Source of the DNA: Candidatus Eremiobacteria bacterium
GTDB taxonomy: Bacteria; Vulcanimicrobiota; Vulcanimicrobiia; Vulcanimicrobiales; Vulcanimicrobiaceae
Reading direction: 5' to 3'
DNA length: 64,000 nt
NCBI GenBank assembly: GCA_963737065.1
Contig: CAVTRC010000001.1
Span: 1,184,001 to 1,248,000, forward strand
Shown: positions 1 through 64,000 of the stretch, piece after piece
Layout: the number at the start of each line of letters is the position of its first letter
How positions within the stretch are numbered: position 1 is the stretch's first letter
Notes under the pieces: generated by a model
The model's database searches: none
The model's input: the letters and a program-made list of their open reading frames with translations, nothing else
Told to the model about the DNA's origin: nothing
Position numbers and translations under genes: made by a program

Positions 1-95
1 ATTGGGGCGGCGGCGGGTTCGGCGGCGGTGATGTCGGCGGCGGAGGCGGCGGTTTCGGCGGCGGAGGCGGCGGCGACTCGGGCGGCGGTTGGTAG
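1..95 (+). CDS. 3' end of a gene with a Gly-rich tail (TPM/DUF2207-like C-terminus), truncated by the window start
   Basis: Frame 3 reads WGGGGFGGGDVGGGGGGFGGGGGGDSGGGW*, with TAG at 93-95. Confidence 0.6.
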   Translation, partial: WGGGGFGGGDVGGGGGGFGGGGGGDSGGGW

Positions 96-186
96 GCTTT
101 ATCGGTCAAAGCTGAAGCTTTGCCCGCTAAAGCCGCCTAATATGCAAACAAAGGACGTTCGTTTTGTCAGCGAACGTCCTTTTACC

Positions 187-2410
187 ATGAAGACACCGCT
201 GTTTCTCGGCGTCGTCGCATTTGCGTGTATCGCAGCGATGGGCGCGGGTCTCGCTCAACAAAACTTTCCGCCGTCGCCTCCGCCGTTGCCGTCACCGTCG
301 CCGGCGAGCGACACGTACTTCGGAAGCACGGTAAACGATCCGTACCGGTACATGGAAAACATGAGCGATCCGACGGTCGTCAATTTCTTCAAAGAGCAAA
401 ACGCTTACACGCGTTCCGTGCTCGCCGCGCTCGGGACGCCGCGCGATCAGCTCTTCAATCGCATTGCCGCGCTCGATAAAACGGTACCGACCGTCGCCGC
501 GCTACAGATTGCGGGACCGTATTACTACTATTTGAAGCAAGAGCCGACGGCGAACACTGCCAAGCTCTACGTGCGCCGTCGCAGCGGCGGAGCGGAACGC
601 ATTCTTGTCGATCCCGACAAGCTCGCCGCCGCGACCTCCGGCAAACACTATACGATCAATTACTTTACGCCGTCGCTCGACGGCTCGTACGTCGCGTACG
701 GCATTTCCGAAGGCGGTTCGGAAAACGCCGTGATTCATGTCGTCAGCGCGACCGGGCGCGCATTGCCCGATCAGATCGACCGCGCGCTCTTCGTCGGCGT
801 GACGAGTTGGCTTCCCGACGGCAGATCGTTTTACTACGTGCGCTTTCCGCAATTGAAACCAGGCGAACCGGACACGATGAAAGAGACGCGCGCGGTCAAT
901 TATCTGCACGTGCTCGGGCGCGATCCCTCAAAAGACCCGGCCGTGTTCGGATACAACGTAAATCCGTCGTTGCATTTCGATCTGACCGATTTTCCGATCG
1001 TGCAATACTCGGAAGCAACGCATCGAACCTACGGCGTCATCGTGCACGGCGTGAAAAACGAGTTCGATGCTTATCTTGCAACGTCGCGCGTTACGTCGCC
1101 GCAAGCGACGTGGAAGCAGATCGCAACAACCGCGGACGACGTGACGAACATAACGGACGCGGGCAGCACGATTTATTTCCTGACACACAAAGAACGCATC
1201 GACCTTCAAAGTCGTTGCGAGCACGTTTGCGGCGCCCGGTGTCGACTCCGGCCACGTCGTAATTCCGGCGGGCAAAGAAGTCATCGAATCGCTCGGCCCG
1301 GCTGCCGACGGCCTCTACGTGCAGTCGCGCGAAGGCGGGTTCGGACGCGTTCGAAAGTACGTTCTTACTCCTACGGGCATGCCGAGCGGCAAAATCGTGC
1401 CGGCAACATTGCCGTTCGACGGCACCGTGGCGGGAATGCAAACGGATCCGACCGTTCCCGGCGCCGTCTTCTCGCTGACGTCATGGACGCGCTCGTCGCA
1501 AATCTACCGCGTTAATCCAAACGGCACCATTACAAACACGAATCTCAAACCACTCGCTCCGGTCGATATGTCGGGTTACACGTCGAGCGAAGTTCAGGCG
1601 AAAAGCGAAGACGGCACGATGGTTCCGCTTTCGATCGTCTACAAGAAAGACATCGCGCTCGACGGTTCCCATCCGACATACCTCGAGGGTTACGGTTCGT
1701 ACGGGATCGTCATCAATCCGTCGTTCAGCACAACGCGGCTTGCGTGGCTCGAACGTGGTGGCGTCTTCGCCGTTTGTCACGTCCGCGGCGGCGGGTGGTA
1801 CGGCGAAGACTGGCATCGAGCAGGAATGATCTCAACGAAGCATCACACGTGGGAAGACTTCGTCGCGTGCGGGCAATATTTGATCGATCACAAGTACACG
1901 TCGCCTGAACACCTTGCCGGCGAAGGCACGAGCGCCGGCGGCATTACGATCGGCCGTGCAATCACCGCGCGCCCCGATCTCTTCGCTGCCGCCCTCGACG
2001 TCGTCGGCGCAAGCAATGCATTGCGCATGGAGTTCTCACCGAATGGACCTCCGAACGTTCCGGAGTTCGGCACGGTGAAGGACGAAACCGGATTCAAAGC
2101 ATTGCAGGAAATGGACGCCTATCAACACGTCGTCAAAGGTACGAAATATCCAGCGGTAATGCTGATCACGGGATACAACGACCCGCGCGTGTCATCGTGG
2201 GAACTTGCGAAGATGACGGCGGCGCTGCAAGCGGCGACTGCGAGCGGACGCCCGATTCTGCTTCGCGTCGACTACGACGCCGGGCACGGCTTCCTCGCGG
2301 CTTCTCGCACACAAAGCGAACAGCTGCTCACCGATGAATACTCGTTCTTGCTGTGGCAGACGGGTGATCCGGCCTTCGCATCGGTGCCGACCAACGTGTT
2401 CAAATACTAG
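187..2410 (+). CDS. Secreted prolyl oligopeptidase (S9A), split by a +1 frameshift near 1190
   Basis: Signal peptide MKTPLFLG..., DPYRYME motif and beta-propeller in ORF 28..1515. Catalytic domain (GYGSYG, VRGGG, GTSAGG, NDPRV, AGHG) in ORF 1319..2410. Removing one A in cacaaagaac joins the two frames. Confidence 0.88.
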
Positions 2411-2416
2411 CGGACG

Positions 2417-2887
2417 TCATCGTCCTGTTCCGAGCGCAAGCGTCGTCGACGTTGCGGCAAAGCGCGCGTTCTTTTTGATTGCATCGAGGAAGTGCGCGAG
2501 CTCTTTCGACGATCGCGCGCGTACTTTCGCGAACAAACACCAGTCGCCGGTGATCGCATAGCATTCTTCGACGACTGCGCCGTCGCACGAGAAGCCGTTC
2601 ACGACTTGCGTGCCTTCATCGCACGTGCCCATCGCGGTGCGCACGTTGACGAACGCAAGAATCGGGTAGCCCAGCGATTCCCAATCGACGACGATGGTGT
2701 AGCCGAGAAGAACGCCCAGCGATTCCAAACGCCGGATTCGCTCCCGCACCGCGGGACGTGAGAGGGCAAGCACGCGGGAGAGGTCTTCTTGGCTCGTCCT
2801 CGCGTTCGCGCGAAGTGCCGCGAGCAGCCCTAGGTCCACATCATCGAGTTTCCGATTCGACGGAACCGCGGGGGCAGTACTGAGCAT
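2417..2887 (-). CDS. Lrp/AsnC family transcriptional regulator
   Basis: LDDVDLGLLAALRANAR...ERIRRLESLGVLLGY HTH and ECYAITGDWC ligand domain. Divergent from the EamA gene. Confidence 0.9.
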   Translation of the reverse strand: MLSTAPAVPSNRKLDDVDLGLLAALRANARTSQEDLSRVLALSRPAVRERIRRLESLGVLLGYTIVVDWESLGYPILAFVNVRTAMGTCDEGTQVVNGFSCDGAVVEECYAITGDWCLFAKVRARSSKELAHFLDAIKKNARFAATSTTLALGTGR

Positions 2888-2980
2888 AACCAACCTCTTA
2901 GCTTCCGAAACGGAGGACTTTCGTCGCCTCGTGTACTGTTTCGAAAACTCCGGACGATGTTTGGTTTCAGAAGGTAAATA

Positions 2981-3911
2981 ATGCGCCGGCTATCCGTCTC
3001 GAGCGCGCTGCCCTGGGTGGCGCTCATGACCGTGTGGATTCTCTGGGGTTCTACGTATCTCGGCATCCGCGTCGCGGTTGAAACCATTCCACCGTTTCTC
3101 ATGGCCGGCGTGCGGTACATCATCGCCGGCTTGATTCTTACGGGCGCGATGCTGCTGTGGAAGCGCGACCTGCTCTCCCAGTTGCGAGCGCCGCAGTGGC
3201 GTTCGTTGACGATGACGGCGTTCTTGTTGCTCGGCATCGGTAACGGGTTCTTATGCTATGCCGAAACGACGGTGCAATCGGGCATCGCCGCAATCGTCGT
3301 CGCGACGGTTCCGATTTGGATGGTCATTATCGCCGCCGTCGTTTCGCGCACCGGCATCACCGCCGGTTCCGCGGTGGGATTGGCGCTCGGTACCATCGGT
3401 ATCGGCGCACTGGCCGGCGTTCCGGGCGCCGGCGTCCCGTTCGTTCCAACGATCATGATGCTCGTCGGTTCGTTCTCGTGGGCGCTGGGTTCGGTGTACG
3501 CCAGGCGGGATGCCGAATTGCGGACGAACCCGCTGATTCCCGCGCTCGAAATGTTCATCGGCGGCATTATTCTGACGATCATGGGCTTGGTTTTCGGTGA
3601 ATTCGCACAGCTCGATATTCACGCGATCACCGGCGCCTCCGCCGGCGGCTTCTTGTGGCTCGTCGGTCCCGGCGCGCTCGTGGGATACACGGCGTATAAC
3701 TATGCCGTGCGCAAACTACCGACGCATATCGTTGCGACGTACGGTTACGTGAATCCGATCGTTGCCGTTGCGCTCGGCGGCATGGCTGCTGCACGAACCG
3801 ATTACGCTCAACGTGATCGTCGGCGGTGCCGCAATCGTGCTCGCGGTCGTTGCGATTCTCAAGTCGCCGAAATCGGCCAAACGCGAAGTCAAAGGCCAAC
3901 TCGCCGCATAG
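2981..3911 (+). CDS. EamA/DMT family transporter, +1 frameshift near 3780
   Basis: VWILWGSTYLGIR and YGYVNPIVAVALG motifs. The alternative frame continues AWLLHEPITLNVIVGG... to TAG at 3909-3911. Confidence 0.88.
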
Positions 3912-3926
3912 CGCGTACCAGATGCT

Positions 3927-6900
3927 ATGCGACGATCGATCGGCGCGTCATTGTGCGCGTTACTTCTTGCACCCTGTGCCTTCTTCGCGGCATCTCCGGT
4001 CATTGCGGGTCCTGCTCGCGTGGAAGCGAGTGCGCTCAATGCACTCTCCTGGCGGCTCATTGGGCCGTTCCGCGGCGGTCGCGCGATTGCGGTAACCGGC
4101 GTCCCAGGCGAACCGGATCACTTTTACTTCGGCAGCGTCGACGGCGGCGTGTGGGAATCGGCGAACGCGGGGCGCACGTGGAGCCCGATTTTCGACGGTC
4201 AGAACATTGCGTCGATCGGCGCGATCGCGGTAGCGCCGAGCAATCCGAAGGTTCTCTACGTCGGCAGCGGTGAAGCCGATATGCGTTCCGATATTGCATA
4301 CGGCAACGGCATGTACAAGTCGGTCGACGGCGGGAAAACGTGGACGCACATCGGCTTGGACGATACGATGCAAATCGGTCGCATCGCCGTCGATCCGCGC
4401 GACGCGAACACCGCGTACGTCGCTGCGCTCGGTCATCAATACGCGCCGAACGCGCAACGCGGCGTTTTCAAAACGACGGACGGCGGCGCGACGTGGTCGA
4501 AGGTGCTGTTTAAAAACGACGATACCGGTGCCATTGATCTCGCGCTCGATCCGTCCCAACCGAACACGATCTACGCTTCGCTGTGGCAGACACGCCGTCC
4601 GCCGTGGAATGTCTATCCGCCGTCGAGCGGGCCGGGAGGCGGCGTGTATAAATCGATCGACGCCGGCAAGACGTGGACGCAGCTGACGAACGGCCTTCCG
4701 AAGCGTGTCGGTCATGTAGGCCTCTCCGTTGCGCCCTCGCAGCCCTCGCGCGTGTACGCGCAAGTCGACACCGGCAGCGACCTCACCGCCGGCGGTCTCT
4801 ATCGTTCCGATGACGCCGGAGCAACGTGGACGCATGTCAACGGCGGAAAGAAACAGCTGCGTCTCTGGCAACGCGGCTGGTACTTCGGCCAAGTCACGGT
4901 CGATCCGAAGAATCCCGACATCGTGTACGTCATGAACACGGCCACGTATCGTTCGGACGACGGCGGCAAAACGTTCGTTGCGATCAAAGGCTCGCCGGGA
5001 GGCGATGACTACCATGCGCTGTGGATCAATCCCGACGACCCGACGCATATGATTCTCGGTACCGATCAAGGCGTCGTCGTGTCGGTTGACCGAGCGCAGA
5101 CGTGGAGTTCATGGTACAACCAGCCGACGGCGCAAATTTATCACGTCGCAACGGATGAACGCTATCCATATTGGGTGTACGGTGCGCAACAAGACTCCGG
5201 TGCGATTGCGGTTCCCTCGCAAACGATCCACGAACACATCACTTCACAGGACTGGCGCCCGATGGATGTCGGCGGTGAAAGCGGCACGGTTGCGGCCGAT
5301 CCGCGCAACGACGGAAAGCTTTTCGGCGGCAATAGTTCCGGCGGCCCGGTAACCTATGAAGATCTCGCAACGGGATGGGAACAAAACATCGATGCGACGA
5401 CCGCGTACCCAGATGCCGTTTGGCGCGCGACGTGGACGTTGCCGGTCGTTGTATCACCCGTCGATCATGCGCTGTACACGACGAAGCAACGGGTGTTTCG
5501 CTCCGTCAATCGCGGCAAGACGTGGTCGATCGTCAGCCCCGATTTGACGCGTCAAGAAGCCGAAAATCATCCGGCAAACCTCGACGCGCCGACCCTTGCC
5601 GATTCCGGCGGTCTGCCGCATCGGGGCGTCGTCTATTCGCTTGCGCCCGCGCCGCGCGACGCCCGTACGGTATGGGCCGGTACGGACGACGGCAAAGTTT
5701 GGGTCACACACGACACGGGCGCGCACTGGACGGACATCACGCCGAAGTCGTTGACGGCCTGGAGCAAGGTCGGCACGATCGATCCTTCGATGCTCGATCC
5801 GCACACCGCGTACATTGCGGTCGACCGTCATCGCGTCAACGACTACCGTCCCTACATCTATCGCACGCACGATGACGGGCGAAGCTGGACGGCGATCGCA
5901 AACGGGATTCCGGACGGAAGCTTCGTAAACGTCGTCCGCGCCGACAAAGACGTGCATGGACTGCTCTACGCGGGAACCGAACGCGGAATCTACGTGTCGT
6001 TCGATGACGGCGCGCACTGGCAATCGTTCCAGCGCAATTTGCCCGTTACGTCGGTCCGCGACATCGACGTGCACGGAAACGATCTCGTCATCGCGACGCA
6101 CGGCCGCGGATTTTATATCATGGACGATATCGCGACGGTGCGTCAGGTCGCGCAGATGCAGCTGAGCGCGAATCATCTCTTCGCGCCGCAGCAAACGATT
6201 CGATTCCGCCGCGCGGGTGGCGTCGGCGGCGGGATCGCCGACGAAGGCACGCCGATCCAACCCGAAGAGCCGCAAGCTCCGAATCCGCCTGTCGGCATGT
6301 ACATCGACTACTACCTAAGCGGCGCGGCGCAAGGCGCGGTTTCGATCGACATCATCGGGCCACGCGGGCGCGTTTTACGTCACTACTCGAGCGCGACGCC
6401 TCAAACGCCGACGGATCCGTCGACGGTCGATATCGCACCGCGGTGGATTCCACCACCCGTGACGGTGCCAACCGATCCGGGTTCGCACCGCTTCGTGTGG
6501 GATTTTACAACACGGCATGATGGTGGACCGCTCGCACCGCCCGCAAACTACACCGTTCGTCTAACCGTCGGCGAGAAGGCGTATACGACAACCGCGCGGC
6601 TCGTTCGCGATCCGCGCAACGACACAACGGATGCGCAGCTGCACGAACAGTATGAGCTCGCGAATCAAATCGAGGACCGCATGAGTCAAGTTGAGGCGGC
6701 ACGTAAGCACGCCGAGGCGCTGCTGAATTCCGGCACGGTTACGGACGCGCAAAAGGCCGCGATTCGGCGGGATGTTCTTGGAGTTGCCGGCGGCGCTGCG
6801 TTCGGATCGTCCGCAGCGCCGGCCGCAACGAGCTTCTCGACGCTGTCGGCTTTGAACGACGCCTATGCGAGTCTCGAGATGGCGGTGGAAAGCGCGGACG

Positions 6901-6999
6901 CCCCGCCGACGCACGATCAAGACGTCGCGATTCGTAAAACTCGGCAAGATGCTCGACGCAGCCATCGCCAAACTCGCCAAAATCGCAGGCCCCAAGTAA
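3927..6999 (+). CDS. Secreted VPS10/BNR-repeat beta-propeller protein (glycosyl hydrolase-like)
   Basis: WRLIGPFRGGR N-terminus and many SxDGGxTW Asp-boxes. A probable +1 shift at ~6938 gives a C-terminus KLGKMLDAAIAKLAKIAGPK* at 6999; the ORF track ends at 7019. Confidence 0.85.
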
Positions 7000-7038
7000 C
7001 CGCGCCCGCGTCATCATGAACGCACAAACAGTCGGCGG

Positions 7039-7084
7039 TCCTTCGACAGGCTCAGGATGACAGAAGCATTGCTCAGGATGACAG
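7039..7084. repeat. REP-like intergenic element with a 14-bp direct repeat GCTCAGGATGACAG
   Basis: Copies at 7050-7063 and 7071-7084, the first preceded by CCTTCGACAG. Lies between convergent genes. Confidence 0.6.
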
Positions 7085-7089
7085 GGGCG

Positions 7090-8610
7090 TTAGCGGTTTG
7101 ATAACACGCGATCGTACCAGCGGGCGAGGTCGCCTTTGAATTGCACGAGCGCTTGCGGATTCAGATACACCATGTGGCCGGATTGGTAGAACCCGTAGGT
7201 GATGTGGCTCTGCAGCGCAGGCGCGAGGCCGAGGTGGTTGAGCGTATACTCCGTCGCGAAGAACGGCGTCGCGAAGTCGAAGTACCCATTACCGGAAAAA
7301 ACGTAGAGATGCGAATTCGTCGTCATCGCGCGCGCCAAATCGGGCGTGACGTTCGCCGGCGGATCCTCGTTGCCGCGTTTGAAGTCCCACTTCGCCCCGA
7401 GCTGGCCGCCATACGCCGTCGGGCGATACTGCAAGTTCGTGTGGTACTTGAGCGCTTGCGTCATGTAGTTCATGCCGAGCCCGACGAACGCACCGCTGAT
7501 ACCGACATCCGATGGATCCCACTCGGGAAAGTCCGAATTTGCATCGAGCGTGTACGTGGTGTACCGCGAATCGTAGCGTCCGATGATTTCGTCCTGATTG
7601 CGCAGCAGCGCACCTAAGAAGCGGAAGTAGGGAATGCGCAGGTTCGAATTGCGGATGTATTCGTCGGAAAGCCCCAGGTACGAATGCAGACGCGCGACGT
7701 CGTTGTTGTACTGCGCGGGACTGAGGTCGGCGCCTTGCGCGAGATCGTGCAAATACTCGCCGCCGGCGAAGGTTTCAACGCCGCGCAGGAACGATTGCAG
7801 GCTCTGACCCTGGCCCGCCTTGCGATGGAACCACGCCGCCGCTGCTTCAGTCGGCAGATACGTGACGTACGCCCAATCACCGCCGCCGATCGGATTGCCG
7901 CCCCCAAGTCCGCCGAGCCCGAAGTTGAGAATCGATGACAATAGGACGACGCCGTTCATTTGCACCCCGGCGTTCTGCAGCATGTTGACGAGCACGCAAT
8001 CGCGCGTGGTGCCGTAGCTTTCGCCGAAGAGAAACTTTGGCGAATTCCAGCGGCCGAATTGCGTGATGTAACGCTCGATGAACTGCGTAAACGCACGTCC
8101 GTCCTGATCGACGCCCATGAAGTCCTTGGGTGTCCCGGCGCCCATGACGCGGCTCCATCCGGTGTTCGGGGCATCGATGAAGACTTCGTCCGTCTTGTCG
8201 ATCAGGCTGTAGTTGTTTTGGATCAGCTTGAATGGCGCATTGGGAATGCCTTTGTCGTTGGACGTTTGCACGCGCAGCGGTGCAAACGATCCCATGCGCA
8301 ACCAGATCGTCGAGCTTCCGGGGCCGCCGTTATAGAAAAACGTGACCGGACGCGTGCGCCGATCAGCGCCGTCTTTCGTAAACGCGGTGTAGAACATCCG
8401 CGCGGTGATTTGTTCCTTATCGTTACGCAACGTGATCATGCCGGCGCGGGCCGTGTACGGAATGCTTACGCCACCGACGTGCGCGACGGCGTGCGTGACC
8501 GAATCCGGTGGTGCCGGCGTGACCGGTTGCGGTTTATCGGCGGGCGCGGCCGCGATAAGCAGCGCGGCCGAGAGCGAGGCAGCGAGTATGCGAAGACCCT
8601 TCATCTGCAT
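7090..8610 (-). CDS. Serine carboxypeptidase, S10 family (secreted)
   Basis: FYNGGPGSS, GESYGTTR, GYFDFATPF and GHMVY motifs plus a signal peptide. Confidence 0.93.
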   Translation of the reverse strand: MQMKGLRILAASLSAALLIAAAPADKPQPVTPAPPDSVTHAVAHVGGVSIPYTARAGMITLRNDKEQITARMFYTAFTKDGADRRTRPVTFFYNGGPGSSTIWLRMGSFAPLRVQTSNDKGIPNAPFKLIQNNYSLIDKTDEVFIDAPNTGWSRVMGAGTPKDFMGVDQDGRAFTQFIERYITQFGRWNSPKFLFGESYGTTRDCVLVNMLQNAGVQMNGVVLLSSILNFGLGGLGGGNPIGGGDWAYVTYLPTEAAAAWFHRKAGQGQSLQSFLRGVETFAGGEYLHDLAQGADLSPAQYNNDVARLHSYLGLSDEYIRNSNLRIPYFRFLGALLRNQDEIIGRYDSRYTTYTLDANSDFPEWDPSDVGISGAFVGLGMNYMTQALKYHTNLQYRPTAYGGQLGAKWDFKRGNEDPPANVTPDLARAMTTNSHLYVFSGNGYFDFATPFFATEYTLNHLGLAPALQSHITYGFYQSGHMVYLNPQALVQFKGDLARWYDRVLSNR

Positions 8611-8615
8611 GCCTC

Positions 8616-10166
8616 CTATCGTCCCAGCGCGCCGTCATAGAAGCGCGCGAGATCCCTCTTGTACTGCGCTAAGGCCGTATCGCTCAAATAAATCATGTGT
8701 CCCGCATCGTAGAAGCCATAGGTGATGTTCGTCTGCAGCCCCGGATTCAAGTTGAGATGGCGCAGCGTGTATTCGGTTGCGAAGAAAGGCGTTGCAAAAT
8801 CATAGTAGCCGTTTGCGGAGAACACGTGGAGACGCGGATTTTGCGTCATCGCGTCCGCCAAGTCGGGTGCAACGTTCGTCGGATACCGGCCGTCATGCGA
8901 GAAATCCCACGAGCTGCCGTTGGAGTAGATGATCTCGTAAATGTTCGGACGGTACGGGATCGGCGGATTGTATTTGAGATCGTTGCGAAGATACGCGTTG
9001 ATCGCGGTCGTGTAGGGAGCGTCGATCGACGAGTCGGTCGGATCCCAATCGGGACCGGAGTACGCGGCGCGGTCGAGATCGTAGGTCTGATAGCGGCTAT
9101 CGAGGCGACCGACAATGATACCTTGGTCGCGAAGGAGTTCGCGCTGGAACTTATCGTACGAAACCCGCAGATCCGCGTTGCGGATATATTGTTGCGGCAG
9201 GCCCAAGAAATTGCTCAGCTTGCGGACGACGTCGTCGCGTTCGCCATTCGTAATTTTATCGCCCCGATACAATGCGTGGAGATACTCGCCAAGCGCAAAG
9301 TCACGCGATTGTTGGACGAACGTCGCGACGTCGGCCGGACGGTTCGGGACCTTGTTGTGATACCACGCGGTCGCCGCTTCGGTCGGCAGATAGAGCACGT
9401 ACGGCCAGTCGCCGCCGCCGATCGGATCGCCGTTCCCGTAATCCAGTCCGAAGTTGAGAATCGACGATTGCAGCACAACGCCGTTGAGCGCAATCCCGTG
9501 ATTGAGGAGCCAATCCGCGAGTCCGGCCGAACGCGTCGTGCCGTAGCTTTCACCAAAAATGAATTTCGGTGAATTCCACCGGTTGAATTCGCTCAGATAA
9601 TTGCTGATGAATTGTCCGAAGCCGTCGATGTCTTGGTCGACACCGAAATACTCCTTTTCCTTACCGGACGCGATGCGGCCGAATCCCGAATCCGGCATGT
9701 CGATAAAAACGAGATCGCTCTTATCGAGCAGCGTGTACGGATTGCTGGAGAGCGTGTAGGGCGGCGGTCCCGACGCGGCCGCATTGGCGGCATGAACGCG
9801 AACCGGTCCGATCGATCCCATCCGCAGCCACATCGTCGAACTTCCCGGTCCGCCGTTGTAGATGAACGTCACCGGTTGTGTGAGCGGGTTGGCTGCGTCG
9901 ACGGTGTAGGCGGTGTAGAAAACGCGCGCCGTTATTTGGTTGTTGGTATCATGTAGAGGAATCGTACCGGCACGCGCAGTGTACGCGATGGTCTTTCCGT
10001 CGACGACCACGGTATGCGGAGTGGTGACGTCGGGATACGCCGGAAGTTCTGACGATTGAGCGGCGGGGGCCGGTGTTGCCGCAGCGGCCGGTGGATCGGC
10101 AGCACGCGCAGCGACAGACACGCCTGCAAACGCCGCGATCAACAGCAAGGAAATCGCACGATTCAT
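8616..10166 (-). CDS. Serine carboxypeptidase, S10 family (tandem paralog)
   Basis: IYNGGPGSS, GESYGTTR, GYYDFATPF and GHMIY motifs plus a signal peptide. Confidence 0.93.
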   Translation of the reverse strand: MNRAISLLLIAAFAGVSVAARAADPPAAAATPAPAAQSSELPAYPDVTTPHTVVVDGKTIAYTARAGTIPLHDTNNQITARVFYTAYTVDAANPLTQPVTFIYNGGPGSSTMWLRMGSIGPVRVHAANAAASGPPPYTLSSNPYTLLDKSDLVFIDMPDSGFGRIASGKEKEYFGVDQDIDGFGQFISNYLSEFNRWNSPKFIFGESYGTTRSAGLADWLLNHGIALNGVVLQSSILNFGLDYGNGDPIGGGDWPYVLYLPTEAATAWYHNKVPNRPADVATFVQQSRDFALGEYLHALYRGDKITNGERDDVVRKLSNFLGLPQQYIRNADLRVSYDKFQRELLRDQGIIVGRLDSRYQTYDLDRAAYSGPDWDPTDSSIDAPYTTAINAYLRNDLKYNPPIPYRPNIYEIIYSNGSSWDFSHDGRYPTNVAPDLADAMTQNPRLHVFSANGYYDFATPFFATEYTLRHLNLNPGLQTNITYGFYDAGHMIYLSDTALAQYKRDLARFYDGALGR

Positions 10167-10199
10167 ACCGTCTAATCGTGCGACGCGGCGTTGCTTCCT

Positions 10200-10475
10200 T
10201 CAGGCCAATATTGTGGCATCAGGCGCAATCGGCGCCTCGTCAGGTGTAAAGAGCGTTTCCTCGGCTGCGATCTCGTTCGGAACGTATAGCACGTTTTCAT
10301 GACCGTTCGAACAATAGATCGCAACGGTCATCTCTTCAGGAGGCTCCTCTTCGGAGAAATTCAGCGCTTCGCCGCCCGCATCGACGAGAAACGAGCGCGA
10401 GCCGGCCGCCGCGAGCAGCTCGTTGCACTGCCCGCAGCGCAGTTCACGAAGATGAACCAGCGCCAGAAAGGGCAT
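10200..10475 (-). CDS. Small acidic hypothetical protein with a possible zinc ribbon
   Basis: CGQC...CSNGH motif, 91 aa, in a same-strand gene string. Confidence 0.65.
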   Translation of the reverse strand: MPFLALVHLRELRCGQCNELLAAAGSRSFLVDAGGEALNFSEEEPPEEMTVAIYCSNGHENVLYVPNEIAAEETLFTPDEAPIAPDATILA

Positions 10476-10851
10476 GTTGCGGACCGGGCTGATAGAGTTC
10501 GAGCTTCAGGCGCCCGACGGCACGCTCGATTGACTCGAGATACGGCAGCATCGAACCTTTGATGCGCATCAGCCGTTCGTCGCCGGCCGGCGTAATCGCG
10601 TAGACGCGGCGCGAACGCTTCGTCGGATGATCCCAGGTCGCCGTAACGAACCCGCGCTCTTCGAGGCGGCGCAGAAGCGGATAGATCTTGTTGGTGTTGA
10701 CCGCGACGAGATCGCCGCAGATCGACTCTATGCGTTGCATCAGGCCGTATCCGTGGTCCGGCTGCTCTTTGATCAGATGCAGAAGCAGCACGGGAAAGAG
10801 CGTCTTGCTCTTAATCGGACCGCGCAGAACTTCGTCGACGCGTCTAGACAT
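10444..10851 (-). CDS. PadR family transcriptional regulator
   Basis: HGYGLMQRI...IYPLLRRLEERGFV...RRVYAITPAG winged HTH. Confidence 0.9.
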   Translation of the reverse strand: MSRRVDEVLRGPIKSKTLFPVLLLHLIKEQPDHGYGLMQRIESICGDLVAVNTNKIYPLLRRLEERGFVTATWDHPTKRSRRVYAITPAGDERLMRIKGSMLPYLESIERAVGRLKLELYQPGPQHALSGAGSSS

Positions 10852-10874
10852 TGTGATGACGCAATTCCTTGGCG

Positions 10875-12683
10875 TTACGCGGAGTGCGCATGAAGATCGA
10901 CCGCATACGCACGATCGATCGCAGCTTTATATCGTTCTTCGACCACGCGCCGCTTGATCTTCATCGACGGGGAAAGTTCGCCGCTCTCGATGCTAAACTC
11001 GCGCGGAACGATTGCGATGCGGCGGATCTGCTCGTACGTGGCGAGGTCCAATGTTTGTCTGCGCACCTCCGTTGTCATGAAATCGACGACATCTTGGCGC
11101 TCGGTAAGCTCTTCGGGCGTGAGAGTGTGCACGTTCAGCTCGACGCGGAGCAAATCCCAGTTCGGCGCAACGAGCGCGGCGGGGTACGGACGTCCGTCCC
11201 CGACGACCATCGCCTGCGCGACGAAGATCGAGCGTTTGATCGCAGCTTCGACGCGCGCCGGACTAACGTACTTACCGGTTGCCGTTTTGAACACTTCCTT
11301 TTTACGGTCGGTAATGCGGAGGTACCCGTCTGCGTCTACTTCACCGATATCGCCCGTATGAAGCCAGCCACCCGCAAGCGCCGTCGCCGTTGCATCGGGA
11401 TCGCGATAGTAACCCATCATGATGTTGCGCCCGCGTGCCAGCACTTCACCGTCTTCGGCGATTTTGATTTCGCAGCCGGGAATCGGCCGTCCGACCGCGC
11501 CGTATTTATTGAACGCGGGTGTACTTGTCGTCAGCACGGGCGACGTCTCCGTCAATCCGTAACCCTGCATGATCGGAACCCCGAGGCCAAGGAACGTCAT
11601 GGCGACATCGACGTGCAGCGCCGCGCTTCCGCTCAAGAAATGACGGATGTTCTGGAGGCCGAGCATTTTCCGGACTTTGTCGAGTACGAGACGCTTTGCA
11701 ATTGCATATTGCAGCGCGAGCGGCGGCGGCGCGGCGCCTTCGAACGTTTTCGCCGTCATGTACTCACGCCCGACCCGCAGCGCCCATGGAACGAGTTTTG
11801 CTTGCACGCCGCCGCTTTTCAGCGCCTGAGCGTGAATGCCGGCAAGTACGCGATCGAAGATTCGCGGAACCGCGGTCATTATCGTCGGATGCGTGTCGCG
11901 CATATCGGCAAGCAAGTCATTCGCATCGTGACAGATAGCGTAACGCATTCCCGCGAGCAGATAGATGTAGATCATCGTGTGCTCGTAAATATGCGAAAAC
12001 GGCAACACCGAGATCACCGATTCGCCTTTGTGCAGCTCGTCTAGTCCGTATTGCAGCGACGACTGCGCATCGAATCCCAAATTGTCATGCGAAAGCATGA
12101 CGCCTTTCGGCGCGCCGGTCGTGCCCGACGTGTAGATCAGCACGGCAAGGTCGTCGGGTTTGAGTCGCGCGTGATACTCCCCGGGCAATTCCGCATGCGC
12201 CCGGCGGATCTCGGCGCCGTGCCGCTCGAACGCGGCGAGCGACTCCGTGCCTTCGCTTTCGAAGACGATGCTCGCTGGGAGTGCCACGTTCGCCTCGCGC
12301 AAACGTTGAAGCGCAACCGCCGTGTCGATAAAGAGCAGCTTCGCCTCTGCATGTTGCAGAATAAATGCTTTGTGGTCGAGCGCCTGCGTCGGAAAGATGG
12401 GCACGACGACGCAGCCGGCAAAAAATGTGGCGAAATCGCAGATCACCCAGTCGATACAGTTGTGCGCGACAAGCGCGACGCGGTCGCCTTGCCCGAGCCC
12501 TGCCTCGCGAATCGCACACGCGACGTTTTCGACACGATCCAAAACCCGTGCGGCAGACGTCGGCGTCCATGCGTGGCTTACGCGCTCGACCAACGCGTCT
12601 TCGCGCGATTCCGAAAGCGCGCGGCGGATTAACTTTGGAAGCGTCTCTTTAGCCGGCAGTCCGTAAGAGGGCGAAGACGACAT
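10875..12683 (-). CDS. Long-chain fatty acid-CoA ligase (AMP-dependent synthetase)
   Basis: IYTSGTTGAPKGV, QGYGLTE, WLHTGDIG and ITDRKKE motifs. Confidence 0.93.
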   Translation of the reverse strand: MSSSPSYGLPAKETLPKLIRRALSESREDALVERVSHAWTPTSAARVLDRVENVACAIREAGLGQGDRVALVAHNCIDWVICDFATFFAGCVVVPIFPTQALDHKAFILQHAEAKLLFIDTAVALQRLREANVALPASIVFESEGTESLAAFERHGAEIRRAHAELPGEYHARLKPDDLAVLIYTSGTTGAPKGVMLSHDNLGFDAQSSLQYGLDELHKGESVISVLPFSHIYEHTMIYIYLLAGMRYAICHDANDLLADMRDTHPTIMTAVPRIFDRVLAGIHAQALKSGGVQAKLVPWALRVGREYMTAKTFEGAAPPPLALQYAIAKRLVLDKVRKMLGLQNIRHFLSGSAALHVDVAMTFLGLGVPIMQGYGLTETSPVLTTSTPAFNKYGAVGRPIPGCEIKIAEDGEVLARGRNIMMGYYRDPDATATALAGGWLHTGDIGEVDADGYLRITDRKKEVFKTATGKYVSPARVEAAIKRSIFVAQAMVVGDGRPYPAALVAPNWDLLRVELNVHTLTPEELTERQDVVDFMTTEVRRQTLDLATYEQIRRIAIVPREFSIESGELSPSMKIKRRVVEERYKAAIDRAYAVDLHAHSA

Positions 12684-12721
12684 TCGTCCACTTTTCGCCG
12701 AGCCCAATATTGTTCATTCTA

Positions 12722-13315
12722 TCATATACGTAAGTACGGCTCGGCGCGCGCGAGTCGCGACGCCGTCATGCCCGCGACGTCGAGGAGCTCATCGAACGTT
12801 TCGTACGCACCGTCGCGCTCGCGTACTTCGACGATGCGAGCCGCCAGTGTCGCGCCGATGCCGGGAATCGTTGCAAGCTGCGTTGGCGTCGCGGTGTTGA
12901 GGTCAAAGATGTCGGTGACGCGTTTCTTCTTCGTTTCGCGCGTGCGTCGCGCGCGCGCCGGACGAGGAGTTGGCGCGCCAAGCACCGCAACATACACTTC
13001 GTCTCCATCGGCGACGTGCGCCGCAAGGTTAATCGCTCCGGTATCGGCGTCGGGACGAAGCCCGCCCGCGCTGCGCACCGCGTCGTCGGCACGTGCGCCG
13101 TCGCGCAGATGGTACAGGCCGGGATGAACGACCGCGCCCGCAACGTACACCACGTTGTCGACAGCAGCAAAGCGTTGGTTGCGCCGGACGTGTCGTGGAG
13201 CAATCGGCGACGCGGATTGCATCGCGAACGCAGTAGCCACGTTGGCGGCGGGCGGACGCCAAATCACGACCGCGACGATGATGAGTCCGGCGAGAACGGC
13301 GAGGATGCGTTTCAT
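12722..13315 (-). CDS. comEA: Competence DNA-binding protein ComEA (SLBB + helix-hairpin-helix)
   Basis: N-terminal TM segment, VYVAGAVVHPGLY SLBB domain and DLNTAT..QLATIPGIG..LAARIV HhH. Confidence 0.9.
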   Translation of the reverse strand: MKRILAVLAGLIIVAVVIWRPPAANVATAFAMQSASPIAPRHVRRNQRFAAVDNVVYVAGAVVHPGLYHLRDGARADDAVRSAGGLRPDADTGAINLAAHVADGDEVYVAVLGAPTPRPARARRTRETKKKRVTDIFDLNTATPTQLATIPGIGATLAARIVEVRERDGAYETFDELLDVAGMTASRLARAEPYLRI

Positions 13316-13335
13316 ACCCCCCGTTCACGCGCCGG

Positions 13336-13974
13336 CTACGAGCCGACTAGCGTCGCGTCGATCGACGTCGAGTATAGTGCGTTCGGCGGCCGCGTCACAT
13401 CGTGCACGAACAGCGCCGCCGACTGTGACCGGTCGTACGACACATGTTCTTCCTCGATCGTCCCCGCCGAACGGACGTTGCGCAAAATTGTCAGGTCGAC
13501 CCGCGACGCATCATGCGGATCGGCAACCGCGCTGGTCGTGTACTGCCGCTGCCCCCGCTCGATACCGGCGCCGGTCACTGCCGAAGCGAATACGGCGAAC
13601 GTGCCGCGTGATACCGGAATAATCCCAGGCGCCAACAGCGGCAACAACACCGCTTCCCCAGCGGATGGAAATTCTTCGGCTCCGCAGAGCACGTCGCCGC
13701 GTTCGTACACTTCGCACCGTACGGTCTGCCGTGAACGGACGGCATTCCACGTCGTCTGCGTGGCAGCCACGACGGTGCCGCCGTCCTTCGCGGAGCCCAA
13801 CACATCGATGTCGACGGTCGCCGTACCCGGTCCATCCGCGTTGCGGATCGGCGCGGCGGCGGTCTTCGTCGGGTAGATCGTGACCGCGTACTCGAGGTGG
13901 CGTACCATAGCGGCGCGTGCCGGCGTCGCAAGCATGACGGCCGCGACGATCGAGGAAACAGCAAGGAATCGCAT
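13336..13974 (-). CDS. Secreted hypothetical protein
   Basis: Signal peptide MRFLAVSSIVAAVMLATPARA, with a GGGGAGGA SD upstream. Confidence 0.65.
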   Translation of the reverse strand: MRFLAVSSIVAAVMLATPARAAMVRHLEYAVTIYPTKTAAAPIRNADGPGTATVDIDVLGSAKDGGTVVAATQTTWNAVRSRQTVRCEVYERGDVLCGAEEFPSAGEAVLLPLLAPGIIPVSRGTFAVFASAVTGAGIERGQRQYTTSAVADPHDASRVDLTILRNVRSAGTIEEEHVSYDRSQSAALFVHDVTRPPNALYSTSIDATLVGS

Positions 13975-14066
13975 CAGTAGTCCTCCCCTGTACATCAGCT
14001 TGCCAAGGGTCCCTGAAGAACCGCTGACAGTCAAAAGGTAGCGCGGAACCGGGCGCCCCAAGTACC

Positions 14067-16553
14067 ATGCCTTCTATGGCCGAGACGTACGATTTCCGGA
14101 AGATCGAGCGCGCGTGGCAACAACGCTGGGAGCGCGAGCAGATTTATCGCGCGGACGATAATGACCCGCGCCCGAAATACTATGTGCTCGAGATGCTTCC
14201 GTATCCGTCGGGCGATCTGCACGTCGGCCATGCGAAAAACTATACGCTCGGCGACGCGGTCGCGCGCACGATGCGCATGCTCGGCTACAACGTTCTGCAT
14301 CCGATGGGGTGGGATGCCTTCGGACTTCCCGCGGAAAACGCCGCGATTGCGCGCGGCATTGCGCCGGCGACGTGGACGGACTCGAATATCGCGAACATGC
14401 AGCGCCAGATCCGGTTGATGGGGACCGGGTACGACTGGAGCCGTGAAGTCGCGACGTGCGAGGCCGAGTATTACCGTTGGAACCAATGGCTTTTCTTGCG
14501 CTTGTACGAGAATGGTCTCGCCTACAAGCGCGAAGCTCCGGTGAATTGGTGTCCTCACGATCAGACCGTCCTCGCAAACGAGCAAGTCATCGACGGCCGA
14601 TGCTGGCGCTGCGGCCACTTGGTCGAACGACGCAACTTGTCGCAATGGTTTCTGAAAATCACCGATTACGCAGATCGTCTGCTGGCGGGTCTCGACGACT
14701 TGGACGGCTGGCCCGAGCGCACGAAGACGATGCAACGCAATTGGATCGGCCGCAGCACCGGCGTTACGCTGCGATGGAAGATCGAGCAATCGCAAGCGAC
14801 GTTCGAGACGTTCACGACGCGCGTCGACACGATCTTCGGCGTGACGTTCGTTGTGCTGGCGCCCGAACACCCCGCCGTTGCATCGATCAAATCCATCGTA
14901 TCGAAGAAGAATGCCGGCGCGATCGATACGTTTGCAGAGTCATTGGCATCGAAGTCGGAACTCGAGCGCACGAGCTTGATGGAGAAAGAAGGCGTATTTA
15001 CCGGCGCCTACGCGATCAATCCGATCTCGCACGAACGCGTTCCGATCTATGTTGCGAACTACGTCGTGGCGGAATACGGAACCGGCGCAGTGCAAGGCGT
15101 ACCGGCGCACGACGAACGCGACTTCGAGTTTGCGAAGAAGTACGGCTTACCGATCGCGCAAGTCATCGCGCAATCCGACGCCGGCGTCGATGGTCCGCTC
15201 ACCGAGGCGTACACCGGCGAAGGGCGCCTCATTGCGAGCGGCGACTACACCGGCATGCGCAGCGAGCGGGCGCGTAACGTGATCGCTGAACACGTGAAAG
15301 CCGCCGGGATCGGCGATACGGCGGTGCACTACCGCTTCCGCGACTGGCTGGTCTCGCGACAGCGATATTGGGGCACGCCGATTCCGATCGTCTACTGCGA
15401 TCGTTGCGGCGAGGTGCCCGTGCCCGACGATCGACTGCCGGTAGCGCTTCCCGCCGACGTGCCGATCACCGGTGAAGGATCACCGCTCGCGCGTGATGCG
15501 GAATTCATCAATACCACGTGTCCGTCGTGCGGTGGCGCAGCGCGGCGCGAGAGCGATACGATGGACACGTTCTTCGAGTCCTCTTGGTACTATTTGCGCT
15601 ATCTCGACCCACATAATAGCGCCGCACCGTGGGCGATAGACCACGCGCAACAATGGATGAACGTCGATCAATACATCGGCGGTGCGGAACACACGGTACT
15701 GCATCTGCTCTACTCGCGCTTCTTTTATAAGTTCTTCCACGATCGAGGCTGGGTGAGCGCAAGCGAAGAGCCGTTCCAGCGGCTGTTCCATCAAGGCATG
15801 GTGCTGTATAACGGCGAGAAGATGTCGAAGTCGCGCGGCAACGTCATCGGTATCGATGAAACGGCCGAGGAAAACGGCGTCGATGCGATGCGCCTCTTCT
15901 TGCTCTACGTGACGCCGCCGGAGGATACGAGCGACTGGACCGACGAGGGAATCAACGGTCGCGTGCGTTTCCTCAATCGCGTGTGGCGCGCGTCGGAGCC
16001 GTTCGTCTCTGCCGCGGCCGCCGTTTCGCCGCGTGAATTGCCGCCGATCGCAAATGCGGAAGATCGCGCACTCGTTCGCGCCGTGCACGTCGTCGCGAAA
16101 TCGATCGTAGACGAAGTATCATCGCGGCGCTTTCATTTCAACACGACGATCGCGAAGCTCGACGAACTCGTAAACGCGATGACGGCCGCTGCGCAGAAGA
16201 TGCCGGATTCGCGCGCGTTTCTCTATGCCGTGCACGCGCTGCCGCTGCTGCTCGCTCCGTATGCGCCGCATATCGCCGAAGAACTGTGGTCGCGGCTCGG
16301 GCACCCGGCATCGGTGCACTTGGAACGCGTCGTCGAACCGGACGATGCCGCGCTCGAAGTTGACGAGATCACGCTTGTCGTGCAGGTGAACGGCAAGGTT
16401 CGCGCGCGCATTAACGCGCAGCCGGGCATCGCGGAAGACGACGCGGTCGCGCTTGCGCTCGCCGATCCGAACGTGCGCGCGCAGATGGACGGCAGGGAAG
16501 TGCGCAAGCGCATCTTCGTTCCCGACAAGCTCGTCAATCTGGTCGTCGCATGA
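14067..16553 (+). CDS. leuS: Leucine--tRNA ligase
   Basis: MLPYPSGDLHVGH (HIGH), GWDAFGLPAENAA, YGTGAV and KMSKS motifs. Confidence 0.98.
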   Translation: MPSMAETYDFRKIERAWQQRWEREQIYRADDNDPRPKYYVLEMLPYPSGDLHVGHAKNYTLGDAVARTMRMLGYNVLHPMGWDAFGLPAENAAIARGIAPATWTDSNIANMQRQIRLMGTGYDWSREVATCEAEYYRWNQWLFLRLYENGLAYKREAPVNWCPHDQTVLANEQVIDGRCWRCGHLVERRNLSQWFLKITDYADRLLAGLDDLDGWPERTKTMQRNWIGRSTGVTLRWKIEQSQATFETFTTRVDTIFGVTFVVLAPEHPAVASIKSIVSKKNAGAIDTFAESLASKSELERTSLMEKEGVFTGAYAINPISHERVPIYVANYVVAEYGTGAVQGVPAHDERDFEFAKKYGLPIAQVIAQSDAGVDGPLTEAYTGEGRLIASGDYTGMRSERARNVIAEHVKAAGIGDTAVHYRFRDWLVSRQRYWGTPIPIVYCDRCGEVPVPDDRLPVALPADVPITGEGSPLARDAEFINTTCPSCGGAARRESDTMDTFFESSWYYLRYLDPHNSAAPWAIDHAQQWMNVDQYIGGAEHTVLHLLYSRFFYKFFHDRGWVSASEEPFQRLFHQGMVLYNGEKMSKSRGNVIGIDETAEENGVDAMRLFLLYVTPPEDTSDWTDEGINGRVRFLNRVWRASEPFVSAAAAVSPRELPPIANAEDRALVRAVHVVAKSIVDEVSSRRFHFNTTIAKLDELVNAMTAAAQKMPDSRAFLYAVHALPLLLAPYAPHIAEELWSRLGHPASVHLERVVEPDDAALEVDEITLVVQVNGKVRARINAQPGIAEDDAVALALADPNVRAQMDGREVRKRIFVPDKLVNLVVA

Positions 16554-17770
16554 GCGACGTTCGCCGTACGCTTGCCGCGCGGTGTTGCGTCGTGGGCGGT
16601 GGTCCAGCCGGGATCATGCTCGGCTATCTCTTGGCACGTCAAGGCCACAGCGTGATCGTTCTGGAGAAGCACGGGGACTTTCTGCGCGACTTCCGCGGCG
16701 ACACCGTCCACCCGTCGACGATGAACGTCCTCGATGAACTCGGTCTGCTGGACGAATTCTTGAAACGTCCCCATTCGCAGATTCAACGCCTTTCGGGTCA
16801 CGTCGGTTCGGACACGATCCCGATCGCGGACCTTTCACACGTGCCCGGACGCGCGAAGTTCATCGCAATTATGCCGCAGTGGGATTTTCTCAGTTTTATC
16901 ACGGAGAAAGCGCGCGCGTTTGGCGGATTCCAACTATTGATGAATACGGCGGGCGTGGACGTCGTTCGCGATGCAAACCGCGTCATCGGCGTCCGCGCGA
17001 ACGGGCCCGAGGGCGCGCTCGAGATTCGTGCGGACGTCGTGGTTGCATGCGACGGCCGTCACTCCACGATGCGTTCGGCGGCGTCGATGAAGCCGCGCGA
17101 CCTCGGCGCGCCGATGGACGTGCTGTGGATGCGCTTATCGAAAAAACCGGGCGATCAAAACGCCGCGCTCGGGTTCGTCGGCGCCGGCGTCATTCTCGTG
17201 TTCATCGACCGTGGCGAGTATTGGCAGTGTGGATTCGTGATCCCGAAAGGCGCCGGCGAACGCGTGCGAGCGCGCGGGCTGGACGCGTTTCGAAACGAGA
17301 TCGCCAAGCTTGCGACGTTTGCAGCCGACCGCGTCGACGAACTGAAGACTTGGGATGACGTCAAATTGCTGTCCGTTGCGGTCGATCGGCTCGAGCGCTG
17401 GTTCATTTCCGGAATGCTTTTTATCGGTGATGCGGCGCACACCATGTCGCCGGTCGGCGGCGTCGGGATCAATCTCGCGATCCAGGACGCGGTCGCGACC
17501 GCCAATATTGTGGGTGCCGCACTCGATACGCCCGGGCGCGTATCTGACGACGTGCTTGAATCAGTTCAGCGACGACGGATGTTCCCCACGGTGACGACGC
17601 AAGCGCTGCAGGTTTTCATTCAACGGCGCATCATCGCCTCGGTGCTGCGCTCCGAAGCGCCGCCGAAGCGCGCGCCGTTGATTTTGCGTGTCTTGGTCGA
17701 CATTCCGGGCTTCCGGCGCATTCCCGCGTACGTCGTCGGCATCGGTTTCCGGCCCGAACACGTCCGGTGA
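16550..17770 (+). CDS. FAD-dependent oxidoreductase (UbiH-like monooxygenase)
   Basis: GGGPAG, DFRGDTVHPST, ACDGRHS and IGDAAHTMSPVGGVGINLAIQDA motifs. Confidence 0.9.
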   Translation: MSDVRRTLAARCCVVGGGPAGIMLGYLLARQGHSVIVLEKHGDFLRDFRGDTVHPSTMNVLDELGLLDEFLKRPHSQIQRLSGHVGSDTIPIADLSHVPGRAKFIAIMPQWDFLSFITEKARAFGGFQLLMNTAGVDVVRDANRVIGVRANGPEGALEIRADVVVACDGRHSTMRSAASMKPRDLGAPMDVLWMRLSKKPGDQNAALGFVGAGVILVFIDRGEYWQCGFVIPKGAGERVRARGLDAFRNEIAKLATFAADRVDELKTWDDVKLLSVAVDRLERWFISGMLFIGDAAHTMSPVGGVGINLAIQDAVATANIVGAALDTPGRVSDDVLESVQRRRMFPTVTTQALQVFIQRRIIASVLRSEAPPKRAPLILRVLVDIPGFRRIPAYVVGIGFRPEHVR

Positions 17771-19425
17771 GCAACATCGCCGCGCGTCTGGAGCGGCTTC
17801 CTCCGTCGCGGTCTCTTCGTAACATCGTGCTGCGTATATCGGCGGGTGCGTGGTTCGAGCTGTACGACCTCTTCATGACGGCGTACATCGCGCTCGGCCT
17901 CGTTAAAGACGGCATCTTTGAAGCCGCGACCCCGAATCCATTCGTCGTGAACTCGCTCGCAAGTTTCGTTGCGTCGGGTTTCGCAGGCATGTTCGTCGGA
18001 ACGATCCTTTTCAGTTGGATCTCGGACCACTATGGGCGCAAAGCGACGTTCGTATACGCGCTTGCATGGTACTCTTTCGCAAATTTCATCATGGCCTTTG
18101 CGCACGGGGCGGCTGCCATCGACTTCTGGCGCTTCATCGCGGGCATCGGCATCGGCGTGCAACTGATCACCGTCGATACGTACATCTGCGAGTTCACGCC
18201 GAAGAATATGCGCGGACGCGCGATCGCACTTTCGCAGTTCATCGGGTACACGTCGGTACCCGTCGCCGCGCTGCTGAGCTACGTGCTCGTTCCGCACACG
18301 ATTGCAGGTGTTTCCGGTTGGCGATTCGTTGCGCTGGTCGGTTCGCTCGGTATCGTGGCGATGTGGTTTATCCGCGGCGGTCTGCCTGAGTCCCCGCGTT
18401 GGCATGAATCGCGCGGCCGCACCCACGATGCTGAGGCGGCGATGAGTTCACTTGAACGGGCGGTTACGAGCGAAACGGGTAGCGAACTGCCCGCAACGCA
18501 AGCGGCAACGCCAACGCAGGCGCGCGGCTCGTGGCGTGATATGTGGAAGCCGCCGTATCGCAAGCGCACCATCACCATGATCGCGTTCAATGCCACGCAG
18601 ACGTTCGGATTCTATGGCTTCGCATCGTGGGTGCCGATTCTGCTCGCGAACGAAGGCGTGAGCATCGTCCACTCGCTGCTCTATACCTTTTTGATTGCCC
18701 TCGTGAATCCGATTGGCCCGTTGCTCGGCATGCGGTACGCGGACCGCTGGGAGCGAAGATGGCAGCTCGTTGTGCTGGCGACGGCTATTGCGGTGTTCGG
18801 CTTGATTTTCGCGCATGTGCGCGCGCCCGCGCTCATCATTCTGATGGGCACGCTGATCACACTATCGAACGGTCTTTTCTCGGTCGCACAGCATGCCTAT
18901 CAGGCGGAACTCTTTCCGACCGCAATACGAGCGCGCGCAACGGGATTCGTCTATTCGTGGAGCCGATGTGCATCCATTTTCGTCAGCTTCGTCATCGGCG
19001 CGGTACTCGCACGATATGGAACGAGCGGCGTCTTCATCGTGATCGCAGCCGCAATGGCGGTCGTCGTGATCGTCATCGGCGGCTTCGGCACGAGCACGCG
19101 CGGGTTATCGCTCGAGGAACTCGCCGGCGTTGCAAACGCAGAACCCGTTACGCGCCGCCGCTTACGCGGGAACGAGCGCCTTGAAATAGTCGTACGTTTC
19201 TTGCATTCCGTCGAGCAGGTTCGTCTGCGGCGTCCATCCGAGTTCTTTTTTGGCCAGCGCCGCATCGAATTGCGCGTCGCGCGCATCACCCGGGCGTTTC
19301 GGCGCATGCGTGACCGGTGCTTCGAATCCGCTGATCTGCACGAGCGTTCGATAGATCTCATTCACGCTCGTTTTGACATTCGTTCCGATCACGTAGCAGC
19401 CGCCGCTGCCGTTATCGAGCGCTAA
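17767..19425 (+). CDS. MFS transporter (true 3' end probably near 19160)
   Basis: SDHYGRK, LPESPRW and ELFPTAIRA motifs. Homology ends at TRGLSLEEL, and the last ~88 codons overlap the opposite-strand epimerase. Confidence 0.85.
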   Translation: MSNIAARLERLPPSRSLRNIVLRISAGAWFELYDLFMTAYIALGLVKDGIFEAATPNPFVVNSLASFVASGFAGMFVGTILFSWISDHYGRKATFVYALAWYSFANFIMAFAHGAAAIDFWRFIAGIGIGVQLITVDTYICEFTPKNMRGRAIALSQFIGYTSVPVAALLSYVLVPHTIAGVSGWRFVALVGSLGIVAMWFIRGGLPESPRWHESRGRTHDAEAAMSSLERAVTSETGSELPATQAATPTQARGSWRDMWKPPYRKRTITMIAFNATQTFGFYGFASWVPILLANEGVSIVHSLLYTFLIALVNPIGPLLGMRYADRWERRWQLVVLATAIAVFGLIFAHVRAPALIILMGTLITLSNGLFSVAQHAYQAELFPTAIRARATGFVYSWSRCASIFVSFVIGAVLARYGTSGVFIVIAAAMAVVVIVIGGFGTSTRGLSLEELAGVANAEPVTRRRLRGNERLEIVVRFLHSVEQVRLRRPSEFFFGQRRIELRVARITRAFRRMRDRCFESADLHERSIDLIHARFDIRSDHVAAAAAVIER

Positions 19426-20095
19426 AACATTCGCTCGCGCAACGTCTTTGACGAAGACGTAATCGCGCGTCTGCTCGCCGTCCCAATCGATGCGAATCCC
19501 TTCGTGTTTGAGGAACTTGCCGATGAAAATCGAAATGACGCCCGCTTCGCCATTAGGATCCTGCCGCGGGCCGTACACGTTGCCGTAGCGCAACGCCGTG
19601 AAGTCGAGTCCCTTTTCGTTTTTGTAGAACCGCAGATAGTGCTCGGCCACCATCTTCGTGATACCGTACGGCGAGGTGGGATTTTGCCGGGTCGCTTCCG
19701 TGATCGGGAAGCGTTCCGGCGTGCCAAACGTCGCGCCGCTCGACGCAAAGAGCACCTTCTTCACGCCGGACTTTGACCGACGCGTCGAGCACATTGATCA
19801 GTCCCATGACGTTGACGTCGGCATCGTACTTCGGATCGCGCGACGAGATCGCGACGGAGTGTTGCGCGGCGTGATGGCTGACGACATCCGGCCGGAATTC
19901 TTGAAAGATGCGTGCGACGTTCTCGTCCCGGATGTCCATGTGCACGAAGCTTGCGCGCTCCGGAATGTTCGCACGCCGCCCGCCACCGTGTTCCCACAAC
20001 GAATCGAGAACGAGCACGTCGTGCCCGCCCGCTACGTACGCATCCGCGATATGTGACCCGATGAAGCCGGCGCCGCCGGTGATGATAATCCGCAC
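19162..20095 (-). CDS. NAD-dependent epimerase/dehydratase (GalE-like), +1 frameshift near 19773
   Basis: GTG start with a GAGGGAG SD. ITGGAGFIGSH in one frame; YGITK, RYGNVYGPRQ and QTRDYVFV in the other. Confidence 0.9.
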
Positions 20096-20148
20096 TACGA
20101 GCTCCCTCGTTCCCTTGCATAACGCGCACCGGGTCGCAGAAGCACTAC

Positions 20149-22509
20149 GTGCCGCCGTACGCTTTACTGTGGATGGCGGGTGCAACGGTGGCAGGCGTGC
20201 TGATCGCGTCGCCGTTGTCCTCCGCCGACCGGATCATCGTTGCAATCGCCGTCGCAGTTGGCGCCGCCGCGTTTTTCCGGTTCCCGCGCGAAACCCGGCA
20301 GCTTCGTGCCCTCACCGCTGCCGCCCTCGTCTGCGCCGGCTTCTATGCGCACGTGCGCGAAACCGGCGCCCCGTCCGTTATTCCCACGCGAACGGCTCGT
20401 TTCACGGCCGACGTCATCGACGAGCGCGCGCCGGAGGGCGACGTTCATACGTACATGATTGCAATCGACCGCGGTCCGCGCGTTCTTGCGTCGTTCATGC
20501 ACGCGGTACCGCTCGGCGCGCGTATCCTCGTTCGCGGCCGTCTCGAGCCGCTCGACGACGCACGCAATCCCGGCGAGCCGAGCGAACGCGCGATCGAAGC
20601 CGAGCACGGGATCACCGGCCGTCTCGCGAGTGCGGCGGTTTTGCACGTCATCGATCGACGCTCGCAATCGTTCGGAGCACGCCTTGCGCAACTTCACGCG
20701 ACCGCGCTTATGCTGCTTCGCGATCATCTCCCGGAACCCGGGGCGTCAATCGTCGCAGGCGAACTTTGGGGCGACCGCAGCGCATTGCCGCCCGAACTTC
20801 GCGCCGAGTTTCAAGAAACGGGAACCGTACACGTTCTCGTTACGGCGGGCTTGCATGTCGGGTTGATCGCGTGGCTCGTCGCGATGCTGTGCGCGCGTCT
20901 GACGGTTCCGCGCGCGTACGGATGTATCGCAGCAATCGTTGCCGTTTGGCTTTTCGCGTGGTTCAGCGGGCATAATTTGCCCGCTATACGAGCGGCAACG
21001 ATGGCAACCGCAATGCTCGCTGCAAGGGCATTCGGGCGTGCCGCACTATCGTGGAATTCGCTCGCGCTCGGCGCGATAGCCGTCGCGCTGATTCTTCCGT
21101 CGAGCATTGCCACGCCATCGTTCTGGCTCTCCTTCTGTTGTGTCGGCGCAATTTTCGTTTGTGTGCCGGCGCTCGAACCACTCGTCGATCGCTTTGCGTT
21201 GAACGAACGCGCGCGCGAAGCACTGCTCCTGACCCTCGCGACACAACTCGGAACGTGGCCGATCACGGCAGCAACGTTCCTTCAGTTTTCACCGTATGCC
21301 GTGCTCGCCAACGTCGCCGTCGTGCCGCTCGTTCCGCTGACGATGCTGCTCGGAATCGCTCAACTCGTTATGACGCCGCTCGCTCCGTTCGCGCAAGCAT
21401 TCGCCAACATCAATTCATGGCTTCTTGCGTGGATGGTGGGCGCGGTTCATCTGCTCGCAACGCTTCCGGGCGCGGTCATCCGCATGACGCCCGCTCCGAC
21501 GTGGTGCATCGCCGTATACGAAGGCGCATTGATTGCAGCGGCGATGCTTGCCGTCCGCCGCGCGCTCACCGCGTCGATTTCGATTCTGATCGCGGCAATA
21601 TCGCTCGTCTTGCTTCCACCGAGTACGGTCGACTCGCGCCTTCGTATCACCGTACTCGACGTCGGACAGGCCGACGCAATCGTCATTCAGACGCCGGCAC
21701 ACCATACGATTATGGTTGATTCCGGCGGACGGCTCGAACGAGGCCCTCAGAACGGCGCTTCGCCAGCAGAACGTATCGGCGAACGCATCGTCGTACCATT
21801 TCTCTTACGACAGGGCATCCACCAGGTGGACGCACTCATCATCTCGCATCCGCACGGCGATCACGTGGCCGGCTGCGCCCCGGTGCTACGCGCATTACGA
21901 GTCGAGGAGATTGCGGATAGCGGACAAACGTATGGAGGGCACGCGTACCATGATTGCCTCGAAACGGCTGCAGCGGATCATGTGCCGGTCGTGCAACCCC
22001 GCGCTGGATCGGTGTGGCGCACGGACGATGGCATTACGTTAACGTTCATCGGTCCGTCATTGCCCTTTATCGACGGAAAGAACGCAATCAACGACAACTC
22101 GATCGCGTTCATTCTTCAGTATCGCTCGTTCCGAATGTTGTTCACCGGCGATGCAGGCGTTGCGGCAGAACGTCGGTTTCTCGATGAAGGCATCGATCTT
22201 CGCGCCGACGTGCTAAAGGTCGGCCATCACGGGTCTGCTTACAGTTCATCGCCCGAATTCATTTCCGCCGTCCATCCACGCTACGCAATTATCTCGGTCG
22301 GTCGGCATAACATGTTCGGTCATCCCGCGCCCTCCACAATCGCAACCCTCCAAAGCTCGGCCATTTCAGTCTACCGTACCGACGAGAACGGCGCCGTCGT
22401 GATTAACACCGATGGTTCGGGGCAACTATCGATCCGTTCACAAATTATTCAAACGACGCTTGACGTCCTCATTCGCACCGGTGGGGCGTCCAACCGAAAA
22501 ACGTTGTAG
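20149..22509 (+). CDS. comEC: DNA internalization competence protein ComEC/Rec2
   Basis: RNPGE, GTVHVLVTAGLHVG competence domain, and MBL domain (LDVGQADA, SHPHGDH, LKVGHHGS, YRTDENGA). Confidence 0.95.
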   Translation: MPPYALLWMAGATVAGVLIASPLSSADRIIVAIAVAVGAAAFFRFPRETRQLRALTAAALVCAGFYAHVRETGAPSVIPTRTARFTADVIDERAPEGDVHTYMIAIDRGPRVLASFMHAVPLGARILVRGRLEPLDDARNPGEPSERAIEAEHGITGRLASAAVLHVIDRRSQSFGARLAQLHATALMLLRDHLPEPGASIVAGELWGDRSALPPELRAEFQETGTVHVLVTAGLHVGLIAWLVAMLCARLTVPRAYGCIAAIVAVWLFAWFSGHNLPAIRAATMATAMLAARAFGRAALSWNSLALGAIAVALILPSSIATPSFWLSFCCVGAIFVCVPALEPLVDRFALNERAREALLLTLATQLGTWPITAATFLQFSPYAVLANVAVVPLVPLTMLLGIAQLVMTPLAPFAQAFANINSWLLAWMVGAVHLLATLPGAVIRMTPAPTWCIAVYEGALIAAAMLAVRRALTASISILIAAISLVLLPPSTVDSRLRITVLDVGQADAIVIQTPAHHTIMVDSGGRLERGPQNGASPAERIGERIVVPFLLRQGIHQVDALIISHPHGDHVAGCAPVLRALRVEEIADSGQTYGGHAYHDCLETAAADHVPVVQPRAGSVWRTDDGITLTFIGPSLPFIDGKNAINDNSIAFILQYRSFRMLFTGDAGVAAERRFLDEGIDLRADVLKVGHHGSAYSSSPEFISAVHPRYAIISVGRHNMFGHPAPSTIATLQSSAISVYRTDENGAVVINTDGSGQLSIRSQIIQTTLDVLIRTGGASNRKTL

Positions 22510-23270
22510 CGGTAGGTGATACTGTTTTTGTTGTCGTCCGTGACGACGACGAAGAAATAATGGCCTTGCATATAGTTGTGCTCGCCCTGACCTAGGGGTG
22601 CGAGATTCGCCGGATGCGCATGCGGGTCGGGCGACAAATTGATGTGTTTGCTTTCGTCGCCGTTGTTCATTGAGACGGAATAGATCGTAGCGGGTGCGTA
22701 CCTATCGGCTCGTCCGAAGCAGCACCAGTCGTCGATGTATGCGCGATCACCAATAACGCCCAAGAGAGTACTATCGCTCAAAGCATGCTTGACGATCGGC
22801 TTGAGGTGTGCCGAATCAATGATCAAAAGCTGGTTTTCCATTGCCGCGCCATCGGTATAACCGCTGACTGCAATGGCATGGGCTCCCGCGGCCGTGACGC
22901 TTTCGACACTGTACATCCACGTCGGAAGCGAATGAAGGGTGCGCATGTCCGAATCCACGACGAGTACCGCGCCGCCGACGCCATGTGCAGTGGCCACGTT
23001 GCGGCAGCCGATGTATAGTTGCCCATTCACTTCAGCAGCCGTTGAAACGAAGGCACCTGGCCCACACACTCTAGCCTTTTTTGCAAGCGCGAGCAAACCT
23101 TGATCCGCTTCGGGCACAACAGGGCTTGGCGCGACCGGCAAACCGGCAGTCGGAATCGGACTGGGTGACGCCACCCTCGATGTCGCCACCGTTTGGCCAC
23201 CGCCGCGCGAACACGCAGCAATCATTGCCGCAAACAATAATGCGCTAGTCCGCAATAACGACAACGCCAT
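22449..23270 (-). CDS. Hypothetical lipoprotein
   Basis: Lipobox-like IAAC after a hydrophobic leader, followed by a Pro/Ser linker. Codon usage is less GC-skewed than in the core genes. Confidence 0.65.
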   Translation of the reverse strand: MALSLLRTSALLFAAMIAACSRGGGQTVATSRVASPSPIPTAGLPVAPSPVVPEADQGLLALAKKARVCGPGAFVSTAAEVNGQLYIGCRNVATAHGVGGAVLVVDSDMRTLHSLPTWMYSVESVTAAGAHAIAVSGYTDGAAMENQLLIIDSAHLKPIVKHALSDSTLLGVIGDRAYIDDWCCFGRADRYAPATIYSVSMNNGDESKHINLSPDPHAHPANLAPLGQGEHNYMQGHYFFVVVTDDNKNSITYRYNVFRLDAPPVRMRTSSVV

Positions 23271-23346
23271 AACTCGTCCTGTTGGTCGATGCCTCCGGTC
23301 GCCCTGCCATGGCAACGATTATGTGAGTAAAAGACCTTATGAGATC

Positions 23347-23645
23347 ACGTACGGCGGACGCGCGTATCATGATTGTCTCAATACCGCAGAGCCGATCACG
23401 TGCCGATGGTGCAACCACGCACGCGGATGGCTTGGCGAACCGACGACGGCGTAACGCTAACCTTCATAGGCCCATCGCTTCCGTTCATCGGCAGCAGAAA
23501 CGGGGTCAACGATAACTGCGGTTACGTTGGTAGGCACAACATGTTTGTCATTCCGCCTGCGCTATGCTTCAAACACTGCAACGATTCGGAGCGCAATTAT
23601 ACCGAACCGACCAGAATGGTGCCACTACTATCGTTACGAGCGGAG
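23347..23645 (+). pseudogene. Degenerate, internally deleted copy of the comEC 3' (MBL) end
   Basis: Across frames it reads YGGRAYHDCL, DHVPMVQPR, WRTDDGVTLTFIGPSLPFI, NDN, VGRHNMF and LYRTDQNGA, matching comEC ~21931-22410. Confidence 0.88.
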
Positions 23646-24034
23646 AAAGCCCCGCTATCGTGCCGGAATTGCCTCGTTGATTTTGTTCGGCGGCAGGCGT
23701 CGTTCGAGAATTTTTGCTACGAGCGCGTATTCGGCGACCTCCCCAGCGTTTGTTTTTTCTAGCCACGTCGACTTAACGAATGGCATCGCGAAGCAAAACA
23801 CGCGATCGATTTTATAGAGGCGACGCCGTTGAAGTCTCGGCGGAATACGGCGAATTGGAGAGACAACCGGCAATCGACGATCCTGCAGTGCCGATGGAAA
23901 GCTTATTTATGGTTGCGCACGGTGCCTTAGGTCACCCGAGTGTGATCCCCTGGCGGCTGCTTCGTCTATCGCGAAATCTCGCTTCGCAGCGTGGTAGACT
24001 TGGTTCGACCGTGTGGTTTCGGGCAAACGTATGG

Positions 24035-25912
24035 ATGATGAGTAGCCGCTCGACCGCCACTTCCTCGCTTGCCCTTGGCGCACTGGGTGTGGTTTTCGGT
24101 GATATCGGGACGAGCCCACTCTACGCGTTCCGCCAATGTTTCTTCAGCAGCCTCCACATCGCCCCAACTCGAGAGAATATATTCGGCATCCTCAGCTTGA
24201 TTTTGTGGTCGTTGATCGTTATCGTGTTTGTCCGGTACATCGGCATGGTAATGCGCGTTAACCACGACGGCGAAGGCGGGATCCTCGCGCTGTTGGCGCT
24301 CGTTTTGCCTCCGGTGCGACGCGGCATCCCGCCGCAAGCGACGTGGCTGACGTTTCTTATCCTGGTCGGAGCCGGAATGCTTTTCGGTGACGGCGTCATT
24401 ACGCCGGCAGTGTCGGTGCTGTCATCAGTCGAGGGGCTGAGCATAGCCACATCGGCTGCGCAGCCGATCATCGTGCCACTTACCGTAGGTATTCTCGCGG
24501 CTCTCTTTTTCGTTCAAAACCGCGGAACGCATCGGATCGGAGCGTTCTTCGGCCCTGTCATGCTGATCTGGTTTCTCACGATCGCTGCACTCGGCATCCG
24601 CGGAATCATTCAGTACCCAACGACCTTAGGCGCAATCAACCCGCTGTTCATCGTAGCGTTCTTTGAACATCATGGACCTTCCGCGGTCTTGATCTTCGGG
24701 GCGATCGTCCTTTGCGTTTCCGGAGTAGAAGCGCTCTACGCTGACATGTCTCATTTCGGACGTTCTCCCATTGCGCTGGCATGGACGAGCATCGTTTTTC
24801 CCGCGTTAGTATTGAACTACTTCGGCCAAGCCGCACTCGTATTGACGCGTCCTGAAACAATCGCCAACCCGTTCTTCGGTCTGGTTCCGACGATCGCTCT
24901 CTATGCCGTCGTTGGCATAGCCACAGCTGCCACCATTATTGCATCGCAAGCACTGATATCCGGTGCCTTTACCCTAGCGAAGCAGGCAATTCAGCTCGGT
25001 TTCATTCCTCGTCTTCGCGTCATTTATACTTCACATCGGCACCGCGGACAGGTCTACGTTCCGACGGTAAACGTGTTGCTCGCTGTATGCTGCATTGCAT
25101 TGGTCATCGGTTTTCGCAGTTCGGAAAGACTCGCGAATGCCTACGGGCTTGCCGTTGCCGTCACAATGGTCGTAACTTCGATCGCCTACTATGTCGTCGT
25201 GCGGGAAAAATTCGGCTGGAGTATGGCCAAAGCGCTCTTCTGCTCCGTGCCTTTCGTGGCTATAGAACTATCCTTCGTTGGTGGCAGTTTACCGAAGATA
25301 GCCGAAGGCGGCTGGATTCCGCTGGCGATAAGTTTCATCGTGTTCGCAATTGCGAGTACCTGGCGCACCGGACGGCGGCGAATAGCTCAGAGCTACGTTG
25401 CGCAGTCAGTTCCGGTCGAGGAATTCCTTGCCGGTGTGCGAGGGCGCCTAGGAACGCCACTGCATGGGACGGCGGTGTTCCTAACGGGCGATTCCGAGGG
25501 GGTGCCTTTTGTATTGCACCATCACTGGGCGCGAATGCGCAGCGTCGACGAGCGAATCGTGCTTCTGACGGTTTTACCTGCGACTGATCCATATGTGCGA
25601 AACGAAAACCGCGTAACCGTCGAACGCGTAGCGGATAACCTGATACGCGTGACTGCATGTTTCGGCTTCATGGAGCGGCTCTCCATCACGCCCATTGTAC
25701 GAGGCTGTGCGGCGTTCGGACTCCACCTTGATGATGCGGACACGACGTACTATGCCTCTGATCCGCTAATCGTGCCAAAAAAGCAGGGGCAGTGGCGCGC
25801 GTGGCGGCGCGCACTTTTCGTCTTCATGCACCGCAACTCACGCCCGATCACCGCAAGCCTCGGAATCCCGGCCGATCAGATCGCCAAGCTCGGCCTGCGC
25901 GTACCTATGTAA
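24035..25912 (+). CDS. kup: KUP/HAK/KT potassium transporter
   Basis: LGVVFGDIGTSPLYA, GEGGILAL, GDGVITPA and EALYADMSHFG motifs. Confidence 0.95.
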   Translation: MMSSRSTATSSLALGALGVVFGDIGTSPLYAFRQCFFSSLHIAPTRENIFGILSLILWSLIVIVFVRYIGMVMRVNHDGEGGILALLALVLPPVRRGIPPQATWLTFLILVGAGMLFGDGVITPAVSVLSSVEGLSIATSAAQPIIVPLTVGILAALFFVQNRGTHRIGAFFGPVMLIWFLTIAALGIRGIIQYPTTLGAINPLFIVAFFEHHGPSAVLIFGAIVLCVSGVEALYADMSHFGRSPIALAWTSIVFPALVLNYFGQAALVLTRPETIANPFFGLVPTIALYAVVGIATAATIIASQALISGAFTLAKQAIQLGFIPRLRVIYTSHRHRGQVYVPTVNVLLAVCCIALVIGFRSSERLANAYGLAVAVTMVVTSIAYYVVVREKFGWSMAKALFCSVPFVAIELSFVGGSLPKIAEGGWIPLAISFIVFAIASTWRTGRRRIAQSYVAQSVPVEEFLAGVRGRLGTPLHGTAVFLTGDSEGVPFVLHHHWARMRSVDERIVLLTVLPATDPYVRNENRVTVERVADNLIRVTACFGFMERLSITPIVRGCAAFGLHLDDADTTYYASDPLIVPKKQGQWRAWRRALFVFMHRNSRPITASLGIPADQIAKLGLRVPM

Positions 25913-25992
25913 AACTACCGCATGAGGAGCTCGCCTTCGTTACGCTCACAGCCGCGGTATTACTCGACGATGCAACCTCGGGCGCGTGCGAG

Positions 25993-26830
25993 ATGAACAC
26001 CGCCGGCGACGCAAACGTGGTCGTGCATCTGGTGGACGGAACGTACGAGCTGTTCCGGCATTTCTACGGTTTACGCCGCGCAGGAACCGATAAACGTGCT
26101 CGGTTTGGCGCTGTTGCCGGCGTGCTTAATACCGTCCTTCGGATGATCGCGGATGGTGCCACGCACATCGGCGTTGCAACCGATCACGTTATTGAGTCTT
26201 TTCGCAATGAGTTGTGGCCCGGATACAAAACGGGAGAAGGCGTCGACCGCGCCCTTCTGGTGCAATTCCAACCGCTCGAAGACGCATTGCGCGCGATGGG
26301 CATTGTGGTATGGCCGATGGTCGATCTCGAGGCCGACGACGCGTTGGCGTCTGCTGCTGAAATTGCGAACGGCGATTCTCGCGTTGAGAAGATTTGCATT
26401 TGGACGCCGGACAAAGATCTTGCGCAGTGTGTTCGCGGCGAACCGCATCGTGCAAGTTGACCGAAGGAGCAAAACCATTCGCGATGCCGCCGGCGTGCGA
26501 TCGAAGTTCGGCGTCGAGCCGGAGCTTATCCCCGATTATCTAGCGCTCGCCGGCGATACTTCGGACGGGTATCCCGGCGTAAAGGGCATCGGAGCAAAGG
26601 GCGCGGCGTCTCTCGTCACGCGTTATGGCAAAATCGAGGATTTTCCGCCGGACGTGCTGGGCAAGCACCGCGCGGACGCGTTACTCTTCAAGGAACTCGC
26701 AACACTTCGAACGGACGCGAAGCTCTACGCCAGCGTTGACGAGCTGCGGTGGCACGGCCCGACCGCAGAGTTCGCATCGGTGTGCGCGCGTTTCGGTATA
26801 TCGGACGTCCTTGCGCGCGTTGCCCGATAG
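25993..26830 (+). CDS. 5'-3' exonuclease / flap endonuclease (PIN-like + H3TH), +1 frameshift near 26440
   Basis: LVDGTYELFR, EADDALAS and TPDKDL in one frame; DYLALAGDTSDGYPGVKGIG in the next. Confidence 0.88.
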
Positions 26831-26995
26831 CGGAGAGACGTCGCCATCGGCCGCAGCGGCCGATCGTCGGCGATCTTTGTCCACGAAAAGATGAAACTTT
26901 TCGTGTAGTCTCGGAGTTCTAGGGCAATAGCCTCTCCAATGCGCGATCTTTCGAGTGGTCGATGAATTGCGCCCACCGATAAAGATTGGTTCTCC

Positions 26996-28189
<1,194 letters not shown>

Positions 28190-28210
28190 GCCCACTGAAG
28201 AGGATGTGTT

Positions 28211-28504
28211 ATCGCTACTCGCAATCGCGCCCCGAAAACCCGTGACGTCAAGCCGCACAGCGTCGACCGTAAAGAGGCGCCGCTTGAAGTTTATGGCAGC
28301 GTCAAGCAAGTCTTCCCGAGCACCACGTTCTCGGTGGAACTTGACAACGGCCACACGATTCTCGCCCACATTGCAGGGCGTCTGCGCCGGCACCGCATCA
28401 AGATTCTTCCAGGCGATCGCGTGGACGTCGAACTGTCGCCATACGATTTGACGAAGGGACGCATCGTGTACCGCTACCGCGCGGGAGAAGCACGCCGAAA
28501 CTAG
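28211..28504 (+). CDS. infA: Translation initiation factor IF-1 (absent from the ORF track; start uncertain)
   Basis: Manual translation gives [69 protein letters not shown], with TAG at 28502-28504. Confidence 0.93.
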
Positions 28505-30573
28505 ATCGATCGATCTCCCAGCTCCTTCATGAGAAATTCGGTGCCGGCTTGGTTCGCCTGCAGCCACGAATTCCAGCGCTCGAAGCCGTGCGTCTCGTTC
28601 GGAATAACGACCTGCTCCATATGCACGTTGGTCTGCTTCAAACGCTCTACCAGATCGACCATTTGGTGAAAATGTACGTTGCGATCGTCGTCGCCTTGAA
28701 TCAAAATTACGGGCGATCTCCATGTCGAGATGTAGGCGTCCGGTGATGAGAGCCAAGCCGTTCGCATGAAACGCTTCATATTGGGCTGCTCGTAGCGTTT
28801 GACTTGCCCCTCGAACCATTCCGGAAACATCGACCAGTCATGGACGCCATGCCGATCGTAGCCGGCTTTGAAGATGTCGGAATTTTTCGAGAGCGCCATC
28901 GCGGTTAAGTATCCGCCGTACGAGCCGCCCCAAATGCCGAGCCGGTTGGGATCGACATGCGGAACGTGCTGCAAGTACCGCGCGCCTGCAACGACGTCTT
29001 GATATTCCGATGCACCGGCTGGACCCGCGTGCGGCGGATGGTGAAAGTCGTGACCGTAGCCGATACCGAGGCGATAATTGACGGACAGTACGGCAAATCC
29101 GTGGTTTGCTAGGTACTGGTTCGTCGCGTAATCGTAGCTGTAGTAGTCGAAGTAATGATAGGTCAACAGCATTTGGCGCGGCGGCCCGCCGTGCACGTAA
29201 ATGAGCCCGGGAACGGATCGGTGTGCATTCGCCGGCATGAAGAGCTGCCCGTGAATGAGCCGGCCGTCTTTGCTGCGGAACGTTACCTCCTTCGGCGTCA
29301 CCATCGACGCTGCCGGAAAATCGTCCGGAATCTGGGCGGCATCGAGCGTCGTCGTGTTGTGCACGATCGTCATCGGTGTGCGCGCACCCGCTTGAACGTA
29401 GGCGACGCCGTCGGCTGTCGCAGCGGGCCACCATTCGCTGTTCGTACCGTGCGTGACCTGAACCGGTGTTCCGCCGTCGACGGAAACGCGGAAGATGTGG
29501 CGGCGATCGTCATCGCCGGGAAGGTTGCCGCTGTCCGCCGTGTAGTACAGCGTTTTCATGTCCGGTGAAAGCGCCGTGTCCTCGATCATGTATTTTTCGC
29601 TCGTCAACGGCCGCGCCGCTTGCGGTGAACCACGCGAAAAACCATTGGCGGAAACCGTATAGAGCTGCGGCCAGTTCGTCCGCTCCGAAATGAACGCGAG
29701 CCGCTCACCAGCAACCCACTGAAGCTGCGGCCCATTGATCTCCGGCAGTGAATCGCGAAGCGTCTTTTCGCTTTGCCACGCGACGTGCGTCTGACCCGAA
29801 GCTGCGTTGCCCACGACGATCGACCACGGCATCGGATACTGCGCGAGCGGGTCTTTCGGCGGTCCGCCCGAGCCGCCGATGCGCACGAATGCGAGTTGCC
29901 TACTGTCCGGCGACCACTTCGGCGAGAAGTCGTGATTGGTGGTCGGCGTGAGGAATACGAGTGGATTGCTCTCGCCGCTGTAGACGCCGATGAACGAGTG
30001 ATCGCCGCGATCCGACGTAAACGCGAGCGCATGTCCGTCGGGCGACCACGTTATATCGCCATCGTTGCCGCGATCGAAGAAGTATGGCGCTGCGGTCTTA
30101 CTTCCATCAAGCGGCGCGACCCATATTTTGTTGTCGGGATCGTGAACGAATGCAAGACGCGCATTGTCGGGTGAGATCGCGGGCGCATCCCCCTCCGCAA
30201 TGACCTTCGGCGCGCCGCCCGTAGTCGCAAGCGACATCACTTGCATCTGCGGTTTTTGGTGATCGCGCAGATCAGGATTCGGCCACGGACGCTCCGGCCA
30301 ATTCGCGTCGTGATTTCCGCCGCGCACGTAAACCACGTATTCTCCGTCGTTCGAAATCGCGAGATCGCTGATTTCTTGGCCGTCGTCGGTTCCGGACGTC
30401 CAAAGCATATGCGGCGTAAACGCGGGCGCTCGGGCAAACCAGACGCTGTGCACGCCTTTTTCGTTCAATACGTAGGCGATGCTCTTGCCGTCTGCTGAAC
30501 TGACGAGCGCGTTCGGAAACGGATAACTCAGCGCTTGGGCGAGCGAAAAAAGCGCTGCAACGATCAGATGCAT
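28501..30573 (-). CDS. S9 family peptidase (DPP IV/acylaminoacyl-like, secreted)
   Basis: WSPD propeller repeats, VHGGP, WGGSYGG, DDRNV and ETHG motifs. Confidence 0.92.
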
Positions 30574-30654
30574 GCTCGCGCATTTCTTTCAGCTTCGCAC
30601 GGTCGCCTGTACGTATGGCAGGGCGCCGCGGCACGAGCCTTGTAGCGGTGAAGA

Positions 30655-30912
30655 ATGGACAAGCACGATGAAATCCGAGCGTCGTTTCCGGGTGATGCGC
30701 TTCGCGCCGCGATCCCTCCAACGCACGAAGCTCGCGGATCAATCGATGGACTCGAAGCTGAGCTACGCGGCCCGGCGCCGCAACGCGCTTCGCTCGAGCA
30801 GCACGTCGGCGCGCTTCGCTCGGTTCGTGAATTGGAAGCGACGATTGCAAATTGGTGGGACAGCCCGAGCACCCAAGAGTTCATCGCCGATCTCACGAGA
30901 ATCGGGCTGTAA
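30655..30912 (+). CDS. Small hypothetical protein
   Basis: 85-aa ORF with a helical composition that fills the gap between two peptidase genes. Confidence 0.6.
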   Translation: MDKHDEIRASFPGDALRAAIPPTHEARGSIDGLEAELRGPAPQRASLEQHVGALRSVRELEATIANWWDSPSTQEFIADLTRIGL

Positions 30913-30916
30913 GACA

Positions 30917-32875
30917 TTAACGCAAGTACGTATTGAACCAGCCCACCATACGCGAAATGATGTCACGCACGTGAGCCGGTTGGCGTACGCCGTGCCCTTC
31001 ATCAGCGTACACCACGAGCTGCGCCGGAACTCCGAGCGTCTGCATGGCATGATAGAACTCGAACGATTGGGCCGCGGGCACTTCTTCGTCGCGCTCGCCG
31101 GCGAGAATCAGCACCGGCGTCTTTGATTGTTTGATGTACGTTATTGGCGAACTTTTGGCATAGACGGCGGGATCGTCGTAGACCGACGCGCCGAAGAACG
31201 GAATCATCCACTGATCGATCTTGTTCTGCCCGTAGTAAGACTGCCAGTTGACGAGCCCCGCACCGGCGACGATCGCCTTGAAACGCGTCGTCTGCGTCTC
31301 ACCCCACATGGACATGTAGCCGCCGTAGCTCCATCCCGCCAACCCCAGACGATTGCCGTCGATCGGCGCAGCGGCAATCGCCGCGTCGACACCGGCGAGG
31401 TCATCGCGCCAATCGCCGCCACCGAAGTCCTTCACATTCGCTGCCGCAAACTCTTCACCACGCCCGAAACTCCCGCGCGGATTGGGTTCGAAGACGAAAT
31501 ATCCGTTCGCGGCTAACGGACTGACGAACAAACTCACGAACGACGGCAACGATTCCGCGGACGGACCGCCGTGAACGATCGTTACCATCGGATACGTACG
31601 GCCGGCGCGATAGTCTCGCGGATAGACGAGCCACCCTTGCACCTCGTACTGGTCGCTTTTCCACGTCAATGACACCGCGCGTCCGGTGAAGCGCGGAACG
31701 TGCGCGTTGACGTGTGTAATGCGCGCGAGAGCACGCGGCGCGCCGGCCCAAAGTTCCGGCGCGGTCGTGAACGACTGACGCACGACGGCGGCCACCGTGG
31801 CGGTCCTCGACACGCTGAGGTCCGCAAGATTTTCTCCAGCTCCGATGAGCGGATTCACCTTACCGGTTTGCGGATCCAGTGATGCGAGGACGCGCGATCC
31901 GTTGTAGTGCGCGAGCATCATGATTCGCCCATGCGCAACCCAGCGCAAGGACGACGCGCTGTACTCCATACCAGGCGTGATGTCGGTGGCGTTCTTCGAT
32001 GCGACGTCGACACGATAGACATCGCCTCCGACCGAACCGAAATCGCTCATGATGCCGCCAATCACGGCAATCGATTTCCCGTCGGGCGACCACGTCGGCG
32101 CATTGATCTGATACTTGGGCGTCAGCACGTCGTTCAACGTACCACCGGTCGATGCAACGCTTGCAAGTTTTGCGATCCACCAATTGTCGTCGCCGCTTCC
32201 GCGCGCATACGTCAACGCAAAACGTGATGCATCAGGCGACCATGCGTATTCATAGACATAATCGTTGGACGGCGAAACGAGGCGCACGGATCCGCTTCGT
32301 ACATCGATCGTTGCGAGCTGCTGCTCGTCATAGGAGGTGCCGATGACGCCGACGTCGCGCGCACCGGCGGCAAGCGCGCCGGACTTCCGATGCGGGTGCG
32401 CGATATACAAGAATGCGATCCGCGTACCGTCGGGAGCCCACGCGAGTTCTTGCGCGGCGCCGCTCAACGTTCCGACCTGCACTACGTGCGTGCCGTCGGC
32501 ATTCGAAAGATGAATCTGACCGTGGCCTTTTTTCCGGACGTCGGAGAGGAACGCGATCCGTTTCGAGTCGGGCGACCATGCGAGGTCGCCTTCATCCGCG
32601 TTCTTCTTCGCGAGATCGGCGCTTAGACGTACGCGCGCGTGCGTGGCGAGCGCCTCCACCCATACCGTCGGACGATGACGCACGGTCTGCTGCCACGCAA
32701 CGCGCGTTCCATCGGGTGAAACAACGACCGAATCGAACGTCACGACGCTTTGCATCGCATCATAGATTGCAGCGGCGTTGGGCGGCGCTGCACCGGCGGG
32801 CAAAAGCGAAGCGGCAACAATCAACGCGCAGCATACGGCGCCGTTAAAAAGGCGAAGCATGCTCGGTGATACCAT
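30917..32875 (-). CDS. S9 family peptidase (secreted)
   Basis: WSPD repeats, VHGGP, NPRGS, GWSYGG, DEEV and EGHG motifs. Confidence 0.92.
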   Translation of the reverse strand: MVSPSMLRLFNGAVCCALIVAASLLPAGAAPPNAAAIYDAMQSVVTFDSVVVSPDGTRVAWQQTVRHRPTVWVEALATHARVRLSADLAKKNADEGDLAWSPDSKRIAFLSDVRKKGHGQIHLSNADGTHVVQVGTLSGAAQELAWAPDGTRIAFLYIAHPHRKSGALAAGARDVGVIGTSYDEQQLATIDVRSGSVRLVSPSNDYVYEYAWSPDASRFALTYARGSGDDNWWIAKLASVASTGGTLNDVLTPKYQINAPTWSPDGKSIAVIGGIMSDFGSVGGDVYRVDVASKNATDITPGMEYSASSLRWVAHGRIMMLAHYNGSRVLASLDPQTGKVNPLIGAGENLADLSVSRTATVAAVVRQSFTTAPELWAGAPRALARITHVNAHVPRFTGRAVSLTWKSDQYEVQGWLVYPRDYRAGRTYPMVTIVHGGPSAESLPSFVSLFVSPLAANGYFVFEPNPRGSFGRGEEFAAANVKDFGGGDWRDDLAGVDAAIAAAPIDGNRLGLAGWSYGGYMSMWGETQTTRFKAIVAGAGLVNWQSYYGQNKIDQWMIPFFGASVYDDPAVYAKSSPITYIKQSKTPVLILAGERDEEVPAAQSFEFYHAMQTLGVPAQLVVYADEGHGVRQPAHVRDIISRMVGWFNTYLR

Positions 32876-32888
32876 GTCGGAGGCGCGT

Positions 32889-34517
32889 TCACCCGCGCTT
32901 TCGCAACGTTGCAATCGCGGTGCGGAATACCCACAGCACGGCGACAACGACGCCGATCCACAAGATCCAGCCCACCGCCATTTGCCATCCTTGAGGGTGG
33001 TAAAACGCGAGCAGAATCGTGACGCCGACGATGCATGCGGCGGCGATGAGCGTCGCATTCACCCGTTCGGCGATGGTTTCAAAGCGCTGGAGCATAGGTT
33101 CGAGTTCTTCGATGCGGGTCCAGACGCGCAGATTGCCGCGCTCGATGTCCGCGAGCACACGATCGGCACGCCGCGGCAATTCCATGCTGAGCTCGGCCGT
33201 TTCCATCGCGGCGAGCTTCGCGCGCTCGCCCCACTCGCGAGGATCGAATCTGGCGACCGAGACGTTCGCCGCGACGGGCTCGAGAAAATCGCCGAGCCGC
33301 TTCTCGGGAGCAATCGCGAGAATAAGCCCTTCTCCCATCGCGGCAGCTTTGAAAAATAGCGACAGCGCAGCCGGCATACGCAAATGGTGCTCTCGGATGA
33401 TATCGAGGATCTCGCTCAGCGCCGCACCGAATTCGACTCGCTCTACCTCTGTGTTCAAATACCGTTGCAGTAAACGTTGAAGTTCGGTCGCGAGCTCTAC
33501 GCGATCGATCGGACCGGTGGGCGGGGCGAGATCGACGAGCCGATCCGTCAGACGCTGCCCGTCCTGCCGGTGCACGGCGAGAAAGAAATCGGCCAGCTTT
33601 CGGCGCTGGTCTTCGGAGAGCCGGCCGATCATGCCGAAATCGATGATGCCGAGCGCACCGTTCGGGCGAAAAAAAATATTACCGGCGTGCGGATCGGCAT
33701 GGAACACGCCGTGAATGAATGCCGGCTCCATGATGAACCGCGCGATGCGCTCGGCGATGGCGGCTCGCAGTTTTGCCGAGAGCAACGGCGCTTCGTTTAC
33801 CTTCGTCCCATCAACGTACGTCAGCGTCAGGACATGCGCCGTTGAGTACTCGTCGACGACATCGGGCAGCGCAAAGCGAGGTTCCTGTTCGAAGATCTTA
33901 CGAAAGAGCGCAACATTGCGCGCTTCGCGCGTGTAGTCGAGCTCCGCGCGTAACATGTCTCCAAACTCTTCAACGAGCGCGTCTACGTCGTATCCCGCGA
34001 CTTCGGGAAACCATTTCGTCGCCGACGCTGCGAGTTTGCGCAAAATGTCCAAGTCGTATTCGACGATCGCTCGTACGCCAGGCTTTCGAATTTTTAGCAC
34101 GACGTCGCGGCCGTCGGTTAATTGCGCCCGATGGACCTGCCCGATGGACGCGCACGCAATCGGCTCGAGATCGAACGTTGTGAAAAGCAACGCCGGCGGC
34201 GCTCCCAGTTCGTTGACGATCTCTCCAATGATAACGTCGGGATCAAGGGGTGGTACGGAGTCTTGCAGCTTCGCAAGCTCATCGCGATACTCTCGTGGGA
34301 GCAGATCGCCACGCGTCGAGAGCATCTGACCGAGTTTGATGAACGTCGGCCCGAGCTCTTCGCACGCTTCGCGCAATTGGGAGGCAACTTGCGCAGCGCT
34401 TTCACCGTTCGCGTGGAAACGTAAGCCGGCGCCCGCGGCCGCGAAACCGTGCTTGGCAAGTACGGCAAGGATTTCTCGATACCGCTGCGAGCGGGTCGGC
34501 GGTGACTCGGTATGCAT
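32889..34517 (-). CDS. AarF/ABC1/UbiB atypical kinase family protein
   Basis: LGPTFIKLGQMLSTR, ACASIGQVH, FHADPHAGN and DFGM motifs, with a C-terminal TM pair. Confidence 0.93.
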   Translation of the reverse strand: MHTESPPTRSQRYREILAVLAKHGFAAAGAGLRFHANGESAAQVASQLREACEELGPTFIKLGQMLSTRGDLLPREYRDELAKLQDSVPPLDPDVIIGEIVNELGAPPALLFTTFDLEPIACASIGQVHRAQLTDGRDVVLKIRKPGVRAIVEYDLDILRKLAASATKWFPEVAGYDVDALVEEFGDMLRAELDYTREARNVALFRKIFEQEPRFALPDVVDEYSTAHVLTLTYVDGTKVNEAPLLSAKLRAAIAERIARFIMEPAFIHGVFHADPHAGNIFFRPNGALGIIDFGMIGRLSEDQRRKLADFFLAVHRQDGQRLTDRLVDLAPPTGPIDRVELATELQRLLQRYLNTEVERVEFGAALSEILDIIREHHLRMPAALSLFFKAAAMGEGLILAIAPEKRLGDFLEPVAANVSVARFDPREWGERAKLAAMETAELSMELPRRADRVLADIERGNLRVWTRIEELEPMLQRFETIAERVNATLIAAACIVGVTILLAFYHPQGWQMAVGWILWIGVVVAVLWVFRTAIATLRKRG

Positions 34518-34606
34518 GGGTGCCTTATTCCCACAACCGAGAGCCCGCCTGTACGCCGGTTCACGATGGCCGTCACAGGGACAGCCGTTTGGCCGTTCCG
34601 CTCGGC

Positions 34607-35386
34607 ATGACGCGAGCCGCACTTTACGGGCGGGTCCTCTTTGTGGCTTCCGCCGTGCTCTTCGGCGTTATCGCGCTGATGTGGCACGATGTCGATACGT
34701 GGCAGGGGCTCGCGCGAATTTGGAAACTCCCGCTCGGCAGAATCATCGGCGACATCCTCGTCGTCGTTGAAATAGCGGCTGCAATCGGGTTGCTGTTCTC
34801 GCGAACGGCACGCGTCGCGGCCATTGCTTTCGGGGCCGCCGTTGGGATTTTCGCGGTGGACCGCATCGGCGGCATCATCATGCAACCCGCGTCATTTCCA
34901 CAATACGATGCTTTTGCTGAATTGTTGTCCTATGTATGCGCCGCAGTTGCCGTATACGCCTCAACCGAAAGGAACGCCGCTAACGCTACGGTGCTTGCAC
35001 AAATCGCGCGCGTCGGGCTCGGTCTTTCCACCATCTCCTTCACGCTTGCGCAAATCATCTTTTTCGAAGGCACAGCGAAGTTAGTTCCTAGCTGGATTCC
35101 GCCGAATCAGAGCTTCTGGGCGATTCTCACAACGATCGCATTCGCGCTTGCGGCGCTCGCGATGCTGATCAATCGGCAAGCAGCGCTCGCGATGCGCCTC
35201 ATGGCGGTCATGCTCGTGCTCTTCGGACTGTTGGTTTGGATTCCGATTCTCCTCACGCATCACTCGCACAATGATTGGTCGGAGTTCGCGATCAATTTCC
35301 TCATCGCGGGCGCCTCGTGGGTAATTGCCGAGTCGCAAAGCGTATTCGCACGTTCATCGCACCAAGTCGCCGTCGAACCATTGTAA
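34607..35386 (+). CDS. Polytopic membrane protein (DoxX-like)
   Basis: About 8 hydrophobic segments and an LVPSWIPP..FWA motif. Confidence 0.7.
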   Translation: MTRAALYGRVLFVASAVLFGVIALMWHDVDTWQGLARIWKLPLGRIIGDILVVVEIAAAIGLLFSRTARVAAIAFGAAVGIFAVDRIGGIIMQPASFPQYDAFAELLSYVCAAVAVYASTERNAANATVLAQIARVGLGLSTISFTLAQIIFFEGTAKLVPSWIPPNQSFWAILTTIAFALAALAMLINRQAALAMRLMAVMLVLFGLLVWIPILLTHHSHNDWSEFAINFLIAGASWVIAESQSVFARSSHQVAVEPL

Positions 35387-36274
35387 CACGCGCATTGCGC
35401 GCATAGTGTTCCATCGGCTTGCTCTCCCACTTTGCGGTTCAACCGGAAAGTTCAGCCGGTCATCGTGAAGGTGGTTCATCGGCCACCGTCCGTTTTGGTG
35501 ACGCCGCGCTTTCACGAGTTCGATCGCTTCAGTCATGCGTTCATCGCGTTCCACGCGTGCGCTTCGCAGATAGTCCAGCCCGCGCAGAACGTCGTAATGC
35601 CACGTCGTGGGAAACGTGAAGCGGATCCACTTTGGGTCCACGACGCGGCCCGTCGACAGACGCCTGAACATCCTGCGCTCCAGCAGATACTCGTGCGCGT
35701 TCCGGCGCGCGTGCGCGATCGCCGCCGCCGAACCCCAGCGGCGCTCGTATTCCAGAAGCCCTTCGAGCACACGAATCGTGGAATTGAACGATGAACGCAT
35801 GCTGGGCGGGGCTTCGCAATTCCAGCCGCCGTCCGCGAGTTGTTCGCCCAACAGGCGGTCCACAATGCCATCGCAACGTTCGCCGAAGTAGCTGCCGATC
35901 GCGAGAATTGCGCCGTTGATGCACGGCTCAGTCTCACCGTCGAAATACGGGCGATTCTCCAAACGCTCAAAACTCAAATGCGTCTTCACGCGATCGATCG
36001 CCTGACGCGCATCGTCGCTTGCCGGATCGACGCCCATTTCGCGCAAGAGCGCGAGAGCATCGGTTGAGATCATCCATCCCTCTTCATCGGCCGAGCCCCA
36101 CCAGCCGCCGGCGGATTGTCGCGCGAGCAACGCCCGTCCCCATCCTTCTTGCGCCACCCGCGATCGCTCAGCCGCCACGATCGCGTTCGGCTCGCGCTTG
36201 AGATCGCGCATCACTTGCCAACGAATTGCCGGATCGCCGTCAAGAAGCCACCGGATAACGCTCGAGTCACTCAC
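35354..36274 (-). CDS. Prenyltransferase/squalene-cyclase-like alpha-barrel hypothetical protein
   Basis: WLLDGDPAIRWQ, QLADGGWNCE, YDVLRGLDY and SRWNT motifs of a conserved family. Confidence 0.75.
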   Translation of the reverse strand: MSDSSVIRWLLDGDPAIRWQVMRDLKREPNAIVAAERSRVAQEGWGRALLARQSAGGWWGSADEEGWMISTDALALLREMGVDPASDDARQAIDRVKTHLSFERLENRPYFDGETEPCINGAILAIGSYFGERCDGIVDRLLGEQLADGGWNCEAPPSMRSSFNSTIRVLEGLLEYERRWGSAAAIAHARRNAHEYLLERRMFRRLSTGRVVDPKWIRFTFPTTWHYDVLRGLDYLRSARVERDERMTEAIELVKARRHQNGRWPMNHLHDDRLNFPVEPQSGRASRWNTMRAMRVLQWFDGDLVR

Positions 36275-36408
36275 CCCGCCGAATTCGCGCACTGCGCGCC
36301 GATCACTTCGGACGTTGCAGACGTATCACGAGGCGCCTCCATCGCGCGCGAAGCGATCGCGAAGGCGATTGTCGACGCAGAAAGTAAGACCGGGTGCGGA
36401 GGTTTACG

Positions 36409-36918
36409 ATGGCGCAAAAAGAGACAGCAATTTTAGCCGGCGGCTGCTTCTGGGGCATGCAAGAGCTTTTGCGCGACTATCCCGGCGTGATCTCGACGCG
36501 TGTTGGGTATAGCGGCGGCGACGTTGCGAACGCGACGTATCGCAATCATGGGACGCATGCCGAGGCGATCGAAATCGCATTCGATCCTGCGAAGGTGAGC
36601 TATCGGCAATTGCTCGAGTTTTTCTTTCAGATCCACGATCCCACGACGCTAAATCGCCAAGGCAACGACCGCGGCCAAAGCTATCGTTCCGCCATTTTCT
36701 ACACGACCGACGAACAACGGCGCGTCGCGAACGATACGATTGCCGACGTCGAAGCTTCCGGATTGTGGCCGGGAAACGTTGTGACCGAAGTCGCGCCGGC
36801 GCGCGAGTTCTGGGAAGCGGAGCCCGACCATCAGGACTATTTGCAGAAGTATCCCGACGGGTACACGTGTCACTTCATTCGCCCGAATTGGAAGCTTCCG
36901 CAGCGCGCAAAAGCGTAG
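36409..36918 (+). CDS. msrA: Peptide-methionine (S)-S-oxide reductase
   Basis: [19 protein letters not shown] and EPDHQDY motifs. Confidence 0.96.
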
Positions 36919-37060
36919 CGCGCAGTTTGGCGACCTCGAAGTCAACCGTATAACCCGCTCACAAAAATTTGCGATCCGTTCGGCAATCGGTTTTGCGACC
37001 GTTTCGCGTACGCCTTGAGTCGTACTCGAGCGTGGCGCCCGGGTGTACGATACGCGCCAG

Positions 37061-38113
37061 ATGACCGCCGGTACACGAACCATCGCGTTTCTCGAAACGC
37101 CCATTATCCTCGCGCCGCTCGGCGGGCCTGGTACGGTGGAACTCACCGCGGCGGCATGCAACGCGCGCGCGTTCGGTTTTCTCGCTTGCCAGTACAGCGA
37201 CCCCGAACGGATGCGCAACGACGTCGCGCGGCTTCGCACGCTGACGCCAAAACCGTTTGGGCTGAACCTCTTCATAGACAGCGGCCGGCCCGCAGTAGAC
37301 GCCGCCGAACTTGCGCGCGCGGATCGGCGCCTCGATGTCTATCGCGACGAACTTCGCGTGCCGCATCGCGACATCGCGCCGTCGCCTCCTGCATATCACG
37401 ATGAACAAATGCGCGTCGTGCTCGAAACGCGCCCGCGCGCATTCAGTTTTACGCTTGGAATTCCGCCGCAGGCAATCGTCGCCGAATTGCGAGATGCCGG
37501 AATCTACACCATTGGAACCGCCACGACCGTCGAAGAAGCGGTCGCGTTGCAGGACGCCGGTATCGACGCGGTGTGCGCCCAAGGAGCTGAAGCGGGCGGT
37601 CACCGGGGCACATTTCTTTGCTACGACGTGCTTCCGCTGATCGGAACGCTCGCGCTCGTACCGCAAATCGTCGATGCAGTTCGCATACCGGTTATCGCAG
37701 CGGGCGGCATCGCCGACGGCCGCGGTGTTGCAGCCGTCGTGAGACTTGGCGCGTGTGCGGCACAAATCGGTACCGCGTTCTTACTTGCGCACGAGGCAGC
37801 CACCGCGAGCGCTTATCGCGACGCATTAAAGCACGCGTCGCCGGCTGATACGATCGTCACTGAAGCCTTCTCCGGCAAACCGGCACGGGGCATTGCCAAC
37901 CGGTTCACTCGCGAGCTCGCCGACCCGCGCGAGCATGCTCCGTATCCGCAACAGAACACGTTGACGCGCGACATTCGCAACGCCGCGGCCGCGCAAGGAC
38001 GCGCGGAGTTCCTTTCGTTGTGGGCCGGCCAGGCATTCCCGCTCGCCCGGGAAGCGCCGGCAGCAACGATCGTCGAACTGCTTTTGACGCAGACGAACGA
38101 CGCGCTTCGCTGA
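37061..38113 (+). CDS. Nitronate monooxygenase family flavoprotein
   Basis: QGAEAGGHRG, PVIAAGGIADG and LWAGQ motifs. Confidence 0.92.
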   Translation: MTAGTRTIAFLETPIILAPLGGPGTVELTAAACNARAFGFLACQYSDPERMRNDVARLRTLTPKPFGLNLFIDSGRPAVDAAELARADRRLDVYRDELRVPHRDIAPSPPAYHDEQMRVVLETRPRAFSFTLGIPPQAIVAELRDAGIYTIGTATTVEEAVALQDAGIDAVCAQGAEAGGHRGTFLCYDVLPLIGTLALVPQIVDAVRIPVIAAGGIADGRGVAAVVRLGACAAQIGTAFLLAHEAATASAYRDALKHASPADTIVTEAFSGKPARGIANRFTRELADPREHAPYPQQNTLTRDIRNAAAAQGRAEFLSLWAGQAFPLAREAPAATIVELLLTQTNDALR

Positions 38114-38226
38114 AGTCGCACGGGCGTCCATCAGCGCGAACGACGCTGGAAGAATAATGACCCGCTGCCGTGCTGTTATTTCGTGTTAACCGCGCATCAA
38201 TTTGTCACAATGTTCACGAGCCGCGC

Positions 38227-39654
38227 GTGGCCTATGTGTTGTATACGCAGGTGTCATTCGGGCGCTTCATCTTCCACCTTACGCAGCGAAAGTTGTGGCA
38301 TGACGGCCTACCCGTTACGCTAAAGCCCAAAGAAGCGGAGTTCCTTGCGGTCCTCGGCGAGCGCCGTCCGGACATCGCGTCGCGCGACGAAATCATCGAG
38401 CGGCTGTGGATGGGATCGGCAAGCGATGCCGCGCTGAACCAGACCGTCTACCGGCTTCGTCAAACGCTTGCGCGCTACGATTCCGCATCGTATATCGAAA
38501 CAGTTCCCGAGCGCGGATTTCGCTTAGCCGGCGAATCGCCGATCGACATGCGCAAGCATCGGCCCGACGCGTTGCGCCCGGCGTTCTCGCTCTTTCAAAG
38601 GGCAGTTGCGCTGTATCGGCAGCGCGACGAAACTTCGGTGCTTCAGGCGATCGAATTGTTGGAACGCGCGTGCGTAGAGGAACCCGAATATGTTCCGGCG
38701 CTCGAAACGCTCGCCACCGCATACTGCAACGCCGGAATCCGGCTCTTCTATTCGCCACAGCATGCATACTGGCGCGCGCGAACGCTGATCGAACGTGTCG
38801 TCGCTATCGATCCGTCGTCGTCGCGTGCATTTGCTACGCTCAGTACGTTGTTGCTATTCTTCAATGCACATCGCAGCGACGCGCGCTTGGCGGCCGAGCG
38901 ATCGATTCTTCTTGCGCCGGACGCATCGGTCGGCCACACCGCCGCAACGTGGGAGCGCCTATCGCGCCGCGATTACATCGGCGCACTGACACAAGCGGAC
39001 CTCGCCGTAACCGCCGACCCGGCGTCTTCATTTTCGACAGCCCTCTTCGGGACCGTTCTCTACATGGCGCGGCGATACGACGAAGCGCATCGCGCGTTCG
39101 ACACCGCGCGCGCACTCGATAATCACCATGCGATGACGTACTTTTACGACGGCTGCGCCTACGCATTGGAAGGCGAGTATCACGAGGCTGAGGCGATGCT
39201 CTCCATGGTTGGAGGCAGCGACATGTCGACGCGGGTGATTGCGGCGCGCGGGTATATTGCGGCGAAACGTGGCGACGCGGCCGGAGCACGGCGCGCCATC
39301 TCGACGCTTCGCTCGTCCGCGATGCCATCGCACATTTCTTTGTCGGCGGTGGAATTGGCACTGAACGACGATGCATCGGCGGCGGGAACGCTGCAACGCG
39401 CATTGCGTACACGCGAGCCCGGATTGTTCTTAACGGTCGTTGATCCGATGTATGCACCGCTGCACCAGAAGCACCCGGCGCTTATCGCAGCGATCGAAGA
39501 TGGCCGCCCGCAACAATGCGACCGATGCGGCGCGGAGCTGAAAATCCGCCGGGTTCGCGAGATCTACCAGGTGGAGCTGTGCTGGGATTGCCGCCGGAAC
39601 GCACGCCCACTGTGTCTTGACGAGATCTCACGCGATTCGAAAGCCACGTCGTAA
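38227..39654 (+). CDS. Winged-helix (CadC/OmpR-type) + TPR regulator with a C-terminal CxxC...CxxC motif
   Basis: FGRFIF...LKPKE...LNQTVYRLRQ...IETVPERGFR domain, TPR-like helices and CDRC...CWDC. Start uncertain. Confidence 0.8.
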   Translation: MAYVLYTQVSFGRFIFHLTQRKLWHDGLPVTLKPKEAEFLAVLGERRPDIASRDEIIERLWMGSASDAALNQTVYRLRQTLARYDSASYIETVPERGFRLAGESPIDMRKHRPDALRPAFSLFQRAVALYRQRDETSVLQAIELLERACVEEPEYVPALETLATAYCNAGIRLFYSPQHAYWRARTLIERVVAIDPSSSRAFATLSTLLLFFNAHRSDARLAAERSILLAPDASVGHTAATWERLSRRDYIGALTQADLAVTADPASSFSTALFGTVLYMARRYDEAHRAFDTARALDNHHAMTYFYDGCAYALEGEYHEAEAMLSMVGGSDMSTRVIAARGYIAAKRGDAAGARRAISTLRSSAMPSHISLSAVELALNDDASAAGTLQRALRTREPGLFLTVVDPMYAPLHQKHPALIAAIEDGRPQQCDRCGAELKIRRVREIYQVELCWDCRRNARPLCLDEISRDSKATS

Positions 39655-39806
39655 ACCGCGCGTGTTCGCCGCAGCCGCCGCTCGCGTCGCAAATGATGAC
39701 GCGAAGCGTTAGATCGTGTGAAGCAGTTCGCATAATCATCGTGCGATGATTTTTTTTAGCAGCGCTGCACATGGTTCCATATACTGCGGCGGAACGGTGG
39801 GATTTT

Positions 39807-40514
39807 ATGAAAGCGGAAACGGTTACCTTTCGCGTGCTGATGCTTGGCATCGCGGTTCTCGGCACAATCGACGTCACTGCTCCGGAGAAGATGGCACCCG
39901 TTTCACGATACCTTATGGATTCGTCGGTGGAGACCGCGCTCGCCCGTAGCGCGGCTCCCGCATCGATATCGAGCAAGGCGACAATCCTTCTGCTCGGCCC
40001 ACATGGCTATACCGTCGCTCGAAACGGTAAGAACGGTTTTACCTGCCTTGTGGAGCGAACGTGGATGCAACCGTTCAATGCGAAGCCGTTCTGGAACCGT
40101 AAGTTCCAAGCCCCGGTGTGCTACAACCGTTCTGCGTCGCGCAGCGTGCTGATCTACACGTTGAAAAGAACGGCATTGGCACTTGGGGGCGCCTCGAAAC
40201 AGCAAATTGAAACGGGAATGCTAGCCGCCATCGCTGCAAAGTCGTTGCCTGTGCCGCAGCCGGACTCCCTCGCGTACATGATGTCCAAGGCGCAGTATCT
40301 GAGCGATCGGGATAAGTCCTGGTATCCTCACCTGATGTTCTTCATGCCGCGCGCTAATATCGCGAAATCCGGAGAAAGCTGGGGCGCGGATCGGCCGCGT
40401 TCTCCTGTTGTCTTTGATAGTGTCGACGCGATGCCGGAGCCGTGGGCGCAGTTCTTCGTTCCCGTCACGCACTGGTCCGACGGCACACGCGCGTCGGATT
40501 ACACTGGAACGTAG
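39807..40514 (+). CDS. Secreted hypothetical protein
   Basis: ALARSAAP, NGFTCLVER, YMMSK and PHLMFF motifs of a recurring hypothetical family. Start uncertain. Confidence 0.7.
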   Translation: MKAETVTFRVLMLGIAVLGTIDVTAPEKMAPVSRYLMDSSVETALARSAAPASISSKATILLLGPHGYTVARNGKNGFTCLVERTWMQPFNAKPFWNRKFQAPVCYNRSASRSVLIYTLKRTALALGGASKQQIETGMLAAIAAKSLPVPQPDSLAYMMSKAQYLSDRDKSWYPHLMFFMPRANIAKSGESWGADRPRSPVVFDSVDAMPEPWAQFFVPVTHWSDGTRASDYTGT

Positions 40515-40954
40515 GGCATGCGCCTACTTTGATTTGCCGGTTCGAAATCCACGAGAAGGATCGATCTTTCCGTCGAACGGAACGATTTCCGTGAATGGCA
40601 CTGCGATCGCGTTCAACCGCGGCGTCACGTCCAGCAAGTAATTGCGTGACGGACACTCTTTCGTACGGTTGAATCGCTTGTACGACTGCCTCTTGTCGCG
40701 CAGCCGGCGTGAGTGCTTCGGCGTATCCGCCTTCGACGCCGATCACCGCCGCGGCATCTCGCGAATATGTCTCGGCAAAGAAATCGGCGATCGTACACGC
40801 GCACAGTGACTAGGCACCGCGAAAAAAGCATTGGACGCGCGACGTGTGCCGGCGTCCAATGCGTGCACGGGTACCGTGCGTCGGAATGTATGTCACTCAC
40901 TCCTGAAAGATCGTGACATACACTCCGTTTCTCTGCTTCACACGATTCAACAAC

Positions 40955-43900
40955 CTACACTTTGACGGTGAGTTGGAAGAACACGTTGAGCGGCGATGGA
41001 ACTGTGCCCGCATCGCTGAACGACCGCGGGCTGTATGAATTCGTCTCGAACGCCGGTGGCGTGAAACCGTTCGCAGCAGTGTCGAACGGGCTCGTGCCGT
41101 TGTAGAAGTTCGAGATGAAGAATCCGTTGGCCTGATATCCGCAGACGTACGGCGACGGCGCGAACGCAGACGTCCACGGAGCTTTCGTTCCGCCGAAGCA
41201 GCTGTGGAAGAGATTGGCGAGCGTGATGTTTGCCGAGATCCGCGGTGACAGATCGTACGTAAACGCAAGGTTTCCGACCATCAGCCACGGGTTGCGATAC
41301 TCGCCGGGATACGCGAACGATCCGGTCTGCGGATTCGGAACGAAGAGTTGACCGGCCGCATTGGAGAACGTTCCCCCTGCCGTTAGTGCATCGCAGGCGA
41401 ACGGGTCCGTTTTGGGCGATGCAAGAACGATACCAGACGTCGTGGCGTTTGCCGTGCAGACGCGCGGATCGACTCCGACGACATCGAGCGGTCCCCCGTA
41501 AGCCGACCCTTGCACGACGCTCAATGACAACGTGGTCGCGAACTTCTGTTTGCGATAATTCAGAAGCCACTCCAAATTCCACGGCGAATCGTAGTACGTC
41601 GTCGACGGGTTGTTCGTCGGCGAAAGACCCGTATCGGCGGGCGCGTACCAGCCGCTGGTATTGACGAGTCCTTGCTGATTCATGTTGTAGTATGGATTCG
41701 TGATCGCAATGCCGCCGAATGCTCCGCAGCTCGGCGAGGCGACACCCGGGCTCGGATTTCCGGCAGCGTCTTTGCCGCCCGAGCAGTAGTACGGCGAACC
41801 ACCGCCGCCCTTCGTCAGGACGTTGAACTGGCTGATCGCCTGATTGACGGCATTGAGCTGATTCGTTCCGAACCAATTCGTGTATTGCACTTTGGCATTC
41901 GTGTAGGTCAACGCTACTTGCGTAGAAAGGCCGTCTTTTGCGAAGTCTCCCTTGGTGAACGCCGCTTCGACGCCCATCGACCGGAAGTTTCCGACCGGCG
42001 CTTGCGTTACGAAATTCGGCCCGATGAAGGACTGCTCTTGATATCCGACCGTGTAGTTATAGAACGGCGAGATCTTGAAGCTCATGTCCGTCCCGTGAAT
42101 GTGGTGCTCGAGCGAAAGATCCGCCTGCGTTGCGTTCATCGCGGGAATCGGATGGAACGGCGTGTAGAAGCCGAGCGGCAACGTCGCGTTCCACGTCGAC
42201 AGGCTGTTGCCTGATGAATTCAGATACTGAACCGACGCGGAGATCGGCGGTTCGGTGAAACGGCCGATCGATCCGCGCCACACAGTGTCCGGTGACTGCG
42301 TGTACGTCGCGGAAAGACGCGGCGAGAGGTCCGCAATCGTATACGAAGACGGCGAAATTGCCGAGAACGACGGATGCGAATATCCCGCCGGAATTCCGTT
42401 CGGATATCCCGCCACCACCGTACCGGCCGCGCAACTCGGCGTGTAGATCACCGGTGCGGGCGGAGGCGCCCCAGGGAGTAACGGCTTTGTCAACACAACG
42501 CCCGATGCGTTTTGACAAACGTCGTTCGAGATGATCTGCGCGTAGAAGTCGGTTGCCGTCCCGGGGTTCGCTACGAGCCCGTACTGGTAGTCTTCATAGC
42601 GCAACTGCGCGTTGAGCAAGAGCTTGTCGTTCGGCCGCCACTGATCGCTCAGCGAAACGAACGCGAACTTCGGCTTGACGGTATTGAGCGTGCCGGCCGC
42701 GTTTCCGTTCCACAAGGTTACCCAATTGGCCCCAGCAGCGGCTGCGTTCGGACCTAGCGCGCCACCGTTGTACGCGCCATTTGCGGCATTCGAACCCCAC
42801 AACTTGAATGCGCTTCCGCTTGGCACGCATGGAACGGTGCTGTCATACTGAGGGCTTCCGGGCTGCTCGTCCCAACACGAGAACGTGCTACCCGATTGGC
42901 TGACGACGCCGATCGGCGAGACTGAAAGCGGGCCCGACGATGCGGTATACCCCGTGTTGTTGTAACGCACGACGTTTGCCGTCGTGTAGTTCGCAGTCAG
43001 CTGCAGCAGATGTTGGCTCGTCAATTGATCGACGAGCTCGATCTGTCCGCCGCCGGTGTGCGTGATCAGATCGTAGTTTGCGGCAACGCCGCTAAAGCAC
43101 GGTCCGAGCCCGCCGTTGAGATAACAGTCTTGGGCCGAATTCGCGCCGGCTTGGGTCCAGTCCGAGAAGAACGTGTACCCGAAGACACGAGCGAACGCAT
43201 TGCTCGAGAACTGGTGCGTGTATTGGAGTTTGACGATTCCAGTGTCGTTCATGATCGCGTCGCGCAAGGTTGCTGGGAGTTCGGATTGGAACGCCCGGTT
43301 CGTTGGACTGCTCGGTTGGTAATACTGGCTCGTCGTCAGATTTTTGATCGGCGTGCCAAACGGCGCGTTGTAGATCGTCGCGTCGACGTATGCGGGATAG
43401 TTGACATACGGCGTGGGCGTGCACGCCGCGCCGCCTGCGCTTAGGCTTGTCTGCGGGTTGCAATACGCATTTCCAAAGAGCGCATTGGTATACGCGGAGT
43501 AACCGCCGGCGTCGTTCGGGCTTGTGTAGAACGAGGTGTTGAGCATCGACGAGCTTCCGAGAAGTTGGACGTCGTCCGACGTTCCGTTCTTCCGCGGAAT
43601 ACGGAAATGGAAGTTTACGACGTTCTCACGGTCGGCAATCTGCGCCGGGTCCGTCGCATTGCCGTAGAGACCGTTAAACGGCACATAACAATTGGTCGCG
43701 CTGCCGCCGAGGTCGGGCGCGAGCCACGGTAGATTTGCAACCGAGGCGGGCGTCGTTGCCGTTCCGGTAATGCATTCCGGCGTTTCCGAGCGCGCCGTTC
43801 CATTGATCAGTTGCGGCCCAACCGCAACGAAGCTTTGTCCGGTGTAAATCCCAGTGGGATCGTTTGCCATCGAACCACCGTTCGCGTTATTCAAAAACCG

Positions 43901-44791
43901 GTAGTCTTGGTTGTATCCGCTCAGTCCGACGTAGTAGCTGAAACGGCGATCCGGCGTTGCGCCGCCCGCTTCGACCTTTGCCTGGTGATAAAACGTCGGC
44001 GAACCGATCCCGCCTGAGAGGTCGAGATAGCCGGGATACGTCCCGGTCTTGAAGACCTGGTTGATGAATCCCGCCGTTCCCGCGGATGACGACGACGATG
44101 GGCCGCCGCCCGTGTACACTTGCAGTTCTTGTAGCCCGAGATTCGATTCTGTCGACGAATTGTAGTTGTCGAACGCGCGATTGACGGGGATCCCGTCGTA
44201 TTCGAATCCGGTGAAGAAGAATTGCGAACCGCGGACGTATGTCGGCTGATTCCATCCCATTCCGCCCGCCGGAACGGTAACGCCCGGAACGGACGAAATG
44301 GCGGAGTAGGCGCTGTTGAGGTTGCCGCCGCCGCCGAGCGCGCTTGCGGTCGTAATCGCTTGCGAGTTGACGCTGTAGATATCGGAACCGACGCCGGCTT
44401 TTACGAGCGAGCCGGCGGACGTAGCCGATACTTTCGCGATCGTCTTGAGTGCCTTCTCCATCCTGAAGGACAACGTCAGATTGTTGTCCGCGAAAACGGT
44501 AACGCCGGCGTATGAAACCGGCTGATAGCCGTCCTTTTCCAGTGAGACGGTATATGTGTCCGGTGCAAGGGAGAGGAAGTTGAATCTGCCAGATGCGTCA
44601 CTCGTTGTCGTGCCGCTTTGCGAAGCGGATACGACTTTGACTGACGCGCCTGCAATCGGACTTCCGGCCGTGTCGGTGACGATGCCGCCGATTCCGCCCG
44701 TCGTACCGGCCAGTGCCCATGTTACCTGGCCGAAGACGAGTGCAATCAATGCGAACGCCGTCGCCGCACGTCGAAAGATTTGACGTATCAT
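40955..44791 (-). CDS. TonB-dependent receptor with an N-terminal carboxypeptidase-regulatory-like domain
   Basis: Signal ...WALAGTTG, SGRFNFLSLAPDTYTV, plug (YVRGS...YDGIPVNR...AGFINQV) and a C-terminal beta-strand FFQLTVKV. Confidence 0.88.
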   Translation of the reverse strand: MIRQIFRRAATAFALIALVFGQVTWALAGTTGGIGGIVTDTAGSPIAGASVKVVSASQSGTTTSDASGRFNFLSLAPDTYTVSLEKDGYQPVSYAGVTVFADNNLTLSFRMEKALKTIAKVSATSAGSLVKAGVGSDIYSVNSQAITTASALGGGGNLNSAYSAISSVPGVTVPAGGMGWNQPTYVRGSQFFFTGFEYDGIPVNRAFDNYNSSTESNLGLQELQVYTGGGPSSSSSAGTAGFINQVFKTGTYPGYLDLSGGIGSPTFYHQAKVEAGGATPDRRFSYYVGLSGYNQDYRFLNNANGGSMANDPTGIYTGQSFVAVGPQLINGTARSETPECITGTATTPASVANLPWLAPDLGGSATNCYVPFNGLYGNATDPAQIADRENVVNFHFRIPRKNGTSDDVQLLGSSSMLNTSFYTSPNDAGGYSAYTNALFGNAYCNPQTSLSAGGAACTPTPYVNYPAYVDATIYNAPFGTPIKNLTTSQYYQPSSPTNRAFQSELPATLRDAIMNDTGIVKLQYTHQFSSNAFARVFGYTFFSDWTQAGANSAQDCYLNGGLGPCFSGVAANYDLITHTGGGQIELVDQLTSQHLLQLTANYTTANVVRYNNTGYTASSGPLSVSPIGVVSQSGSTFSCWDEQPGSPQYDSTVPCVPSGSAFKLWGSNAANGAYNGGALGPNAAAAGANWVTLWNGNAAGTLNTVKPKFAFVSLSDQWRPNDKLLLNAQLRYEDYQYGLVANPGTATDFYAQIISNDVCQNASGVVLTKPLLPGAPPPAPVIYTPSCAAGTVVAGYPNGIPAGYSHPSFSAISPSSYTIADLSPRLSATYTQSPDTVWRGSIGRFTEPPISASVQYLNSSGNSLSTWNATLPLGFYTPFHPIPAMNATQADLSLEHHIHGTDMSFKISPFYNYTVGYQEQSFIGPNFVTQAPVGNFRSMGVEAAFTKGDFAKDGLSTQVALTYTNAKVQYTNWFGTNQLNAVNQAISQFNVLTKGGGGSPYYCSGGKDAAGNPSPGVASPSCGAFGGIAITNPYYNMNQQGLVNTSGWYAPADTGLSPTNNPSTTYYDSPWNLEWLLNYRKQKFATTLSLSVVQGSAYGGPLDVVGVDPRVCTANATTSGIVLASPKTDPFACDALTAGGTFSNAAGQLFVPNPQTGSFAYPGEYRNPWLMVGNLAFTYDLSPRISANITLANLFHSCFGGTKAPWTSAFAPSPYVCGYQANGFFISNFYNGTSPFDTAANGFTPPAFETNSYSPRSFSDAGTVPSPLNVFFQLTVKV

Positions 44792-44820
44792 GCGATGCCT
44801 TTCACAAAATTAGAGGTTGC

Positions 44821-44879
44821 TGAGCAGCTTGCTCATGCCGCCATCATGGCATCGCATTGCGGTGTTAGCTTAACACCGC
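44821..44879. promoter_or_regulatory. Inverted repeats upstream of the TBDR (candidate operators)
   Basis: TGAGCA-gct-TGCTCA at 44821-44835 and GCGGTGTTA-gct-TAACACCGC at 44859-44879. Confidence 0.4.
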
Positions 44880-44895
44880 GTAACGCAGTCTCACA

Positions 44896-45276
44896 TCACA
44901 TAACACTGCTCGCAGCAGCCGGCGAATGCAGACCGTGGACGTTGCCTTCGGAATCTTGAATCATCGCCCAACCGCCCCACGGTTCGATCCGCGGTGGTGT
45001 TGCGATCGTCACGCCACGCCTCTGCAGGTCGCCGCATGCCTTCGTAACGTCATCCACTTCGAGAATCACGCGAACGTCGTTCTCGCCTTCTTTGATCTCT
45101 TCGTCAACGACCGACAGCGTGAATGACGCCTGTCCACCGTTCGGCGCTACCGTTACCCAGCGCATTCCTTCTCCCATCGGCGCGTCCATCGTCTTGTCCC
45201 ACCCAAGCGTCTTCGTATAAAACTCGATCGCGCGGTCGATGTCGCGCACGGGCAACGTCACAACGGATATGTACAT
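44896..45276 (-). CDS. VOC/glyoxalase family protein
   Basis: VRDIDRAIEFYTKTLG, RWVTVAP and EPWG...QDSEGN motifs, with a GAAGGAGG SD. Confidence 0.9.
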   Translation of the reverse strand: MYISVVTLPVRDIDRAIEFYTKTLGWDKTMDAPMGEGMRWVTVAPNGGQASFTLSVVDEEIKEGENDVRVILEVDDVTKACGDLQRRGVTIATPPRIEPWGGWAMIQDSEGNVHGLHSPAAASSVM

Positions 45277-45360
45277 GCTTTCCTCCTTCGTCCCAGTTAC
45301 CTCACCGACTGGCGGCCACTGCGATGGTCCCGTTGCATCGCGATGAATAATGCGCGCCGC

Positions 45361-45400
45361 AAAACACAAAGCCCGCCGCCGAATCGGCGACAGGCTTTGT
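45361..45400 (-). terminator. Intrinsic terminator
   Basis: Minus strand ACAAAGCCTGTCGCCG-att-CGGCGGCGGGCTTTGT followed by GTTTT; a 16-bp stem with G-U pairs. Confidence 0.75.
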
Positions 45401-45558
45401 TGTACTTTCCGATTCGTTCGCCTGTTTGAGTTCGTTACCGAACCCCCACTGACGTTCGATCCTCGGTTGGTGATTACACTACACTCGCTGAACGACAGCG
45501 CTTCAACCGTGCAATCAACGCGGCTTCGTACTACCGCACTTCGTCGTGACTGAAGTGC
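45361..45558 (-). ncRNA. Candidate ~200-nt structured RNA or leader of unknown family
   Basis: Extended -10 TGcTATGCT at 45571-45563, four short hairpins, no credible ORF, ending in the terminator above. Confidence 0.45.
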
Positions 45559-45849
45559 TCCGAGCATAGCAAAGCGACCCATGCGCAAACAAGCCGCTTT
45601 TTTACCGATTCACAGCGTCTCCACAAAAAATTGCCGTTATGAACAAGCTCTGCGCACGATAATCACAGCATCCCGGGATACGCCGAAGGATGGACGTCCC
45701 GACTCGCTGCGTTCACACGAACTCGCGCTCGACGCTCCAAGCGATTTCTTGCCGGCACGCGACCTCACGAACCGCGCTTGCGATGGCTCACGGCAGTCGG
45801 CGATGCGTGTGCAACCGGTTTTGGTCACCGTGCCGTCGAAACGCGCGAC

Positions 45850-46785
45850 ATGGGCTCGCTTCTCGAACGTCCGGTGCGCGCTGCAATTTTGGCCGCTGCG
45901 GATAACGCGGCCGTTCAGCGCGCCGTTTCGCGTTACGGGATGCGCTTGGGCGCGCGCCGTTTCGTCGCCGGCGAACGCGCTGAAGATTTTCTCAACGTAA
46001 CGCAAGCGCTCAATCGCGACGGCTTTTGCGTCGCGTGCGGTATCCTCGGCGAAGGCGTGAACGATGCATCGGAGGCAGAGGACGCGACGGAACAGTACTG
46101 CGAGATGCTTCGCACGTTCGTGCAACGCGGCATGGATGCGAACGTCGCGTTCAAACTGACGCACGTTGGCCTCGACATCGATCCCGAGCTGGCATATAGA
46201 AACGCGGCGCGCATTGCGCGAACTGCCCAAGACGGTAAAAATACGACGCGCCTCGATATGGAGCAGTCGCGCTATGTCGATGCAACGCTTCGGGCGTACC
46301 GGCGCTTGCGCGAACGCTTTGAAAACGTGGGCTTCGTGCTCCAATCGTATCTCTACCGCAGTGTTGCCGATTTAAGAGCGCTCCTTCCGCTGCGCCCGAA
46401 CGTTCGGCTCGTGAAAGGGGCGTATCTCGAACCGCCCGATGTCGCGTATGCCTCTAAGGCCGAGGTGGACACAAATTACCTGCGGCTCGCGGAACTGGCA
46501 CTGACCAATCCGGGTTACACCGCGATCGCGACGCACGATCCGAAGATCATCGATGCCGTCGAAGCGATCGTGAAGCGCGAGCGGTTGCCGCTGCGCGGGC
46601 GTTTCGAATTTCAGCTGCTCTACGGCATCGGCGCGCCGCTCGCGCAGCGCCTCATTAGCAGCGGATACCGCGTACGTCTCGCCGTACCGTACGGCGATTA
46701 CTGGTTTCCGTACTTGATGCGCCGTCTGGCGGAACGCCCGGCGAACCTCGCATTCTTCTTGAAAGGAGCGCTTGGGAGATCGTGA
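45850..46785 (+). CDS. Proline dehydrogenase (monofunctional)
   Basis: RRFVAGE, KLTHVGL, DME, VRLVKGAY, IATHD and YLMRRLAERPAN motifs. Confidence 0.92.
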   Translation: MGSLLERPVRAAILAAADNAAVQRAVSRYGMRLGARRFVAGERAEDFLNVTQALNRDGFCVACGILGEGVNDASEAEDATEQYCEMLRTFVQRGMDANVAFKLTHVGLDIDPELAYRNAARIARTAQDGKNTTRLDMEQSRYVDATLRAYRRLRERFENVGFVLQSYLYRSVADLRALLPLRPNVRLVKGAYLEPPDVAYASKAEVDTNYLRLAELALTNPGYTAIATHDPKIIDAVEAIVKRERLPLRGRFEFQLLYGIGAPLAQRLISSGYRVRLAVPYGDYWFPYLMRRLAERPANLAFFLKGALGRS

Positions 46786-47603
46786 TCGCGCCGCCGACGC
46801 TTGCAGGTGTTTGGTCAGCGACCGTTACGCCGGTCGATGCGTCGTTCGAACCCGATGCGGCGCGTGCCGCGGCCTTTTATCAAGAACTGCTCGCCAACGG
46901 CATCGACGGGCTGAACGTTCTCGGAACCAACGGCGAAGCGATGTCGCTCAGCACGCGTCAGCGCATCGCATTCATGCGTGGAATCGTTGAGGCCGGGATT
47001 CCGAAACCCCAAACGATGTTCGGCACGGGCGCCTGCGCGCTCGATGATGCGGTGGAACTCAATCGCGCCGCGGCGGACCTCGGAGTAGCAGCCGCGCTGA
47101 TTATTCCGCCGTTCTACTATCGCGACACGAGCAACGACGGTATCGTGCGCTTCTTCGACGCACTCTTCACGCGCGCGAGCCCGCCGCCGGTTCTCCTGTA
47201 TAATTTCCCGCGCATGAGCGGTATCACGTTCACCGCGTCGCTCGTCGACCGCTTGTTGAATGAATTCCCGGGCAAGATCGTCGGCATGAAGGACAGCTCG
47301 AACGACGCGACGTTACAGCGTGAGCTACTGCTGCGCCATCCCGAATTGCGCGTATTCACCGGTTCGGAAGAGACGCTTGCCGACGTGTTGAGCTTCGGCG
47401 GCGCGGGTTGCATTTCGGGAAGCGTTGCACTATGGCCGCGCCTCGCCGGCGATTTCTACCGCACGCGCGATGCGAAATTCGGCAAAGAGCTTGCGGAAGC
47501 ACGCCGCTCCGTCGACGGCGGCTCGTTGATCGCAACGGTGCGCGAACGCATCGCCCGCGCGCGCGCCGACGACAACTGGCGCCGCGCCGTTCCGCCGCTT
47601 TAG
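46782..47603 (+). CDS. Dihydrodipicolinate synthase family lyase
   Basis: LGTNGE, PPFYY, LYNFP and GMKDSS motifs. Confidence 0.9.
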   Translation: MIAPPTLAGVWSATVTPVDASFEPDAARAAAFYQELLANGIDGLNVLGTNGEAMSLSTRQRIAFMRGIVEAGIPKPQTMFGTGACALDDAVELNRAAADLGVAAALIIPPFYYRDTSNDGIVRFFDALFTRASPPPVLLYNFPRMSGITFTASLVDRLLNEFPGKIVGMKDSSNDATLQRELLLRHPELRVFTGSEETLADVLSFGGAGCISGSVALWPRLAGDFYRTRDAKFGKELAEARRSVDGGSLIATVRERIARARADDNWRRAVPPL

Positions 47604-49591
47604 ACCGTGCGCGCTTTCCGCCCGATCCAACGATACAACGCAAACGGGACCAAGACGAATGCGATGACGGCGAGCGGCGTGGCGAGCGCAAAGTTTGCGG
47701 CAAGTAGCGCGAACGGTTGCGACGGATCCGCGACGGAGATCGCACCGCGCTGGGCGGCAACGATGATTCCGGCATAGAGCACGCCCCAGATGCTTTCACC
47801 AACGATCAACCCCGACGCTACGAGCACGCCCAGGCGGCGCGCTGCGTCGGCATTGTTTTTGTTGCGAGTCCAATTGTTGTAGATCGCGCCGAAGAGCGCG
47901 CCGACGACAACGGGCGCCGTCGCCTGCGGCGGAAGATAAATGCCCAAGCCCACGGCGAGCGGCGGAAAGCGAAAGCGTCCCGACATGCGGCCGAGCTCAT
48001 CGATCACGATGACGGCGATGCCGATCAACACACCGATGCCGATGAGGTTCCACGGGGTCGTCGCGCCGATCACGCCTTTCGCGAGCGTCGAAATGAGCAC
48101 CGCTTGCGGCGCGGCCAATCCGTTTCCACCGAATCCGTATGCCTTGTTCAAGACGTCGAGTATGGGCGGGATAATGATCGCACCGAACAACACGCCGACG
48201 ATCAACGCGACTTGTTGCCGCCACGGCGTCGCACCGACCAGCTGACCCGTCTTCAGATCCTGAAGATTGTCATTTGAGATCGTGGCGACGTTGATCAAAA
48301 TCGTCGTGATGAACAACGCGTACGCTACCAACGCGGGGGTCGTGACGGGGTCGGCTTTTGCGACGAGCAGCAGCAAGAGCGCCGCACCGATGACCGAGAG
48401 AATCGCCATGCCGGAAACGGGCGAGTTCGACGATCCGATCAGTCCGGCCATATACCCCGTCGCCGCCGCGACGAACAATCCGACGATTACGACGTAGACC
48501 ATGCCGACGACGATCAGCGGCACAGCCATCGATTGCAACGGTGTGCCCGAGAGAAACACGTACAACAGGATCCCGAGCGGAACAAAGCACGCGAGCGCGA
48601 TCAAAAGAACGACGTTGAAGGGAAGATCGTGCTCGGTGATGTCGAGCGTCGCGCCCGCCTTGCGTGCTCGCGATGCGGCGACCGAGGACATAACGCCTTT
48701 CCACACCGGCGCCGCCAACCGCAGCAACGTCCAAATGCCGGCAATGCCGATCGTGCCGGCGCCGATAAAACGCACGTCGTGCGCGCGGATCGCATTTGCG
48801 ATATCGGCGATCGCGCCCGCCTGCGGATGCAACGCCGAAAACAGTGGAATCAAAATACCCCACGCGATAAAGAGGCCGCCAAAGATCGCGCTACCGACGC
48901 TCAGCCCGATGAGGTGACCGACCCCCACGAGCGCGAGCGAGGTCGAAAATCCCAAACCGGTAATCGATGGACCGACCTTCGCGAAGCCGTCGAACTCGCT
49001 CGCAAAGAGTCGAATCGCCGTACCGACCTGCACTGCGGCTGACGCGATCGAACTCACGATGAGCGCGATCAGCCCCAAGCGATTCTCGGCTGCGGCTTCG
49101 TCCTTTTGTTTACCGGCGCCGACGTGTAAAACTTCCGCCGCAGCGACCCCTTCCGGATACGGAAGATCCGAACCGGTCACGAGCGCGCGGCGCAACGGCA
49201 CGCTGTACATCACGCCGAGAATTCCGCCGAACGCACAGACCGCGAAAGACTGCCAGAACGGAAAGTGCGTCCACCAACTCACCATGACGAGTCCGGGCAA
49301 GACGAAGATGACCGAGGACAGCGTGCCCGCGGCCGAAGCAACGGTCTGCACGATGTTGTTCTCCCAGATCGTCGCGCTGCGGAATCCGCGTAAGACCGCC
49401 ATAGAAATCACCGCCGCCGGAATCGACGACGCGAACGTCAACCCGACCTTGAGGCCGAGATAAACGTTAGCAGCGGTAAAGACGAGCGTAATCAGGCCAC
49501 CGAGAAGCAGCCCGCGAATCGTTAACTCGAGTGCGCCCGCGGGACGGGAAACCGGCTCGATGACACCAGCCGGGCTTTCCGGTTGTGTGAG
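47600..49591 (-). CDS. OPT family oligopeptide transporter
   Basis: NVYLGLKVGLTFASSIPAAV, YPEGVAAA, SNSPVSG and QDLKTGQLVGATP motifs. Start approximate. Confidence 0.93.
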   Translation of the reverse strand, partial: LTQPESPAGVIEPVSRPAGALELTIRGLLLGGLITLVFTAANVYLGLKVGLTFASSIPAAVISMAVLRGFRSATIWENNIVQTVASAAGTLSSVIFVLPGLVMVSWWTHFPFWQSFAVCAFGGILGVMYSVPLRRALVTGSDLPYPEGVAAAEVLHVGAGKQKDEAAAENRLGLIALIVSSIASAAVQVGTAIRLFASEFDGFAKVGPSITGLGFSTSLALVGVGHLIGLSVGSAIFGGLFIAWGILIPLFSALHPQAGAIADIANAIRAHDVRFIGAGTIGIAGIWTLLRLAAPVWKGVMSSVAASRARKAGATLDITEHDLPFNVVLLIALACFVPLGILLYVFLSGTPLQSMAVPLIVVGMVYVVIVGLFVAAATGYMAGLIGSSNSPVSGMAILSVIGAALLLLLVAKADPVTTPALVAYALFITTILINVATISNDNLQDLKTGQLVGATPWRQQVALIVGVLFGAIIIPPILDVLNKAYGFGGNGLAAPQAVLISTLAKGVIGATTPWNLIGIGVLIGIAVIVIDELGRMSGRFRFPPLAVGLGIYLPPQATAPVVVGALFGAIYNNWTRNKNNADAARRLGVLVASGLIVGESIWGVLYAGIIVAAQRGAISVADPSQPFALLAANFALATPLAVIAFVLVPFALYRWIGRKARTV

Positions 49592-49639
49592 TTGCACCCG
49601 CCTTCGATTGTCGGCGCTGCGCAAGGACCCTTTCGTCGA

Positions 49640-49996
49640 TCAGGCAGCGCGTTGGACGAAGACGGCGATCCGGCGTCCGTCGTGCCCGTGCAGGGGCGCG
49701 ACGGTGACGTGAAGATCGCTCACTGCGGCAGCAGCGGGACTTGCGGTCCGGGGGTTACGCCACGCCGCAGTGAGAGCGCGCACGACGCGATCGATCGCTC
49801 CAGGCAGCGCGTCCACGCCGGAGCTCGCGTCGTACAACGATGCTAAGGGTTCTTCAGCGCTGGAGGGCCCGGCCATGACGACCCGATACGCCTCGTCGAG
49901 AATGAAGCAGTAGGGAATGGCGCCGGTAAAGCGCGGACGATTCGGGATTGCATCGTAGGTTGCTTGGGTGATTGCGACCACGGACGAGTCCTCCAT
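49640..49996 (-). CDS. Hypothetical protein divergent from the LuxR regulator
   Basis: 118-aa ORF with typical codon usage and a PAS-like alternating pattern (weak). Confidence 0.6.
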   Translation of the reverse strand: MEDSSVVAITQATYDAIPNRPRFTGAIPYCFILDEAYRVVMAGPSSAEEPLASLYDASSGVDALPGAIDRVVRALTAAWRNPRTASPAAAAVSDLHVTVAPLHGHDGRRIAVFVQRAA

Positions 49997-50070
49997 GACC
50001 CTATGGTACGAGAGGCGGCACGCGAAAGAATCCGGGGAAACACCTGGTTTTCGGACGAATTACGACGGCC

Positions 50071-52635
50071 ATGTCCGCCCTGATCGGCCGCGAACGGGAA
50101 ATTGCGACCGCTCTTGGCGCGCTCAAGATCGCCCAATCGACGCCGGTGGCGCGCTGCATCGCCATCGAAGGGCCGCCCGGAATTGGAAAGACCGCGCTGT
50201 TGACCACGATCCGCGAGCAATCGGGCTCGTGGCTTCAATTCGGCACGTCAGCGCATCGGATCCAGCAGACGCTGGCCTTCGGAGTCGTTCGGCGGCTCCT
50301 CGCGGCGCTGTCGGAAGCGCTCGGAGATGAATCCGCCCGCTATACGACCGGACTTGGTGAACTTGACGGCAGTGCAACCGATGGCGGCACGACGCTTTTA
50401 CGTCTGCTCGAGGGCGTAACACTAGATCACCCGGTGCTCATCGCCTTAGATGACGCGCAATGGATCGACGAAGAAAGTGCGACCGCGCTCAACGCGATTT
50501 TGCTCAGTCTCGCTGATCGTCCGCTCGCGCTCCTGACGACCGAACGGATCGATCCGTCGGAACCGCTTTCGCTGCTTGACGCAGCAGTACGCATCAGCCT
50601 CGGTCCCCTCGATCGTCGCGCGGCTATGGGTGCTGCGCGCGCTGAATTTCCGGAGGCACCCGTAGACGTCATCGATGCAATCGTGGCGCACTCCGGCGGA
50701 CATCCGATAGATCTCGTCACCCTCGCTCAATCGGCGCGCGATCGCGCAGCCCGCACTGGGAGTGACGTTGCCGAAAGTTTGAGATCGGTCACGGTTCGCA
50801 ACATCCAATCGCTTCCGGCGCAGCTGCGGGAATTTCTTCAAATCATGTCGCTGCTGAACGAGCCGATCGACTATAACTTGTTGCGCCGAATCTGGCTCGA
50901 CGAAAACCATCTCGTCAATCTCATCACCGCGAGTTCAGAACGCTTTTTAGTACAGGAAAGCACGCACTTGCGGTTCGCACATACCATGCTCGCCGATGCC
51001 GTACTCGAGACGATTCCTGTTACCATTCCAATGCGCCGGCGCATCATCGCTGCACTGCGGAGCGTCTCGAATCCCACGCTGGAAGACCGCTTGCAGATAG
51101 CGGAGCAAGCGCAAGCGTGCGGCGATCGCGACCTTGCGATTACGACCTTAGCCGCGCTTGCGAGCGAAGCGATCGAACGTGGGCAGGTGCGCTTGACGAT
51201 CAGCGTCTCCGAGCAGATGCTGAAAATCGGTGAGCCGCCTGACGACCGGTTCGTACCGTTCTATTCCGGCTACGGCCGCGCGCTACAGTTCATCGATCGC
51301 CTCGATCGCGCGAACGAAGTATTTCAACACGCGTTAGATGAAGCGACGCGGCGGAAATTGCCCGGCGTCGCTGCGCTTGCGGCGCAACTTGTCCTCGCGC
51401 AATGGTTCAACGACGAAAACGAGCGCGCCGTAAAGAACTACGAACGATTTTCAAACCAATTCACCGCGCCGTTCGATCGCGCTGCGCTTCACGCGGCGGG
51501 AATGTGGTTCGCGGCCTGCGACGCCGATATCGCGCGCTTCGAGAAAATCGACGCGGAGTTGACAGCCCTCGACGTTCCACTTCCGCCTGAACTAGCGTTG
51601 CGCCGTCACATCGTTCGCGCGTACATGATGATGCGCGCGGGCAATTTCGTCGAGTCGCGCGCCGCTATATCGCGCGTGGAAGACACCGCGTCGAGCGTTC
51701 CGGACGCGTTGCGGAACTTGGGGCAATTTGCGCGCACGTTCGTCGAACTCTGCTTGCTCGGCGTGCACGAGGCGAATGTCGGCGCGCTGCGAACGCGGCT
51801 GCGCGACGATGAAAACGGTTCGTGGCTCGACTACCTCTATGCGTGGACCGAATTGTTCGCGGGCCGGTATCACGATGCACTGGTCGTCGTCGAAAACGCT
51901 TTACAGCGCTATAGCGATCCCATTCACCGGCGCCGGATGCTGACTCTCGCTGCTGCGCTGAGCGTCATGCAAGACGAACCGAGTTCGTTTTTGTCCTCGA
52001 TCGAGAGCGACGTATCGCGCTTACTCACAGGTGAGCGCGGTGTGTGGTTCATGCCGCTCGCATCGTGGGCGTCACTCCTGCCGCGGACGTCCGAATCGCG
52101 CGCTCGGGTGCTCTCACGGATCGTTCTCACACATCTCTCGAAGCCCAGCGATCCACTCGTTATTACGCTCGCGACGCCAATTGCACTTAGCGCGCGTAAA
52201 CGCGGCGACACGGAGCTGCTCGAAGCACTCGCTCAACCCGAAGGGCTGTGGGATGATAAACGACCGCTCATCGCCGCCGAACTCGCGCTCGCGCGTGCGC
52301 TCGCGCGCGAGGGACTGGGGCGCGCTCCCGCACGCGATGTGGACGACGCATGCGACGAGTGCCGCAATCTTGGGCTGTCGGCAATCGTCGAGCTCGTTTC
52401 GCGCTCGGCGCAAAAGACAAGCGCGCTGAAAGCGGAGGCGAAATCTCCGCTTACGGCTCGCGAACGGCAGATCGCAAGGCTCGTTGCGCAAGGTATGTCG
52501 AACCGCGAGATCGCCGAGCAGCTTGTGTTGAGCGAACGCACCGTTGAAGGCCACATCGCCAACATTTTCAGCAAACTCAACCTCTCGTCGCGCACCCAAA
52601 TTGCGGCTTGGGTGTTGCGCGCTACGACTGCATAG
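50071..52635 (+). CDS. Large ATP-binding LuxR-family (LAL/MalT-like) regulator
   Basis: LIGRERE, Walker A GPPGIGKT, Walker B LDDAQWID and a C-terminal LTARERQIARLVAQGMSNREIA HTH. Confidence 0.93.
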   Translation: MSALIGREREIATALGALKIAQSTPVARCIAIEGPPGIGKTALLTTIREQSGSWLQFGTSAHRIQQTLAFGVVRRLLAALSEALGDESARYTTGLGELDGSATDGGTTLLRLLEGVTLDHPVLIALDDAQWIDEESATALNAILLSLADRPLALLTTERIDPSEPLSLLDAAVRISLGPLDRRAAMGAARAEFPEAPVDVIDAIVAHSGGHPIDLVTLAQSARDRAARTGSDVAESLRSVTVRNIQSLPAQLREFLQIMSLLNEPIDYNLLRRIWLDENHLVNLITASSERFLVQESTHLRFAHTMLADAVLETIPVTIPMRRRIIAALRSVSNPTLEDRLQIAEQAQACGDRDLAITTLAALASEAIERGQVRLTISVSEQMLKIGEPPDDRFVPFYSGYGRALQFIDRLDRANEVFQHALDEATRRKLPGVAALAAQLVLAQWFNDENERAVKNYERFSNQFTAPFDRAALHAAGMWFAACDADIARFEKIDAELTALDVPLPPELALRRHIVRAYMMMRAGNFVESRAAISRVEDTASSVPDALRNLGQFARTFVELCLLGVHEANVGALRTRLRDDENGSWLDYLYAWTELFAGRYHDALVVVENALQRYSDPIHRRRMLTLAAALSVMQDEPSSFLSSIESDVSRLLTGERGVWFMPLASWASLLPRTSESRARVLSRIVLTHLSKPSDPLVITLATPIALSARKRGDTELLEALAQPEGLWDDKRPLIAAELALARALAREGLGRAPARDVDDACDECRNLGLSAIVELVSRSAQKTSALKAEAKSPLTARERQIARLVAQGMSNREIAEQLVLSERTVEGHIANIFSKLNLSSRTQIAAWVLRATTA

Positions 52636-52900
52636 TGTATGCGAACCCGACGGCGCGCGGCGCGTTCGCCTGTTCGCCAGTCAGTTTCGCATGCTCGTCC
52701 TGCAGATTCTCTTCCGCGTATTGACGCATCTGTTCCATGTCGGCGTCGCTCGGCGGCTGCGAGAGGCCAAGCGTTGTTTGAATCAATTCTTTGAGTGCAG
52801 CAGAATCGTTTTGTGCGGCTTGCCACTTCGCGAATGTACCGGGATCGCGGAGTGCGTGCATAAATCCGGCCGCGATTGCGGCGTGTTGGACCGTGGCCAT
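52622..52900 (-). CDS. Candidate RiPP precursor or substrate peptide (92 aa)
   Basis: GAGGA SD 4 nt before the ATG. Helical acidic leader with an ALRDPxxF motif and C-terminal PRAVGFAYTMQS. Last gene of the ycaO-methyltransferase string. Confidence 0.65.
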   Translation of the reverse strand: MATVQHAAIAAGFMHALRDPGTFAKWQAAQNDSAALKELIQTTLGLSQPPSDADMEQMRQYAEENLQDEHAKLTGEQANAPRAVGFAYTMQS

Positions 52901-52964
52901 AGTGTCCTCATAAGTGAAGGGGTGTTCGGGTCTCTGACACCTATCGGGGAATCGGTTCGGCGAG

Positions 52965-53819
52965 TTAGCGCGCTACGATGATTCGCATCGATTCGCGATA
53001 GAGAATCGTGCGGTCACCGGCCCACTCCGTGAGCCGTTCATATACGCGCATGCGCGCATCCTCTGGCAACGTACCAACGTAGTACAAAAGACCCATGCGG
53101 CGCCGGAGAATGTCGATTCCGACAGCACGTTGGACCGTAAAATCATCGATCCGAACGTCGGAGAAGCCGCAGTCATGGAGCATGCTTTCCAACGTTTGCG
53201 TGGCGAAGATACGCGGGTCGCCCGGGTTGACCGGCGCGTAATCCGGATAGATTTCACGCACCCACCCGCGTATGGACTGCAACAACTGCATTGTGATTTC
53301 CGATGGGAGAGGCGGACGCGGGACGACGAAAGCAAAAACTCCCCGTTGTCGCAACACGCGGCGCACTTGCTGCAACGCCGCGTTTACATCACGGATCAGC
53401 ATCACGACGAGATGAGACGCCACTGCATCGAACGCATCGTTCGTGAAAGGCATTGACTCGGCCGCAGCAACAACGAGATCGTCAACGTTCGCAGCTGGAA
53501 GTCGCCGCTGCGCGCGCGCGATCTCTCCCGGCGAAAGATCGATACCGCTCACGCGAATCGCCCGATGCCGCGCGATCAGTTGCTCGAGCAGTACGCCATC
53601 GCCGCAACCGATATCCAACACGCGACCCCGGGAGACATCCACGGCGTCGACGAGGCGACCGTAGCTCGTCCGTCCGCGTTCGTCAACGAAACCTTCGAGG
53701 ACGCGCTCAGTGACGGACCGGCGCTCATCGTGAAACGCGCGGTGGTACTCGTCGAAATACTCAGGACGCGGAGCTTTGCCGGAAAGCACCGCCCGCATAA
53801 CGTCGCTCTCGTTGCTCAT
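52965..53819 (-). CDS. Class I SAM-dependent methyltransferase
   Basis: VLDIGCGDG, GIDLS, MPFTNDAFDAV and RRVLRQRG motifs. Start uncertain (53819 or 53849). Confidence 0.9.
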   Translation of the reverse strand: MSNESDVMRAVLSGKAPRPEYFDEYHRAFHDERRSVTERVLEGFVDERGRTSYGRLVDAVDVSRGRVLDIGCGDGVLLEQLIARHRAIRVSGIDLSPGEIARAQRRLPAANVDDLVVAAAESMPFTNDAFDAVASHLVVMLIRDVNAALQQVRRVLRQRGVFAFVVPRPPLPSEITMQLLQSIRGWVREIYPDYAPVNPGDPRIFATQTLESMLHDCGFSDVRIDDFTVQRAVGIDILRRRMGLLYYVGTLPEDARMRVYERLTEWAGDRTILYRESMRIIVAR

Positions 53820-53934
53820 AGAAACGCAAACGGAAGATGCCTCATGCATCTCCCATTCACTGTTCGCGGGATATAGCCTTAGCGCGCGGCCGTCAAACGC
53901 GGGTGACACGGATACGGGTAAGGACGTTGCTGCT

Positions 53935-55887
53935 TTAGCGCAGCGCGAACGGATTAAGGAGCGCACGTGCGCGCGGTCCCAAGTGCCCCGTGAAGATCAC
54001 GTGTTCTAGGCGCGGAACGATCGTTCGCACAACGCTGATCGGCACGTCGGGTGGCGCCAGGTCCACCGCGACCGCGCTCGTGATGCCGTATTGTGAAAGC
54101 GACCGTAACGTCGCGCGAAGATCGTCCGCAAGATCGTCCGTCGTGCGGTCGGGGATCTGATCGAGCGCTTTGCGCGGCGTCGGCATGTCGAAGTACCAGG
54201 CGTCCCTCGGCAACGACTCGAGTCTTCGCGCATGCGAACCCGAGATTCCCGCGTCTTCGCCAACCCGCAAAATATCTTCCCGTGCAGCCTGAATGTCGAC
54301 GACACGGCTTTGCACGCACTCCGTAAGCGCGCGCGTGAGCGCATGTGCCGGCGATAGCGCGCAACCTAACCCGATATGCGCCATCGGCGGCGTCACGCCC
54401 GGCTCGCTTACGGTTGCAAGCACGGTCAAAGGCAATGGCCCTTCTTCAAGGGCGAGCGCGCGGACCGTCAGGCCGGCGTCATGAATATTTTGAACGAGTC
54501 CGTCGATCGAGGCAATGCCGGTGGGAAACGTGATCTCCGGTGCCAACGGCAAATCCTTCGCCGCCTCGCCCAAGAAGAAACGCGGCACAATCGAACATTT
54601 GACGTGGAACATGCACCAGATGTGGCGTTCGATCAGCTCGCACAGCGCGTGATAGATCGCTTCGGTTAGGTTATTCCCTGAAGCCAGTCCGTTGGTTGAC
54701 GTGATATCGAAAAGACGGTCGCCGAACCATGGACACTGCACCATCGCAACCGGGACGGGAATCGCGTCGCCCGAGATCAGTTCGGTTCCGAGCACGCAAT
54801 CGACGACGAGCTCGCGGGCATCCGAGCGTAAACCGGTCGCTTCGAGATCCATACGCTCGCCGACGATCCGCAAGGACTCGCGAAAGACCGGAAGGCGCAC
54901 GACCGATCCGATTTGACGTTCCGTCGCTTCCATCACCGCACTGGCAATGGCGGCATCAGAGGTCACGCCCTTACCGTTGTAGACGCCGAGTAAATCGACG
55001 GAATGCGGCACGAGCGCTGAGTACGTGGGAATGCCGGTCCGATCCAGATACGTGGTGTCGGCGACGCGCGTAATTCCATAACATTCGCGCAAGCGTGGCA
55101 ATACCGCGAGCGTCGCTTCAAACGGTACGGCGCGATCGTACGTGCCCGGCGCTTTGGGAACCGATTGCGGGAGCACGATCGGCGAGGTATCGATGGAGTC
55201 ATGCTGTGCGATGGCGCGCACCGTTGGTGACGCGGCGTGCGATCGCGGCGCGGCGGCGGTGCGCTCGATAAAGCGCAACACTGTGCGCATCGCAAAACGC
55301 GCATCCCAACGCTTGAGATCGCCATGCGCCCGCGCGATGGAGATGAACGCTTCCCGTGCATGCAGCGGGACGCATTCATAAACGTCCTCCCACGTACGGT
55401 CCATATAGAAGATTCGTCGCGCCCGGTCAATGAGTACATCGTGTTCCGCCCGCGTCATCGCAGCGCAGCGATATAACAAACGCGCGACATGCCGGACATT
55501 GACCATCGGGACGGTAAGCGACTCAAATGTTTCGGGATGCGTGAGCAGCGCCACTTCATCGTCGCCGTCGATCTTCTCAGCAACGTACCAGTTCGCGATC
55601 GCACCAAGCGGCGTGAAGCCGTACGGCGCGCACTCGGCCGCACGCAATGCACCCATGCTCGACGCACCAAACATTCGCGCGTGAAGCGTCGCTGCGTAGC
55701 ATTCCTTGGGCGAAGGCGCAAGATCGTGATGAAAGACGCCGTCGATCAGAAGAACCGCGTCGTATTCTTTTGCGGCCGCAAAGACATCGTTGCGCGACGC
55801 GGGCGGCAGATAGACTAATTCGTCGCGTCCGATTCGATCGCACGGCGGTAACGATGGGCCGCAAAAAACCGCGACGCGTTTCTCCAC
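53935..55887 (-). CDS. TfuA-YcaO fusion protein (putative peptide backbone thioamidation enzyme)
   Basis: N-terminal TfuA: VFCGPSL, LPPASRND, LIDGVF, PKE, GASSMGALRAAEC, DDEVAL, VPMVNVR. C-terminal YcaO: GITRVADTTYLDRTGIP, GKG, SAVMEATER, STNGLASGN, ELIERH, RALTECVQSR, VVRTIVPRLE. One uninterrupted frame. Confidence 0.93.
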   Translation of the reverse strand: MEKRVAVFCGPSLPPCDRIGRDELVYLPPASRNDVFAAAKEYDAVLLIDGVFHHDLAPSPKECYAATLHARMFGASSMGALRAAECAPYGFTPLGAIANWYVAEKIDGDDEVALLTHPETFESLTVPMVNVRHVARLLYRCAAMTRAEHDVLIDRARRIFYMDRTWEDVYECVPLHAREAFISIARAHGDLKRWDARFAMRTVLRFIERTAAAPRSHAASPTVRAIAQHDSIDTSPIVLPQSVPKAPGTYDRAVPFEATLAVLPRLRECYGITRVADTTYLDRTGIPTYSALVPHSVDLLGVYNGKGVTSDAAIASAVMEATERQIGSVVRLPVFRESLRIVGERMDLEATGLRSDARELVVDCVLGTELISGDAIPVPVAMVQCPWFGDRLFDITSTNGLASGNNLTEAIYHALCELIERHIWCMFHVKCSIVPRFFLGEAAKDLPLAPEITFPTGIASIDGLVQNIHDAGLTVRALALEEGPLPLTVLATVSEPGVTPPMAHIGLGCALSPAHALTRALTECVQSRVVDIQAAREDILRVGEDAGISGSHARRLESLPRDAWYFDMPTPRKALDQIPDRTTDDLADDLRATLRSLSQYGITSAVAVDLAPPDVPISVVRTIVPRLEHVIFTGHLGPRARALLNPFALR

Positions 55888-55890
55888 TAT

Positions 55891-55929
55891 AAAAAGACCC
55901 CCACCGATGTCATCTACACCGGCGGAGGT
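55891..55929 (-). terminator. Intrinsic terminator after the 55960..56253 gene
   Basis: Minus strand ACCTCCGCCGGTGT-agatg-ACATCGGTGGGGGT followed by CTTTTT. Confidence 0.75.
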
Positions 55930-55959
55930 AAAGTGTAACGGCTACGCGGCACTACGGTT

Positions 55960-56253
55960 TTACGGTCGGGTTGTCGACATCGGTGACGGGGTTTTCATCG
56001 ACCCCGAACTCGTGCCGGTGCTCGGACTCGCCATCGCTCCGGGCGTCGCTTTGGGATTGGGCGAACCGCAGTTGCCGTTCGGAGTCATCGTGCCCGGCAT
56101 TTCGGAAGTGCTGCTGGTTTGAGCGCCCGAACTCGGGGAGGGACATGGAGAAGCCGTAGATCCTGAGGTCGTTTGAGCATTTGCCGTTACGCCGAGTGCG
56201 CCCGCAAGAACGAACGCGCCGGCGATAGCGGCGCTTCTAAGCCAATTCTTCAT
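55960..56253 (-). CDS. Small secreted Ser/Pro/Thr-rich protein
   Basis: Signal peptide MKNWLRSAAIAGAFVLAGALGVTANA followed by a low-complexity SPSP tail. Confidence 0.7.
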   Translation of the reverse strand: MKNWLRSAAIAGAFVLAGALGVTANAQTTSGSTASPCPSPSSGAQTSSTSEMPGTMTPNGNCGSPNPKATPGAMASPSTGTSSGSMKTPSPMSTTRP

Positions 56254-56319
56254 AGCGGGCCGGTACCCGCGCTTTGCGCCGCAGTAACGCAGCTGCGCCT
56301 CGCTCGGCGGCTATGCCGC

Positions 56320-56793
56320 TTACGCGCGATCTTCCCCGCCCGCGGATTCGTTCAAGACGCGTTCGATGGCAGCTTGGACGCGTTCGAATCCTTTGCCGCC
56401 TGCCTGAAAATGGCGTAGCTCATGCGCGCGATCGAACACGTAGAATGCGGGGACGAATTGATTTTCGAAACGATCGACGATCGTGTGCGCATTGTCGATC
56501 GCGACCGGCTGCGTCAGCTGCATGTGCTCGTTCGCATCTTTGGTCACCGCATCGACGTCGAGTTCGTCTTCGGATCGCGGCTGGTGCACCGCGACGAACG
56601 CAACGCCGCGATCGGCGAACGTGTCGCGCCACGCTGCGAATTGGCCGGCGGTGTCGTGGCACATAACGCAACTTTGCGACCAAAATGAAACGACGACCGG
56701 AAGTCCGCGCAGCTCTTCAGCTTTGGGCTCGCCGTTGACCCACGCGCTAACGCCCTCCAATGAAGGCAGAGTGCTTCGCATCCGCAGTGTCAT
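56320..56793 (-). CDS. TlpA-like redoxin
   Basis: FWSQSCVMC, VHQPR and FENQFVPAFYVFD motifs. Confidence 0.88.
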   Translation of the reverse strand: MTLRMRSTLPSLEGVSAWVNGEPKAEELRGLPVVVSFWSQSCVMCHDTAGQFAAWRDTFADRGVAFVAVHQPRSEDELDVDAVTKDANEHMQLTQPVAIDNAHTIVDRFENQFVPAFYVFDRAHELRHFQAGGKGFERVQAAIERVLNESAGGEDRA

Positions 56794-57348
56794 TTATGCC
56801 TTTTGGAGCAGCGCTTTGCCGGGCTTCCATTCGGCCGGGCACAGACCGCCGGTTTGCAGCGCCTGGAGCACCCGAAGCGTTTCATCGACGCTGCGGCCGA
56901 CGTTGTCGTCCGTCACGACGGCATATTTCAAATCGCCTTCCGGATCGATGATGAAGAGCCCGCGCTGCGCGACGCCGGTTTTTTCATCGAGCACGCCGTA
57001 CGCGCGCGCGGTTTCTTTCGTGAAGTCCGAAAGGAGCGGGAATTTCGTCCCCGCAATGCCGTTCTTTTCACGCGGCGTATTGAGCCACGCCCAGTGTGAG
57101 AACACGGAGTCGACGGACGCGCCGAGGATCTCGCAGTCGAATTCCTTGAACTCGTCGCAGCGATCCGATAACGCGGTAATTTCCGTCGGGCAGACGAACG
57201 TGAAGTCGAGCGGATAGAAGAAAAAGACCAACCATTTGCCGCGATAGTCGGTGAGCTTGACCTCTTTGCCGAGGTCTCTTGCTCCGGTCGCGTCTTTCGT
57301 GCTCGCGAGGTTGAAATCGGGTGCCGGTTTACCGACTTGCGCCAACAT
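56794..57348 (-). CDS. ahpC: 2-Cys peroxiredoxin (AhpC/TSA)
   Basis: FYPLDFTFVCPTE, RGLFIIDP, VGRSVDETLR and CPAEW motifs. Confidence 0.95.
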   Translation of the reverse strand: MLAQVGKPAPDFNLASTKDATGARDLGKEVKLTDYRGKWLVFFFYPLDFTFVCPTEITALSDRCDEFKEFDCEILGASVDSVFSHWAWLNTPREKNGIAGTKFPLLSDFTKETARAYGVLDEKTGVAQRGLFIIDPEGDLKYAVVTDDNVGRSVDETLRVLQALQTGGLCPAEWKPGKALLQKA

Positions 57349-57483
57349 TGAGATTCGTTCCACTTTCTACATCGGGAAGTAACGAGCTGCGGCCGCATGA
57401 ACCGGCCCGCACTCGAAGTTTGCGAATCCGAATGTACGCAAATCCGGGCGTCCGCGAAAATGACTTTCAGCGCAGACCCGCAA

Positions 57484-57507
57484 TAATGTCGCACGTTATC
57501 GACATAA
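57484..57507. other. Palindromic recombinase-type site TAATGTCGC-N7-CGACATAA (copy 1)
   Basis: An inverted second copy is at 58139-58162. Confidence 0.55.
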
Positions 57508-57561
57508 CGTAGTACGCCTCAATGCCATACACTGAGCATGGGGGCGGTTTATTCTTAGGGC

Positions 57562-57954
57562 ATGGAACCGCCAAAAACTCTCCTCGAAGCTGTTCGCATG
57601 TTCTCCGATCCGAACGAAGCGCATCGGTACTTCGCCTCAATCCGCTGGGCTCACGCCGTGGCCTGCCCCCGGATCGGGTACGGATCAGCCGATGTTCGGG
57701 AGATTCGCGGAAGGCGGCCTCGATGGTTCTGCCGCGACTGTAAGCGGCAGCTCACAGCCAAGGTCGGCACGATTTTTCAGGATAGCTCCATCGGCTTCGA
57801 TAAGTGGCTCCGGGCCGTATGGCTCCTTACCGCCTGCCGCAACGGCGTGTCGTCCTATGAAGTCCACCGTGATCTTGGTGTGACCCAGAAGACAGCTGGT
57901 TTATGCTTCACCGTATCCGTCACGCGCTTAGTAGTAAGACGTTCGAAAAGCTAA
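57562..57954 (+). pseudogene. IS1595-family transposase, N-terminal remnant
   Basis: Zn ribbon RW...CP...CRDCKRQ, GTIFQDS and GVSSYEVHRDLGVTQKTA, then a frameshift. No DDE domain. Confidence 0.85.
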
Positions 57955-58138
57955 ACCGACTGTAGACACTCGCGGATGGAGGCCGGTTGATACACCGCCC
58001 GCTGGCATCGTCCCATCCTGGGACCTTCCGCCGCCCAGCGCGACACCGTGAACGAACGCGGTTCGCGCGACTCTACGATCAGCCTACCGCTCCCATTTCC
58101 GGCTTTCTAAGGTCGAGCGGCGCGAGGCGTCTAGTATA

Positions 58139-58162
58139 TTATGTCGCGTACTGGCGACATTA
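58139..58162. other. Palindromic recombinase-type site (copy 2, inverted)
   Basis: TTATGTCG-cgtactg-GCGACATTA. Confidence 0.55.
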
Positions 58163-58238
58163 CTGATTTGACGCAAACGGGGCGACCAGACCTTAAGCTA
58201 GCTCACGGTTGCTGTTTCGTGGTATTGCTCCTTTGATC

Positions 58239-58267
58239 TTGACCATAGCTTGGTACCATGGTACCAT
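58239..58267 (+). promoter_or_regulatory. Sigma70-type promoter with an overlapping palindromic operator for the TA pair
   Basis: TTGACC (58239-44), 17-bp spacer, TACCAT (58262-67). Perfect 16-bp palindrome TGGTACCATGGTACCA at 58251-58266. Confidence 0.7.
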
Positions 58268-58324
58268 ATCAGCATGGGCGACCGGGGGGTCACCTATCCT
58301 CAGTCCTCTAAACGGGAGACAACC

Positions 58325-58543
58325 ATGGCACTGAAACAGATCAATATTCGAGTCGATGAGGAAACGGCGGAGCAACTCAAGCTTCGCGCCACCATTGAAA
58401 AGCGGTCCGTCAACGAGATCGTTGGGGAATCTCTGCGCGAATATTCGAAGCGCCACCCCGTTTCGCGCAAAGACATGCTCGCTATGGTGCGGGCCATTGC
58501 GCGTGAGGATGAATCGTTATTGGAAGAGTTGAGAAAAGGCTAG
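58325..58543 (+). CDS. Ribbon-helix-helix (Arc-like) antitoxin
   Basis: KQINIRVDEE...LKLRA..EKRSVNEIV motif, GGGAGA SD, directly upstream of the Doc-like gene. Confidence 0.8.
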   Translation: MALKQINIRVDEETAEQLKLRATIEKRSVNEIVGESLREYSKRHPVSRKDMLAMVRAIAREDESLLEELRKG

Positions 58544-58544
58544 A

Positions 58545-58943
58545 TTGCAATATCTCACTGAAGACGACGTTCTTGCGATTTACAGAGAGGTCATCGGAGA
58601 ACCCGCATTGCGGTATCCCAGTGGCCTTTCTTCTGCAGTAGGACGCCCGCAGCAGTCGGCATTTGGTGAAGACGCATATCCGACGATTCAGCTAAAGGCT
58701 GCAGCCCTTATGCAGTCGCTTGCCGAGAATCAACCTTTCGTTGACGGCAATAAGCGCATTGCATGGATTTGCGGAAAGCTATTCTTGCAGATTCACGGAT
58801 ACACGATGCATGCGACGGATAAGGAGGGAGCAGAACTCTTTTTAGAACGCATCGCAAATGGCATGACAATTGAGGACTTGTCGGAGTGGATTAGTCGCCA
58901 TATTTCCGTGCTTATTACAGACGAAAACGCAGGACTGACTTAA
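58545..58943 (+). CDS. Doc/Fic family toxin with a variant active-site motif
   Basis: LSSAVGRPQQSAFGEDAYP..KAAAL and NQPFVDGNKR motifs. Confidence 0.88.
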   Translation: MQYLTEDDVLAIYREVIGEPALRYPSGLSSAVGRPQQSAFGEDAYPTIQLKAAALMQSLAENQPFVDGNKRIAWICGKLFLQIHGYTMHATDKEGAELFLERIANGMTIEDLSEWISRHISVLITDENAGLT

Positions 58944-59800
58944 AGTCTTTTTTTGTGCCATCCAGTGGTCATATCCGTTCGCTACAATTGAACCATGAAC
59001 GAGCCGACCACCCTCCTCGAAGCCGTTCGCATCTTTGCAGACCCGCAAGTCGCTCATGACTACTTCCTCGGCCTCCGCTTTCCAAACGGTATCGCCTGCC
59101 CTCGGCACGGATGCGGTTCGGCGGACGTAGCAAAGATTTCAAACCGTAACGCGTGGCGCTGCCGCGACTGCAATCGCCAATTTATGGCCAAAGTCGGCAC
59201 GATCTTTGAGGACTTTGAGGACAGTCCTATCGGCTTCGACAAGTGGCCCGCGGCTATGTGGATGTTGTCCTCATGCCGTAACGGTGTATCATCCTGCCAT
59301 CGCCCGGGCGATCGGCGTCTGTCAGAAGACGGCGTGGTTCATGCTGCACCGCTTGCGTCACGCTATGAAAACCAAGACCTTCGAGCGTCTTTCGGGCGAG
59401 ATTGAAGTAGACGAGACGTTCATCGGCCCGCGTGGTCGCTCGATGACTCGTCGCCATGTTCTCCCGCCATCGAAGAAAGGCGGACGCGGTCCGACGTTCG
59501 GAAAGACGACCGTCATGGGATTCCGCGAACGCGGCGGAGATGTTCGCGCGTTTGTCGTTAAAGACAATCGCCGGAACACGCTGCTTCCGAAAGTTTTCGA
59601 GAACGTAATGCCCGGCGCGACCGTCTACACCGATGTGCTCGGCTCTTATCACGGCCTACGCGAAGCGTTCGTTCACCAAGTCATCAATCATGCCGAGTCC
59701 TATGTTGACGGTCGCATTCATACGAACAGCATTGAAAACTTCTGGAGCGTGCTGTTGACGCCGGCTGAAAATTGACCCACTTTGCTATGGGATCGCCGGT

Positions 59801-61616
<1,816 letters not shown>

Positions 61617-61666
61617 CGCGAACTTACGTTCGCGTCAGATCAGGCGGAACGGCTTAGTCAACTCTG

Positions 61667-62740
61667 TTAGGCGGCGACTTCAATACTATTCTGACTATTG
61701 CGCGCAAGTCGGTCTTGCATCGGTTGCAACCGATAAAACACAACCGTTGCCAGCTGCCGTTTGTGAGAACGCATCGCAGCTCGATGCGTCTTGCCCTCAG
61801 CTCGCTTACGCGCATAATAGAGTTGGCCCGGATGATTGCGCGTGCGGTTTTGGACCAACGCAATAACATGGAGTAATCGATTGAGCTGACGATCACCACC
61901 GGTGTTGACACGGACGCTCGCGTTGCGACCGCTCGAACACGGAACGGGCGCCGCCCCGGCGCGCATCGCGAAGCTCGCGGCATTGCGATACATGCAAAGA
62001 TTGCCGGCATGTCCAATGATCCCGGCAGCAACGACAATGGAAACGCCTCGAAGCTCCAGCAATTCGGGCGCAAGGCGCTTAACGAAAGGGCGCAGTTGGC
62101 GTTCCAGCTGATTCACTGCAGCATTGAGCCGGCGGATTTCCGAGATCGCCTCGTCGACCTCATCAGCAAGCGCATCACCGGTATAGCTCTTACCGCGATG
62201 ACCCGTTAGAAGATCTGCTGCATTCTGCAATGCAATTTCGGTGGTCATGTTCGAGGGCAGCGGTCCAATCGCCAGCCGCAATGCGGCATCCCGCAGCCGA
62301 TTTACAGCCTCCGTCCGCTGTCGCACAAGTCGATCGCGGCGATCATAACGTAACCGGACTGCTTCCTGTTCATCCAGACGTTCGCAACGCCGCAAGCGAT
62401 CGGATTCGCGCAGAACTGCTTCGGCAATCGCTCGAGCGTCGAGTGGATCGGATTTTCCTCTTCGGCTTGCGTGTTTGCGGTGACGTTTAGTGAACGAACC
62501 TGGAACCTCGTATACGACGGCGTTGCTTTTCAGCAGAGCATCGGCGAAGCCACGTCCGAACGAACCACTTCCCTCAAGACCCCATTCAACGGTGCCAAAC
62601 GACCGTGCTCTTTCGATCGCAGTCGCATACCCTGCGGCGTTCGTTGCAATGGTGATCTCCGAGAGCGCTTTCCCAACTCCATCAACGAATACGATGGTGT
62701 GAGAATCCTTGTGACAATCGACGCCCGCAACGACGCGCAT
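61667..62740 (-). CDS. IS110 family transposase/recombinase (DEDD)
   Basis: GVDCHK, LEGSG, KSDPLDA, APVPCSSG and GDRQLNRLLH motifs, with an AAGGAG SD. Confidence 0.95.
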   Translation of the reverse strand: MRVVAGVDCHKDSHTIVFVDGVGKALSEITIATNAAGYATAIERARSFGTVEWGLEGSGSFGRGFADALLKSNAVVYEVPGSFTKRHRKHASRRGKSDPLDARAIAEAVLRESDRLRRCERLDEQEAVRLRYDRRDRLVRQRTEAVNRLRDAALRLAIGPLPSNMTTEIALQNAADLLTGHRGKSYTGDALADEVDEAISEIRRLNAAVNQLERQLRPFVKRLAPELLELRGVSIVVAAGIIGHAGNLCMYRNAASFAMRAGAAPVPCSSGRNASVRVNTGGDRQLNRLLHVIALVQNRTRNHPGQLYYARKRAEGKTHRAAMRSHKRQLATVVFYRLQPMQDRLARNSQNSIEVAA

Positions 62741-62759
62741 GCGTTCTCCTTTTATGCGA

Positions 62760-62900
62760 GGTTACCGCAGACGTCGGCGATCCCTTATTGAGCATTTGCA
62801 CTCGGCTTACCAGCCAAAACGCGCTGCGGAAAAGACGCGCCTGCCGGCCATTCCACCCCAAGCCAATCCGACTGTCAATTTTGGAGCCAGAGCAGACGCA
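62760..62900 (-). ncRNA. Candidate IS110 bridge RNA
   Basis: Two stem/internal-loop/hairpin modules whose loops match the target flank and the element ends. TATGAT -10 at 62911-62906. Confidence 0.7.
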
Positions 62901-63120
62901 CCCTAATCATACATATAAGGGGTCAATTTTCAACCGGCGGGGTGGGTCAACTTTACTCCGGCGCTAACACGTGCTAAAGAGAACGCTCGGCGGCACGTAC
63001 ATTTGCCCGCGTCCCAAACACCTCGATGCGTACTTAGACGAACAGATTAAATCTCTCGTTTGTTCCAAAAGCGCGTCGAAGACGTCTTCGACGCCGACTC
63101 TGTAGACTAAGGAGCTCACA

Positions 63121-64000
63121 ATGAAAGCGTCTCCCCGAGTGCTGCTCGCCGCAGCCTTCTGTTTCGGTCTTGCGTTTTGGCCTCACACCGGAGCGTTCGC
63201 CAGTGCAACGCTGCCGCCGCTCCCGCAGCCGGCAGCCTCCTTCGATTCCGGGATGCTGCATGTCGACCGCTATGGCAACGGTTCAAAAGCGATCGTCTTC
63301 ATTCCCGGACTTGGCTGCGGCCCATGGAGTTGGGCTGAACAAATTCGCCACTTCTCGTCAACCTACACCGTCTATGCGATTACGCTTCCGGGATTCGATG
63401 GACGGCCGTTCACACCACAATCCGATCTCTTTGCGGCTTTCGATCGCGACTTCTGGGCGTTCGTCCGAACCCAACACCTCGAGAAGCCGGTAGTCGTCGG
63501 ACATAGTTTGGGCGGTACGCTCGCCTTTGAACTCGCCGAATCGCATCCGGAACGTCTGGGCGGCGTCGTCGCGCTCGACGGCTTGCCGGTTTTCCCGATG
63601 CTCGCGCAGTCTACGCCGGCTCAACGCGAAGCAGCCGCAACGAAATTGGCGTCGTCGATCGCGCAGCAAACGCACGATCAACTTCTGGCCTACGAAGTTT
63701 CGTACATGAAGCAGATCGGAACCGTGAACGACGATCTCGACACGCCGGTCGCGACGCTCGTGGCAAAGAGCGATCCAAACGCGATCGCGGCGTGGGGCGC
63801 AGCCGATTTGCGCAGCGATCTTCGCGACGGGCTTGTGAAAGCCGACGTACGAATCGTGGAGTTGATGCCGTACGCGCAGCCCAGTCCGTATTCGAAAGAT
63901 CAGACGATCGCATTTTACCGGCTTCTCGTTTCGGGCGCGCCAAAAGTGGACGTCGTTCCGATCGACGGCGCCCGTCACTTCGCGATGCTGGATCAACCGC
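63121..64000 (+). CDS. Secreted alpha/beta hydrolase, truncated by the window end (absent from the ORF track)
   Basis: AAGGAG SD. Manual translation gives MKASPRVLLAAAF...VFIPGLG...LPGFDG...VVGHSLGG...ARHFAMLDQP. Confidence 0.9.
   Translation, partial: MKASPRVLLAAAFCFGLAFWPHTGAFASATLPPLPQPAASFDSGMLHVDRYGNGSKAIVFIPGLGCGPWSWAEQIRHFSSTYTVYAITLPGFDGRPFTPQSDLFAAFDRDFWAFVRTQHLEKPVVVGHSLGGTLAFELAESHPERLGGVVALDGLPVFPMLAQSTPAQREAAATKLASSIAQQTHDQLLAYEVSYMKQIGTVNDDLDTPVATLVAKSDPNAIAAWGAADLRSDLRDGLVKADVRIVELMPYAQPSPYSKDQTIAFYRLLVSGAPKVDVVPIDGARHFAMLDQP

Follow-up and report, generated by a model that had tools for sequence, protein, structure and literature searches.

A TfuA-YcaO gene cluster kept across Eremiobacterota, with a candidate new family of RiPP precursors

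Among solved structures and curated models, the nearest relatives of the enzymes discussed here belong to the McrA thioglycine system of methanogens, with its YcaO and TfuA proteins (structures 6pe3/6peu and 6xp8; models TIGR03266 and NF033432); the substrate of that system is a large enzyme subunit. Thioamitide clusters of the thioviridamide type combine TfuA-YcaO with a methyltransferase, alongside machinery for dehydration, decarboxylation and AviMeCys formation. Leaders of ~75 aa, larger than the core and probably folded, are a feature of the Nif11-like and nitrile-hydratase-like precursors. For the thiovarsolins of Streptomyces varsoviensis, repeating cores are the defining feature, and the APR unit is thioamidated between Pro and Arg; their cluster has separate tfuA and ycaO genes, accompanied by genes for an amidinotransferase, an ATP-grasp ligase and a heme-oxygenase-like protein, has no protease of its own, and is described without a methyltransferase or LAL regulator (PMC6511847). 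TfuA and YcaO occur as one gene in clusters of Burkholderia thailandensis, which bring two radical SAM proteins with them (PMC8120280). In E. coli, YcaO is described as thioamidating the backbone of ribosomal protein uL16, a folded substrate that it recognises without TfuA (PMC13063428).

The locus considered here lies in a 64,000-nt stretch of DNA from a Candidatus Eremiobacteria bacterium (the window; positions are counted from its first letter). By analogy, its enzymes would be expected to carry out the ATP-dependent O-to-S chemistry of the McrA type, but on a dedicated small precursor and outside any mcr context. As in the thioamitide clusters, TfuA-YcaO is accompanied by a methyltransferase, whereas the dehydration, decarboxylation and AviMeCys machinery is absent by Pfam throughout the 64 kb, and the precursor is unlike those of thioamitides in form, having a long leader that is predicted to be folded. 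That leader resembles those of the Nif11-like and nitrile-hydratase-like families; unlike them, the precursor has no Gly-Gly cleavage motif, and no peptidase-transporter lies nearby. Membership of these families was rejected, PF07862 (Nif11) having matched only 1 of 46 precursor members, at E 0.0089, and the NCBIfam leader models none of the 46. Like the thiovarsolin (var) cluster, the locus joins TfuA and YcaO to a core able to repeat in tandem and does so without a cluster protease; unlike var as described, it has the two enzymes fused and includes a methyltransferase and a LAL gene, and the accessory var enzymes were not seen (PMC6511847). The window's core begins with APR, as in the thiovarsolin unit, a three-residue match that can be chance; the var cluster, compared here by gene content and core, is actinobacterial and sporadic and this one phylum-wide (PMC6511847). 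The fusion into one gene is shared with the B. thailandensis clusters, and the searched text of PMC8120280 names no cluster from Eremiobacterota. With the E. coli system, the locus would share backbone thioamidation by YcaO (PMC13063428). A sequence-only reading of the window had suggested a distinct class as one possibility; the cluster is better described as a new precursor family within the TfuA-YcaO RiPPs.

Three minus-strand genes face a convergent gene for a predicted regulator (Table 1). The four open reading frames, and the overlap of the precursor and LAL genes, are just as the sequence-only reading had described them, and the Shine-Dalgarno it had noted is legible in the sequence as GAGGA. 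The methyltransferase domain also held up, with one correction at the gene's start: from ATG 53819, instead of the longest-ORF GTG, the protein can be aligned over its full length with an orthologue of 287 aa (L020; residue 3 to residue 4). This ATG is most likely the start, which leaves a 115-nt gap to ycaO and no overlap. A hairpin, found by pattern search, also lies in the gap; the region shows no excess of terminator-like sites (6 against an expected 10.0), which makes it weak evidence. Directly upstream of the tfuA-ycaO start, a GC-rich hairpin followed by a T run, seen by pattern match and in the sequence, is likely the terminator of a preceding small gene, in which case the three-gene unit may begin there. 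The same reading had found nothing for export adjoining the cluster. This is correct for an exporter but not quite for transporters in general, since an OPT gene, just outside the coordinates it covered, adjoins the LAL gene divergently at a distance of 446 nt. An OPT gene lies within 10 kb of 23 of 49 precursor-bearing loci and is possibly associated with the cluster, but it co-travels with ProDH and DHDPS, so plain synteny explains its proximity equally well.

Table 1. Features of the locus, in window coordinates
Feature	Position	Strand	Remarks
Upstream hairpin and T run	55897..55929	-	GC-rich
tfuA-ycaO fusion gene	53935..55887	-	650 aa, GTG start
TfuA domain	~55393-55743	-	residues 49-165; Pfam E 1.1e-27
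YcaO domain	~54004-54978	-	residues 304-628; Pfam E 2.9e-50; 325/325 profile positions covered
Hairpin in ycaO-methyltransferase gap	53826..53860	-	15 pairs
Class I SAM-dependent methyltransferase	52965..53819	-	284 aa from the most likely start; longest ORF to GTG 53966 (333 aa)
Shine-Dalgarno-like GAGGA	52905..52909	-	4 nt upstream of precursor ATG 52900
Precursor peptide gene	52622..52900	-	92 aa
Precursor leader	52664-52900	-	residues 1 to ~79
Precursor core	52625-52663	-	residues 80-92, APRAVGFAYTMQS
Precursor stop codon	52622-52624	-	
Tail-to-tail overlap, precursor/LAL genes	52622..52635	.	14 nt
LAL-type (STAND) gene, predicted regulator	50071..52635	+	854 aa; convergent with precursor gene
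OPT-family oligopeptide transporter	47600..49624	-	Pfam OPT 1e-95

Pfam finds TfuA and YcaO within one protein, which bears out the proposed fusion. Among the NCBIfam models, the YcaO half best matches that for McrA-glycine thioamidation (TIGR03266, 174 bits, cut-off 365) and the TfuA half that for its TfuA partner (NF033432, 130 bits, cut-off 235); both halves fall below these cut-offs, so function is read from the family and not from equivalog status. The SagD-type model TIGR03604 matches the YcaO half weakly (85 bits against a cut-off of 219), and the S12-accessory YcaO model is marginal (21.8 bits against 700). The best PDB matches are MJ1094 (6pe3, 3.6e-27) and TfuA (6xp8, 1.6e-24), respectively, and judged from these comparisons the nearest relatives of the two halves are the archaeal McrA thioglycine pair. 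The ExxER motif occurs twice (E320/E323/R324 and E417/E420/R421); both copies, which we take to be the ATP/Mg-binding residues of YcaO, align with MJ1094 and are invariant in 27/27 fused homologues. A set of 68 related loci was fetched with two YcaO sequence patterns only and is therefore neither exhaustive nor unbiased; in 32 of these one HSP covers both domains, while L038-L040 have tfuA and ycaO as separate neighbouring genes and L043 has them at a distance of 4.2 kb. The methyltransferase has the SAM motif VLDIGCGDG and matches Pfam Methyltransf_11 (E 8e-21). Its best PDB match is LahSB (6uak, E 4.5e-10), followed by a generic methyltransferase (4.5e-9), and LahSB is given in a review as a peptide C-terminal carboxyl methyltransferase (PMC11285071). 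The adjacency of the genes suggests the peptide as the substrate.

The 92-aa ORF has no Pfam domain match, and its leader has no match among Pfam families, NCBIfam families or PDB folds. It is a real gene, since homologues of 88-106 aa occupy the same position in 49 species-level loci (profile E down to 1e-44). The profile has only 91 representatives among 1.84 billion (1.84e9) proteins, and the ORF appears to found a previously undescribed precursor family. In an AlphaFold2 model five helices span residues 3-76 (pLDDT 75-88) and residues 78-92 have pLDDT <50; the product thus models as a folded helical leader of ~76 aa with a disordered tail. Mean pairwise identity across the family is 0.48 in the leader, 0.22 in the linker and 0.38 in the core, where the tail motif A-P-[H/R/K]-x-V-G-x4-M-Q is anchored by A (32/46), P (35/45), the basic residue (35/46), V (39/46), G (39/46), M (28/46) and Q (36/46). 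In at least 12 relatives the core is repeated in tandem, with 2-6 units (P0133, P0136, P0147, P0162, P0170, P0171, P0181, P0182, P0206, P0208, which is L037, P0213 and the second copy in L015), against the one APR-containing core in the window. These cassettes, and the disordered tail on a folded helical leader, fit the RiPP precursor that the ORF had been taken for.

How strictly does the precursor keep company with these enzymes? It is found in 49 of the 68 loci, all of them inside one YcaO clade (SH-aLRT 100). Counted by rows of the YcaO tree, all 50 precursor-positive rows fall in one 54-row clade (SH-aLRT 100), and the 13 remaining rows are all negative. By locus, the precursor is present in 49 of the 54 assigned to the window's clade (52 placed by the tree and L029 and L035, which are too short for it, by identity), and three of the five that lack it are contigs ending <=500 bp from ycaO. 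The sequence-only reading had made its case depend on the peptide and the methyltransferase recurring with homologous tfuA-ycaO genes, and they do, the peptide at the frequency just given and the methyltransferase in 35 of the 49 precursor-bearing loci; being missing from the other 14, the latter is accessory. In the majority of loci the precursor gene immediately follows either ycaO or the methyltransferase. In L028, L038-L040 and L044-L046, whose flanking genes are not those of the window and in which no homologue of the methyltransferase turned up, it still adjoins ycaO. The cluster is kept across the uncultured phylum Eremiobacterota, in synteny with AhpC, OPT, ProDH and DHDPS. Across the whole 64-kb window and 17 related loci, Pfam finds no lanthipeptide enzymes or decarboxylase, as the sequence-only reading had claimed for thioviridamide-type enzymes, nor any cyclodehydratase partner (E1-/ThiF-like) or azoline dehydrogenase. 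There is no ThiS-like carrier within the window, nor was a protease or dedicated exporter seen there or in the 17 annotated loci.

The convergent 854-aa protein has AAA_16 at residues 4-153 (E 9.2e-18) and a GerE/LuxR HTH at 793-847 (E 1.1e-20) by Pfam. An N-terminal P-loop NTPase, a C-terminal LuxR-type HTH and a length within ~850-1000 aa mark it as a LAL protein, presumably a regulator. LAL homologues accompany 44 of the 49 precursor-bearing loci, and in L038-L040 another STAND protein occupies the same convergent position. The NTPase-TPR body of this partner is constant, and its output domain varies (LuxR HTH, XRE HTH or nucleotide cyclase). A large ORF on the opposite strand lies near 45 of the precursor genes; in 36 cases the two overlap by 4-20 nt, and in 44 the precursor gene is no more than 20 nt away.

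Taken together, the locus is probably a vertically inherited RiPP-type operon of Eremiobacterota, made up of tfuA-ycaO, methyltransferase and precursor genes and faced by a convergent STAND/LAL regulator, whose peptide is thioamidated and then methylated. The cluster most likely adds sulfur and a methyl group to the tail of a small peptide. Observation covers which genes are present and which domains they encode, their strict co-occurrence, the precursor's anatomy and its core cassettes; the chemical steps, the modification site, the methyl acceptor, the regulatory role of the LAL protein and the biological function are inferred. The proposed pathway runs as follows. The folded helical leader would serve as a recognition handle for the disordered C-terminal core, APRAVGFAYTMQS, in which the YcaO domain would activate a backbone amide at the expense of ATP. 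The fused TfuA domain would deliver sulfide, drawn by analogy from a ThiS-type thiocarboxylate whose gene lies elsewhere in the genome, and the resulting thioamide would probably lie in or beside the conserved stretch A-P-[H/R/K]-x-V-G. The methyltransferase would then act on the same peptide, with the C-terminal carboxylate, the conserved Gln and the thioamide sulfur as candidate acceptors. Since no protease is encoded, release of the core would fall to housekeeping peptidases, and may not occur at all.

Must the product be a thioamide? Thr and Ser in the window's core, Cys in the cores of sister subfamilies ([CI][FV]NG and VG..C types) and the weak SagD-type match could point to azoline or amidine formation, with a thioamide not the end product. 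However, TfuA is fused or adjacent to YcaO across the clade (except for the spacing in L043), no E1-/ThiF-like partner or dehydrogenase was found in the loci searched, and the nearest solved and curated relatives form thioamides. Some cores, such as the L007 tail APHHVGAMAMMQQD, are entirely without Cys, Ser or Thr, so azoline formation cannot be the conserved reaction and thioamidation is favoured over it; other YcaO chemistry is thus very unlikely. That the enzyme modifies a housekeeping protein, as with McrA or uL16, with the 92-aa ORF no more than an unrelated neighbour or accessory factor, seems extremely unlikely. The McrA system gives the best family matches, the synteny is phylum-wide, and YcaO action on whole proteins is reported as established (PMC13063428), but within the 68 loci the precursor family is confined to this YcaO clade and stays beside ycaO where the flanking genes change. 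Its product, moreover, has a disordered, cassette-forming tail, and being all-helical with no Gly-Gly end it is not a ThiS-like carrier.

An unlikely alternative, though one with more on its side, is that the 92-aa protein is never cleaved, and that its thioamidated and methylated tail makes it an intracellular ligand or partner of the STAND NTPase in a protein-modification and signalling module; a protein-modification system had also been raised by the sequence-only reading. No protease or dedicated exporter is at hand in the loci scanned, the NTPase-TPR body is kept while its output changes, and the phylum-wide synteny resembles that of a housekeeping trait. The tie between precursor and STAND genes is also tighter than that between precursor and ycaO: in L041, L042 and L047-L050 precursor and LAL stay together with ycaO 3-8 kb from the precursor, and L041 has two precursors and two LALs. 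On the other hand, tandem core cassettes typically mark a precursor from which several peptides are cut, thiovarsolins are likewise described as made without a cluster protease (PMC6511847), and pathway-specific regulation explains the LAL adjacency equally well.

An unlikely but more novel reading is that the thioamidated peptide serves as cognate signal for the STAND NTPase encoded by the overlapping gene. If so, the cluster would be a phylum-wide RiPP-and-receptor module, with one NTPase and TPR sensor body serving LuxR HTH, XRE HTH and nucleotide cyclase outputs, and a Gram-negative-type, thioamide-based counterpart of peptide-and-TPR-receptor quorum sensing. Reuptake of the peptide may then go through SBP_bac_5 binding proteins or the neighbouring OPT transporter. 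Another bold reading is that His- and Met-rich cores, with the thioamide sulfur, could form a metallophore of the copper type.

Across the 14-nt overlap the last four precursor codons and the stop face the last LAL codons, and overlap with the LAL stop region may partly account for the conservation of the last core residues.

The four genes that the sequence-only reading had placed between 50071 and 55887, a TfuA-YcaO fusion, a methyltransferase, a 92-aa ORF taken as precursor and a large ATP-binding LuxR regulator (LAL), are borne out in position and content by the ORF list and Pfam. So are the 14-nt tail-to-tail overlap of the precursor and LAL genes (52622–52635) and a Shine-Dalgarno-like GAGGA, read from the sequence 4 nt ahead of the precursor ATG. 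The internal methyltransferase start is the likelier one, since it gives a protein that matches a 287-aa orthologue over its full length; ycaO and the methyltransferase gene are then 115 nt apart. Promoter and terminator scans did not rise above chance (3 promoters found against a shuffled expectation of 2.2, and 6 terminators against 10.0) and thus serve as weak annotation only, and Rfam gave no match in the whole window.

Features of the cluster, its flanks and the convergent partners in three related loci (positions in the window unless a locus is named)
Feature	Position	Strand	Description
OPT oligopeptide transporter gene	47600–49624	divergent from LAL gene	flank of the cluster; 446 nt from the LAL gene
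LAL-type regulator gene	50071–52635	+	854 aa; AAA_16 NTPase and C-terminal LuxR/GerE HTH (Pfam)
Precursor gene	52622–52900	-	92 aa; no Pfam or NCBIfam match
Class I SAM methyltransferase gene	52965–53966 (longest ORF)	-	333 aa (Pfam); likelier start ATG 53819, 284 aa
tfuA-ycaO fusion gene	53935–55887	-	650 aa; TfuA 49–165, YcaO 304–628 (Pfam)
Trx-like gene	56320–56793	-	flank, AhpC side
AhpC gene	56794–57363	-	flank, opposite side from OPT
IS1595 pieces	57562–57954, 59206–59775		mobile-element patch
RHH and Fic/DOC pair	58250–58943		mobile-element patch
IS21 istA/istB	59801–61616		mobile-element patch
IS110 transposase	61667–62740		mobile-element patch
Convergent partner, L038	9029–11509		XRE-HTH, AAA and TPR protein
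Convergent partner, L039	12150–14639		XRE-HTH, AAA and TPR protein
Convergent partner, L040	12181–15108		nucleotide (adenylate/guanylate) cyclase, AAA and TPR protein

Following alignment of 27 fused homologues, 68 related loci (given L numbers below) were fetched from contigs representing one genome per species. Because they were picked out with no more than two YcaO sequence patterns, they are not a complete set. Searched with a precursor-family profile, 49 of these 68 loci yielded 53 ORFs. The other 19 comprise three on contigs that end less than 500 bp from ycaO (L005, L014 and L029), two that belong to the same YcaO clade as the precursor-bearing loci and yet have no match (L055 and L060), and 14 distant YcaOs of Acidobacteriota, Myxococcota or a methanogen. 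A tree was built from the YcaO domains of 67 rows (quick search, with SH-aLRT support and no bootstrap; L029, L035 and L067 were left out as too short); in it, all 50 precursor-positive rows fall within one 54-row clade with an SH-aLRT of 100, and none of the 13 rows outside it, which are the distant YcaOs except L067, has a precursor homologue. Of the 49 loci with a precursor, 35 also have a methyltransferase homologue and 44 an LAL homologue. The peptide and the methyltransferase, proposed as parts of one pathway, do therefore recur with homologous tfuA-ycaO genes in other genomes: the peptide accompanies this clade essentially always, and the methyltransferase is a frequent accessory.

The cluster is conserved across about 50 species of Eremiobacterota, and the closest homologues of the fusion, like most of the related loci, carry the names Candidatus Eremiobacteraeota, Aquilonibacter or Vulcanimicrobiaceae. 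Variant clusters add a B12-radical SAM enzyme and a hydrolase (L043) or a second YcaO (L037), or have a GNAT gene directly ahead of the precursor (L041 and L042). Five contigs (L003, L010, L012, L016 and L053) are titled Acidiferrales, Acidoferrum or Alphaproteobacteria; they show full synteny with the Eremiobacterota loci and are nested among them in the YcaO tree, and their bin labels are probably wrong. In the outgroup, six Acidobacteriaceae YcaO loci (L051, L052, L054, L056, L057 and L058) have a conserved 105-aa ORF of their own directly upstream of ycaO, at about 9660–10065 where ycaO is at 10001 and at 2722–3039 in L054. These ORFs share 64–78% identity with each other, the one in L056 adjoins a Ser/Thr kinase with TPR repeats, and they are possibly a second, unrelated family of long-leader precursors.

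The AlphaFold2 model of the precursor (46-sequence alignment; mean pLDDT 73.9) has five helices over residues 3–76, at pLDDT 75–88, followed by a tail (residues 78–92) below 50. Among 46 members, mean pairwise identity is highest for the leader (0.48), lowest for the linker (0.22) and intermediate for the tail (0.38). In the window this tail reads APRAVGFAYTMQS. Across the family it consists of fixed anchors, namely A (32 of 46), P (35 of 45), H/R/K (35 of 46), V (39 of 46), G (39 of 46), M (28 of 46) and Q (36 of 46), that frame four variable and mostly hydrophobic positions. In at least 12 members, a single leader, or a pair of leaders, is followed by two to six copies of the core unit; one (P0182) has five copies of a ..HAVGxxFTVQD.. 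unit, and three (P0147, P0171 and P0181) have four core copies each. Sister subfamilies combine the same leader with other cores, of the [CI][FV]NG and VG..C types. A shared leader, several core types and cassette expansion together form the signature of a RiPP precursor family. The family is small: a profile search of 1.84 billion representative proteins gave only 91 members at E <= 1e-3 (67 at <= 1e-10), none of them fused to a larger domain except for one apparent chimera. Kinship of the leader with Nif11 or NHLP leaders was rejected, as Nif11 matched one of 46 members, at E 0.0089, and the NCBIfam leader models none of 46. A Foldseek search of the model against the PDB had no match at E <= 0.001 (one at E 9.6), and the ESM Atlas look-up gave no usable match. 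The leader family is new to Pfam, NCBIfam and the PDB.

What would the enzymes do to this peptide? We infer the chemistry, modification site, methyl acceptor, processing and biological role from sequence comparison, and within that reach the analysis supports a TfuA-YcaO thioamide RiPP cluster. Both halves of the fusion come nearest to the archaeal enzyme pair responsible for thioglycine in McrA. Their top-scoring NCBIfam models are TIGR03266 and NF033432, each with a score under its curated cut-off, and their best PDB matches are 6pe3 (3.6e-27) and 6xp8 (1.6e-24). Two ExxER motifs, presumably ATP/Mg-binding sites, are invariant in all 27 homologues. Cys, Ser and Thr are all absent from some cores, such as that of L007, so azoline formation cannot be the conserved reaction; this and the presence of a TfuA domain argue for an ATP-dependent exchange of O for S. 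TfuA is described, in a passage of PMC13063428, as a hydrolase that delivers sulfide equivalents with thiocarboxylated ThiS-type carriers. No ORF of at least 70 aa in the window matches a ThiS-like carrier in Pfam, and the single Gly-Gly-ending ORF is implausible as one. The earlier observation that lanthipeptide enzymes, a cluster-linked protease and a ThiS-like carrier are missing nearby holds, and Pfam likewise found no cyclodehydratase partner or exporter near the cluster.

On all features open to testing in silico, the cluster fits the TfuA-associated YcaO RiPP systems. It was rejected as a thioamitide cluster because the thioamitide accessory enzymes are absent, and it is not the uL16 system of E. 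coli, which works without TfuA. Fused tfuA-ycaO genes also occur in Burkholderia thailandensis, but there, according to excerpts of PMC8120280, with radical SAM partners. According to excerpts of PMC6511847, a repeating core gives rise to the thiovarsolins, A-P-R tripeptides that are N-acetylated and bear a thioamide between Pro and Arg, and no cluster protease is involved in their production. Two candidate thioamidation sites follow from such comparisons: the invariant Val-Gly, Val84-Gly85 in the window's precursor, because relatives of the enzyme act at a glycine, and, by likeness to the thiovarsolins, the Ala-Pro-basic triplet with its Pro81-Arg82 bond, a three-residue match that may be due to chance. 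Among solved structures, the methyltransferase is closest to LahSB, an enzyme that forms an ester at the C-terminal carboxylate of lanthipeptides (excerpts of PMC11285071). Generic methyltransferases score almost as well, so C-terminal esterification is a possible lead; by our tally the methyltransferase is found mostly where cores retain the M-Q ending, a pattern confounded by phylogeny. The C-terminal carboxylate, Gln91 and the thioamide sulfur are candidate methyl acceptors. A high content of His and Met is common among type I cores (the L007 tail, APHHVGAMAMMQQD, the L030 tail and the cores of the precursor relative P0133); in combination with a thioamide sulfur, such residues would act as soft-metal ligands. 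In the window, the core has one Met only and no His.

Why should the precursor gene run into the gene of a regulator? The overlap stands out as the most striking regularity: in 45 cases the precursor gene faces a large ORF that ends close by on the other strand, and of these pairs 36 overlap by 4–20 nt and 44 lie within 20 nt of each other. As a result of the overlap the last core codons are read on both strands, which may constrain the C-terminus of the core or couple both transcripts by antisense effects. (In L001–L053, the overlaps fall into size classes of 4, 6, 14, 17 and 20 nt.) The partner itself varies within the STAND class of NTPases, to which the LAL belongs; it is an LAL in 44 loci. 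In the subfamily of L038–L040, which has [CI][FV]NG cores and no methyltransferase, the partner is of a STAND lineage different from LAL, and BLASTP found no similarity between the L038 and L040 proteins and the window's LAL. Between these two proteins, identity over the NTPase-TPR body is 53%, and only the N-terminal output domain differs. In the rearranged loci (L041, L042 and L047–L050), the precursor stays beside the STAND gene and not beside ycaO, and L041 has two precursors and two LALs. On the plain reading, the LAL would be a pathway-specific activator; on the bolder one, the STAND protein would sense the peptide. Peptide-binding proteins of the SBP_bac_5 type are encoded next to the LAL gene in L041 and L042, and in L048 close to the methyltransferase and ycaO genes; 23 of the 49 loci with a precursor have an OPT gene no more than 10 kb away. 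Such neighbors are a hint of peptide uptake, but OPT, a possible cluster member, also keeps company with ProDH and DHDPS, which are unrelated syntenic genes; in the window, DHDPS-family and proline dehydrogenase genes lie beyond it.

TfuA-YcaO clusters have been catalogued by the thousand. To our knowledge, few have a known product and almost none come from uncultured phyla. The present cluster adds a new precursor family and a new architecture to a known kind of system, kept across an uncultured phylum; that architecture combines a fused enzyme, a methyltransferase, a long helical leader, cassette cores and an overlapping STAND partner. The breadth of its conservation points to a physiological role for the product, as signal, cofactor or metal ligand, over that of a strain-level antibiotic. 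Its three genes, for a single fused enzyme, a methyltransferase and a precursor whose core motif is clear, make up a defined and testable system and are small enough for direct expression in a laboratory host. The invariant overlap with the gene of a STAND sensor, whose output domain changes from lineage to lineage, suggests a concrete hypothesis on the purpose of such peptides. Literature searches pairing the phylum names with YcaO, TfuA or thioamide terms gave no description of the precursor family, although supplementary tables of genome-mining studies and MAG catalogues could list such clusters anonymously.

The AhpC-side flank also has a small secreted Ser/Thr/Pro-rich ORF. A 244-aa ORF there (56483–57217, plus strand) was rejected as a gene, since it is an antisense shadow of the AhpC and Trx-like genes, to which it owes its apparent conservation in tblastn. 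About half of the window-type loci have an extra AAA_16/NB-ARC-only gene between LAL and OPT (in L007, 16170–17582, 470 aa, no HTH); it is absent from the window. The window is rich in peptidases (within 1–1515, 7090–10166 and 28501–33058), with an S9 beta-propeller fragment, two tandem S10 carboxypeptidases and two tandem S9 prolyl-oligopeptidase-family genes, and in L038 an S9 gene lies about 2.3 kb upstream of tfuA. Since the core starts with a conserved Pro, a prolyl peptidase of housekeeping type is a possible candidate for releasing it. The mobile-element patch at 57562–62740 has a GC content of 0.55–0.58, against about 0.60 elsewhere.

What the first reader, a model, noticed from the sequence alone, without database searches (positions are those of the whole stretch)
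50071..55887. Candidate new thioamide-RiPP cluster: TfuA-YcaO fusion, methyltransferase, 92-aa precursor and LAL regulator
Seen: three co-oriented minus-strand genes (tfuA-ycaO, a SAM methyltransferase, a 92-aa ORF with a strong SD) meet a large ATP-binding LuxR regulator tail-to-tail, overlapping by 14 nt. Established: TfuA-associated YcaO enzymes install backbone thioamides (thioviridamide-type thioamitides, methyl-coenzyme M reductase thioglycine), and LAL regulators often control biosynthetic clusters. Inference: a minimal pathway making a thioamidated, methylated peptide in a barely studied lineage. No lanthipeptide dehydratase/decarboxylase, ThiS/ThiF, protease or exporter is adjacent, so it does not fit the thioviridamide architecture and may be a distinct class or a protein-modification system.
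Basis: partly seen in the sequence, partly recalled or inferred. Interest (0 to 1): 0.92.

Follow-up and report, generated by a model that had tools for sequence, protein, structure and literature searches.

The report
Thioamide-peptide cassette with NLR-like sensor
A soil bacterium carries a small gene set that probably swaps an oxygen for sulfur in the tail of a small protein, and in relatives that gene nearly always sits beside an immune-receptor-like (STAND) sensor, so the product may be a signal; neither the modification nor the sensing has been shown in the lab.

Summary
All four genes are real and intact. The 92-aa ORF founds an unannotated precursor family: a helical leader plus a short tail (P-x-x-V-G-hydrophobic), repeated 2-6 times in at least 9 of 143 sequences. 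It occurs in 56 of 401 phylum genomes, all TfuA-positive, and in none of the 324 without a TfuA match. The methyltransferase (47 of 71 loci) and the fusion (31 of 71) are optional. The regulator is not incidental: a STAND NTPase-TPR gene directly neighbours the precursor in 69 of 71 loci. Where the LuxR type is missing, an AfsR-type, XRE-type or cyclase-type STAND replaces it. Within one genus, precursor and TPR region diverge together while flanking genes do not. A sister YcaO-TfuA clade pairs an unrelated small protein with a kinase-TPR gene (28 of 42 loci). Best reading: a minimal thioamide RiPP whose product is read by the adjacent sensor. Thioamidation is inferred, about 0.8 likely; sensing is inferred, about 0.45. 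No conserved protease or exporter was found, and linkage alone can explain the co-divergence.

The parts
53935..55887 (-). tfuA-ycaO fusion, 650 aa (TfuA about 4-209, YcaO about 250-640): predicted backbone thioamide-forming enzyme
   Evidence: Pfam TfuA and YcaO. Nearest solved relatives: 6PE3 (E 3.6e-27) and TfuA 6XP8 (E 1.6e-24), ahead of TruD/LynD (E 1e-7, 4e-6). Glu/Arg motif residues 97-100% conserved.
52965..53849 (-). class I SAM methyltransferase, 294 aa; accessory, swapped between loci
   Evidence: Methyltransf_11 E 6.5e-21. A methyltransferase lies within 2.5 kb of the precursor in 47 of 71 loci. Identity to the window copy is 22-49%.
52622..52900 (-). 92-aa precursor: four-helix leader (residues 3-76) and a disordered tail
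   Evidence: No Pfam/NCBIfam family. Family of 143 distinct sequences. AF2 model, pLDDT 71, tail 79-92 under 50. Purifying selection.
52625..52666 (-). predicted core, residues 79-92, with the family motif P-x-x-V-G-hydrophobic; boundaries inferred from the tandem repeat unit of relatives
   Evidence: 125 core-like units from 91 of 143 sequences; P 68%, V 91% (G fixed by the pattern used). Repeats visible in P0020, P0036, P0046, P0050, P0016 and G145.
52905..52910 (-). Shine-Dalgarno-like site of the precursor gene
   Evidence: Read directly from the sequence.
50071..52635 (+). LAL-type STAND protein, 854 aa: NTPase (about 1-315), TPR-like helical repeats (about 319-779), LuxR HTH (793-847); proposed sensor
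   Evidence: Pfam. Walker A G34/G37/G39/K40 and Walker B D127/D128 invariant in 50 orthologues. AF2 pLDDT 90. Foldseek best hits include STAND-TPR PH0952 (6MFV), Avs3 (8DGC), Apaf-1 and a maltose-system complex (8BOB).
49640..49996 (-). 118-aa PAS-like protein, head-to-head with the STAND gene; accessory member of LuxR-type clusters
   Evidence: PAS_4 only E 0.027. Present in 41 of 71 loci. In 41 relatives, matched only in 8 genomes, all with the cassette.
55897..55929 (-). terminator-like hairpin just upstream of the SD-less GTG start of tfuA-ycaO; marks the upstream boundary
   Evidence: Consensus match only; such sites are no more frequent here than in shuffles (4 vs mean 7.6).

Best explanation
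A minimal thioamide RiPP pathway that works as a peptide signal. (1) The 92-aa gene is translated from a strong SD [gene shown real; expression not shown]. (2) YcaO recognises the folded helical leader, O-phosphorylates a backbone carbonyl in the C-terminal P-x-x-V-G-hydrophobic unit with ATP, and sulfide delivered through TfuA, probably from a ThiS-type carrier encoded elsewhere, replaces the oxygen [inferred from family chemistry; site unknown, V-G is my guess]. (3) Where present, the methyltransferase adds an allele-specific methyl group [inferred, weak]. (4) The tail, released by housekeeping peptidases or still attached, binds the TPR region of the adjacent STAND protein and triggers its nucleotide switch [inferred from gene context only]. 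(5) Output depends on the fused domain: LuxR-HTH here; AfsR-type BTAD, XRE-HTH or a nucleotide cyclase in relatives [architectures shown]. Precursor, sensor and methyltransferase are exchanged as matched alleles, like pherotypes. Probabilities: precursor is the YcaO-TfuA substrate about 0.85; product is a thioamide about 0.8; STAND reads the peptide about 0.45.
For: Substrate: 56 of 401 genomes carry the family, all among the 77 with TfuA; 0 of 324 without. TfuA or YcaO lies within 7 kb in 69 of 71 loci (55 of 57 picked by peptide alone; both misses are short contigs). The tail unit is tandemly repeated behind one leader, as in thiovarsolin VarA (passages). Chemistry: TfuA conserved; nearest structure 6PE3; 20 of 136 tails lack Ser/Thr/Cys; no Pro-rich YcaO C-terminus in the 45 ends printed. 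Sensor: LAL tail-to-tail in 56 of 71 loci through several tfuA/ycaO rearrangements. In the 13 loci without LAL, 11 have another STAND within 414 bp (6 BTAD, 3 XRE, 2 cyclase). That STAND family has only 3-12 matches per genome. Cyclase and XRE types share one NB clade (support 99). In genus g1 the peptide is 75-79% or 36-54% identical and the TPR region 57-76% or 23-43%, while AhpC stays 92-97%. Peptide and TPR trees share cross-genus clades that the flanking-gene tree lacks. Core identity tracks the TPR region (partial r 0.23, p 0.019, n 16; 0.28, p 0.001, n 28) but not the NTPase or YcaO. Metagenome loci picked by YcaO alone: 24 of 27 peptide loci have a STAND. Parallel architecture with a kinase-TPR in a sister clade: 28 of 42 loci.
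Against: All evidence for sensing is genomic. Adjacent genes recombine together, and the core is physically nearer the TPR region than the NTPase, so linkage can give the same co-divergence. Over 36 loci, peptide vs TPR controlled for NTPase and HTH was -0.05, and the whole peptide tracked YcaO best (0.77). The partial tests are uncorrected, on kin, and use about 14 columns. No protease or exporter is conserved and the precursor shows no obvious signal sequence, so release and export are unexplained. The V-G motif is missing in 52 of 143 sequences. The window enzymes score below NCBIfam thioamidation cut-offs (174 vs 365; 130 vs 235). Monophyly of the NB-type partners is not rejected (p-AU 0.69), so there may be only two independent recruitments (LAL and NB). 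Several metagenome loci repeat peptides already seen in genomes.
Confidence: 0.45

Rival explanations
1. Thioamide RiPP with an ordinary cluster-situated regulator. The STAND protein switches the pathway on in response to some other cue and does not bind the peptide; the product is an antibiotic, chelator or similar.
For: LAL and AfsR-type proteins are classic pathway regulators (general knowledge). 9 of 11 replacement STANDs and all LALs carry DNA-binding domains. Linkage explains co-divergence.
Against: Cyclase-type STANDs occupy the same slot (G100, G167; also G278, G327 where no peptide was detected) and cannot bind DNA. The sister clade uses a kinase-TPR. No shared operator above shuffle level upstream of precursors. 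No exporter, resistance gene or consistent tailoring.
Confidence: 0.27
2. Intracellular protein-modification switch. The small protein is never cleaved; its thioamidated tail reports sulfide or sulfur-carrier status and binds the STAND protein as an activator or inhibitor.
For: No conserved protease or exporter. The leader folds and is under strong purifying selection. Leader identity tracks both the NTPase and the TPR region (partial r 0.32-0.43 and 0.15-0.35). YcaO enzymes can modify folded proteins (uL16, passages). Peroxiredoxin and thioredoxin-like genes flank many loci.
Against: Tandem multi-core and multi-precursor loci are typical of processed RiPP precursors. Thiovarsolin needs no dedicated protease (passages). 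The redox neighbours look like host synteny.
Confidence: 0.16
3. The enzyme makes something other than a thioamide (amidine or azoline), or its true substrate is another protein such as the STAND itself.
For: Scores below curated thioamidation cut-offs. No local ThiS/ThiF. 116 of 136 tails contain Ser/Thr/Cys.
Against: TfuA is kept with intact motifs, fused in 31 of 71 loci. The whole peptide co-diverges with YcaO (partial 0.77). No dehydrogenase or RRE partner is conserved.
Confidence: 0.09
4. NLR/amyloid signalling pair (Bell-BASS type): the helical domain is an effector and the beta-prone tail is an amyloid motif templated by the STAND protein.
For: An approximately 100-aa helical protein with a short, sometimes repeated tail overlaps a STAND-TPR gene, as in Bell/NLR pairs (passages).
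Against: The LAL starts directly with its NTPase and shares no motif with the cognate tail (mean score 16.5 vs shuffled 14.7, 95th percentile 21; 50 pairs). No Bell-type Pfam hit. It does not explain tfuA/ycaO.
Confidence: 0.03

Closest known systems
Thiovarsolin pathway of Streptomyces varsoviensis (VarA/VarY/VarT; PMC6511847, passages read)
   Same: Minimal precursor + YcaO + TfuA set, repeated cores, no dedicated protease.
   Different: The precursor here has a folded leader of about 76 aa and a hydrophobic V-G core, usually single. TfuA and YcaO are often fused. A STAND-TPR gene is the most constant neighbour.
Archaeal YcaO-TfuA for McrA thioglycine (TIGR03266/NF033432; PDB 6PE3, 6XP8)
   Same: Closest solved relatives and best NCBIfam models; same motif residues.
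   Different: Below both curated cut-offs; bacterial host; a dedicated small-protein gene lies beside the enzymes.
Uncharacterised TfuA-related BGCs of Malit 2021 (PMC8120280; main text parts 1-4 of 6, supplement part 2 of 4)
   Same: Reports fused tfuA-ycaO and Nif11-like precursors. Supplementary cluster maps list a TPR protein, a SARP regulator, an AAA ATPase or a Ser/Thr kinase near tfuA/ycaO (Figs S1, S3, S4, S5).
   Different: RefSeq only. 'Eremiobact' and 'Vulcanimicrob' have 0 hits in the one supplement held (the spreadsheet was not held). In the parts read, the signalling neighbours are listed, not interpreted as receptors.
RiPP systems with STAND/TPR neighbours named in NCBIfam: FxSxx-COOH TPR (NF040586), HaaT (NF041717), TOMM kinase/cyclase (TIGR03903), peptide-modification cyclase (TIGR04510)
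   Same: A RiPP locus with a large NTPase/kinase/cyclase-TPR protein. Our partners hit these models weakly. Haft 2010 notes a large Ser/Thr kinase beside NHLP-Burk precursors (passage).
   Different: All hits are far below cut-off. Those systems use radical-SAM or azole chemistry (from model names and recall). I found no paper assigning them a receptor role.
RRNPP peptide quorum sensing (PMC10075063, abstract start only) and agr/com pherotype loci (recalled)
   Same: Propeptide gene next to a TPR-bearing intracellular receptor; hypervariable matched alleles in a fixed chromosomal slot.
   Different: The receptor here is a STAND NTPase with swappable outputs; the propeptide has a folded leader and dedicated backbone-modifying enzymes; no export route is evident.
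Nif11/NHLP-clan long leaders (PDB 9ZN4; 10.64898/2026.10.04.756588, passages)
   Same: Four-helix N-terminal bundle and a disordered C-terminus.
   Different: Only Z 4.1, rank 15; Pfam Nif11 E 0.07-0.1 in 2 of 30; no conserved Gly-Gly site.

Membership tests
TfuA-associated YcaO (thioamide) RiPP cluster | TfuA domain encoded with YcaO | tested here: met
   Both above Pfam cut-off in one ORF; TfuA motif residues conserved in 44 relatives.
TfuA-associated YcaO (thioamide) RiPP cluster | Intact YcaO ATP-binding residues | tested here: met
   Glu/Arg motifs align with 6PE3 and are 97-100% conserved in 49 relatives. Their role in ATP binding is recalled.
TfuA-associated YcaO (thioamide) RiPP cluster | Co-located precursor with leader/core layout | tested here: met
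   69 of 71 loci; tandem cores in relatives.
TfuA-associated YcaO (thioamide) RiPP cluster | Thioamide detected in the product | not testable with these tools
   Needs mass spectrometry.
Thioamitides (thioviridamide type) | Dehydration and decarboxylase genes, and a Cys-ended core (definition recalled) | tested here: not met
   None adjacent in the window or among the conserved neighbours scanned; the window precursor has no Cys.
McrA thioglycine YcaO-TfuA | Reaches TIGR03266 and NF033432 cut-offs | tested here: not met
   174 vs 365 and 130 vs 235 bits.
Nif11/NHLP-clan precursor | Leader matches the Nif11 or NHLP profile or fold | tested here: inconclusive
   Pfam Nif11 13-14 bits vs cut-off 23.8 in 2 of 30, none in 53; 9ZN4 Z 4.1, rmsd 3.7, 59 aligned.
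Nif11/NHLP-clan precursor | Gly-Gly leader cleavage motif | tested here: not met
   Absent in the window peptide; a loose GG/GA/AG/SG pattern in only 38 of 136.
LAL / STAND regulator | N-terminal P-loop NTPase, helical-repeat middle, C-terminal LuxR HTH | tested here: met
RRNPP quorum-sensing system | TPR receptor without an NTPase domain (definition recalled) | tested here: not met
   The partner is a STAND NTPase.
RRNPP quorum-sensing system | Propeptide with a secretion signal | not tested
   No predictor was run; none is obvious by eye and the N-terminus models as a helical bundle.
RRNPP quorum-sensing system | Peptide binds the adjacent receptor | not testable with these tools
   Needs a binding assay.
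Bell/BASS NLR amyloid signalling | Same motif at the effector C-terminus and the NLR N-terminus | tested here: not met
   50 LAL pairs score like shuffles; NB-type partners were not tested.

The most novel reading that the evidence does not exclude
A class of bacterial cell signals in which a backbone-thioamidated peptide is the cognate ligand of an NLR-like STAND-TPR receptor. Receptor and peptide alleles are swapped as pherotypes, and outputs range from transcription to cyclic-nucleotide synthesis. The same logic arose in parallel with kinase-TPR receptors in a sister YcaO clade, and may explain the TPR proteins found beside other RiPP clusters.
Probability: 0.4. Interest if true: 0.9.

Novelty: new variant of a known kind. 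Interest (0 to 1): 0.72.

Why it matters
Ligands are unknown for nearly all LAL- and AfsR-type STAND regulators (my knowledge, not a call), and biological roles are unknown for most thioamide peptides. This cassette offers gene-encoded candidate ligand-receptor pairs in matched allelic series, so both questions become testable with three genes in E. coli. It also adds a compact thioamide-forming enzyme with a tolerant, naturally multi-core substrate, and a widespread specialised pathway (56 of 401 genomes sampled) in a mostly uncultured soil phylum.

Tried and rejected
Complex prediction of LAL 1-780 with the precursor: no answer, score 0.00, controls not folded; not used as evidence. RNA runs: no RNA holder listed; read laying not used. 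ESM Atlas: no usable hit for P0001 or P0017. Foldseek of the precursor model: nothing at E<=0.001; VIA best Z 5.8, in the range of common helical arrangements. PDB sequence search with the broad peptide profile: best E 0.017, designed or unrelated proteins. The search for related loci with the peptide alignment failed for lack of a conserved stretch. Shared upstream motif before precursor genes: best 6-/7-mers not above shuffles. Hairpins over the tfuA start fold singly in many genomes but gave no consensus structure. Amyloid-motif test negative. Sister-clade small protein is not detectably homologous (HHalign 0.4-3.5%); its lineage stayed unnamed. One search compared overlapping alignments and is uninformative. 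The control '0 of 40 other STAND loci carry the peptide' is weak: 4.5-kb stretches and a single-copy peptide. Five viral YcaO loci had no peptide or STAND. Earlier findings: nothing by sequence, place or combined words. Literature searches without a description of this system: 0 papers; 0 papers; most were judged from listings, and the library lacks most subscription papers. Dropped before counts: L083:3872-4288 (doubtful second hit); 11 of 82 loci had no peptide hit; tree and identity sets used 50 LAL loci with a whole N-terminus (25 in trees after thinning g42/g38). Four peptide calls are weak (E 6e-3 to 1e-2 for L090, L094, L096; 4e-5 for L092), and BTAD/XRE-linked peptides join the family only through the g20 group (HHalign 95-97%; direct 3-24%).

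Full report
OBSERVATION. Pfam confirms TfuA, YcaO, Methyltransf_11, AAA_16 and GerE. TfuA, YcaO and the peptide are single-copy in the genome. Named records with close relatives of the enzyme are mostly labelled Vulcanimicrobiota, Ca. Eremiobacteraeota or Vulcanimicrobiaceae; a few carry other labels. The host is therefore most likely of that phylum.

THE ENZYME. Its nearest solved relatives are the archaeal YcaO 6PE3 (E 3.6e-27) and TfuA 6XP8 (E 1.6e-24); the azoline formers TruD and LynD score far lower. Motif residues of both domains are 97-100% conserved in 44-49 relatives. It stays below the NCBIfam cut-offs for McrA thioamidation, so it is not that family. ThiS and ThiF are encoded elsewhere in the genome. 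A passage in PMC13063428 describes ThiS-type carriers with TfuA as the usual sulfur route. Thioamide formation is inferred from the family, not shown.

THE SMALL PROTEIN. It matches no Pfam or NCBIfam family, yet has many relatives (143 distinct sequences) and is under purifying selection (dN/dS 0.06-0.23). AlphaFold gives four helices (3-76) and a disordered tail. Likeness to a Nif11 leader is weak and inconclusive. The strongest clue is that the tail unit P-x-x-V-G-hydrophobic is repeated 2-6 times behind one leader in at least 9 sequences (P0014, P0016, P0020, P0036, P0046, P0050, P0053, P0060 and one from G145; counted by eye, pattern count). G002, G024, G153 and G375 carry two or three precursor genes. 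This is the layout of a RiPP precursor. More distant subfamilies have other short hydrophobic tails; 52 of 143 lack the V/C-G motif.

CO-OCCURRENCE. In 401 phylum genomes the peptide profile hit 56 and TfuA hit 77. All 56 are among the 77, and none of the other 324 has the peptide (lists compared by hand). Of 82 loci mapped, 71 hold a peptide. TfuA or YcaO lies within 7 kb in 69; the two misses are contigs of 3-5 kb. The fusion occurs in 31 of 71 and a nearby methyltransferase in 47 of 71, with low mutual identity. Six loci with a different, longer TfuA have neither peptide nor STAND. Clustering of neighbours found no conserved protease, exporter or sulfur carrier (only the commonest clusters were scanned).

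THE REGULATOR IS THE CONSTANT PARTNER. The 854-aa protein is a STAND NTPase with invariant Walker motifs, about 460 residues of TPR-like helices and a LuxR HTH. It lies tail-to-tail with the precursor in 56 of 71 loci, even where tfuA and ycaO are split, inverted or moved to opposite sides, and adjoins it otherwise in 2 more. Of the 13 loci without it, 11 have a different STAND (NB-ARC type with TPR) within 414 bp: 6 with an AfsR-like BTAD domain, 3 with an XRE HTH, 2 with a nucleotide cyclase (in L096 the adjacent ORF is the TPR part and the NTPase ORF is 3.8 kb away). The other two end at contig edges. That family has 3-12 matches per genome in 17 genomes, so adjacency by chance is under about 1% per gene, although kin are not independent. 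The NB-type partners form four groups; a single origin is not rejected (p-AU 0.69), and cyclase and XRE types share one clade, which implies an output swap. Among 80 metagenome loci chosen by YcaO alone, 38 belong to this clade: 27 have the peptide and 24 of those a STAND; several repeat organisms already seen.

ALLELIC EXCHANGE. In six genomes of the window's genus the cassette sits in the same slot. Flanks are 73-97% identical, but the peptide is either 75-79% or 36-54%, the TPR region 57-76% or 23-43%, and YcaO 66-86%. Peptide and TPR trees group G186 with G000/G002/G005 (98/99 and 97/92) and G379 with genus g43 (99/99 and 90/77); the flanking-gene tree does not. In partial tests the core tracks the TPR region (r 0.23, p 0.019, n 16; r 0.28, p 0.001, n 28) and not the NTPase or YcaO. 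Against this, the whole peptide over 36 loci showed no TPR-specific signal (-0.05) and tracked YcaO best (0.77), and physical linkage predicts much the same pattern. I treat it as consistent with matched alleles, not as proof.

A PARALLEL CASE. The other 42 metagenome loci (YcaO mostly 32-42% identical) have neither peptide nor STAND. In 28 a Ser/Thr kinase-TPR gene and an unrelated small helical protein with a variable tail both occur, typically directly upstream of ycaO; 10 loci also hold an ECF sigma gene. Supplementary maps in Malit 2021 list TPR, SARP, AAA-ATPase and kinase genes beside other tfuA/ycaO pairs. NCBIfam names TPR proteins tied to other RiPP systems. So the pairing of RiPPs with TPR transducers recurs, and I found no paper that interprets it for thioamides (limited library).

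MECHANISM AND ODDS. Best reading (0.45): a thioamidated tail peptide is the ligand of the adjacent STAND-TPR protein. Rivals: an ordinary pathway regulator (0.27); an uncleaved, modified regulatory protein (0.16); other chemistry or substrate (0.09); amyloid signalling (0.03). Shown: intact genes, family, linkage, architectures, allelic divergence. Inferred: substrate, modification, cleavage, binding and output. Processing and export remain unexplained.

PAPERS SEEN. PMC8120280: main text parts 1-4 of 6, supplement term search and part 2 of 4; the spreadsheet was not held and could list relevant clusters. PMC6511847, 10.1101/2020.01.06.895854, PMC13063428, 10.64898/2026.10.04.756588 and PMC2887384: passages only; bioRxiv supplements were closed. 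PMC5589413 and PMC10075063: listing only. Thioamitide gene content, agr/com pherotypes and the roles of YcaO motifs are recalled.

VERDICT. Real and intact. A new family of probable thioamide RiPPs, hence a new variant of a known kind, with a conserved receptor-like partner that makes a signalling role plausible and directly testable. Interest 0.72.

Noticed in passing
L198:3656-8906 and 27 other metagenome loci (L193-L235): Sister YcaO-TfuA clade with an operon of ECF sigma, Ser/Thr kinase-TPR, one or two small helical proteins of about 85-105 aa with variable tails, ycaO and tfuA; the small protein has no Pfam/NCBIfam family. Deserves its own study.
   Followed up: partly
window 47600-49624; L041:3629-5194: An OPT oligopeptide transporter flanks 27 of 71 loci, and a family-5 peptide-binding protein lies near 11 other loci. 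Could be a re-import route or mere synteny.
   Followed up: partly
L042-L082, 60 nt upstream of tfuA: Long hairpins bury or precede the GTG/ATG start of tfuA in many genomes; no consensus structure on a MAFFT alignment.
   Followed up: partly
L042:3608-4936 and other g42 loci: A second, shorter AAA_16 protein without an HTH follows the PAS-like gene in genus g42.
   Followed up: no
L101-L106: A different, longer TfuA (420-590 aa open frames) with YcaO in other lineages of the phylum, some near a radical-SAM gene; no precursor of this family.
   Followed up: no
L093:3417-3911: Possible very divergent precursor between ycaO and a cyclase-STAND gene; not hit by the profile.
   Followed up: partly
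window 55960-56253: 97-aa Ser/Thr/Pro-rich protein with a signal-like N-terminus upstream of tfuA, conserved in the genus; no family.
   Followed up: no
window 57500-62800: Lower-GC stretch with transposase-like ORFs (two short IS1595-like remnants, an IS21-like pair, an IS110-like gene) and a small Doc/Fic-like toxin-antitoxin pair at 58250-58943; labels by eye, not scanned.
   Followed up: no
L236, L237, L239, L240: Viral contigs carry distant YcaO-TfuA pairs without this peptide or a STAND.
   Followed up: no

Follow-up and report, generated by a model that had tools for sequence, protein, structure and literature searches.

The DNA studied here, a stretch of 64,000 nucleotides (the window), comes from a soil-type member of Eremiobacterota, a phylum that has received little study. 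Its preliminary description reported a 650-residue polypeptide in which TfuA and YcaO are joined, and read it as a self-contained thioamide synthetase. Two questions arise from this locus: is the fusion a genuine gene and, if so, on which substrate would its product act?

A single frame encodes TfuA and YcaO

The gene lies on the reverse strand at positions 53935..55887. It starts with GTG and encodes 650 residues without any internal stop codon, and a second frame check showed that the open frame around it spans 668 stop-free residues. As had been claimed, this one chain carries both domains, and each exceeds its Pfam cut-off: the TfuA model (PF07812, all 119 positions, residues 49-165) scores 96.7 bits for a cut-off of 30, which the N-terminal part thus passes, and the YcaO model (PF02624, all 325 positions, residues 304-628) scores 171.9 bits for a cut-off of 25.7. 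These are the sole TfuA and the sole YcaO match in the genome. The best solved relatives are the thioamide-forming YcaO MJ1094 (6pe3, E 3.6e-27) and the TfuA protein 6xp8 (E 1.6e-24). All sequence motifs quoted previously were recovered: SPKE (residues 59-62), GASSMGALRA (74-83), TAAAPRSHAASPT (210-222), SAVMEATER (316-324), ELIERH (417-422), ECVQSR (523-528) and, at the very end, NPFALR (645-650).

Because tfuA and ycaO are split in related genera, with the stop codon of one overlapping the start codon of the other, a single indel error could mimic a fusion. An origin of the gene in faulty sequencing or assembly, or in the recent decay of a pair not made as one protein, is nevertheless extremely improbable, as (i) both domains occur in a single protein in 78 other 90%-identity clusters, drawn from many assemblies (55-81% identity to the fusion), (ii) a single match or open frame spans both halves in 21 of the 52 genomes of the phylum with a TfuA/YcaO match, that of the window included, and (iii) the single frame is kept in all 14 fetched fused loci, which represent four genera, despite 61-81% identity and unequal linker lengths. 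The fusion is therefore real.

The two domains are separated by an Ala/Pro/Ser-rich linker of about 25 residues (residues ~210-235; 55183..55260, reverse strand), which the alignment shows to vary in both sequence and length. The stretch aligned to residues 196-250 comprises 31-55 residues among orthologues; the linker is shorter by about 23 residues in 13 of 38 Eremiobacterota-type rows, all of them in frame, and can shrink to almost nothing.

Conserved residues of the two domains

The TfuA domain (residues 1-209; 55261..55887, reverse strand) was delimited by the alignment of residues 4-209 with residues 2-216 of 6xp8, by the match of NF033432 to residues 5-203 and by invariant columns. In TfuA, a Ser-Lys pair hydrolyses ThiS-COSH and the sulfide is passed to YcaO (PMC13185837, citing Liu et al. 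2021). The lysine singled out previously is present, as K61 of SPKE, but it is not invariant: the position is Lys in 41 of 57 aligned fused proteins and Arg in 6xp8. By contrast, S77 and K192 (in DLKRWDA) are found in 57 of 57 and are both kept in 6xp8. Since K61 varies while S77 and K192 do not, the alignment makes S77/K192 more likely than K61 to provide the catalytic pair.

The YcaO domain (residues ~236-650; 53935..55182, reverse strand) was assigned from the full-length Pfam match, the match to MJ1094 (6pe3) and invariant residues; the TIGR00702 model also matches (137.3 bits, cut-off 75.65). E320, E323, E417, E420 and E523, which we take to be the ATP/Mg-binding residues, are conserved in all 57 fused proteins, and R421 and R528 are invariant as well. 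The last 30 residues, ending in ...LGPRARALLNPFALR, lack a PxPxP motif, in agreement with the preliminary description; this tail is linked to azoline-forming YcaOs (bioRxiv 10.1101/2025.07.11.664356). The SagD-type model TIGR03604 reaches 85.2 bits, below its cut-off of 219.25, and neither an E1-like or Ocin-ThiF partner nor a dehydrogenase was seen in the cluster. On these three grounds, assignment to the azoline-forming (TOMM/SagD-type) enzymes was rejected. Assignment as an equivalog of the enzymes that thioamidate the McrA glycine was rejected too: TIGR03266 (methan_mark_1, 174.2 bits) and NF033432 (ThioGly_TfuA_rel, 129.9 bits) score best, yet stay well below their cut-offs of 365 and 235.2.

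A conserved gene cluster surrounds the fusion

The fusion belongs to a conserved cluster that also comprises a LuxR regulator, a 92-residue ORF and a SAM methyltransferase. These three additional genes, missed by the preliminary description, are the most informative part of the locus. The class I SAM-dependent methyltransferase (52965..53816, reverse strand; Methyltransf_11, 74.9 bits) is encoded within an ORF whose longest version starts at 53966; we place its start at 53816, as conservation begins near residue 51 of that version. All 14 fused loci contain it, whereas the six split loci gave just one weak match, and its best PDB match is LahSB (6uak; 42.9 bits, E 4.5e-10, residues 64-221). 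The large LuxR-family regulator (50071..52635, forward strand; AAA_16 and GerE HTH domains in Pfam) is convergent with the 92-residue ORF and overlaps the end of it by 14 nt; 19 of the 20 fetched loci have a homologue next to the cluster. By tblastn, these 20 loci gave 18 matches for the 92-residue ORF, 19 for LuxR and 15 for the methyltransferase.

An OPT-family oligopeptide transporter (47600..49624, reverse strand; PF03169, 322 bits) adjoins the cluster in 12 of the 20 loci, which come from three genera, with 73-91% identity over the main match; its membership in the cluster is uncertain. In five relatives without the cluster, the OPT and peroxiredoxin flanking genes are both present only in G011, about 0.74 Mb apart. 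The conserved core contains neither a protease nor a dedicated exporter, and no C39-peptidase or ABC exporter is encoded nearby. Rfam gave no match in 49500-58500 (E up to 0.1), no tRNA gene was found in 40000-64000, and promoter-like sites (2, shuffle mean 1.4) and terminator-like sites (4, shuffle mean 4.3) were not above shuffles. PADLOC returned nothing for the fusion or the 92-residue ORF; its matches of the methyltransferase to mad2 (57.9 bits) and of the LuxR HTH to a CARF-HTH model are, in our reading, generic domain matches.

A precursor-like peptide accompanies the enzyme

The 92-residue ORF (52622..52900, reverse strand), recognised by tblastn, HMM and family alignment, has a GAGGA sequence 5 nt upstream of its ATG. 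It consists of a conserved leader of about 83 residues, V84-G85, a variable F-A-Y-T tetrapeptide and an M-Q-S end. The same pattern runs through the family: a leader, V-G, four hypervariable residues and M-Q(Q)S. V-G and M-Q are conserved, in contrast to the intervening four positions, whose entropy is 2.3-3.1 bits. Most relatives have cores rich in His and Met, such as HHVGFMAMMQQ; the core of the window, F-A-Y-T-M-Q-S, is without the His residues common among them. Tandem copies occur in three genomes (three in G119, two each in G207 and G118), and between these paralogues only V-G...M-Q is strictly kept, with leaders at 22-39% identity. The dN/dS ratio was 0.05-0.15 in five of six pairs, the sixth being saturated; such purifying selection along all 92 residues would be expected of a long leader and equally of a small folded protein.

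The family seems to be new. None of its 103 clusters has a precomputed Pfam domain, and our Pfam search gave no convincing match. The Nif11 model PF07862 matched 5 of 84 members, all below the cut-off (best E 0.0089). NCBIfam gave no match to a leader-peptide model and no other convincing match, only three chance-level matches to single members, and the ESM Atlas returned no usable match.

The distribution of the ORF follows that of the enzyme. A TfuA/YcaO match is present in 52 of 301 genomes of the phylum, a tally that takes in one unpublished genome (G247), and in 44 of 206 in the family. The 92-residue ORF was detected in 37 of the 301, all of them among the 52, and in none of the 249 genomes without such a match. 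As related genomes are not independent, this co-occurrence partly reflects shared descent. With the HMM the ORF was found in 20 of 20 fetched loci, and in most rows it adjoins ycaO or lies within about 1.5 kb of it (exceptions: G143, G055 and G262). TfuA and YcaO thus stand beside a short ORF whose leader is conserved and whose core varies, which is the layout of a thioamidated RiPP cluster. This arrangement suggests that the 92-residue peptide is probably the substrate of the fusion.

Sulfur would be supplied in trans

TfuA acts on the ThiS thiocarboxylate (PMC13185837). In the genome studied here, ThiS (thiO-thiS-thiG), MoaD-MoaE and the only ThiF/MoeB-type E1 are encoded on the same contig, some 0.5-0.95 Mb away. 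Given the distance of these genes, the fusion would depend on a sulfur relay in trans or on free sulfide, and the word self-contained does not apply to it.

The fusion probably arose within the lineage

Genome mining in Burkholderia thailandensis had already brought fused tfuA-ycaO genes to notice (Malit et al. 2021, PMC8120280). Among the best 150 representatives at 50% identity, 64 are fused, in either domain order; the fused query used in this search favours fused matches. The fusion is thus neither rare nor unreported, and the novelty implied earlier was not upheld. In split relatives, the tfuA/ycaO junction is an ATGA-type stop/start overlap. In a quick tree, as opposed to a careful maximum-likelihood search, the fused forms fall within a single set with SH-aLRT 99, made up of 15 fused rows and one stand-alone row, and the fusion of Eremiobacterota is placed with local split genes and away from fused representatives of other lineages. 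Because of this grouping, the fusion probably arose inside the lineage, independently of the fusions found elsewhere; its ancestor was probably a translationally coupled tfuA-ycaO gene pair.

What the cluster may produce

The comparisons above directly support the fusion, its domains and their invariant residues; they also show that the cluster is conserved and that the 92-residue ORF strictly co-occurs with the enzyme and lies adjacent to it. On this basis we consider it rather probable that the cluster is an uncharacterised, LuxR-regulated thioamide-peptide pathway, in which a functional single-chain synthetase acts on the adjacent 92-residue peptide. With ATP, the YcaO domain would O-phosphorylate a backbone amide near the C-terminus of the peptide, within V-G-x4-M-Q(Q)-S. 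A ThiS-type thiocarboxylate from another part of the cell would be hydrolysed by the tethered TfuA domain, through S77 and K192, and the released sulfide would reach the YcaO site to give one or more thioamides. The methyltransferase would then probably methylate the product, possibly on its C-terminal carboxylate. We infer this chemistry, together with the modification site, the sulfur donor, what the methyltransferase does and any removal of the leader. Counting against this reading are the core cluster devoid of protease and exporter, the constraint along the whole ORF, the failure to match known leader families and the missing His residues in the core of the window. As to the initial proposal of a thioamide synthetase, the thioamide-type relatives, the family-invariant residues and the missing azoline signatures speak for it; what falls away is self-containment and implied novelty.

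The enzyme might instead thioamidate another, unlinked protein, the 92-residue ORF being an accessory such as an adaptor, a chaperone or an immunity protein. YcaO acts in methanogens on McrA, a substrate encoded elsewhere (PMC5589413), and uL16 of E. coli is thioamidated by YcaO (PMC13063428); the constraint over the whole length of the ORF and a core cluster devoid of protease and exporter would also suit such a role. We nevertheless regard it as unlikely: the patchy distribution of TfuA/YcaO in the phylum and in the family disfavours a housekeeping target, and the hypervariable tetrapeptide between conserved anchors, the tandem paralogues that strictly keep these anchors only, the dedicated LuxR regulator and the scores of both halves well below the McrA-type equivalog cut-offs all argue against it. 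More improbable still is that the YcaO domain performs other chemistry (a Thr/Ser oxazoline, an amidine or C-terminal activation) with TfuA serving chiefly to provide structure or affinity. Many cores do have Thr or Ser near their end, as in FAYTMQS, and YcaOs are versatile, a daptide-linked YcaO having been proposed to act near the C-terminus (bioRxiv 10.1101/2025.07.11.664356). Against this stand the invariance of the TfuA Ser and Lys, the missing PxPxP, the SagD-type score (85 bits against 219) and a cluster without E1-like/Ocin-ThiF partner or dehydrogenase; moreover, the TfuA-associated YcaOs described in PMC5589413, PMC8120280, PMC13185837 and PMC13174530 install thioamides.

Within the thioamide-peptide reading, the product could belong to a new class of methyl-esterified thioamide peptides or mini-proteins, in its boldest form a copper-binding, chalkophore-like metallophore that the OPT transporter would re-import. 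This idea, suggested by the His/Met-rich cores of most relatives and by the OPT gene flanking the cluster in three genera, is a long shot. Among the genomes examined, the V-G-x4-M-Q(Q)-S peptide was found only in Eremiobacterota-type ones.

Thioamidation by YcaO/TfuA is well established and catalogues already include fused forms, so that the fusion by itself adds little. What seems to be new is the cluster context and the peptide family; among titles and abstract openings of the literature on the phylum, none described its YcaO clusters. A natural single-chain TfuA-YcaO that comes with a candidate substrate and whose linker can shrink would make a convenient system of one gene and one peptide, for studying the handover of sulfide from TfuA to YcaO and for biocatalysis, a sulfur donor still being required. 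The unnamed peptide family, found only beside the enzyme, also offers a concrete lead towards natural products of a phylum that has scarcely been cultured.

Comparison with known systems

In the characterised systems, TfuA and YcaO are encoded by separate genes, as the preliminary description had stated: this is the case for StdG/StdH (PMC13174530) and for the ycaO-tfuA locus of M. acetivorans (PMC5589413), a pair responsible for McrA thioglycine in methanogens, and thioamitides and thiovarsolins are further products of YcaO/TfuA thioamidation (PMC6511847 / bioRxiv 10.1101/494286). Among 77 unfused named loci, the order ycaO then tfuA in separate frames occurs in methanogens, Rhizobium and Nostoc. 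The fusion shares with the characterised pairs the same two domains, the ATP/Mg glutamates and the TfuA Ser and Lys, and it would be expected to depend, like them, on a ThiS-type sulfur donor; unlike them, it is one polypeptide, TfuA followed by YcaO, and its substrate candidate belongs to a new family of 92-residue peptides.

Long-leader precursors include the Nif11- and nitrile-hydratase-like peptides, which the 92-residue family resembles in its conserved N-terminus of about 83 residues, its V-G pair, its short variable core and its tandem copies. It differs from Nif11 leaders in failing PF07862 and in the lack of a nearby C39-peptidase/ABC exporter. LahSB (6uak) O-methylates the C-terminal carboxyl group of lanthipeptide precursors (PMC11285071). 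Like LahSB, the cluster methyltransferase is a class I SAM enzyme in a RiPP-type cluster, and the core of the 92-residue ORF also lies at the extreme C-terminus; the similarity between the two, however, covers only the SAM-binding region (42.9 bits).

A further counterpart is that of Burkholderia thailandensis, where a TfuA-YcaO fusion, biochemically uncharacterised in the portions of the literature searched, lies in a putative thioamidated RiPP cluster (PMC8120280). By its published description, that cluster has two radical-SAM genes, whereas the genes accompanying the Eremiobacterota fusion encode a LuxR regulator, a class I methyltransferase and another precursor.

The tfuA-ycaO gene encodes one polypeptide with two intact domains

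The tfuA-ycaO gene (53935..55887, minus strand) is a single 650-aa ORF with a GTG start, within an open frame of 668 aa that has zero internal stops. As the preliminary description held, TfuA and YcaO share this frame: Pfam places PF07812 (TfuA) at residues 49-165 (96.7 bits, cut-off 30) and PF02624 (YcaO) at residues 304-628 (171.9 bits, cut-off 25.7), the latter over the full 325-position model. Every motif quoted in that description was found at its place, and no PxPxP tail, a motif associated with azoline-forming YcaOs in a preprint (bioRxiv 10.1101/2025.07.11.664356), is present within the last 30 residues. The lysine of the PKE motif (K61), to which attention had been drawn, is indeed present; however, this position is a lysine in only 41 of 57 fused proteins and an arginine in the TfuA structure 6xp8. 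The residues invariant in all 57 fused proteins, 19 of which are at 26-31% identity, are D49, G50, E62, G74, S77, G79, A80, R82, E85, G90, G95, R164, K192 and D195 in the TfuA half, and E320, E323, E417, E420, R421, E523, R528 and R536 in the YcaO half. A Ser-Lys pair of TfuA is reported to hydrolyse ThiS-COSH, the sulfide being passed to YcaO (PMC13185837). As S77 and K192 are both invariant, they are likely to constitute the catalytic Ser-Lys pair of the TfuA half.

We asked whether the fusion could be an assembly artefact. A word-indexed search of 5.8 billion proteins found both Pfam domains in 78 further 90%-identity clusters (543-668 aa, 55-81% identity); where a source is named, which is so for few of them, it is Candidatus Eremiobacteraeota, Aquilonibacter or a mine-drainage metagenome. 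Among 301 genomes of the phylum, including that of the window, a TfuA/YcaO match was found in 52 (a tally that includes the unpublished genome G247, counted here only), and in 44 of the 206 of the window's family; both halves were spanned by one match or open frame in 21 of the 52. When neighbourhoods were fetched and their frames read (n=20), the two genes were fused in one frame in all 14 loci of genera g1, g16, g21 and g37, the remaining six having separate genes (four tfuA->ycaO on the same strand, two on opposite strands). Conservation is lowest in the linker: orthologues hold 31-55 residues opposite residues 196-250, and ∼23 residues are missing in 13 of 38 Eremiobacterota-type rows. Despite this variable length, all orthologues stay in frame. 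Given the two-domain clusters and the one-frame orthologous loci, an assembly artefact can be considered excluded for practical purposes.

TfuA-YcaO fusions are a recurrent minority

When 1.84 billion 50%-identity representatives were searched exhaustively, 7234 proteins had E values up to 0.001. The best 150 of these 7234 were then sorted by their matches to each half of the window's fusion protein: 50 had the TfuA-YcaO order, 14 had the YcaO-TfuA order, 78 contained YcaO alone and 8 contained TfuA alone, in a ranking that favours fused proteins since the query is itself fused. Both domain orders were confirmed by Pfam in the representative proteins P0252 and P0265. Among the same best 150, 27 of the 50 TfuA-YcaO-order proteins (P0252, P0263 and 25 others) carry an insert of ∼230-410 aa between an N-terminal TfuA and a C-terminal YcaO domain, for a total of ∼860-930 aa; the P0252 insert has no Pfam assignment, and this type represents a third, unexplained fused architecture. 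Only 3 of the best 80 named species-representative loci (L055, L056 and L118) have a one-frame fusion, the other 77 being split or partial; in the named loci read off, ycaO lies upstream of tfuA in methanogens, Rhizobium and Nostoc. 'Fused tfuA-ycaO genes' are also described for Burkholderia thailandensis by Malit et al. 2021 (PMC8120280). The TfuA-YcaO fusion is thus a recurrent minority architecture. No biochemical study of a fused TfuA-YcaO was found in the literature searched.

In relatives with separate genes, tfuA runs into the start of ycaO, the overlap being ATGA in locus L049 and 8-11 nt long in L053 and L050, and a small indel at this overlap would join the two frames. In a quick maximum-likelihood tree of the YcaO domain, the 15 Eremiobacterota fused rows fall within one 16-row set (SH-aLRT 99), the sixteenth row being the stand-alone representative P0086. 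This set branches within a group of split relatives from the same family, apart from the fused representatives of other lineages. Because of this placement, we favour a single fusion within the family, separate in origin from the other fusions, without considering it proven.

The fused gene lies in a conserved cluster

The neighbourhood is a more interesting result than the fusion itself. Downstream of the fusion, the minus strand also carries a class I SAM methyltransferase gene (52965-53816; longest ORF to 53966) and a 92-aa small ORF (52622-52900) with a GAGGA ribosome-binding site ahead of its start; a LuxR-family regulator of 854 aa with AAA_16 and GerE domains converges on both. In tblastn searches of the 20 fetched loci, the small ORF was found in 18 and the LuxR regulator in 19, while the methyltransferase goes with the fused clade (14 of 14 fused loci, one weak match among the six split loci). 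A small-ORF HMM matched all 20 fetched loci and, of the 80 named ones, just 5, each of them Eremiobacterota-type by name or identity; in the latter collection it gave no match in loci labelled archaeal, proteobacterial, cyanobacterial, acidobacterial, myxobacterial or actinobacterial.

In 12 of 20 loci, the cluster has an OPT-family transporter gene (47600-49624 in the window) as its neighbour, 73-91% identical across the main match, and a peroxiredoxin/thioredoxin-like pair occupies the opposite flank in 10 of 20. Five relatives lacking the cluster were compared in search of an empty site; only G011 has both the OPT and the peroxiredoxin gene, ∼0.74 Mb apart. Both flanks are better conserved than the cluster genes and were treated as syntenic neighbours; a role of the OPT transporter as uptake partner is a possible, purely speculative reading. 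Seven loci of genus g21 (L038-L041, L044, L047 and L048) have a second, shorter LuxR/AAA_16 paralogue between the first regulator and the transporter, unlike the window, which has only one. Directly upstream of the fusion lies a 97-aa ORF (55960-56253, minus strand) whose product begins with a signal-peptide-like segment and is otherwise rich in Ser, Thr and Pro; it has no Pfam match, and its homologues are confined to three same-genus loci (L035-L037).

Just past the peroxiredoxin gene, positions 57562-62740 form an IS-rich stretch with a GC content of 52-57%, against ∼60% in the cluster. Two IS1595-type fragments occur here, one at 57562-57954 and a second, apparently frameshifted one that covers 58995-59405 and, in a different frame, 59206-59775. 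They are accompanied by an IS21 pair on the minus strand (IstB 59801-60595, rve 60588-61616) and by an IS110 transposase (61667-62740, minus strand). A Fic/Doc-family ORF (58545-58943, plus strand) is directly preceded by a 97-aa ORF without Pfam match (58250-58543, plus strand), a layout resembling that of a Doc-type toxin-antitoxin pair. On the other side of the cluster, and unrelated to it, a 1278-aa ORF (40955-44791, minus strand) has an N-terminal CarboxypepD_reg domain and no further Pfam match; its product is possibly a large outer-membrane or secreted protein.

The small ORF is a candidate substrate

The small-ORF family comprises 103 clusters of 80-107 aa, most named 'hypothetical protein' at source and none with a precomputed Pfam domain. 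Direct scans of 84 members gave only scattered sub-threshold matches (5 members to Nif11, 16 to MPAB_Lcp_cat), and NCBIfam yielded neither a leader-peptide match nor any other convincing one. The dN/dS values were 0.05-0.15 in five orthologue pairs, a sixth being saturated. In the alignment (A1), an N-terminal region of ∼83 aa is conserved, with F13, G45, L46, P50, D54, M58 and L66 invariant, followed by V84-G85, by four residues with a column entropy of 2.3-3.1 bits, two of them among the three most variable columns, and by a C-terminal M-Q-(Q)-S/N. Tandem paralogues retain V-G...M-Q while their leaders diverged: three copies directly follow ycaO in genome G119 (L049, 8367-9448), with leaders 22-39% identical to the window's copy, and two flank the methyltransferase gene, one on each side, in G207 (L035, 4301-5904).

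The small ORF was found in 37 of 301 genomes, all 37 within the 52 having TfuA/YcaO and none among the other 249, counts that are inflated by the relatedness of the genomes. In most rows it sits next to ycaO or no more than ∼1.5 kb away; the distance is a few kb in G143 and G055, and in G262 the small ORF is on another contig. The 15 genomes with TfuA/YcaO and without the small ORF include all those with the weakest YcaO match (30-47% identity). With its adjacency across genera, tandem duplication and leader/core pattern, the small ORF looks like a RiPP precursor and is a candidate substrate of the fusion.

The best solved relative of the methyltransferase (METHYLTRANSFERASE) is LahSB (6uak, 42.9 bits, E 4.5e-10), an enzyme that methylates lanthipeptide precursors at their C-terminal carboxylate (PMC11285071). 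Because the core sits at the very C-terminus of the peptide, it is a reasonable guess, and no more, that the methyltransferase would make a C-terminal methyl ester.

Sulfur supply and proposed pathway

In the window's genome (3.08 Mb, 2 contigs, 95% complete), TfuA and YcaO are each matched once, in the fusion gene. The two ThiS-fold genes of the genome lie far from the cluster, ThiS inside thiO-thiS-thiG and MoaD beside MoaE, and the single ThiF/MoeB-type E1 adjoins the MoaD locus. The protein had been proposed to be a self-contained thioamide synthetase, a view not borne out by these locations: as the ThiS-fold genes and the E1 are encoded elsewhere, the sulfur donor must come from these proteins in trans, unless free sulfide is used.

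These data establish that TfuA and YcaO domains, both intact, are joined in a single polypeptide, that the cluster around it is conserved, and that a lineage-specific peptide family is strictly linked to this cluster. From what is known of the two families, the YcaO domain would O-phosphorylate a backbone amide in an ATP-dependent manner, and the TfuA domain would free sulfide from a ThiS-type thiocarboxylate and deliver it across the tethered interface, so that a thioamide would form in the C-terminal core. Methylation of the peptide C-terminus and leader removal after V-G are guesses, as is any biological role of the product.

Comparison with known systems

The best NCBIfam models for the fusion are the McrA-glycine thioamidation pair, TIGR03266 (174.2 bits, equivalog cut-off 365) and NF033432 (129.9 bits, equivalog cut-off 235.2), both scores being far below threshold. 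The fusion passes the general YcaO kinase-domain model (137.3 versus 75.65) and fails the SagD-type azoline model (85.2 versus 219.25). It belongs to the TfuA and YcaO families, outside both the McrA equivalogs and the azoline-forming group. Its nearest solved structures are the MJ1094 YcaO (6pe3, E 3.6e-27), the thioamide-forming enzyme of Methanocaldococcus jannaschii, and the TfuA 6xp8 (E 1.6e-24). As an architecture, the fusion is one more member of a type already known. As a cluster, it brings a methyltransferase and a LAL-type regulator together with a new precursor family and a fusion of probably independent origin. A search for Eremiobacterota with YcaO and a broader one, both covering titles and abstract openings, found no published account of such an Eremiobacterota cluster. 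By analogy, the fusion would work as do the YcaO/TfuA pairs that install thioamides in methanogens and in actinomycete RiPPs.

Follow-up and report, generated by a model that had tools for sequence, protein, structure and literature searches.

In the 64-kb stretch of DNA analysed here (the window), insertion sequences were found nested within one another: a transposase gene of the IS1595 family is split by an element of the IS21 family, which in turn carries an IS110-family insertion sequence (Table 1). The IS1595 gene is also broken into two frames upstream, the zinc-ribbon ORF occupying 58995-59402 and the DDE ORF beginning at 59206. Its match to DDE_Tnp_IS1595 stops at profile position 125 of 153, IS21 splits the gene at 59753, and the frame resumes beyond IS21 (...ENFWSV before and KRTLGGTY... 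after the element). The IS21 element contains istA (HTH and rve domains), istB (AAA+), TG...CA ends, direct repeats and a 5-bp duplication, by which it is assigned to the IS21 family; the matches to the NCBIfam models NF033546 and NF038214 scored 291 and 292 bits, respectively. Each end begins with TGT and includes direct repeats of the form CGCCGG-N-AAAaTTGACCCAC, designated L1 and L2 at the left and R1 and R2 at the right end. Ends built of L1/L2 and R1/R2 repeats, 5-bp direct repeats and the need of IstA for two complete repeats have been reported with the cryo-EM structure of IstA (PMC10122671). The same architecture, with similar repeat sequences, was seen at the ends of ISKpn7, whose IstA shows 52.5% identity, and of ISPst3.

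Table 1. Features of the nested insertion sequences, with positions in the window.
Feature	Position	Strand	Basis or remarks
IS1595-family transposase gene, split by IS21	58995..63105	plus	Pfam Zn_ribbon_IS1595, DDE_Tnp_IS1595
IS21 5-bp target-site duplication CGTGC	59748..59752 and 62970-62974	plus	
IS21-family element carrying IS110	59753..62969	minus	Pfam and NCBIfam matches, repeats
IS21 repeats	L1 62963-62939; L2 62939 to ~62919; R1 59759-59780; R2 59794-59815		
istB, 264 aa, full length	60595-59801	minus	Pfam and NCBIfam matches
istA, 342 aa, full length	61616-60588	minus	Pfam and NCBIfam matches
IS110-family insertion sequence	61651..62921	minus	~1,269 bp, CC core counted once
Transposase gene, 357 aa, RNA-guided DEDD/Ser recombinase	61667..62740	minus	Pfam and NCBIfam matches
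Non-coding left end, 181 nt, putative bridge-RNA source	62741..62921	minus	Upstream of ATG
Hybrid sigma-70-like promoter, TTGAAA-16 nt-TATGAT	62906..62933	minus	10/12 consensus positions
Module 1, putative target-binding loop	62832..62904	minus	MFE folds
Left-target guide AAAAUUGAC	62874..62882	minus	Same sense as the 9 nt of L2 abutting the insertion (62930-62922)
Putative right-target guide GGGGUGG	62853..62859	minus	Last base is the 9th nt past the inner hairpin, as in IS621
Module 2, putative donor-binding loop	62765..62829	minus	MFE folds
Left-donor guide UAAGCC(G)	62803..62809	minus	Same sense as element right end 61656-61650
Right-donor guide AUAAGGG	62782..62788	minus	Antisense to left end CCCTTAT 62921-15

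The IS110 element lies within the inner direct repeat, L2, of the left end of IS21 and has the same orientation as istAB; the proposal of an initial annotation of this DNA that it had inserted inside an IS21 terminal repeat is therefore correct. Its transposase matched DEDD_Tnp_IS110 (PF01548; 3.6e-25) and Transposase_20 (PF02371; 2.4e-11), and scored 159.5 bits, at a cut-off of 140, with the NCBIfam model NF033542, "IS110 family RNA-guided transposase". In such enzymes a RuvC-like DEDD domain at the N-terminus is combined with a C-terminal Tnp domain that contains a catalytic Ser; these motifs are linked to catalysis, and the residues D8, E56, D98, D101 and S269-S270-G271 were invariant in all ten aligned sequences, including that of ISEc21. 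For the recombinase of IS621 the link between these motifs and catalysis has been described (PMC11208158). The right end of the element is reached 16 nt past the stop codon. For the IS110 group, a left end that is long and non-coding is reported together with a short right end (PMC11208160, PMC11187229), and for the IS1111 group the reverse layout is reported, together with sub-terminal inverted repeats of 7-17 bp. Only a 4-bp inverted repeat, TAAG/CTTA, around the core could be read from the ends of the present element; it recalls the short sub-terminal repeat which has been reported for the IS110 group (PMC11208160). Elements of this group insert site-specifically, produce no long duplication of the target and have a core common to both junctions; here, the dinucleotide CC stands at both junctions of the single copy (62921-20 and 61652-51). 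With both transposase domains, a long left and a short right end, and a core common to both junctions, the element falls into the IS110 group, and its description as an intact member of this group, with a long left end free of coding sequence, is supported.

The boundaries of IS110 can be placed only to within 1-2 nt, in the C run 62922-62919 and in CC 61652-61651: the match to the left flank ends at 62922, the match to the left end starts at 62921, the match to the right end covers 61656-61650, and 61650 is also the point where the IS21 sequence resumes past the right end of IS110. One register, obtained from the single IS110 copy, would fit both junctions, the donor loop and the consensus of the IS21 repeats, namely a pre-insertion site AAAATTGAC[CC]GTTCC and a donor ...TAAG[CC]CTTAT...; the empty L2 site would then read ...TTGACCCGTTCC. 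Other registers were ranked lower. A register without a core (site TTGAC/GTTCC) would strip L2 of the motif GAYCCA, which is present in other IS21-type repeats read by eye; a register with core AC and the right end at GTTGAC has no matching left-donor guide; and a right end at 61646 would separate the left-donor guide from the core. The spacing between L2 and the start of istA, counted from sequence, is 36 nt here and 37 nt in ISKpn7, which speaks against any large deletion at the insertion site.

Two stem-closed modules in the non-coding left end, in the order known from IS621 (Durrant et al. 2024, PMC11208160; Hiraizumi et al. 2024, PMC11208158), i.e., a target loop followed by a donor loop, had been claimed in the initial annotation. 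When the region was folded, both modules were recovered in the unconstrained minimum-free-energy (MFE) fold, with the target loop 5' of the donor loop, but the fold was no more stable than those of shuffled sequences (z = +0.29; 123 of 200 shuffles were at least as stable). Structure alone is therefore no proof, and the evidence is provided by the guide matches and by their placement. Module 1 has an outer stem (core GCGUCUGC/GCAGGCGC, plus GGC 62888-86 and GCC 62848-46) which encloses an inner hairpin (62872-62862) with one loop on its 5' and another on its 3' side; the strings of the outer stem are GCGTCTGC (62899-92) and GCAGGCGC (62844-37) on the minus strand. Module 2 has the outer stem CCGCAG(C)GCGUU / GACGUCUGCGG, with the strings CCGCAG (62829-24) and CTGCGG (62770-65) on the minus strand, and an inner hairpin around 62803-62790. 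A search of Rfam at E values up to 10 gave no family match to the region; this search is uninformative, since the proven RNA of ISEc21 was missed as well.

The succession of segments in module 1 is stem, 3 nt, 9-nt guide, 1 nt, 11-nt hairpin, 2 nt, 7-nt guide, 4 nt and stem, and it reads GGC (62888-86), UCC, AAAAUUGAC (62882-74), A, GUC-GGAUU-GGC (62872-62), UU, GGGGUGG (62859-53), AAUG and GCC (62848-46) of the closing stem. The target loop of IS621 has been described (PMC11208158) as a stem, a 3-nt linker, a left-target guide (LTG) of 9 nt, 1 nt, a 12-nt stem-loop, 2 nt, a right-target guide (RTG) of 4 nt which is extendable to 7, 2 handshake nt, 4 nt and the stem. The spacing of the segments is thus almost identical in the two loops.

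All eight strings given in the initial annotation, with their coordinates, were found to be correct on the minus strand. Likewise, the relationships stated there between leader and junctions were reproduced for AAAATTGAC at 62882-74, which is identical to the IS21 flank at 62930-22, for TAAGCCG at 62809-03, identical to the right end of the element at 61656-50, and for ATAAGGG at 62788-82, complementary to the left end CCCTTAT at 62921-15. Chance levels were determined with 100,000 dinucleotide shuffles of the leader (62900-62741), which were compared with fixed 18-nt windows at the junctions. A 9-mer match to the left flank was reached in 1,258 shuffles, a 7-mer match to the right end in 3,810, and an antisense 7-mer match to the left end in 3,795; all three jointly, in the observed order, were reached in none of the 100,000. 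The three guides have the strand sense of the IS621 type, the left-target and left-donor guides being in the same sense as their counterparts and the right-donor guide antisense. The donor loop matches the circle junction as deduced here, GACTAAG[CC]CTTATAT, in that UAAGCC (62809-04) corresponds to the sense of the right end plus core and AUAAGGG is antisense to core plus left end; the two segments, each with a frequency of about 3.8% in the shuffles, overlap on CC in the junction TAAG[CC]CTTAT. The three ordered guide matches are real and far beyond chance.

These results bear on the explanation that the leader is nothing but a 5' UTR or promoter region of the usual kind, in which AAAATTGACA merely holds a -35 hexamer for the transposase gene and the other matches are due to chance or are a by-product of the inverted repeat. 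A hexamer TTGACA is indeed present at 62878-62873, the fold is no better than those of shuffled sequences, and the left-donor and right-donor guides (LDG and RDG) both contain UAAG because of the TAAG/CTTA inverted repeat, so that these two matches are not fully independent. This explanation is nevertheless very improbable, in view of the joint occurrence of three ordered matches, of strand senses and loop positions which fit the IS621 model, and of a promoter scan which gave no site using TTGACA 62878-62873. That the left end is a bridge-RNA leader is well supported, and probably this leader of an intact IS110-group element encodes an IS621-type bridge RNA, with module 1 as the target loop and module 2 as the donor loop.

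In the same promoter scan of the region 2 sites were found, compared with 0.5 expected. The hybrid promoter listed in Table 1 has its -35 hexamer in the IS21 repeat L2 and its -10 hexamer in the left end of IS110, and transcription is predicted to start close to the 5' edge of module 1. The -35 hexamer supplied by L2 may thus drive synthesis of the RNA from the integrated copy. Elements of the IS621 type have a sigma-70 promoter spanning the joined right and left ends of the circle. In the circle form, with the predicted junction ...TAAGCCCTTAT..., a -35-like TTGACT (61661-56) would be only 13-15 nt, as counted by hand, from the -10 hexamer TATGAT (62911-06). The hybrid promoter of the integrated state is the better of the two, and the short spacing in the circle suggests that integration may matter more for expression here than it does in IS621 or ISEc21.

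The assignment of the right-target guide is less straightforward. GGGGTGG had been described as complementary to CCACCCC (62945-39) in the IS21 repeat; the strings do match, but CCACCCC sits in the outer repeat L1, 24 nt upstream, and is not the real right flank. The latter reads GTTCC past the right-hand CC, or CCGTTCC (61652-46) if the core is included. GGGGUGG forms seven Watson-Crick pairs of seven with CCACCCC of L1, and four Watson-Crick plus three wobble pairs (G·U/G·T) with CCGTTCC. Being composed only of G and U, this guide would be able to pair perfectly with CCACCCC, which follows TTGAC in L1, and by wobble with CCGTTCC in the occupied L2 and with CCACTTT in R1. As a fourth match the pairing with L1 is weaker than the other three, since an antisense 7-mer to the 25-nt L1 region was reached in 18,446 of 100,000 shuffles. 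As to the string GGGGTGG itself, 1,171 of 50,000 shuffles had it at any place in the leader, and 73 of 50,000 had it within one 16-nt window. For any 7-mer pairing fully with CCGTTCC (Watson-Crick or G·U) the corresponding counts were 8,523 of 50,000 anywhere in the leader and 576 of 50,000 in a 16-nt window; the latter frequency gives only modest support for the pairing of GGGGUGG with CCGTTCC. Independently of complementarity, the assignment is supported by the location of GGGGUGG at the position of the extended RTG. A different segment, GGAAUGG (62854-48), could form six Watson-Crick pairs and one wobble pair with the real flank and so pairs better than GGGGUGG, but its position in the loop is wrong. 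The left-target guide, after its 9/9 match to the left target, continues with AG instead of CC and leaves the CC core uncovered; in IS621, where the LTG has the sense of left target and core and the RTG is antisense to core and right target, pairing to both core strands is strongly preferred.

Taken together, the left- and right-target guides spell the 16-mer AAAATTGACCCACCCC. With up to three mismatches allowed, L1 (1 mismatch) and R1 (3 mismatches) were the only places in the 64-kb window where this 16-mer was found; the chance expectation is 0.21, and two or more matches occurred in 0 of 100 shuffles. The outer right-end repeat of an ISPst3-type IS21 element on a Pseudomonas plasmid matches the 16-mer, by eye, at 15 of 16 positions. 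The deduced pre-insertion L2 differs from the 16-mer at 3 positions, as does R1, and all mismatch positions of L2 and R1 would be compatible with wobble pairing of an all-G/U guide; rG:dT pairs have been reported in the structure of IS621 (PMC11208160, PMC11208158). From these comparisons the target loop appears to be tuned to the IstA-binding repeats, of the TTGACCC type, in IS21-family ends, and not to a single unique site. The occupied L2 site would be a partial match, full for the left part and the core and by wobble for the right part, which fits the "half-match" insertions reported for IS621 in a preprint (10.64898/2026.08.31.748434). Of the proposal that the leader is programmed against IS21 repeats, the general statement can thus be retained, in view of the 9/9 match of the left guide to L2 and of the IS21 outer repeats as best matches of the loop; the original reading of the right-target guide cannot, as the real flank pairs only with the help of three wobble pairs, and a single copy of the element underlies the whole comparison.

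If the bridge RNA is real, the insertion could still have been off-target or of the half-match type, with a match confined to the CC core and the left target half (9/9), and with AAAATTGACCCACCCC in other IS21 relatives, or in a non-IS21 repeat, as the true preferred site. The three wobble pairs required at the right flank, the lack of a site with a 16/16 guide match in the IS21 element here and the insertions described in the preprint would all agree with this. A further point is a published IS621-type element with the target loop ACCCACCCTAC, which supplementary files 4 and 5 of PMC11208160 list, without comment in the paper, at an IS21 end of the ISPst3 type. It resembles the present case in that an IS110-group element has inserted into the repeat ...TTGACCCACCC... 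at the end of an IS21-family element, but its guide covers ACCCACC[CT], not AAAATTGAC, and the other sites listed for it are non-IS21 sequences ending in ACCCACCCTAC. Its match to IS21 therefore looks incidental, and IS21 ends apparently can be struck in this manner. On the other hand, nothing in the 64 kb matches the 16-mer better than the outer repeats of IS21, and an ISPst3-type end agrees with it at 15 of 16 positions. The preferred site would thus still be an IS21-type repeat, and the off-target explanation, which we consider unlikely, would alter details and not the class of target.

Under the preferred interpretation, i.e., a bridge RNA directed at IS21-type repeats, the RNA would be transcribed and would bridge an IS21-type repeat and the IS110 circle junction, with recombination at the common CC. 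The insertion leaves ...TTGACCC of L2 intact, so that IS21 might still move and carry IS110 with it; it is a matter of speculation that IS110, being parallel to istAB, would travel with IS21 if the latter is still mobile. The opposite view, that IS110 is an inactive fossil with no lasting relationship to IS21 and that its guide matches go back to a single past event, would be in keeping with a locus which is a pile of nested, partly decayed insertion sequences, and with the single copy: searches with blastn and tblastn revealed no other copies of IS110 or of IS21 in the 64-kb window. It is quite improbable, however, considering the intact reading frame and catalytic residues of the transposase, both ends and all four guide segments, which are intact as well, and the full-length istA and istB.

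With the IS621 system the present element has in common a recombinase with DEDD and Ser motifs, an RNA, putative in the present case, encoded in the left end, the target loop ahead of the donor loop, LTG and LDG of top-strand sense with antisense RTG and RDG, the nearly identical spacing of the target loop, a core dinucleotide common to donor and target, and a short inverted repeat around the donor core. Differences concern the core, which is CC here and CT in IS621, the left-target guide, which is here without core pairing, the lack of a separate 5' stem-loop ahead of module 1, and the right-donor guide, which has 7 contiguous nt compared with 9-for-7 in IS621. The linkers are UCC and UU, whereas those of IS621 contain a conserved G (G48, G72); the transposase has 357 aa, compared with 315-330 aa reported for the IS621 branch (PMC11187229); and the target is an IS21 end repeat instead of a REP-like sequence.

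A second system for comparison is ISEc21, for which a seekRNA has been described (Siddiquee et al. 2024, PMC11187229). It is likewise of the IS110 type with an upstream non-coding region, and its transposase, with 358 aa, is of the same size class; a bottom-strand match precedes a top-strand match, TTGACT is present at the right end, and the natural target belongs to another insertion sequence, being located at the conserved DDE codons of transposases of the IS3 family. Protein identity is only 29%, however, and the target of ISEc21 is a coding motif of IS3, not a terminal repeat as here. The circle junction is reported to form a promoter in ISEc21 (PMC11187229), whereas the spacing is poor in the present element. 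A scan for junctions by exact matches (abutting same-sense and antisense matches) recovered the junction in the window and missed that of ISEc21; it was dropped as a general detector.

Insertion into the terminal repeats of other mobile elements is known also from the IS1111 group. The literature cites Tn21-family terminal repeats as targets of IS4321/IS5075, and attC sites as those of ISKpn4/ISPst6. The IS1111-group elements in terminal repeats of the Tn3/Tn21 family are similar to the present one as site-specific insertion sequences with a DEDD transposase which are then carried by the host element; they differ by an RNA downstream of the gene, by long sub-terminal inverted repeats and by a host which is not IS21. 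In the open-access literature and the supplements searched, no description was found of an IS110-family element aimed at IS21 ends, and the strings TTGACCC, TGACCCAC and GTGGGTCA were absent from the supplements of PMC11187229. RNA-guided IS110/IS1111 elements targeting other mobile elements are thus already published, and the present element adds one with unusual details. If it is confirmed, the terminal repeats of the IS21 family would join the targets of natural bridge-RNA or seekRNA recombinases, which include REP sequences, attC sites, Tn21 inverted repeats and codons of IS3 transposases. A natural guide which tolerates several related sites by G·U/G·T wobble, and a natural target loop which works without core pairing of the left guide, would then also be at hand; both properties bear on design rules and off-target behaviour of bridge recombinases. 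From the viewpoint of annotation, this is an ordinary locus of nested insertion sequences, and the NCBI model already names the protein an RNA-guided transposase.

Relatives of the transposase are numerous. Among 8,000 candidates scored, 825 proteins were obtained at E ≤ 0.001; the best 120 of the 825 homologues were 53-100% identical, and nearly all came from metagenome sources. A genome scan with a single protein query yielded two relatives, neither of which is located in an IS21 end. One of them (L001, 58% identity) lies among fragments of insertion sequences, its left end being interrupted by an IS256-family element. The other (L002), 49% identical over 158 N-terminal residues, interrupts an IS3-type transposase gene in its rve/rve_3 region and is itself truncated by an IS21-family element. 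In a collection of plasmids the best relative was 37.9% identical, and none of the five plasmid relatives examined (33-38% identity) was situated in an IS21 end; one abuts an IS3 transposase gene, one abuts another IS110, and one locus (L008) is near IS21, but about 650 nt or more outside its terminus. Insertion of relatives into other insertion sequences, as in L002 and at the published target of ISEc21, speaks for the preferred interpretation, and the lack of IS21 ends among the sites of the genome and plasmid relatives speaks against it. The leader DNA had no match in the plasmid collection past its first 56 nt, which correspond to the IS21 end.

One could imagine a large, mostly metagenomic clade of IS110-type bridge recombinases which colonises other insertion sequences, and of which the member described here was retargeted from motifs of transposase genes to IstA-binding repeats of IS21. 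This would have occurred by means of a variant target loop, with a left guide halting at the core and a G/U right guide reading CCACCCC, CCACTTT and CCGTTCC by wobble; the IS21 repeat would remain usable and lend its -35 hexamer, and the composite would be carried by IS21. As a whole this scenario is speculative and to be regarded as doubtful.

The MFE folds of the leaders of ISEc21 and of L002 yielded no clean modules. By eye only, two stems could be recognized in the leader of L002, ACCCGC/GCGGGT and CAGGCTG/CAGCCTG.

The insertion sequences of the window form a nest of three levels (Table), in which the IS110 element lies in an IS21-family element and the latter in an IS1595-family transposase gene, which it splits with a 5-bp duplication, CGTGC. 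The IS1595 gene is spread over two frames, with a zinc-ribbon ORF and a DDE ORF, and is probably frameshifted. A perfect 22-nt palindrome, GCGTCGAAGACGTCTTCGACGC, was noted within the final codons of this gene, with the neighboring alpha/beta-hydrolase gene starting about 30 nt downstream of it.

Table. Features of the nest and its surroundings (window coordinates)
Feature	Position	Strand	Pfam (E-value)	Remark
Fic/DOC-family ORF	58545-58940		1.3e-16	directly upstream of IS1595 remnant
IS nest, three levels	58995-63105			
IS1595 zinc-ribbon ORF	58995-59402			
IS1595 DDE ORF	from 59206			
Palindrome GCGTCGAAGACGTCTTCGACGC	63073-63094			
alpha/beta-hydrolase gene	63121 onward	+	Abhydrolase_6 (6.1e-20)	

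An insertion of an IS621-type element, with the target loop ACCCACCCTAC, is recorded at an ISPst3-type IS21 end in supplementary files 4 and 5 of PMC11208160, and passes without comment in the paper itself. The ISPst3-type end, contained in the sequence L003 from about position 2611, reads ...GGAAAATTGACCCACCCTGCC.... The hexamer (T/C)TGAAA is common directly upstream of TTGAC/CTGAC in IS21-type repeats, as a comparison of the window (62933-62928) with the repeats of L003 and of a further sequence, L005, showed; thus, an IS110 element inserted after TTGACCC would often gain a -35-like hexamer, which, judged from the sequence, would often have a roughly suitable spacing to the -10 that the element itself carries.

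Two relatives of the IS110 transposase were also found in nested settings. At locus L001, an IS256-family element (1589-2973; Transposase_mut, 4e-116; imperfect 27-nt inverted repeats) is inserted in the left-end leader of a relative with 58% identity, about 27 nt ahead of its ATG. At locus L002 (2311-3465, 3466-5037), with a relative of 49% identity, the nesting is of the reverse kind compared to the window: an IS3-type rve gene houses the IS110 relative, and an IS21-family element, whose IstB matches are on the opposite strand, cuts off everything after about residue 158 of that relative. A Streptomyces plasmid contains two divergent IS110-family transposase genes (L008, 962-3541), which are 336 nt apart and situated about 650 nt outside an IS21-family element, on the side of its right terminus.

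In the leader of ISEc21 (locus L006), an IS110-type element with a proven seekRNA, two matches (163-170 and 295-302) were present in addition to the other segments, which had been assigned by eye. The first lies upstream of the region that matches the target and is perfectly complementary, over 8 nt, to the circle junction of the element itself, TC|AGTAAT; the second, downstream of that region, is a same-sense 8-nt copy of the element's right end. The layout of donor recognition in ISEc21 may differ from that in IS621.
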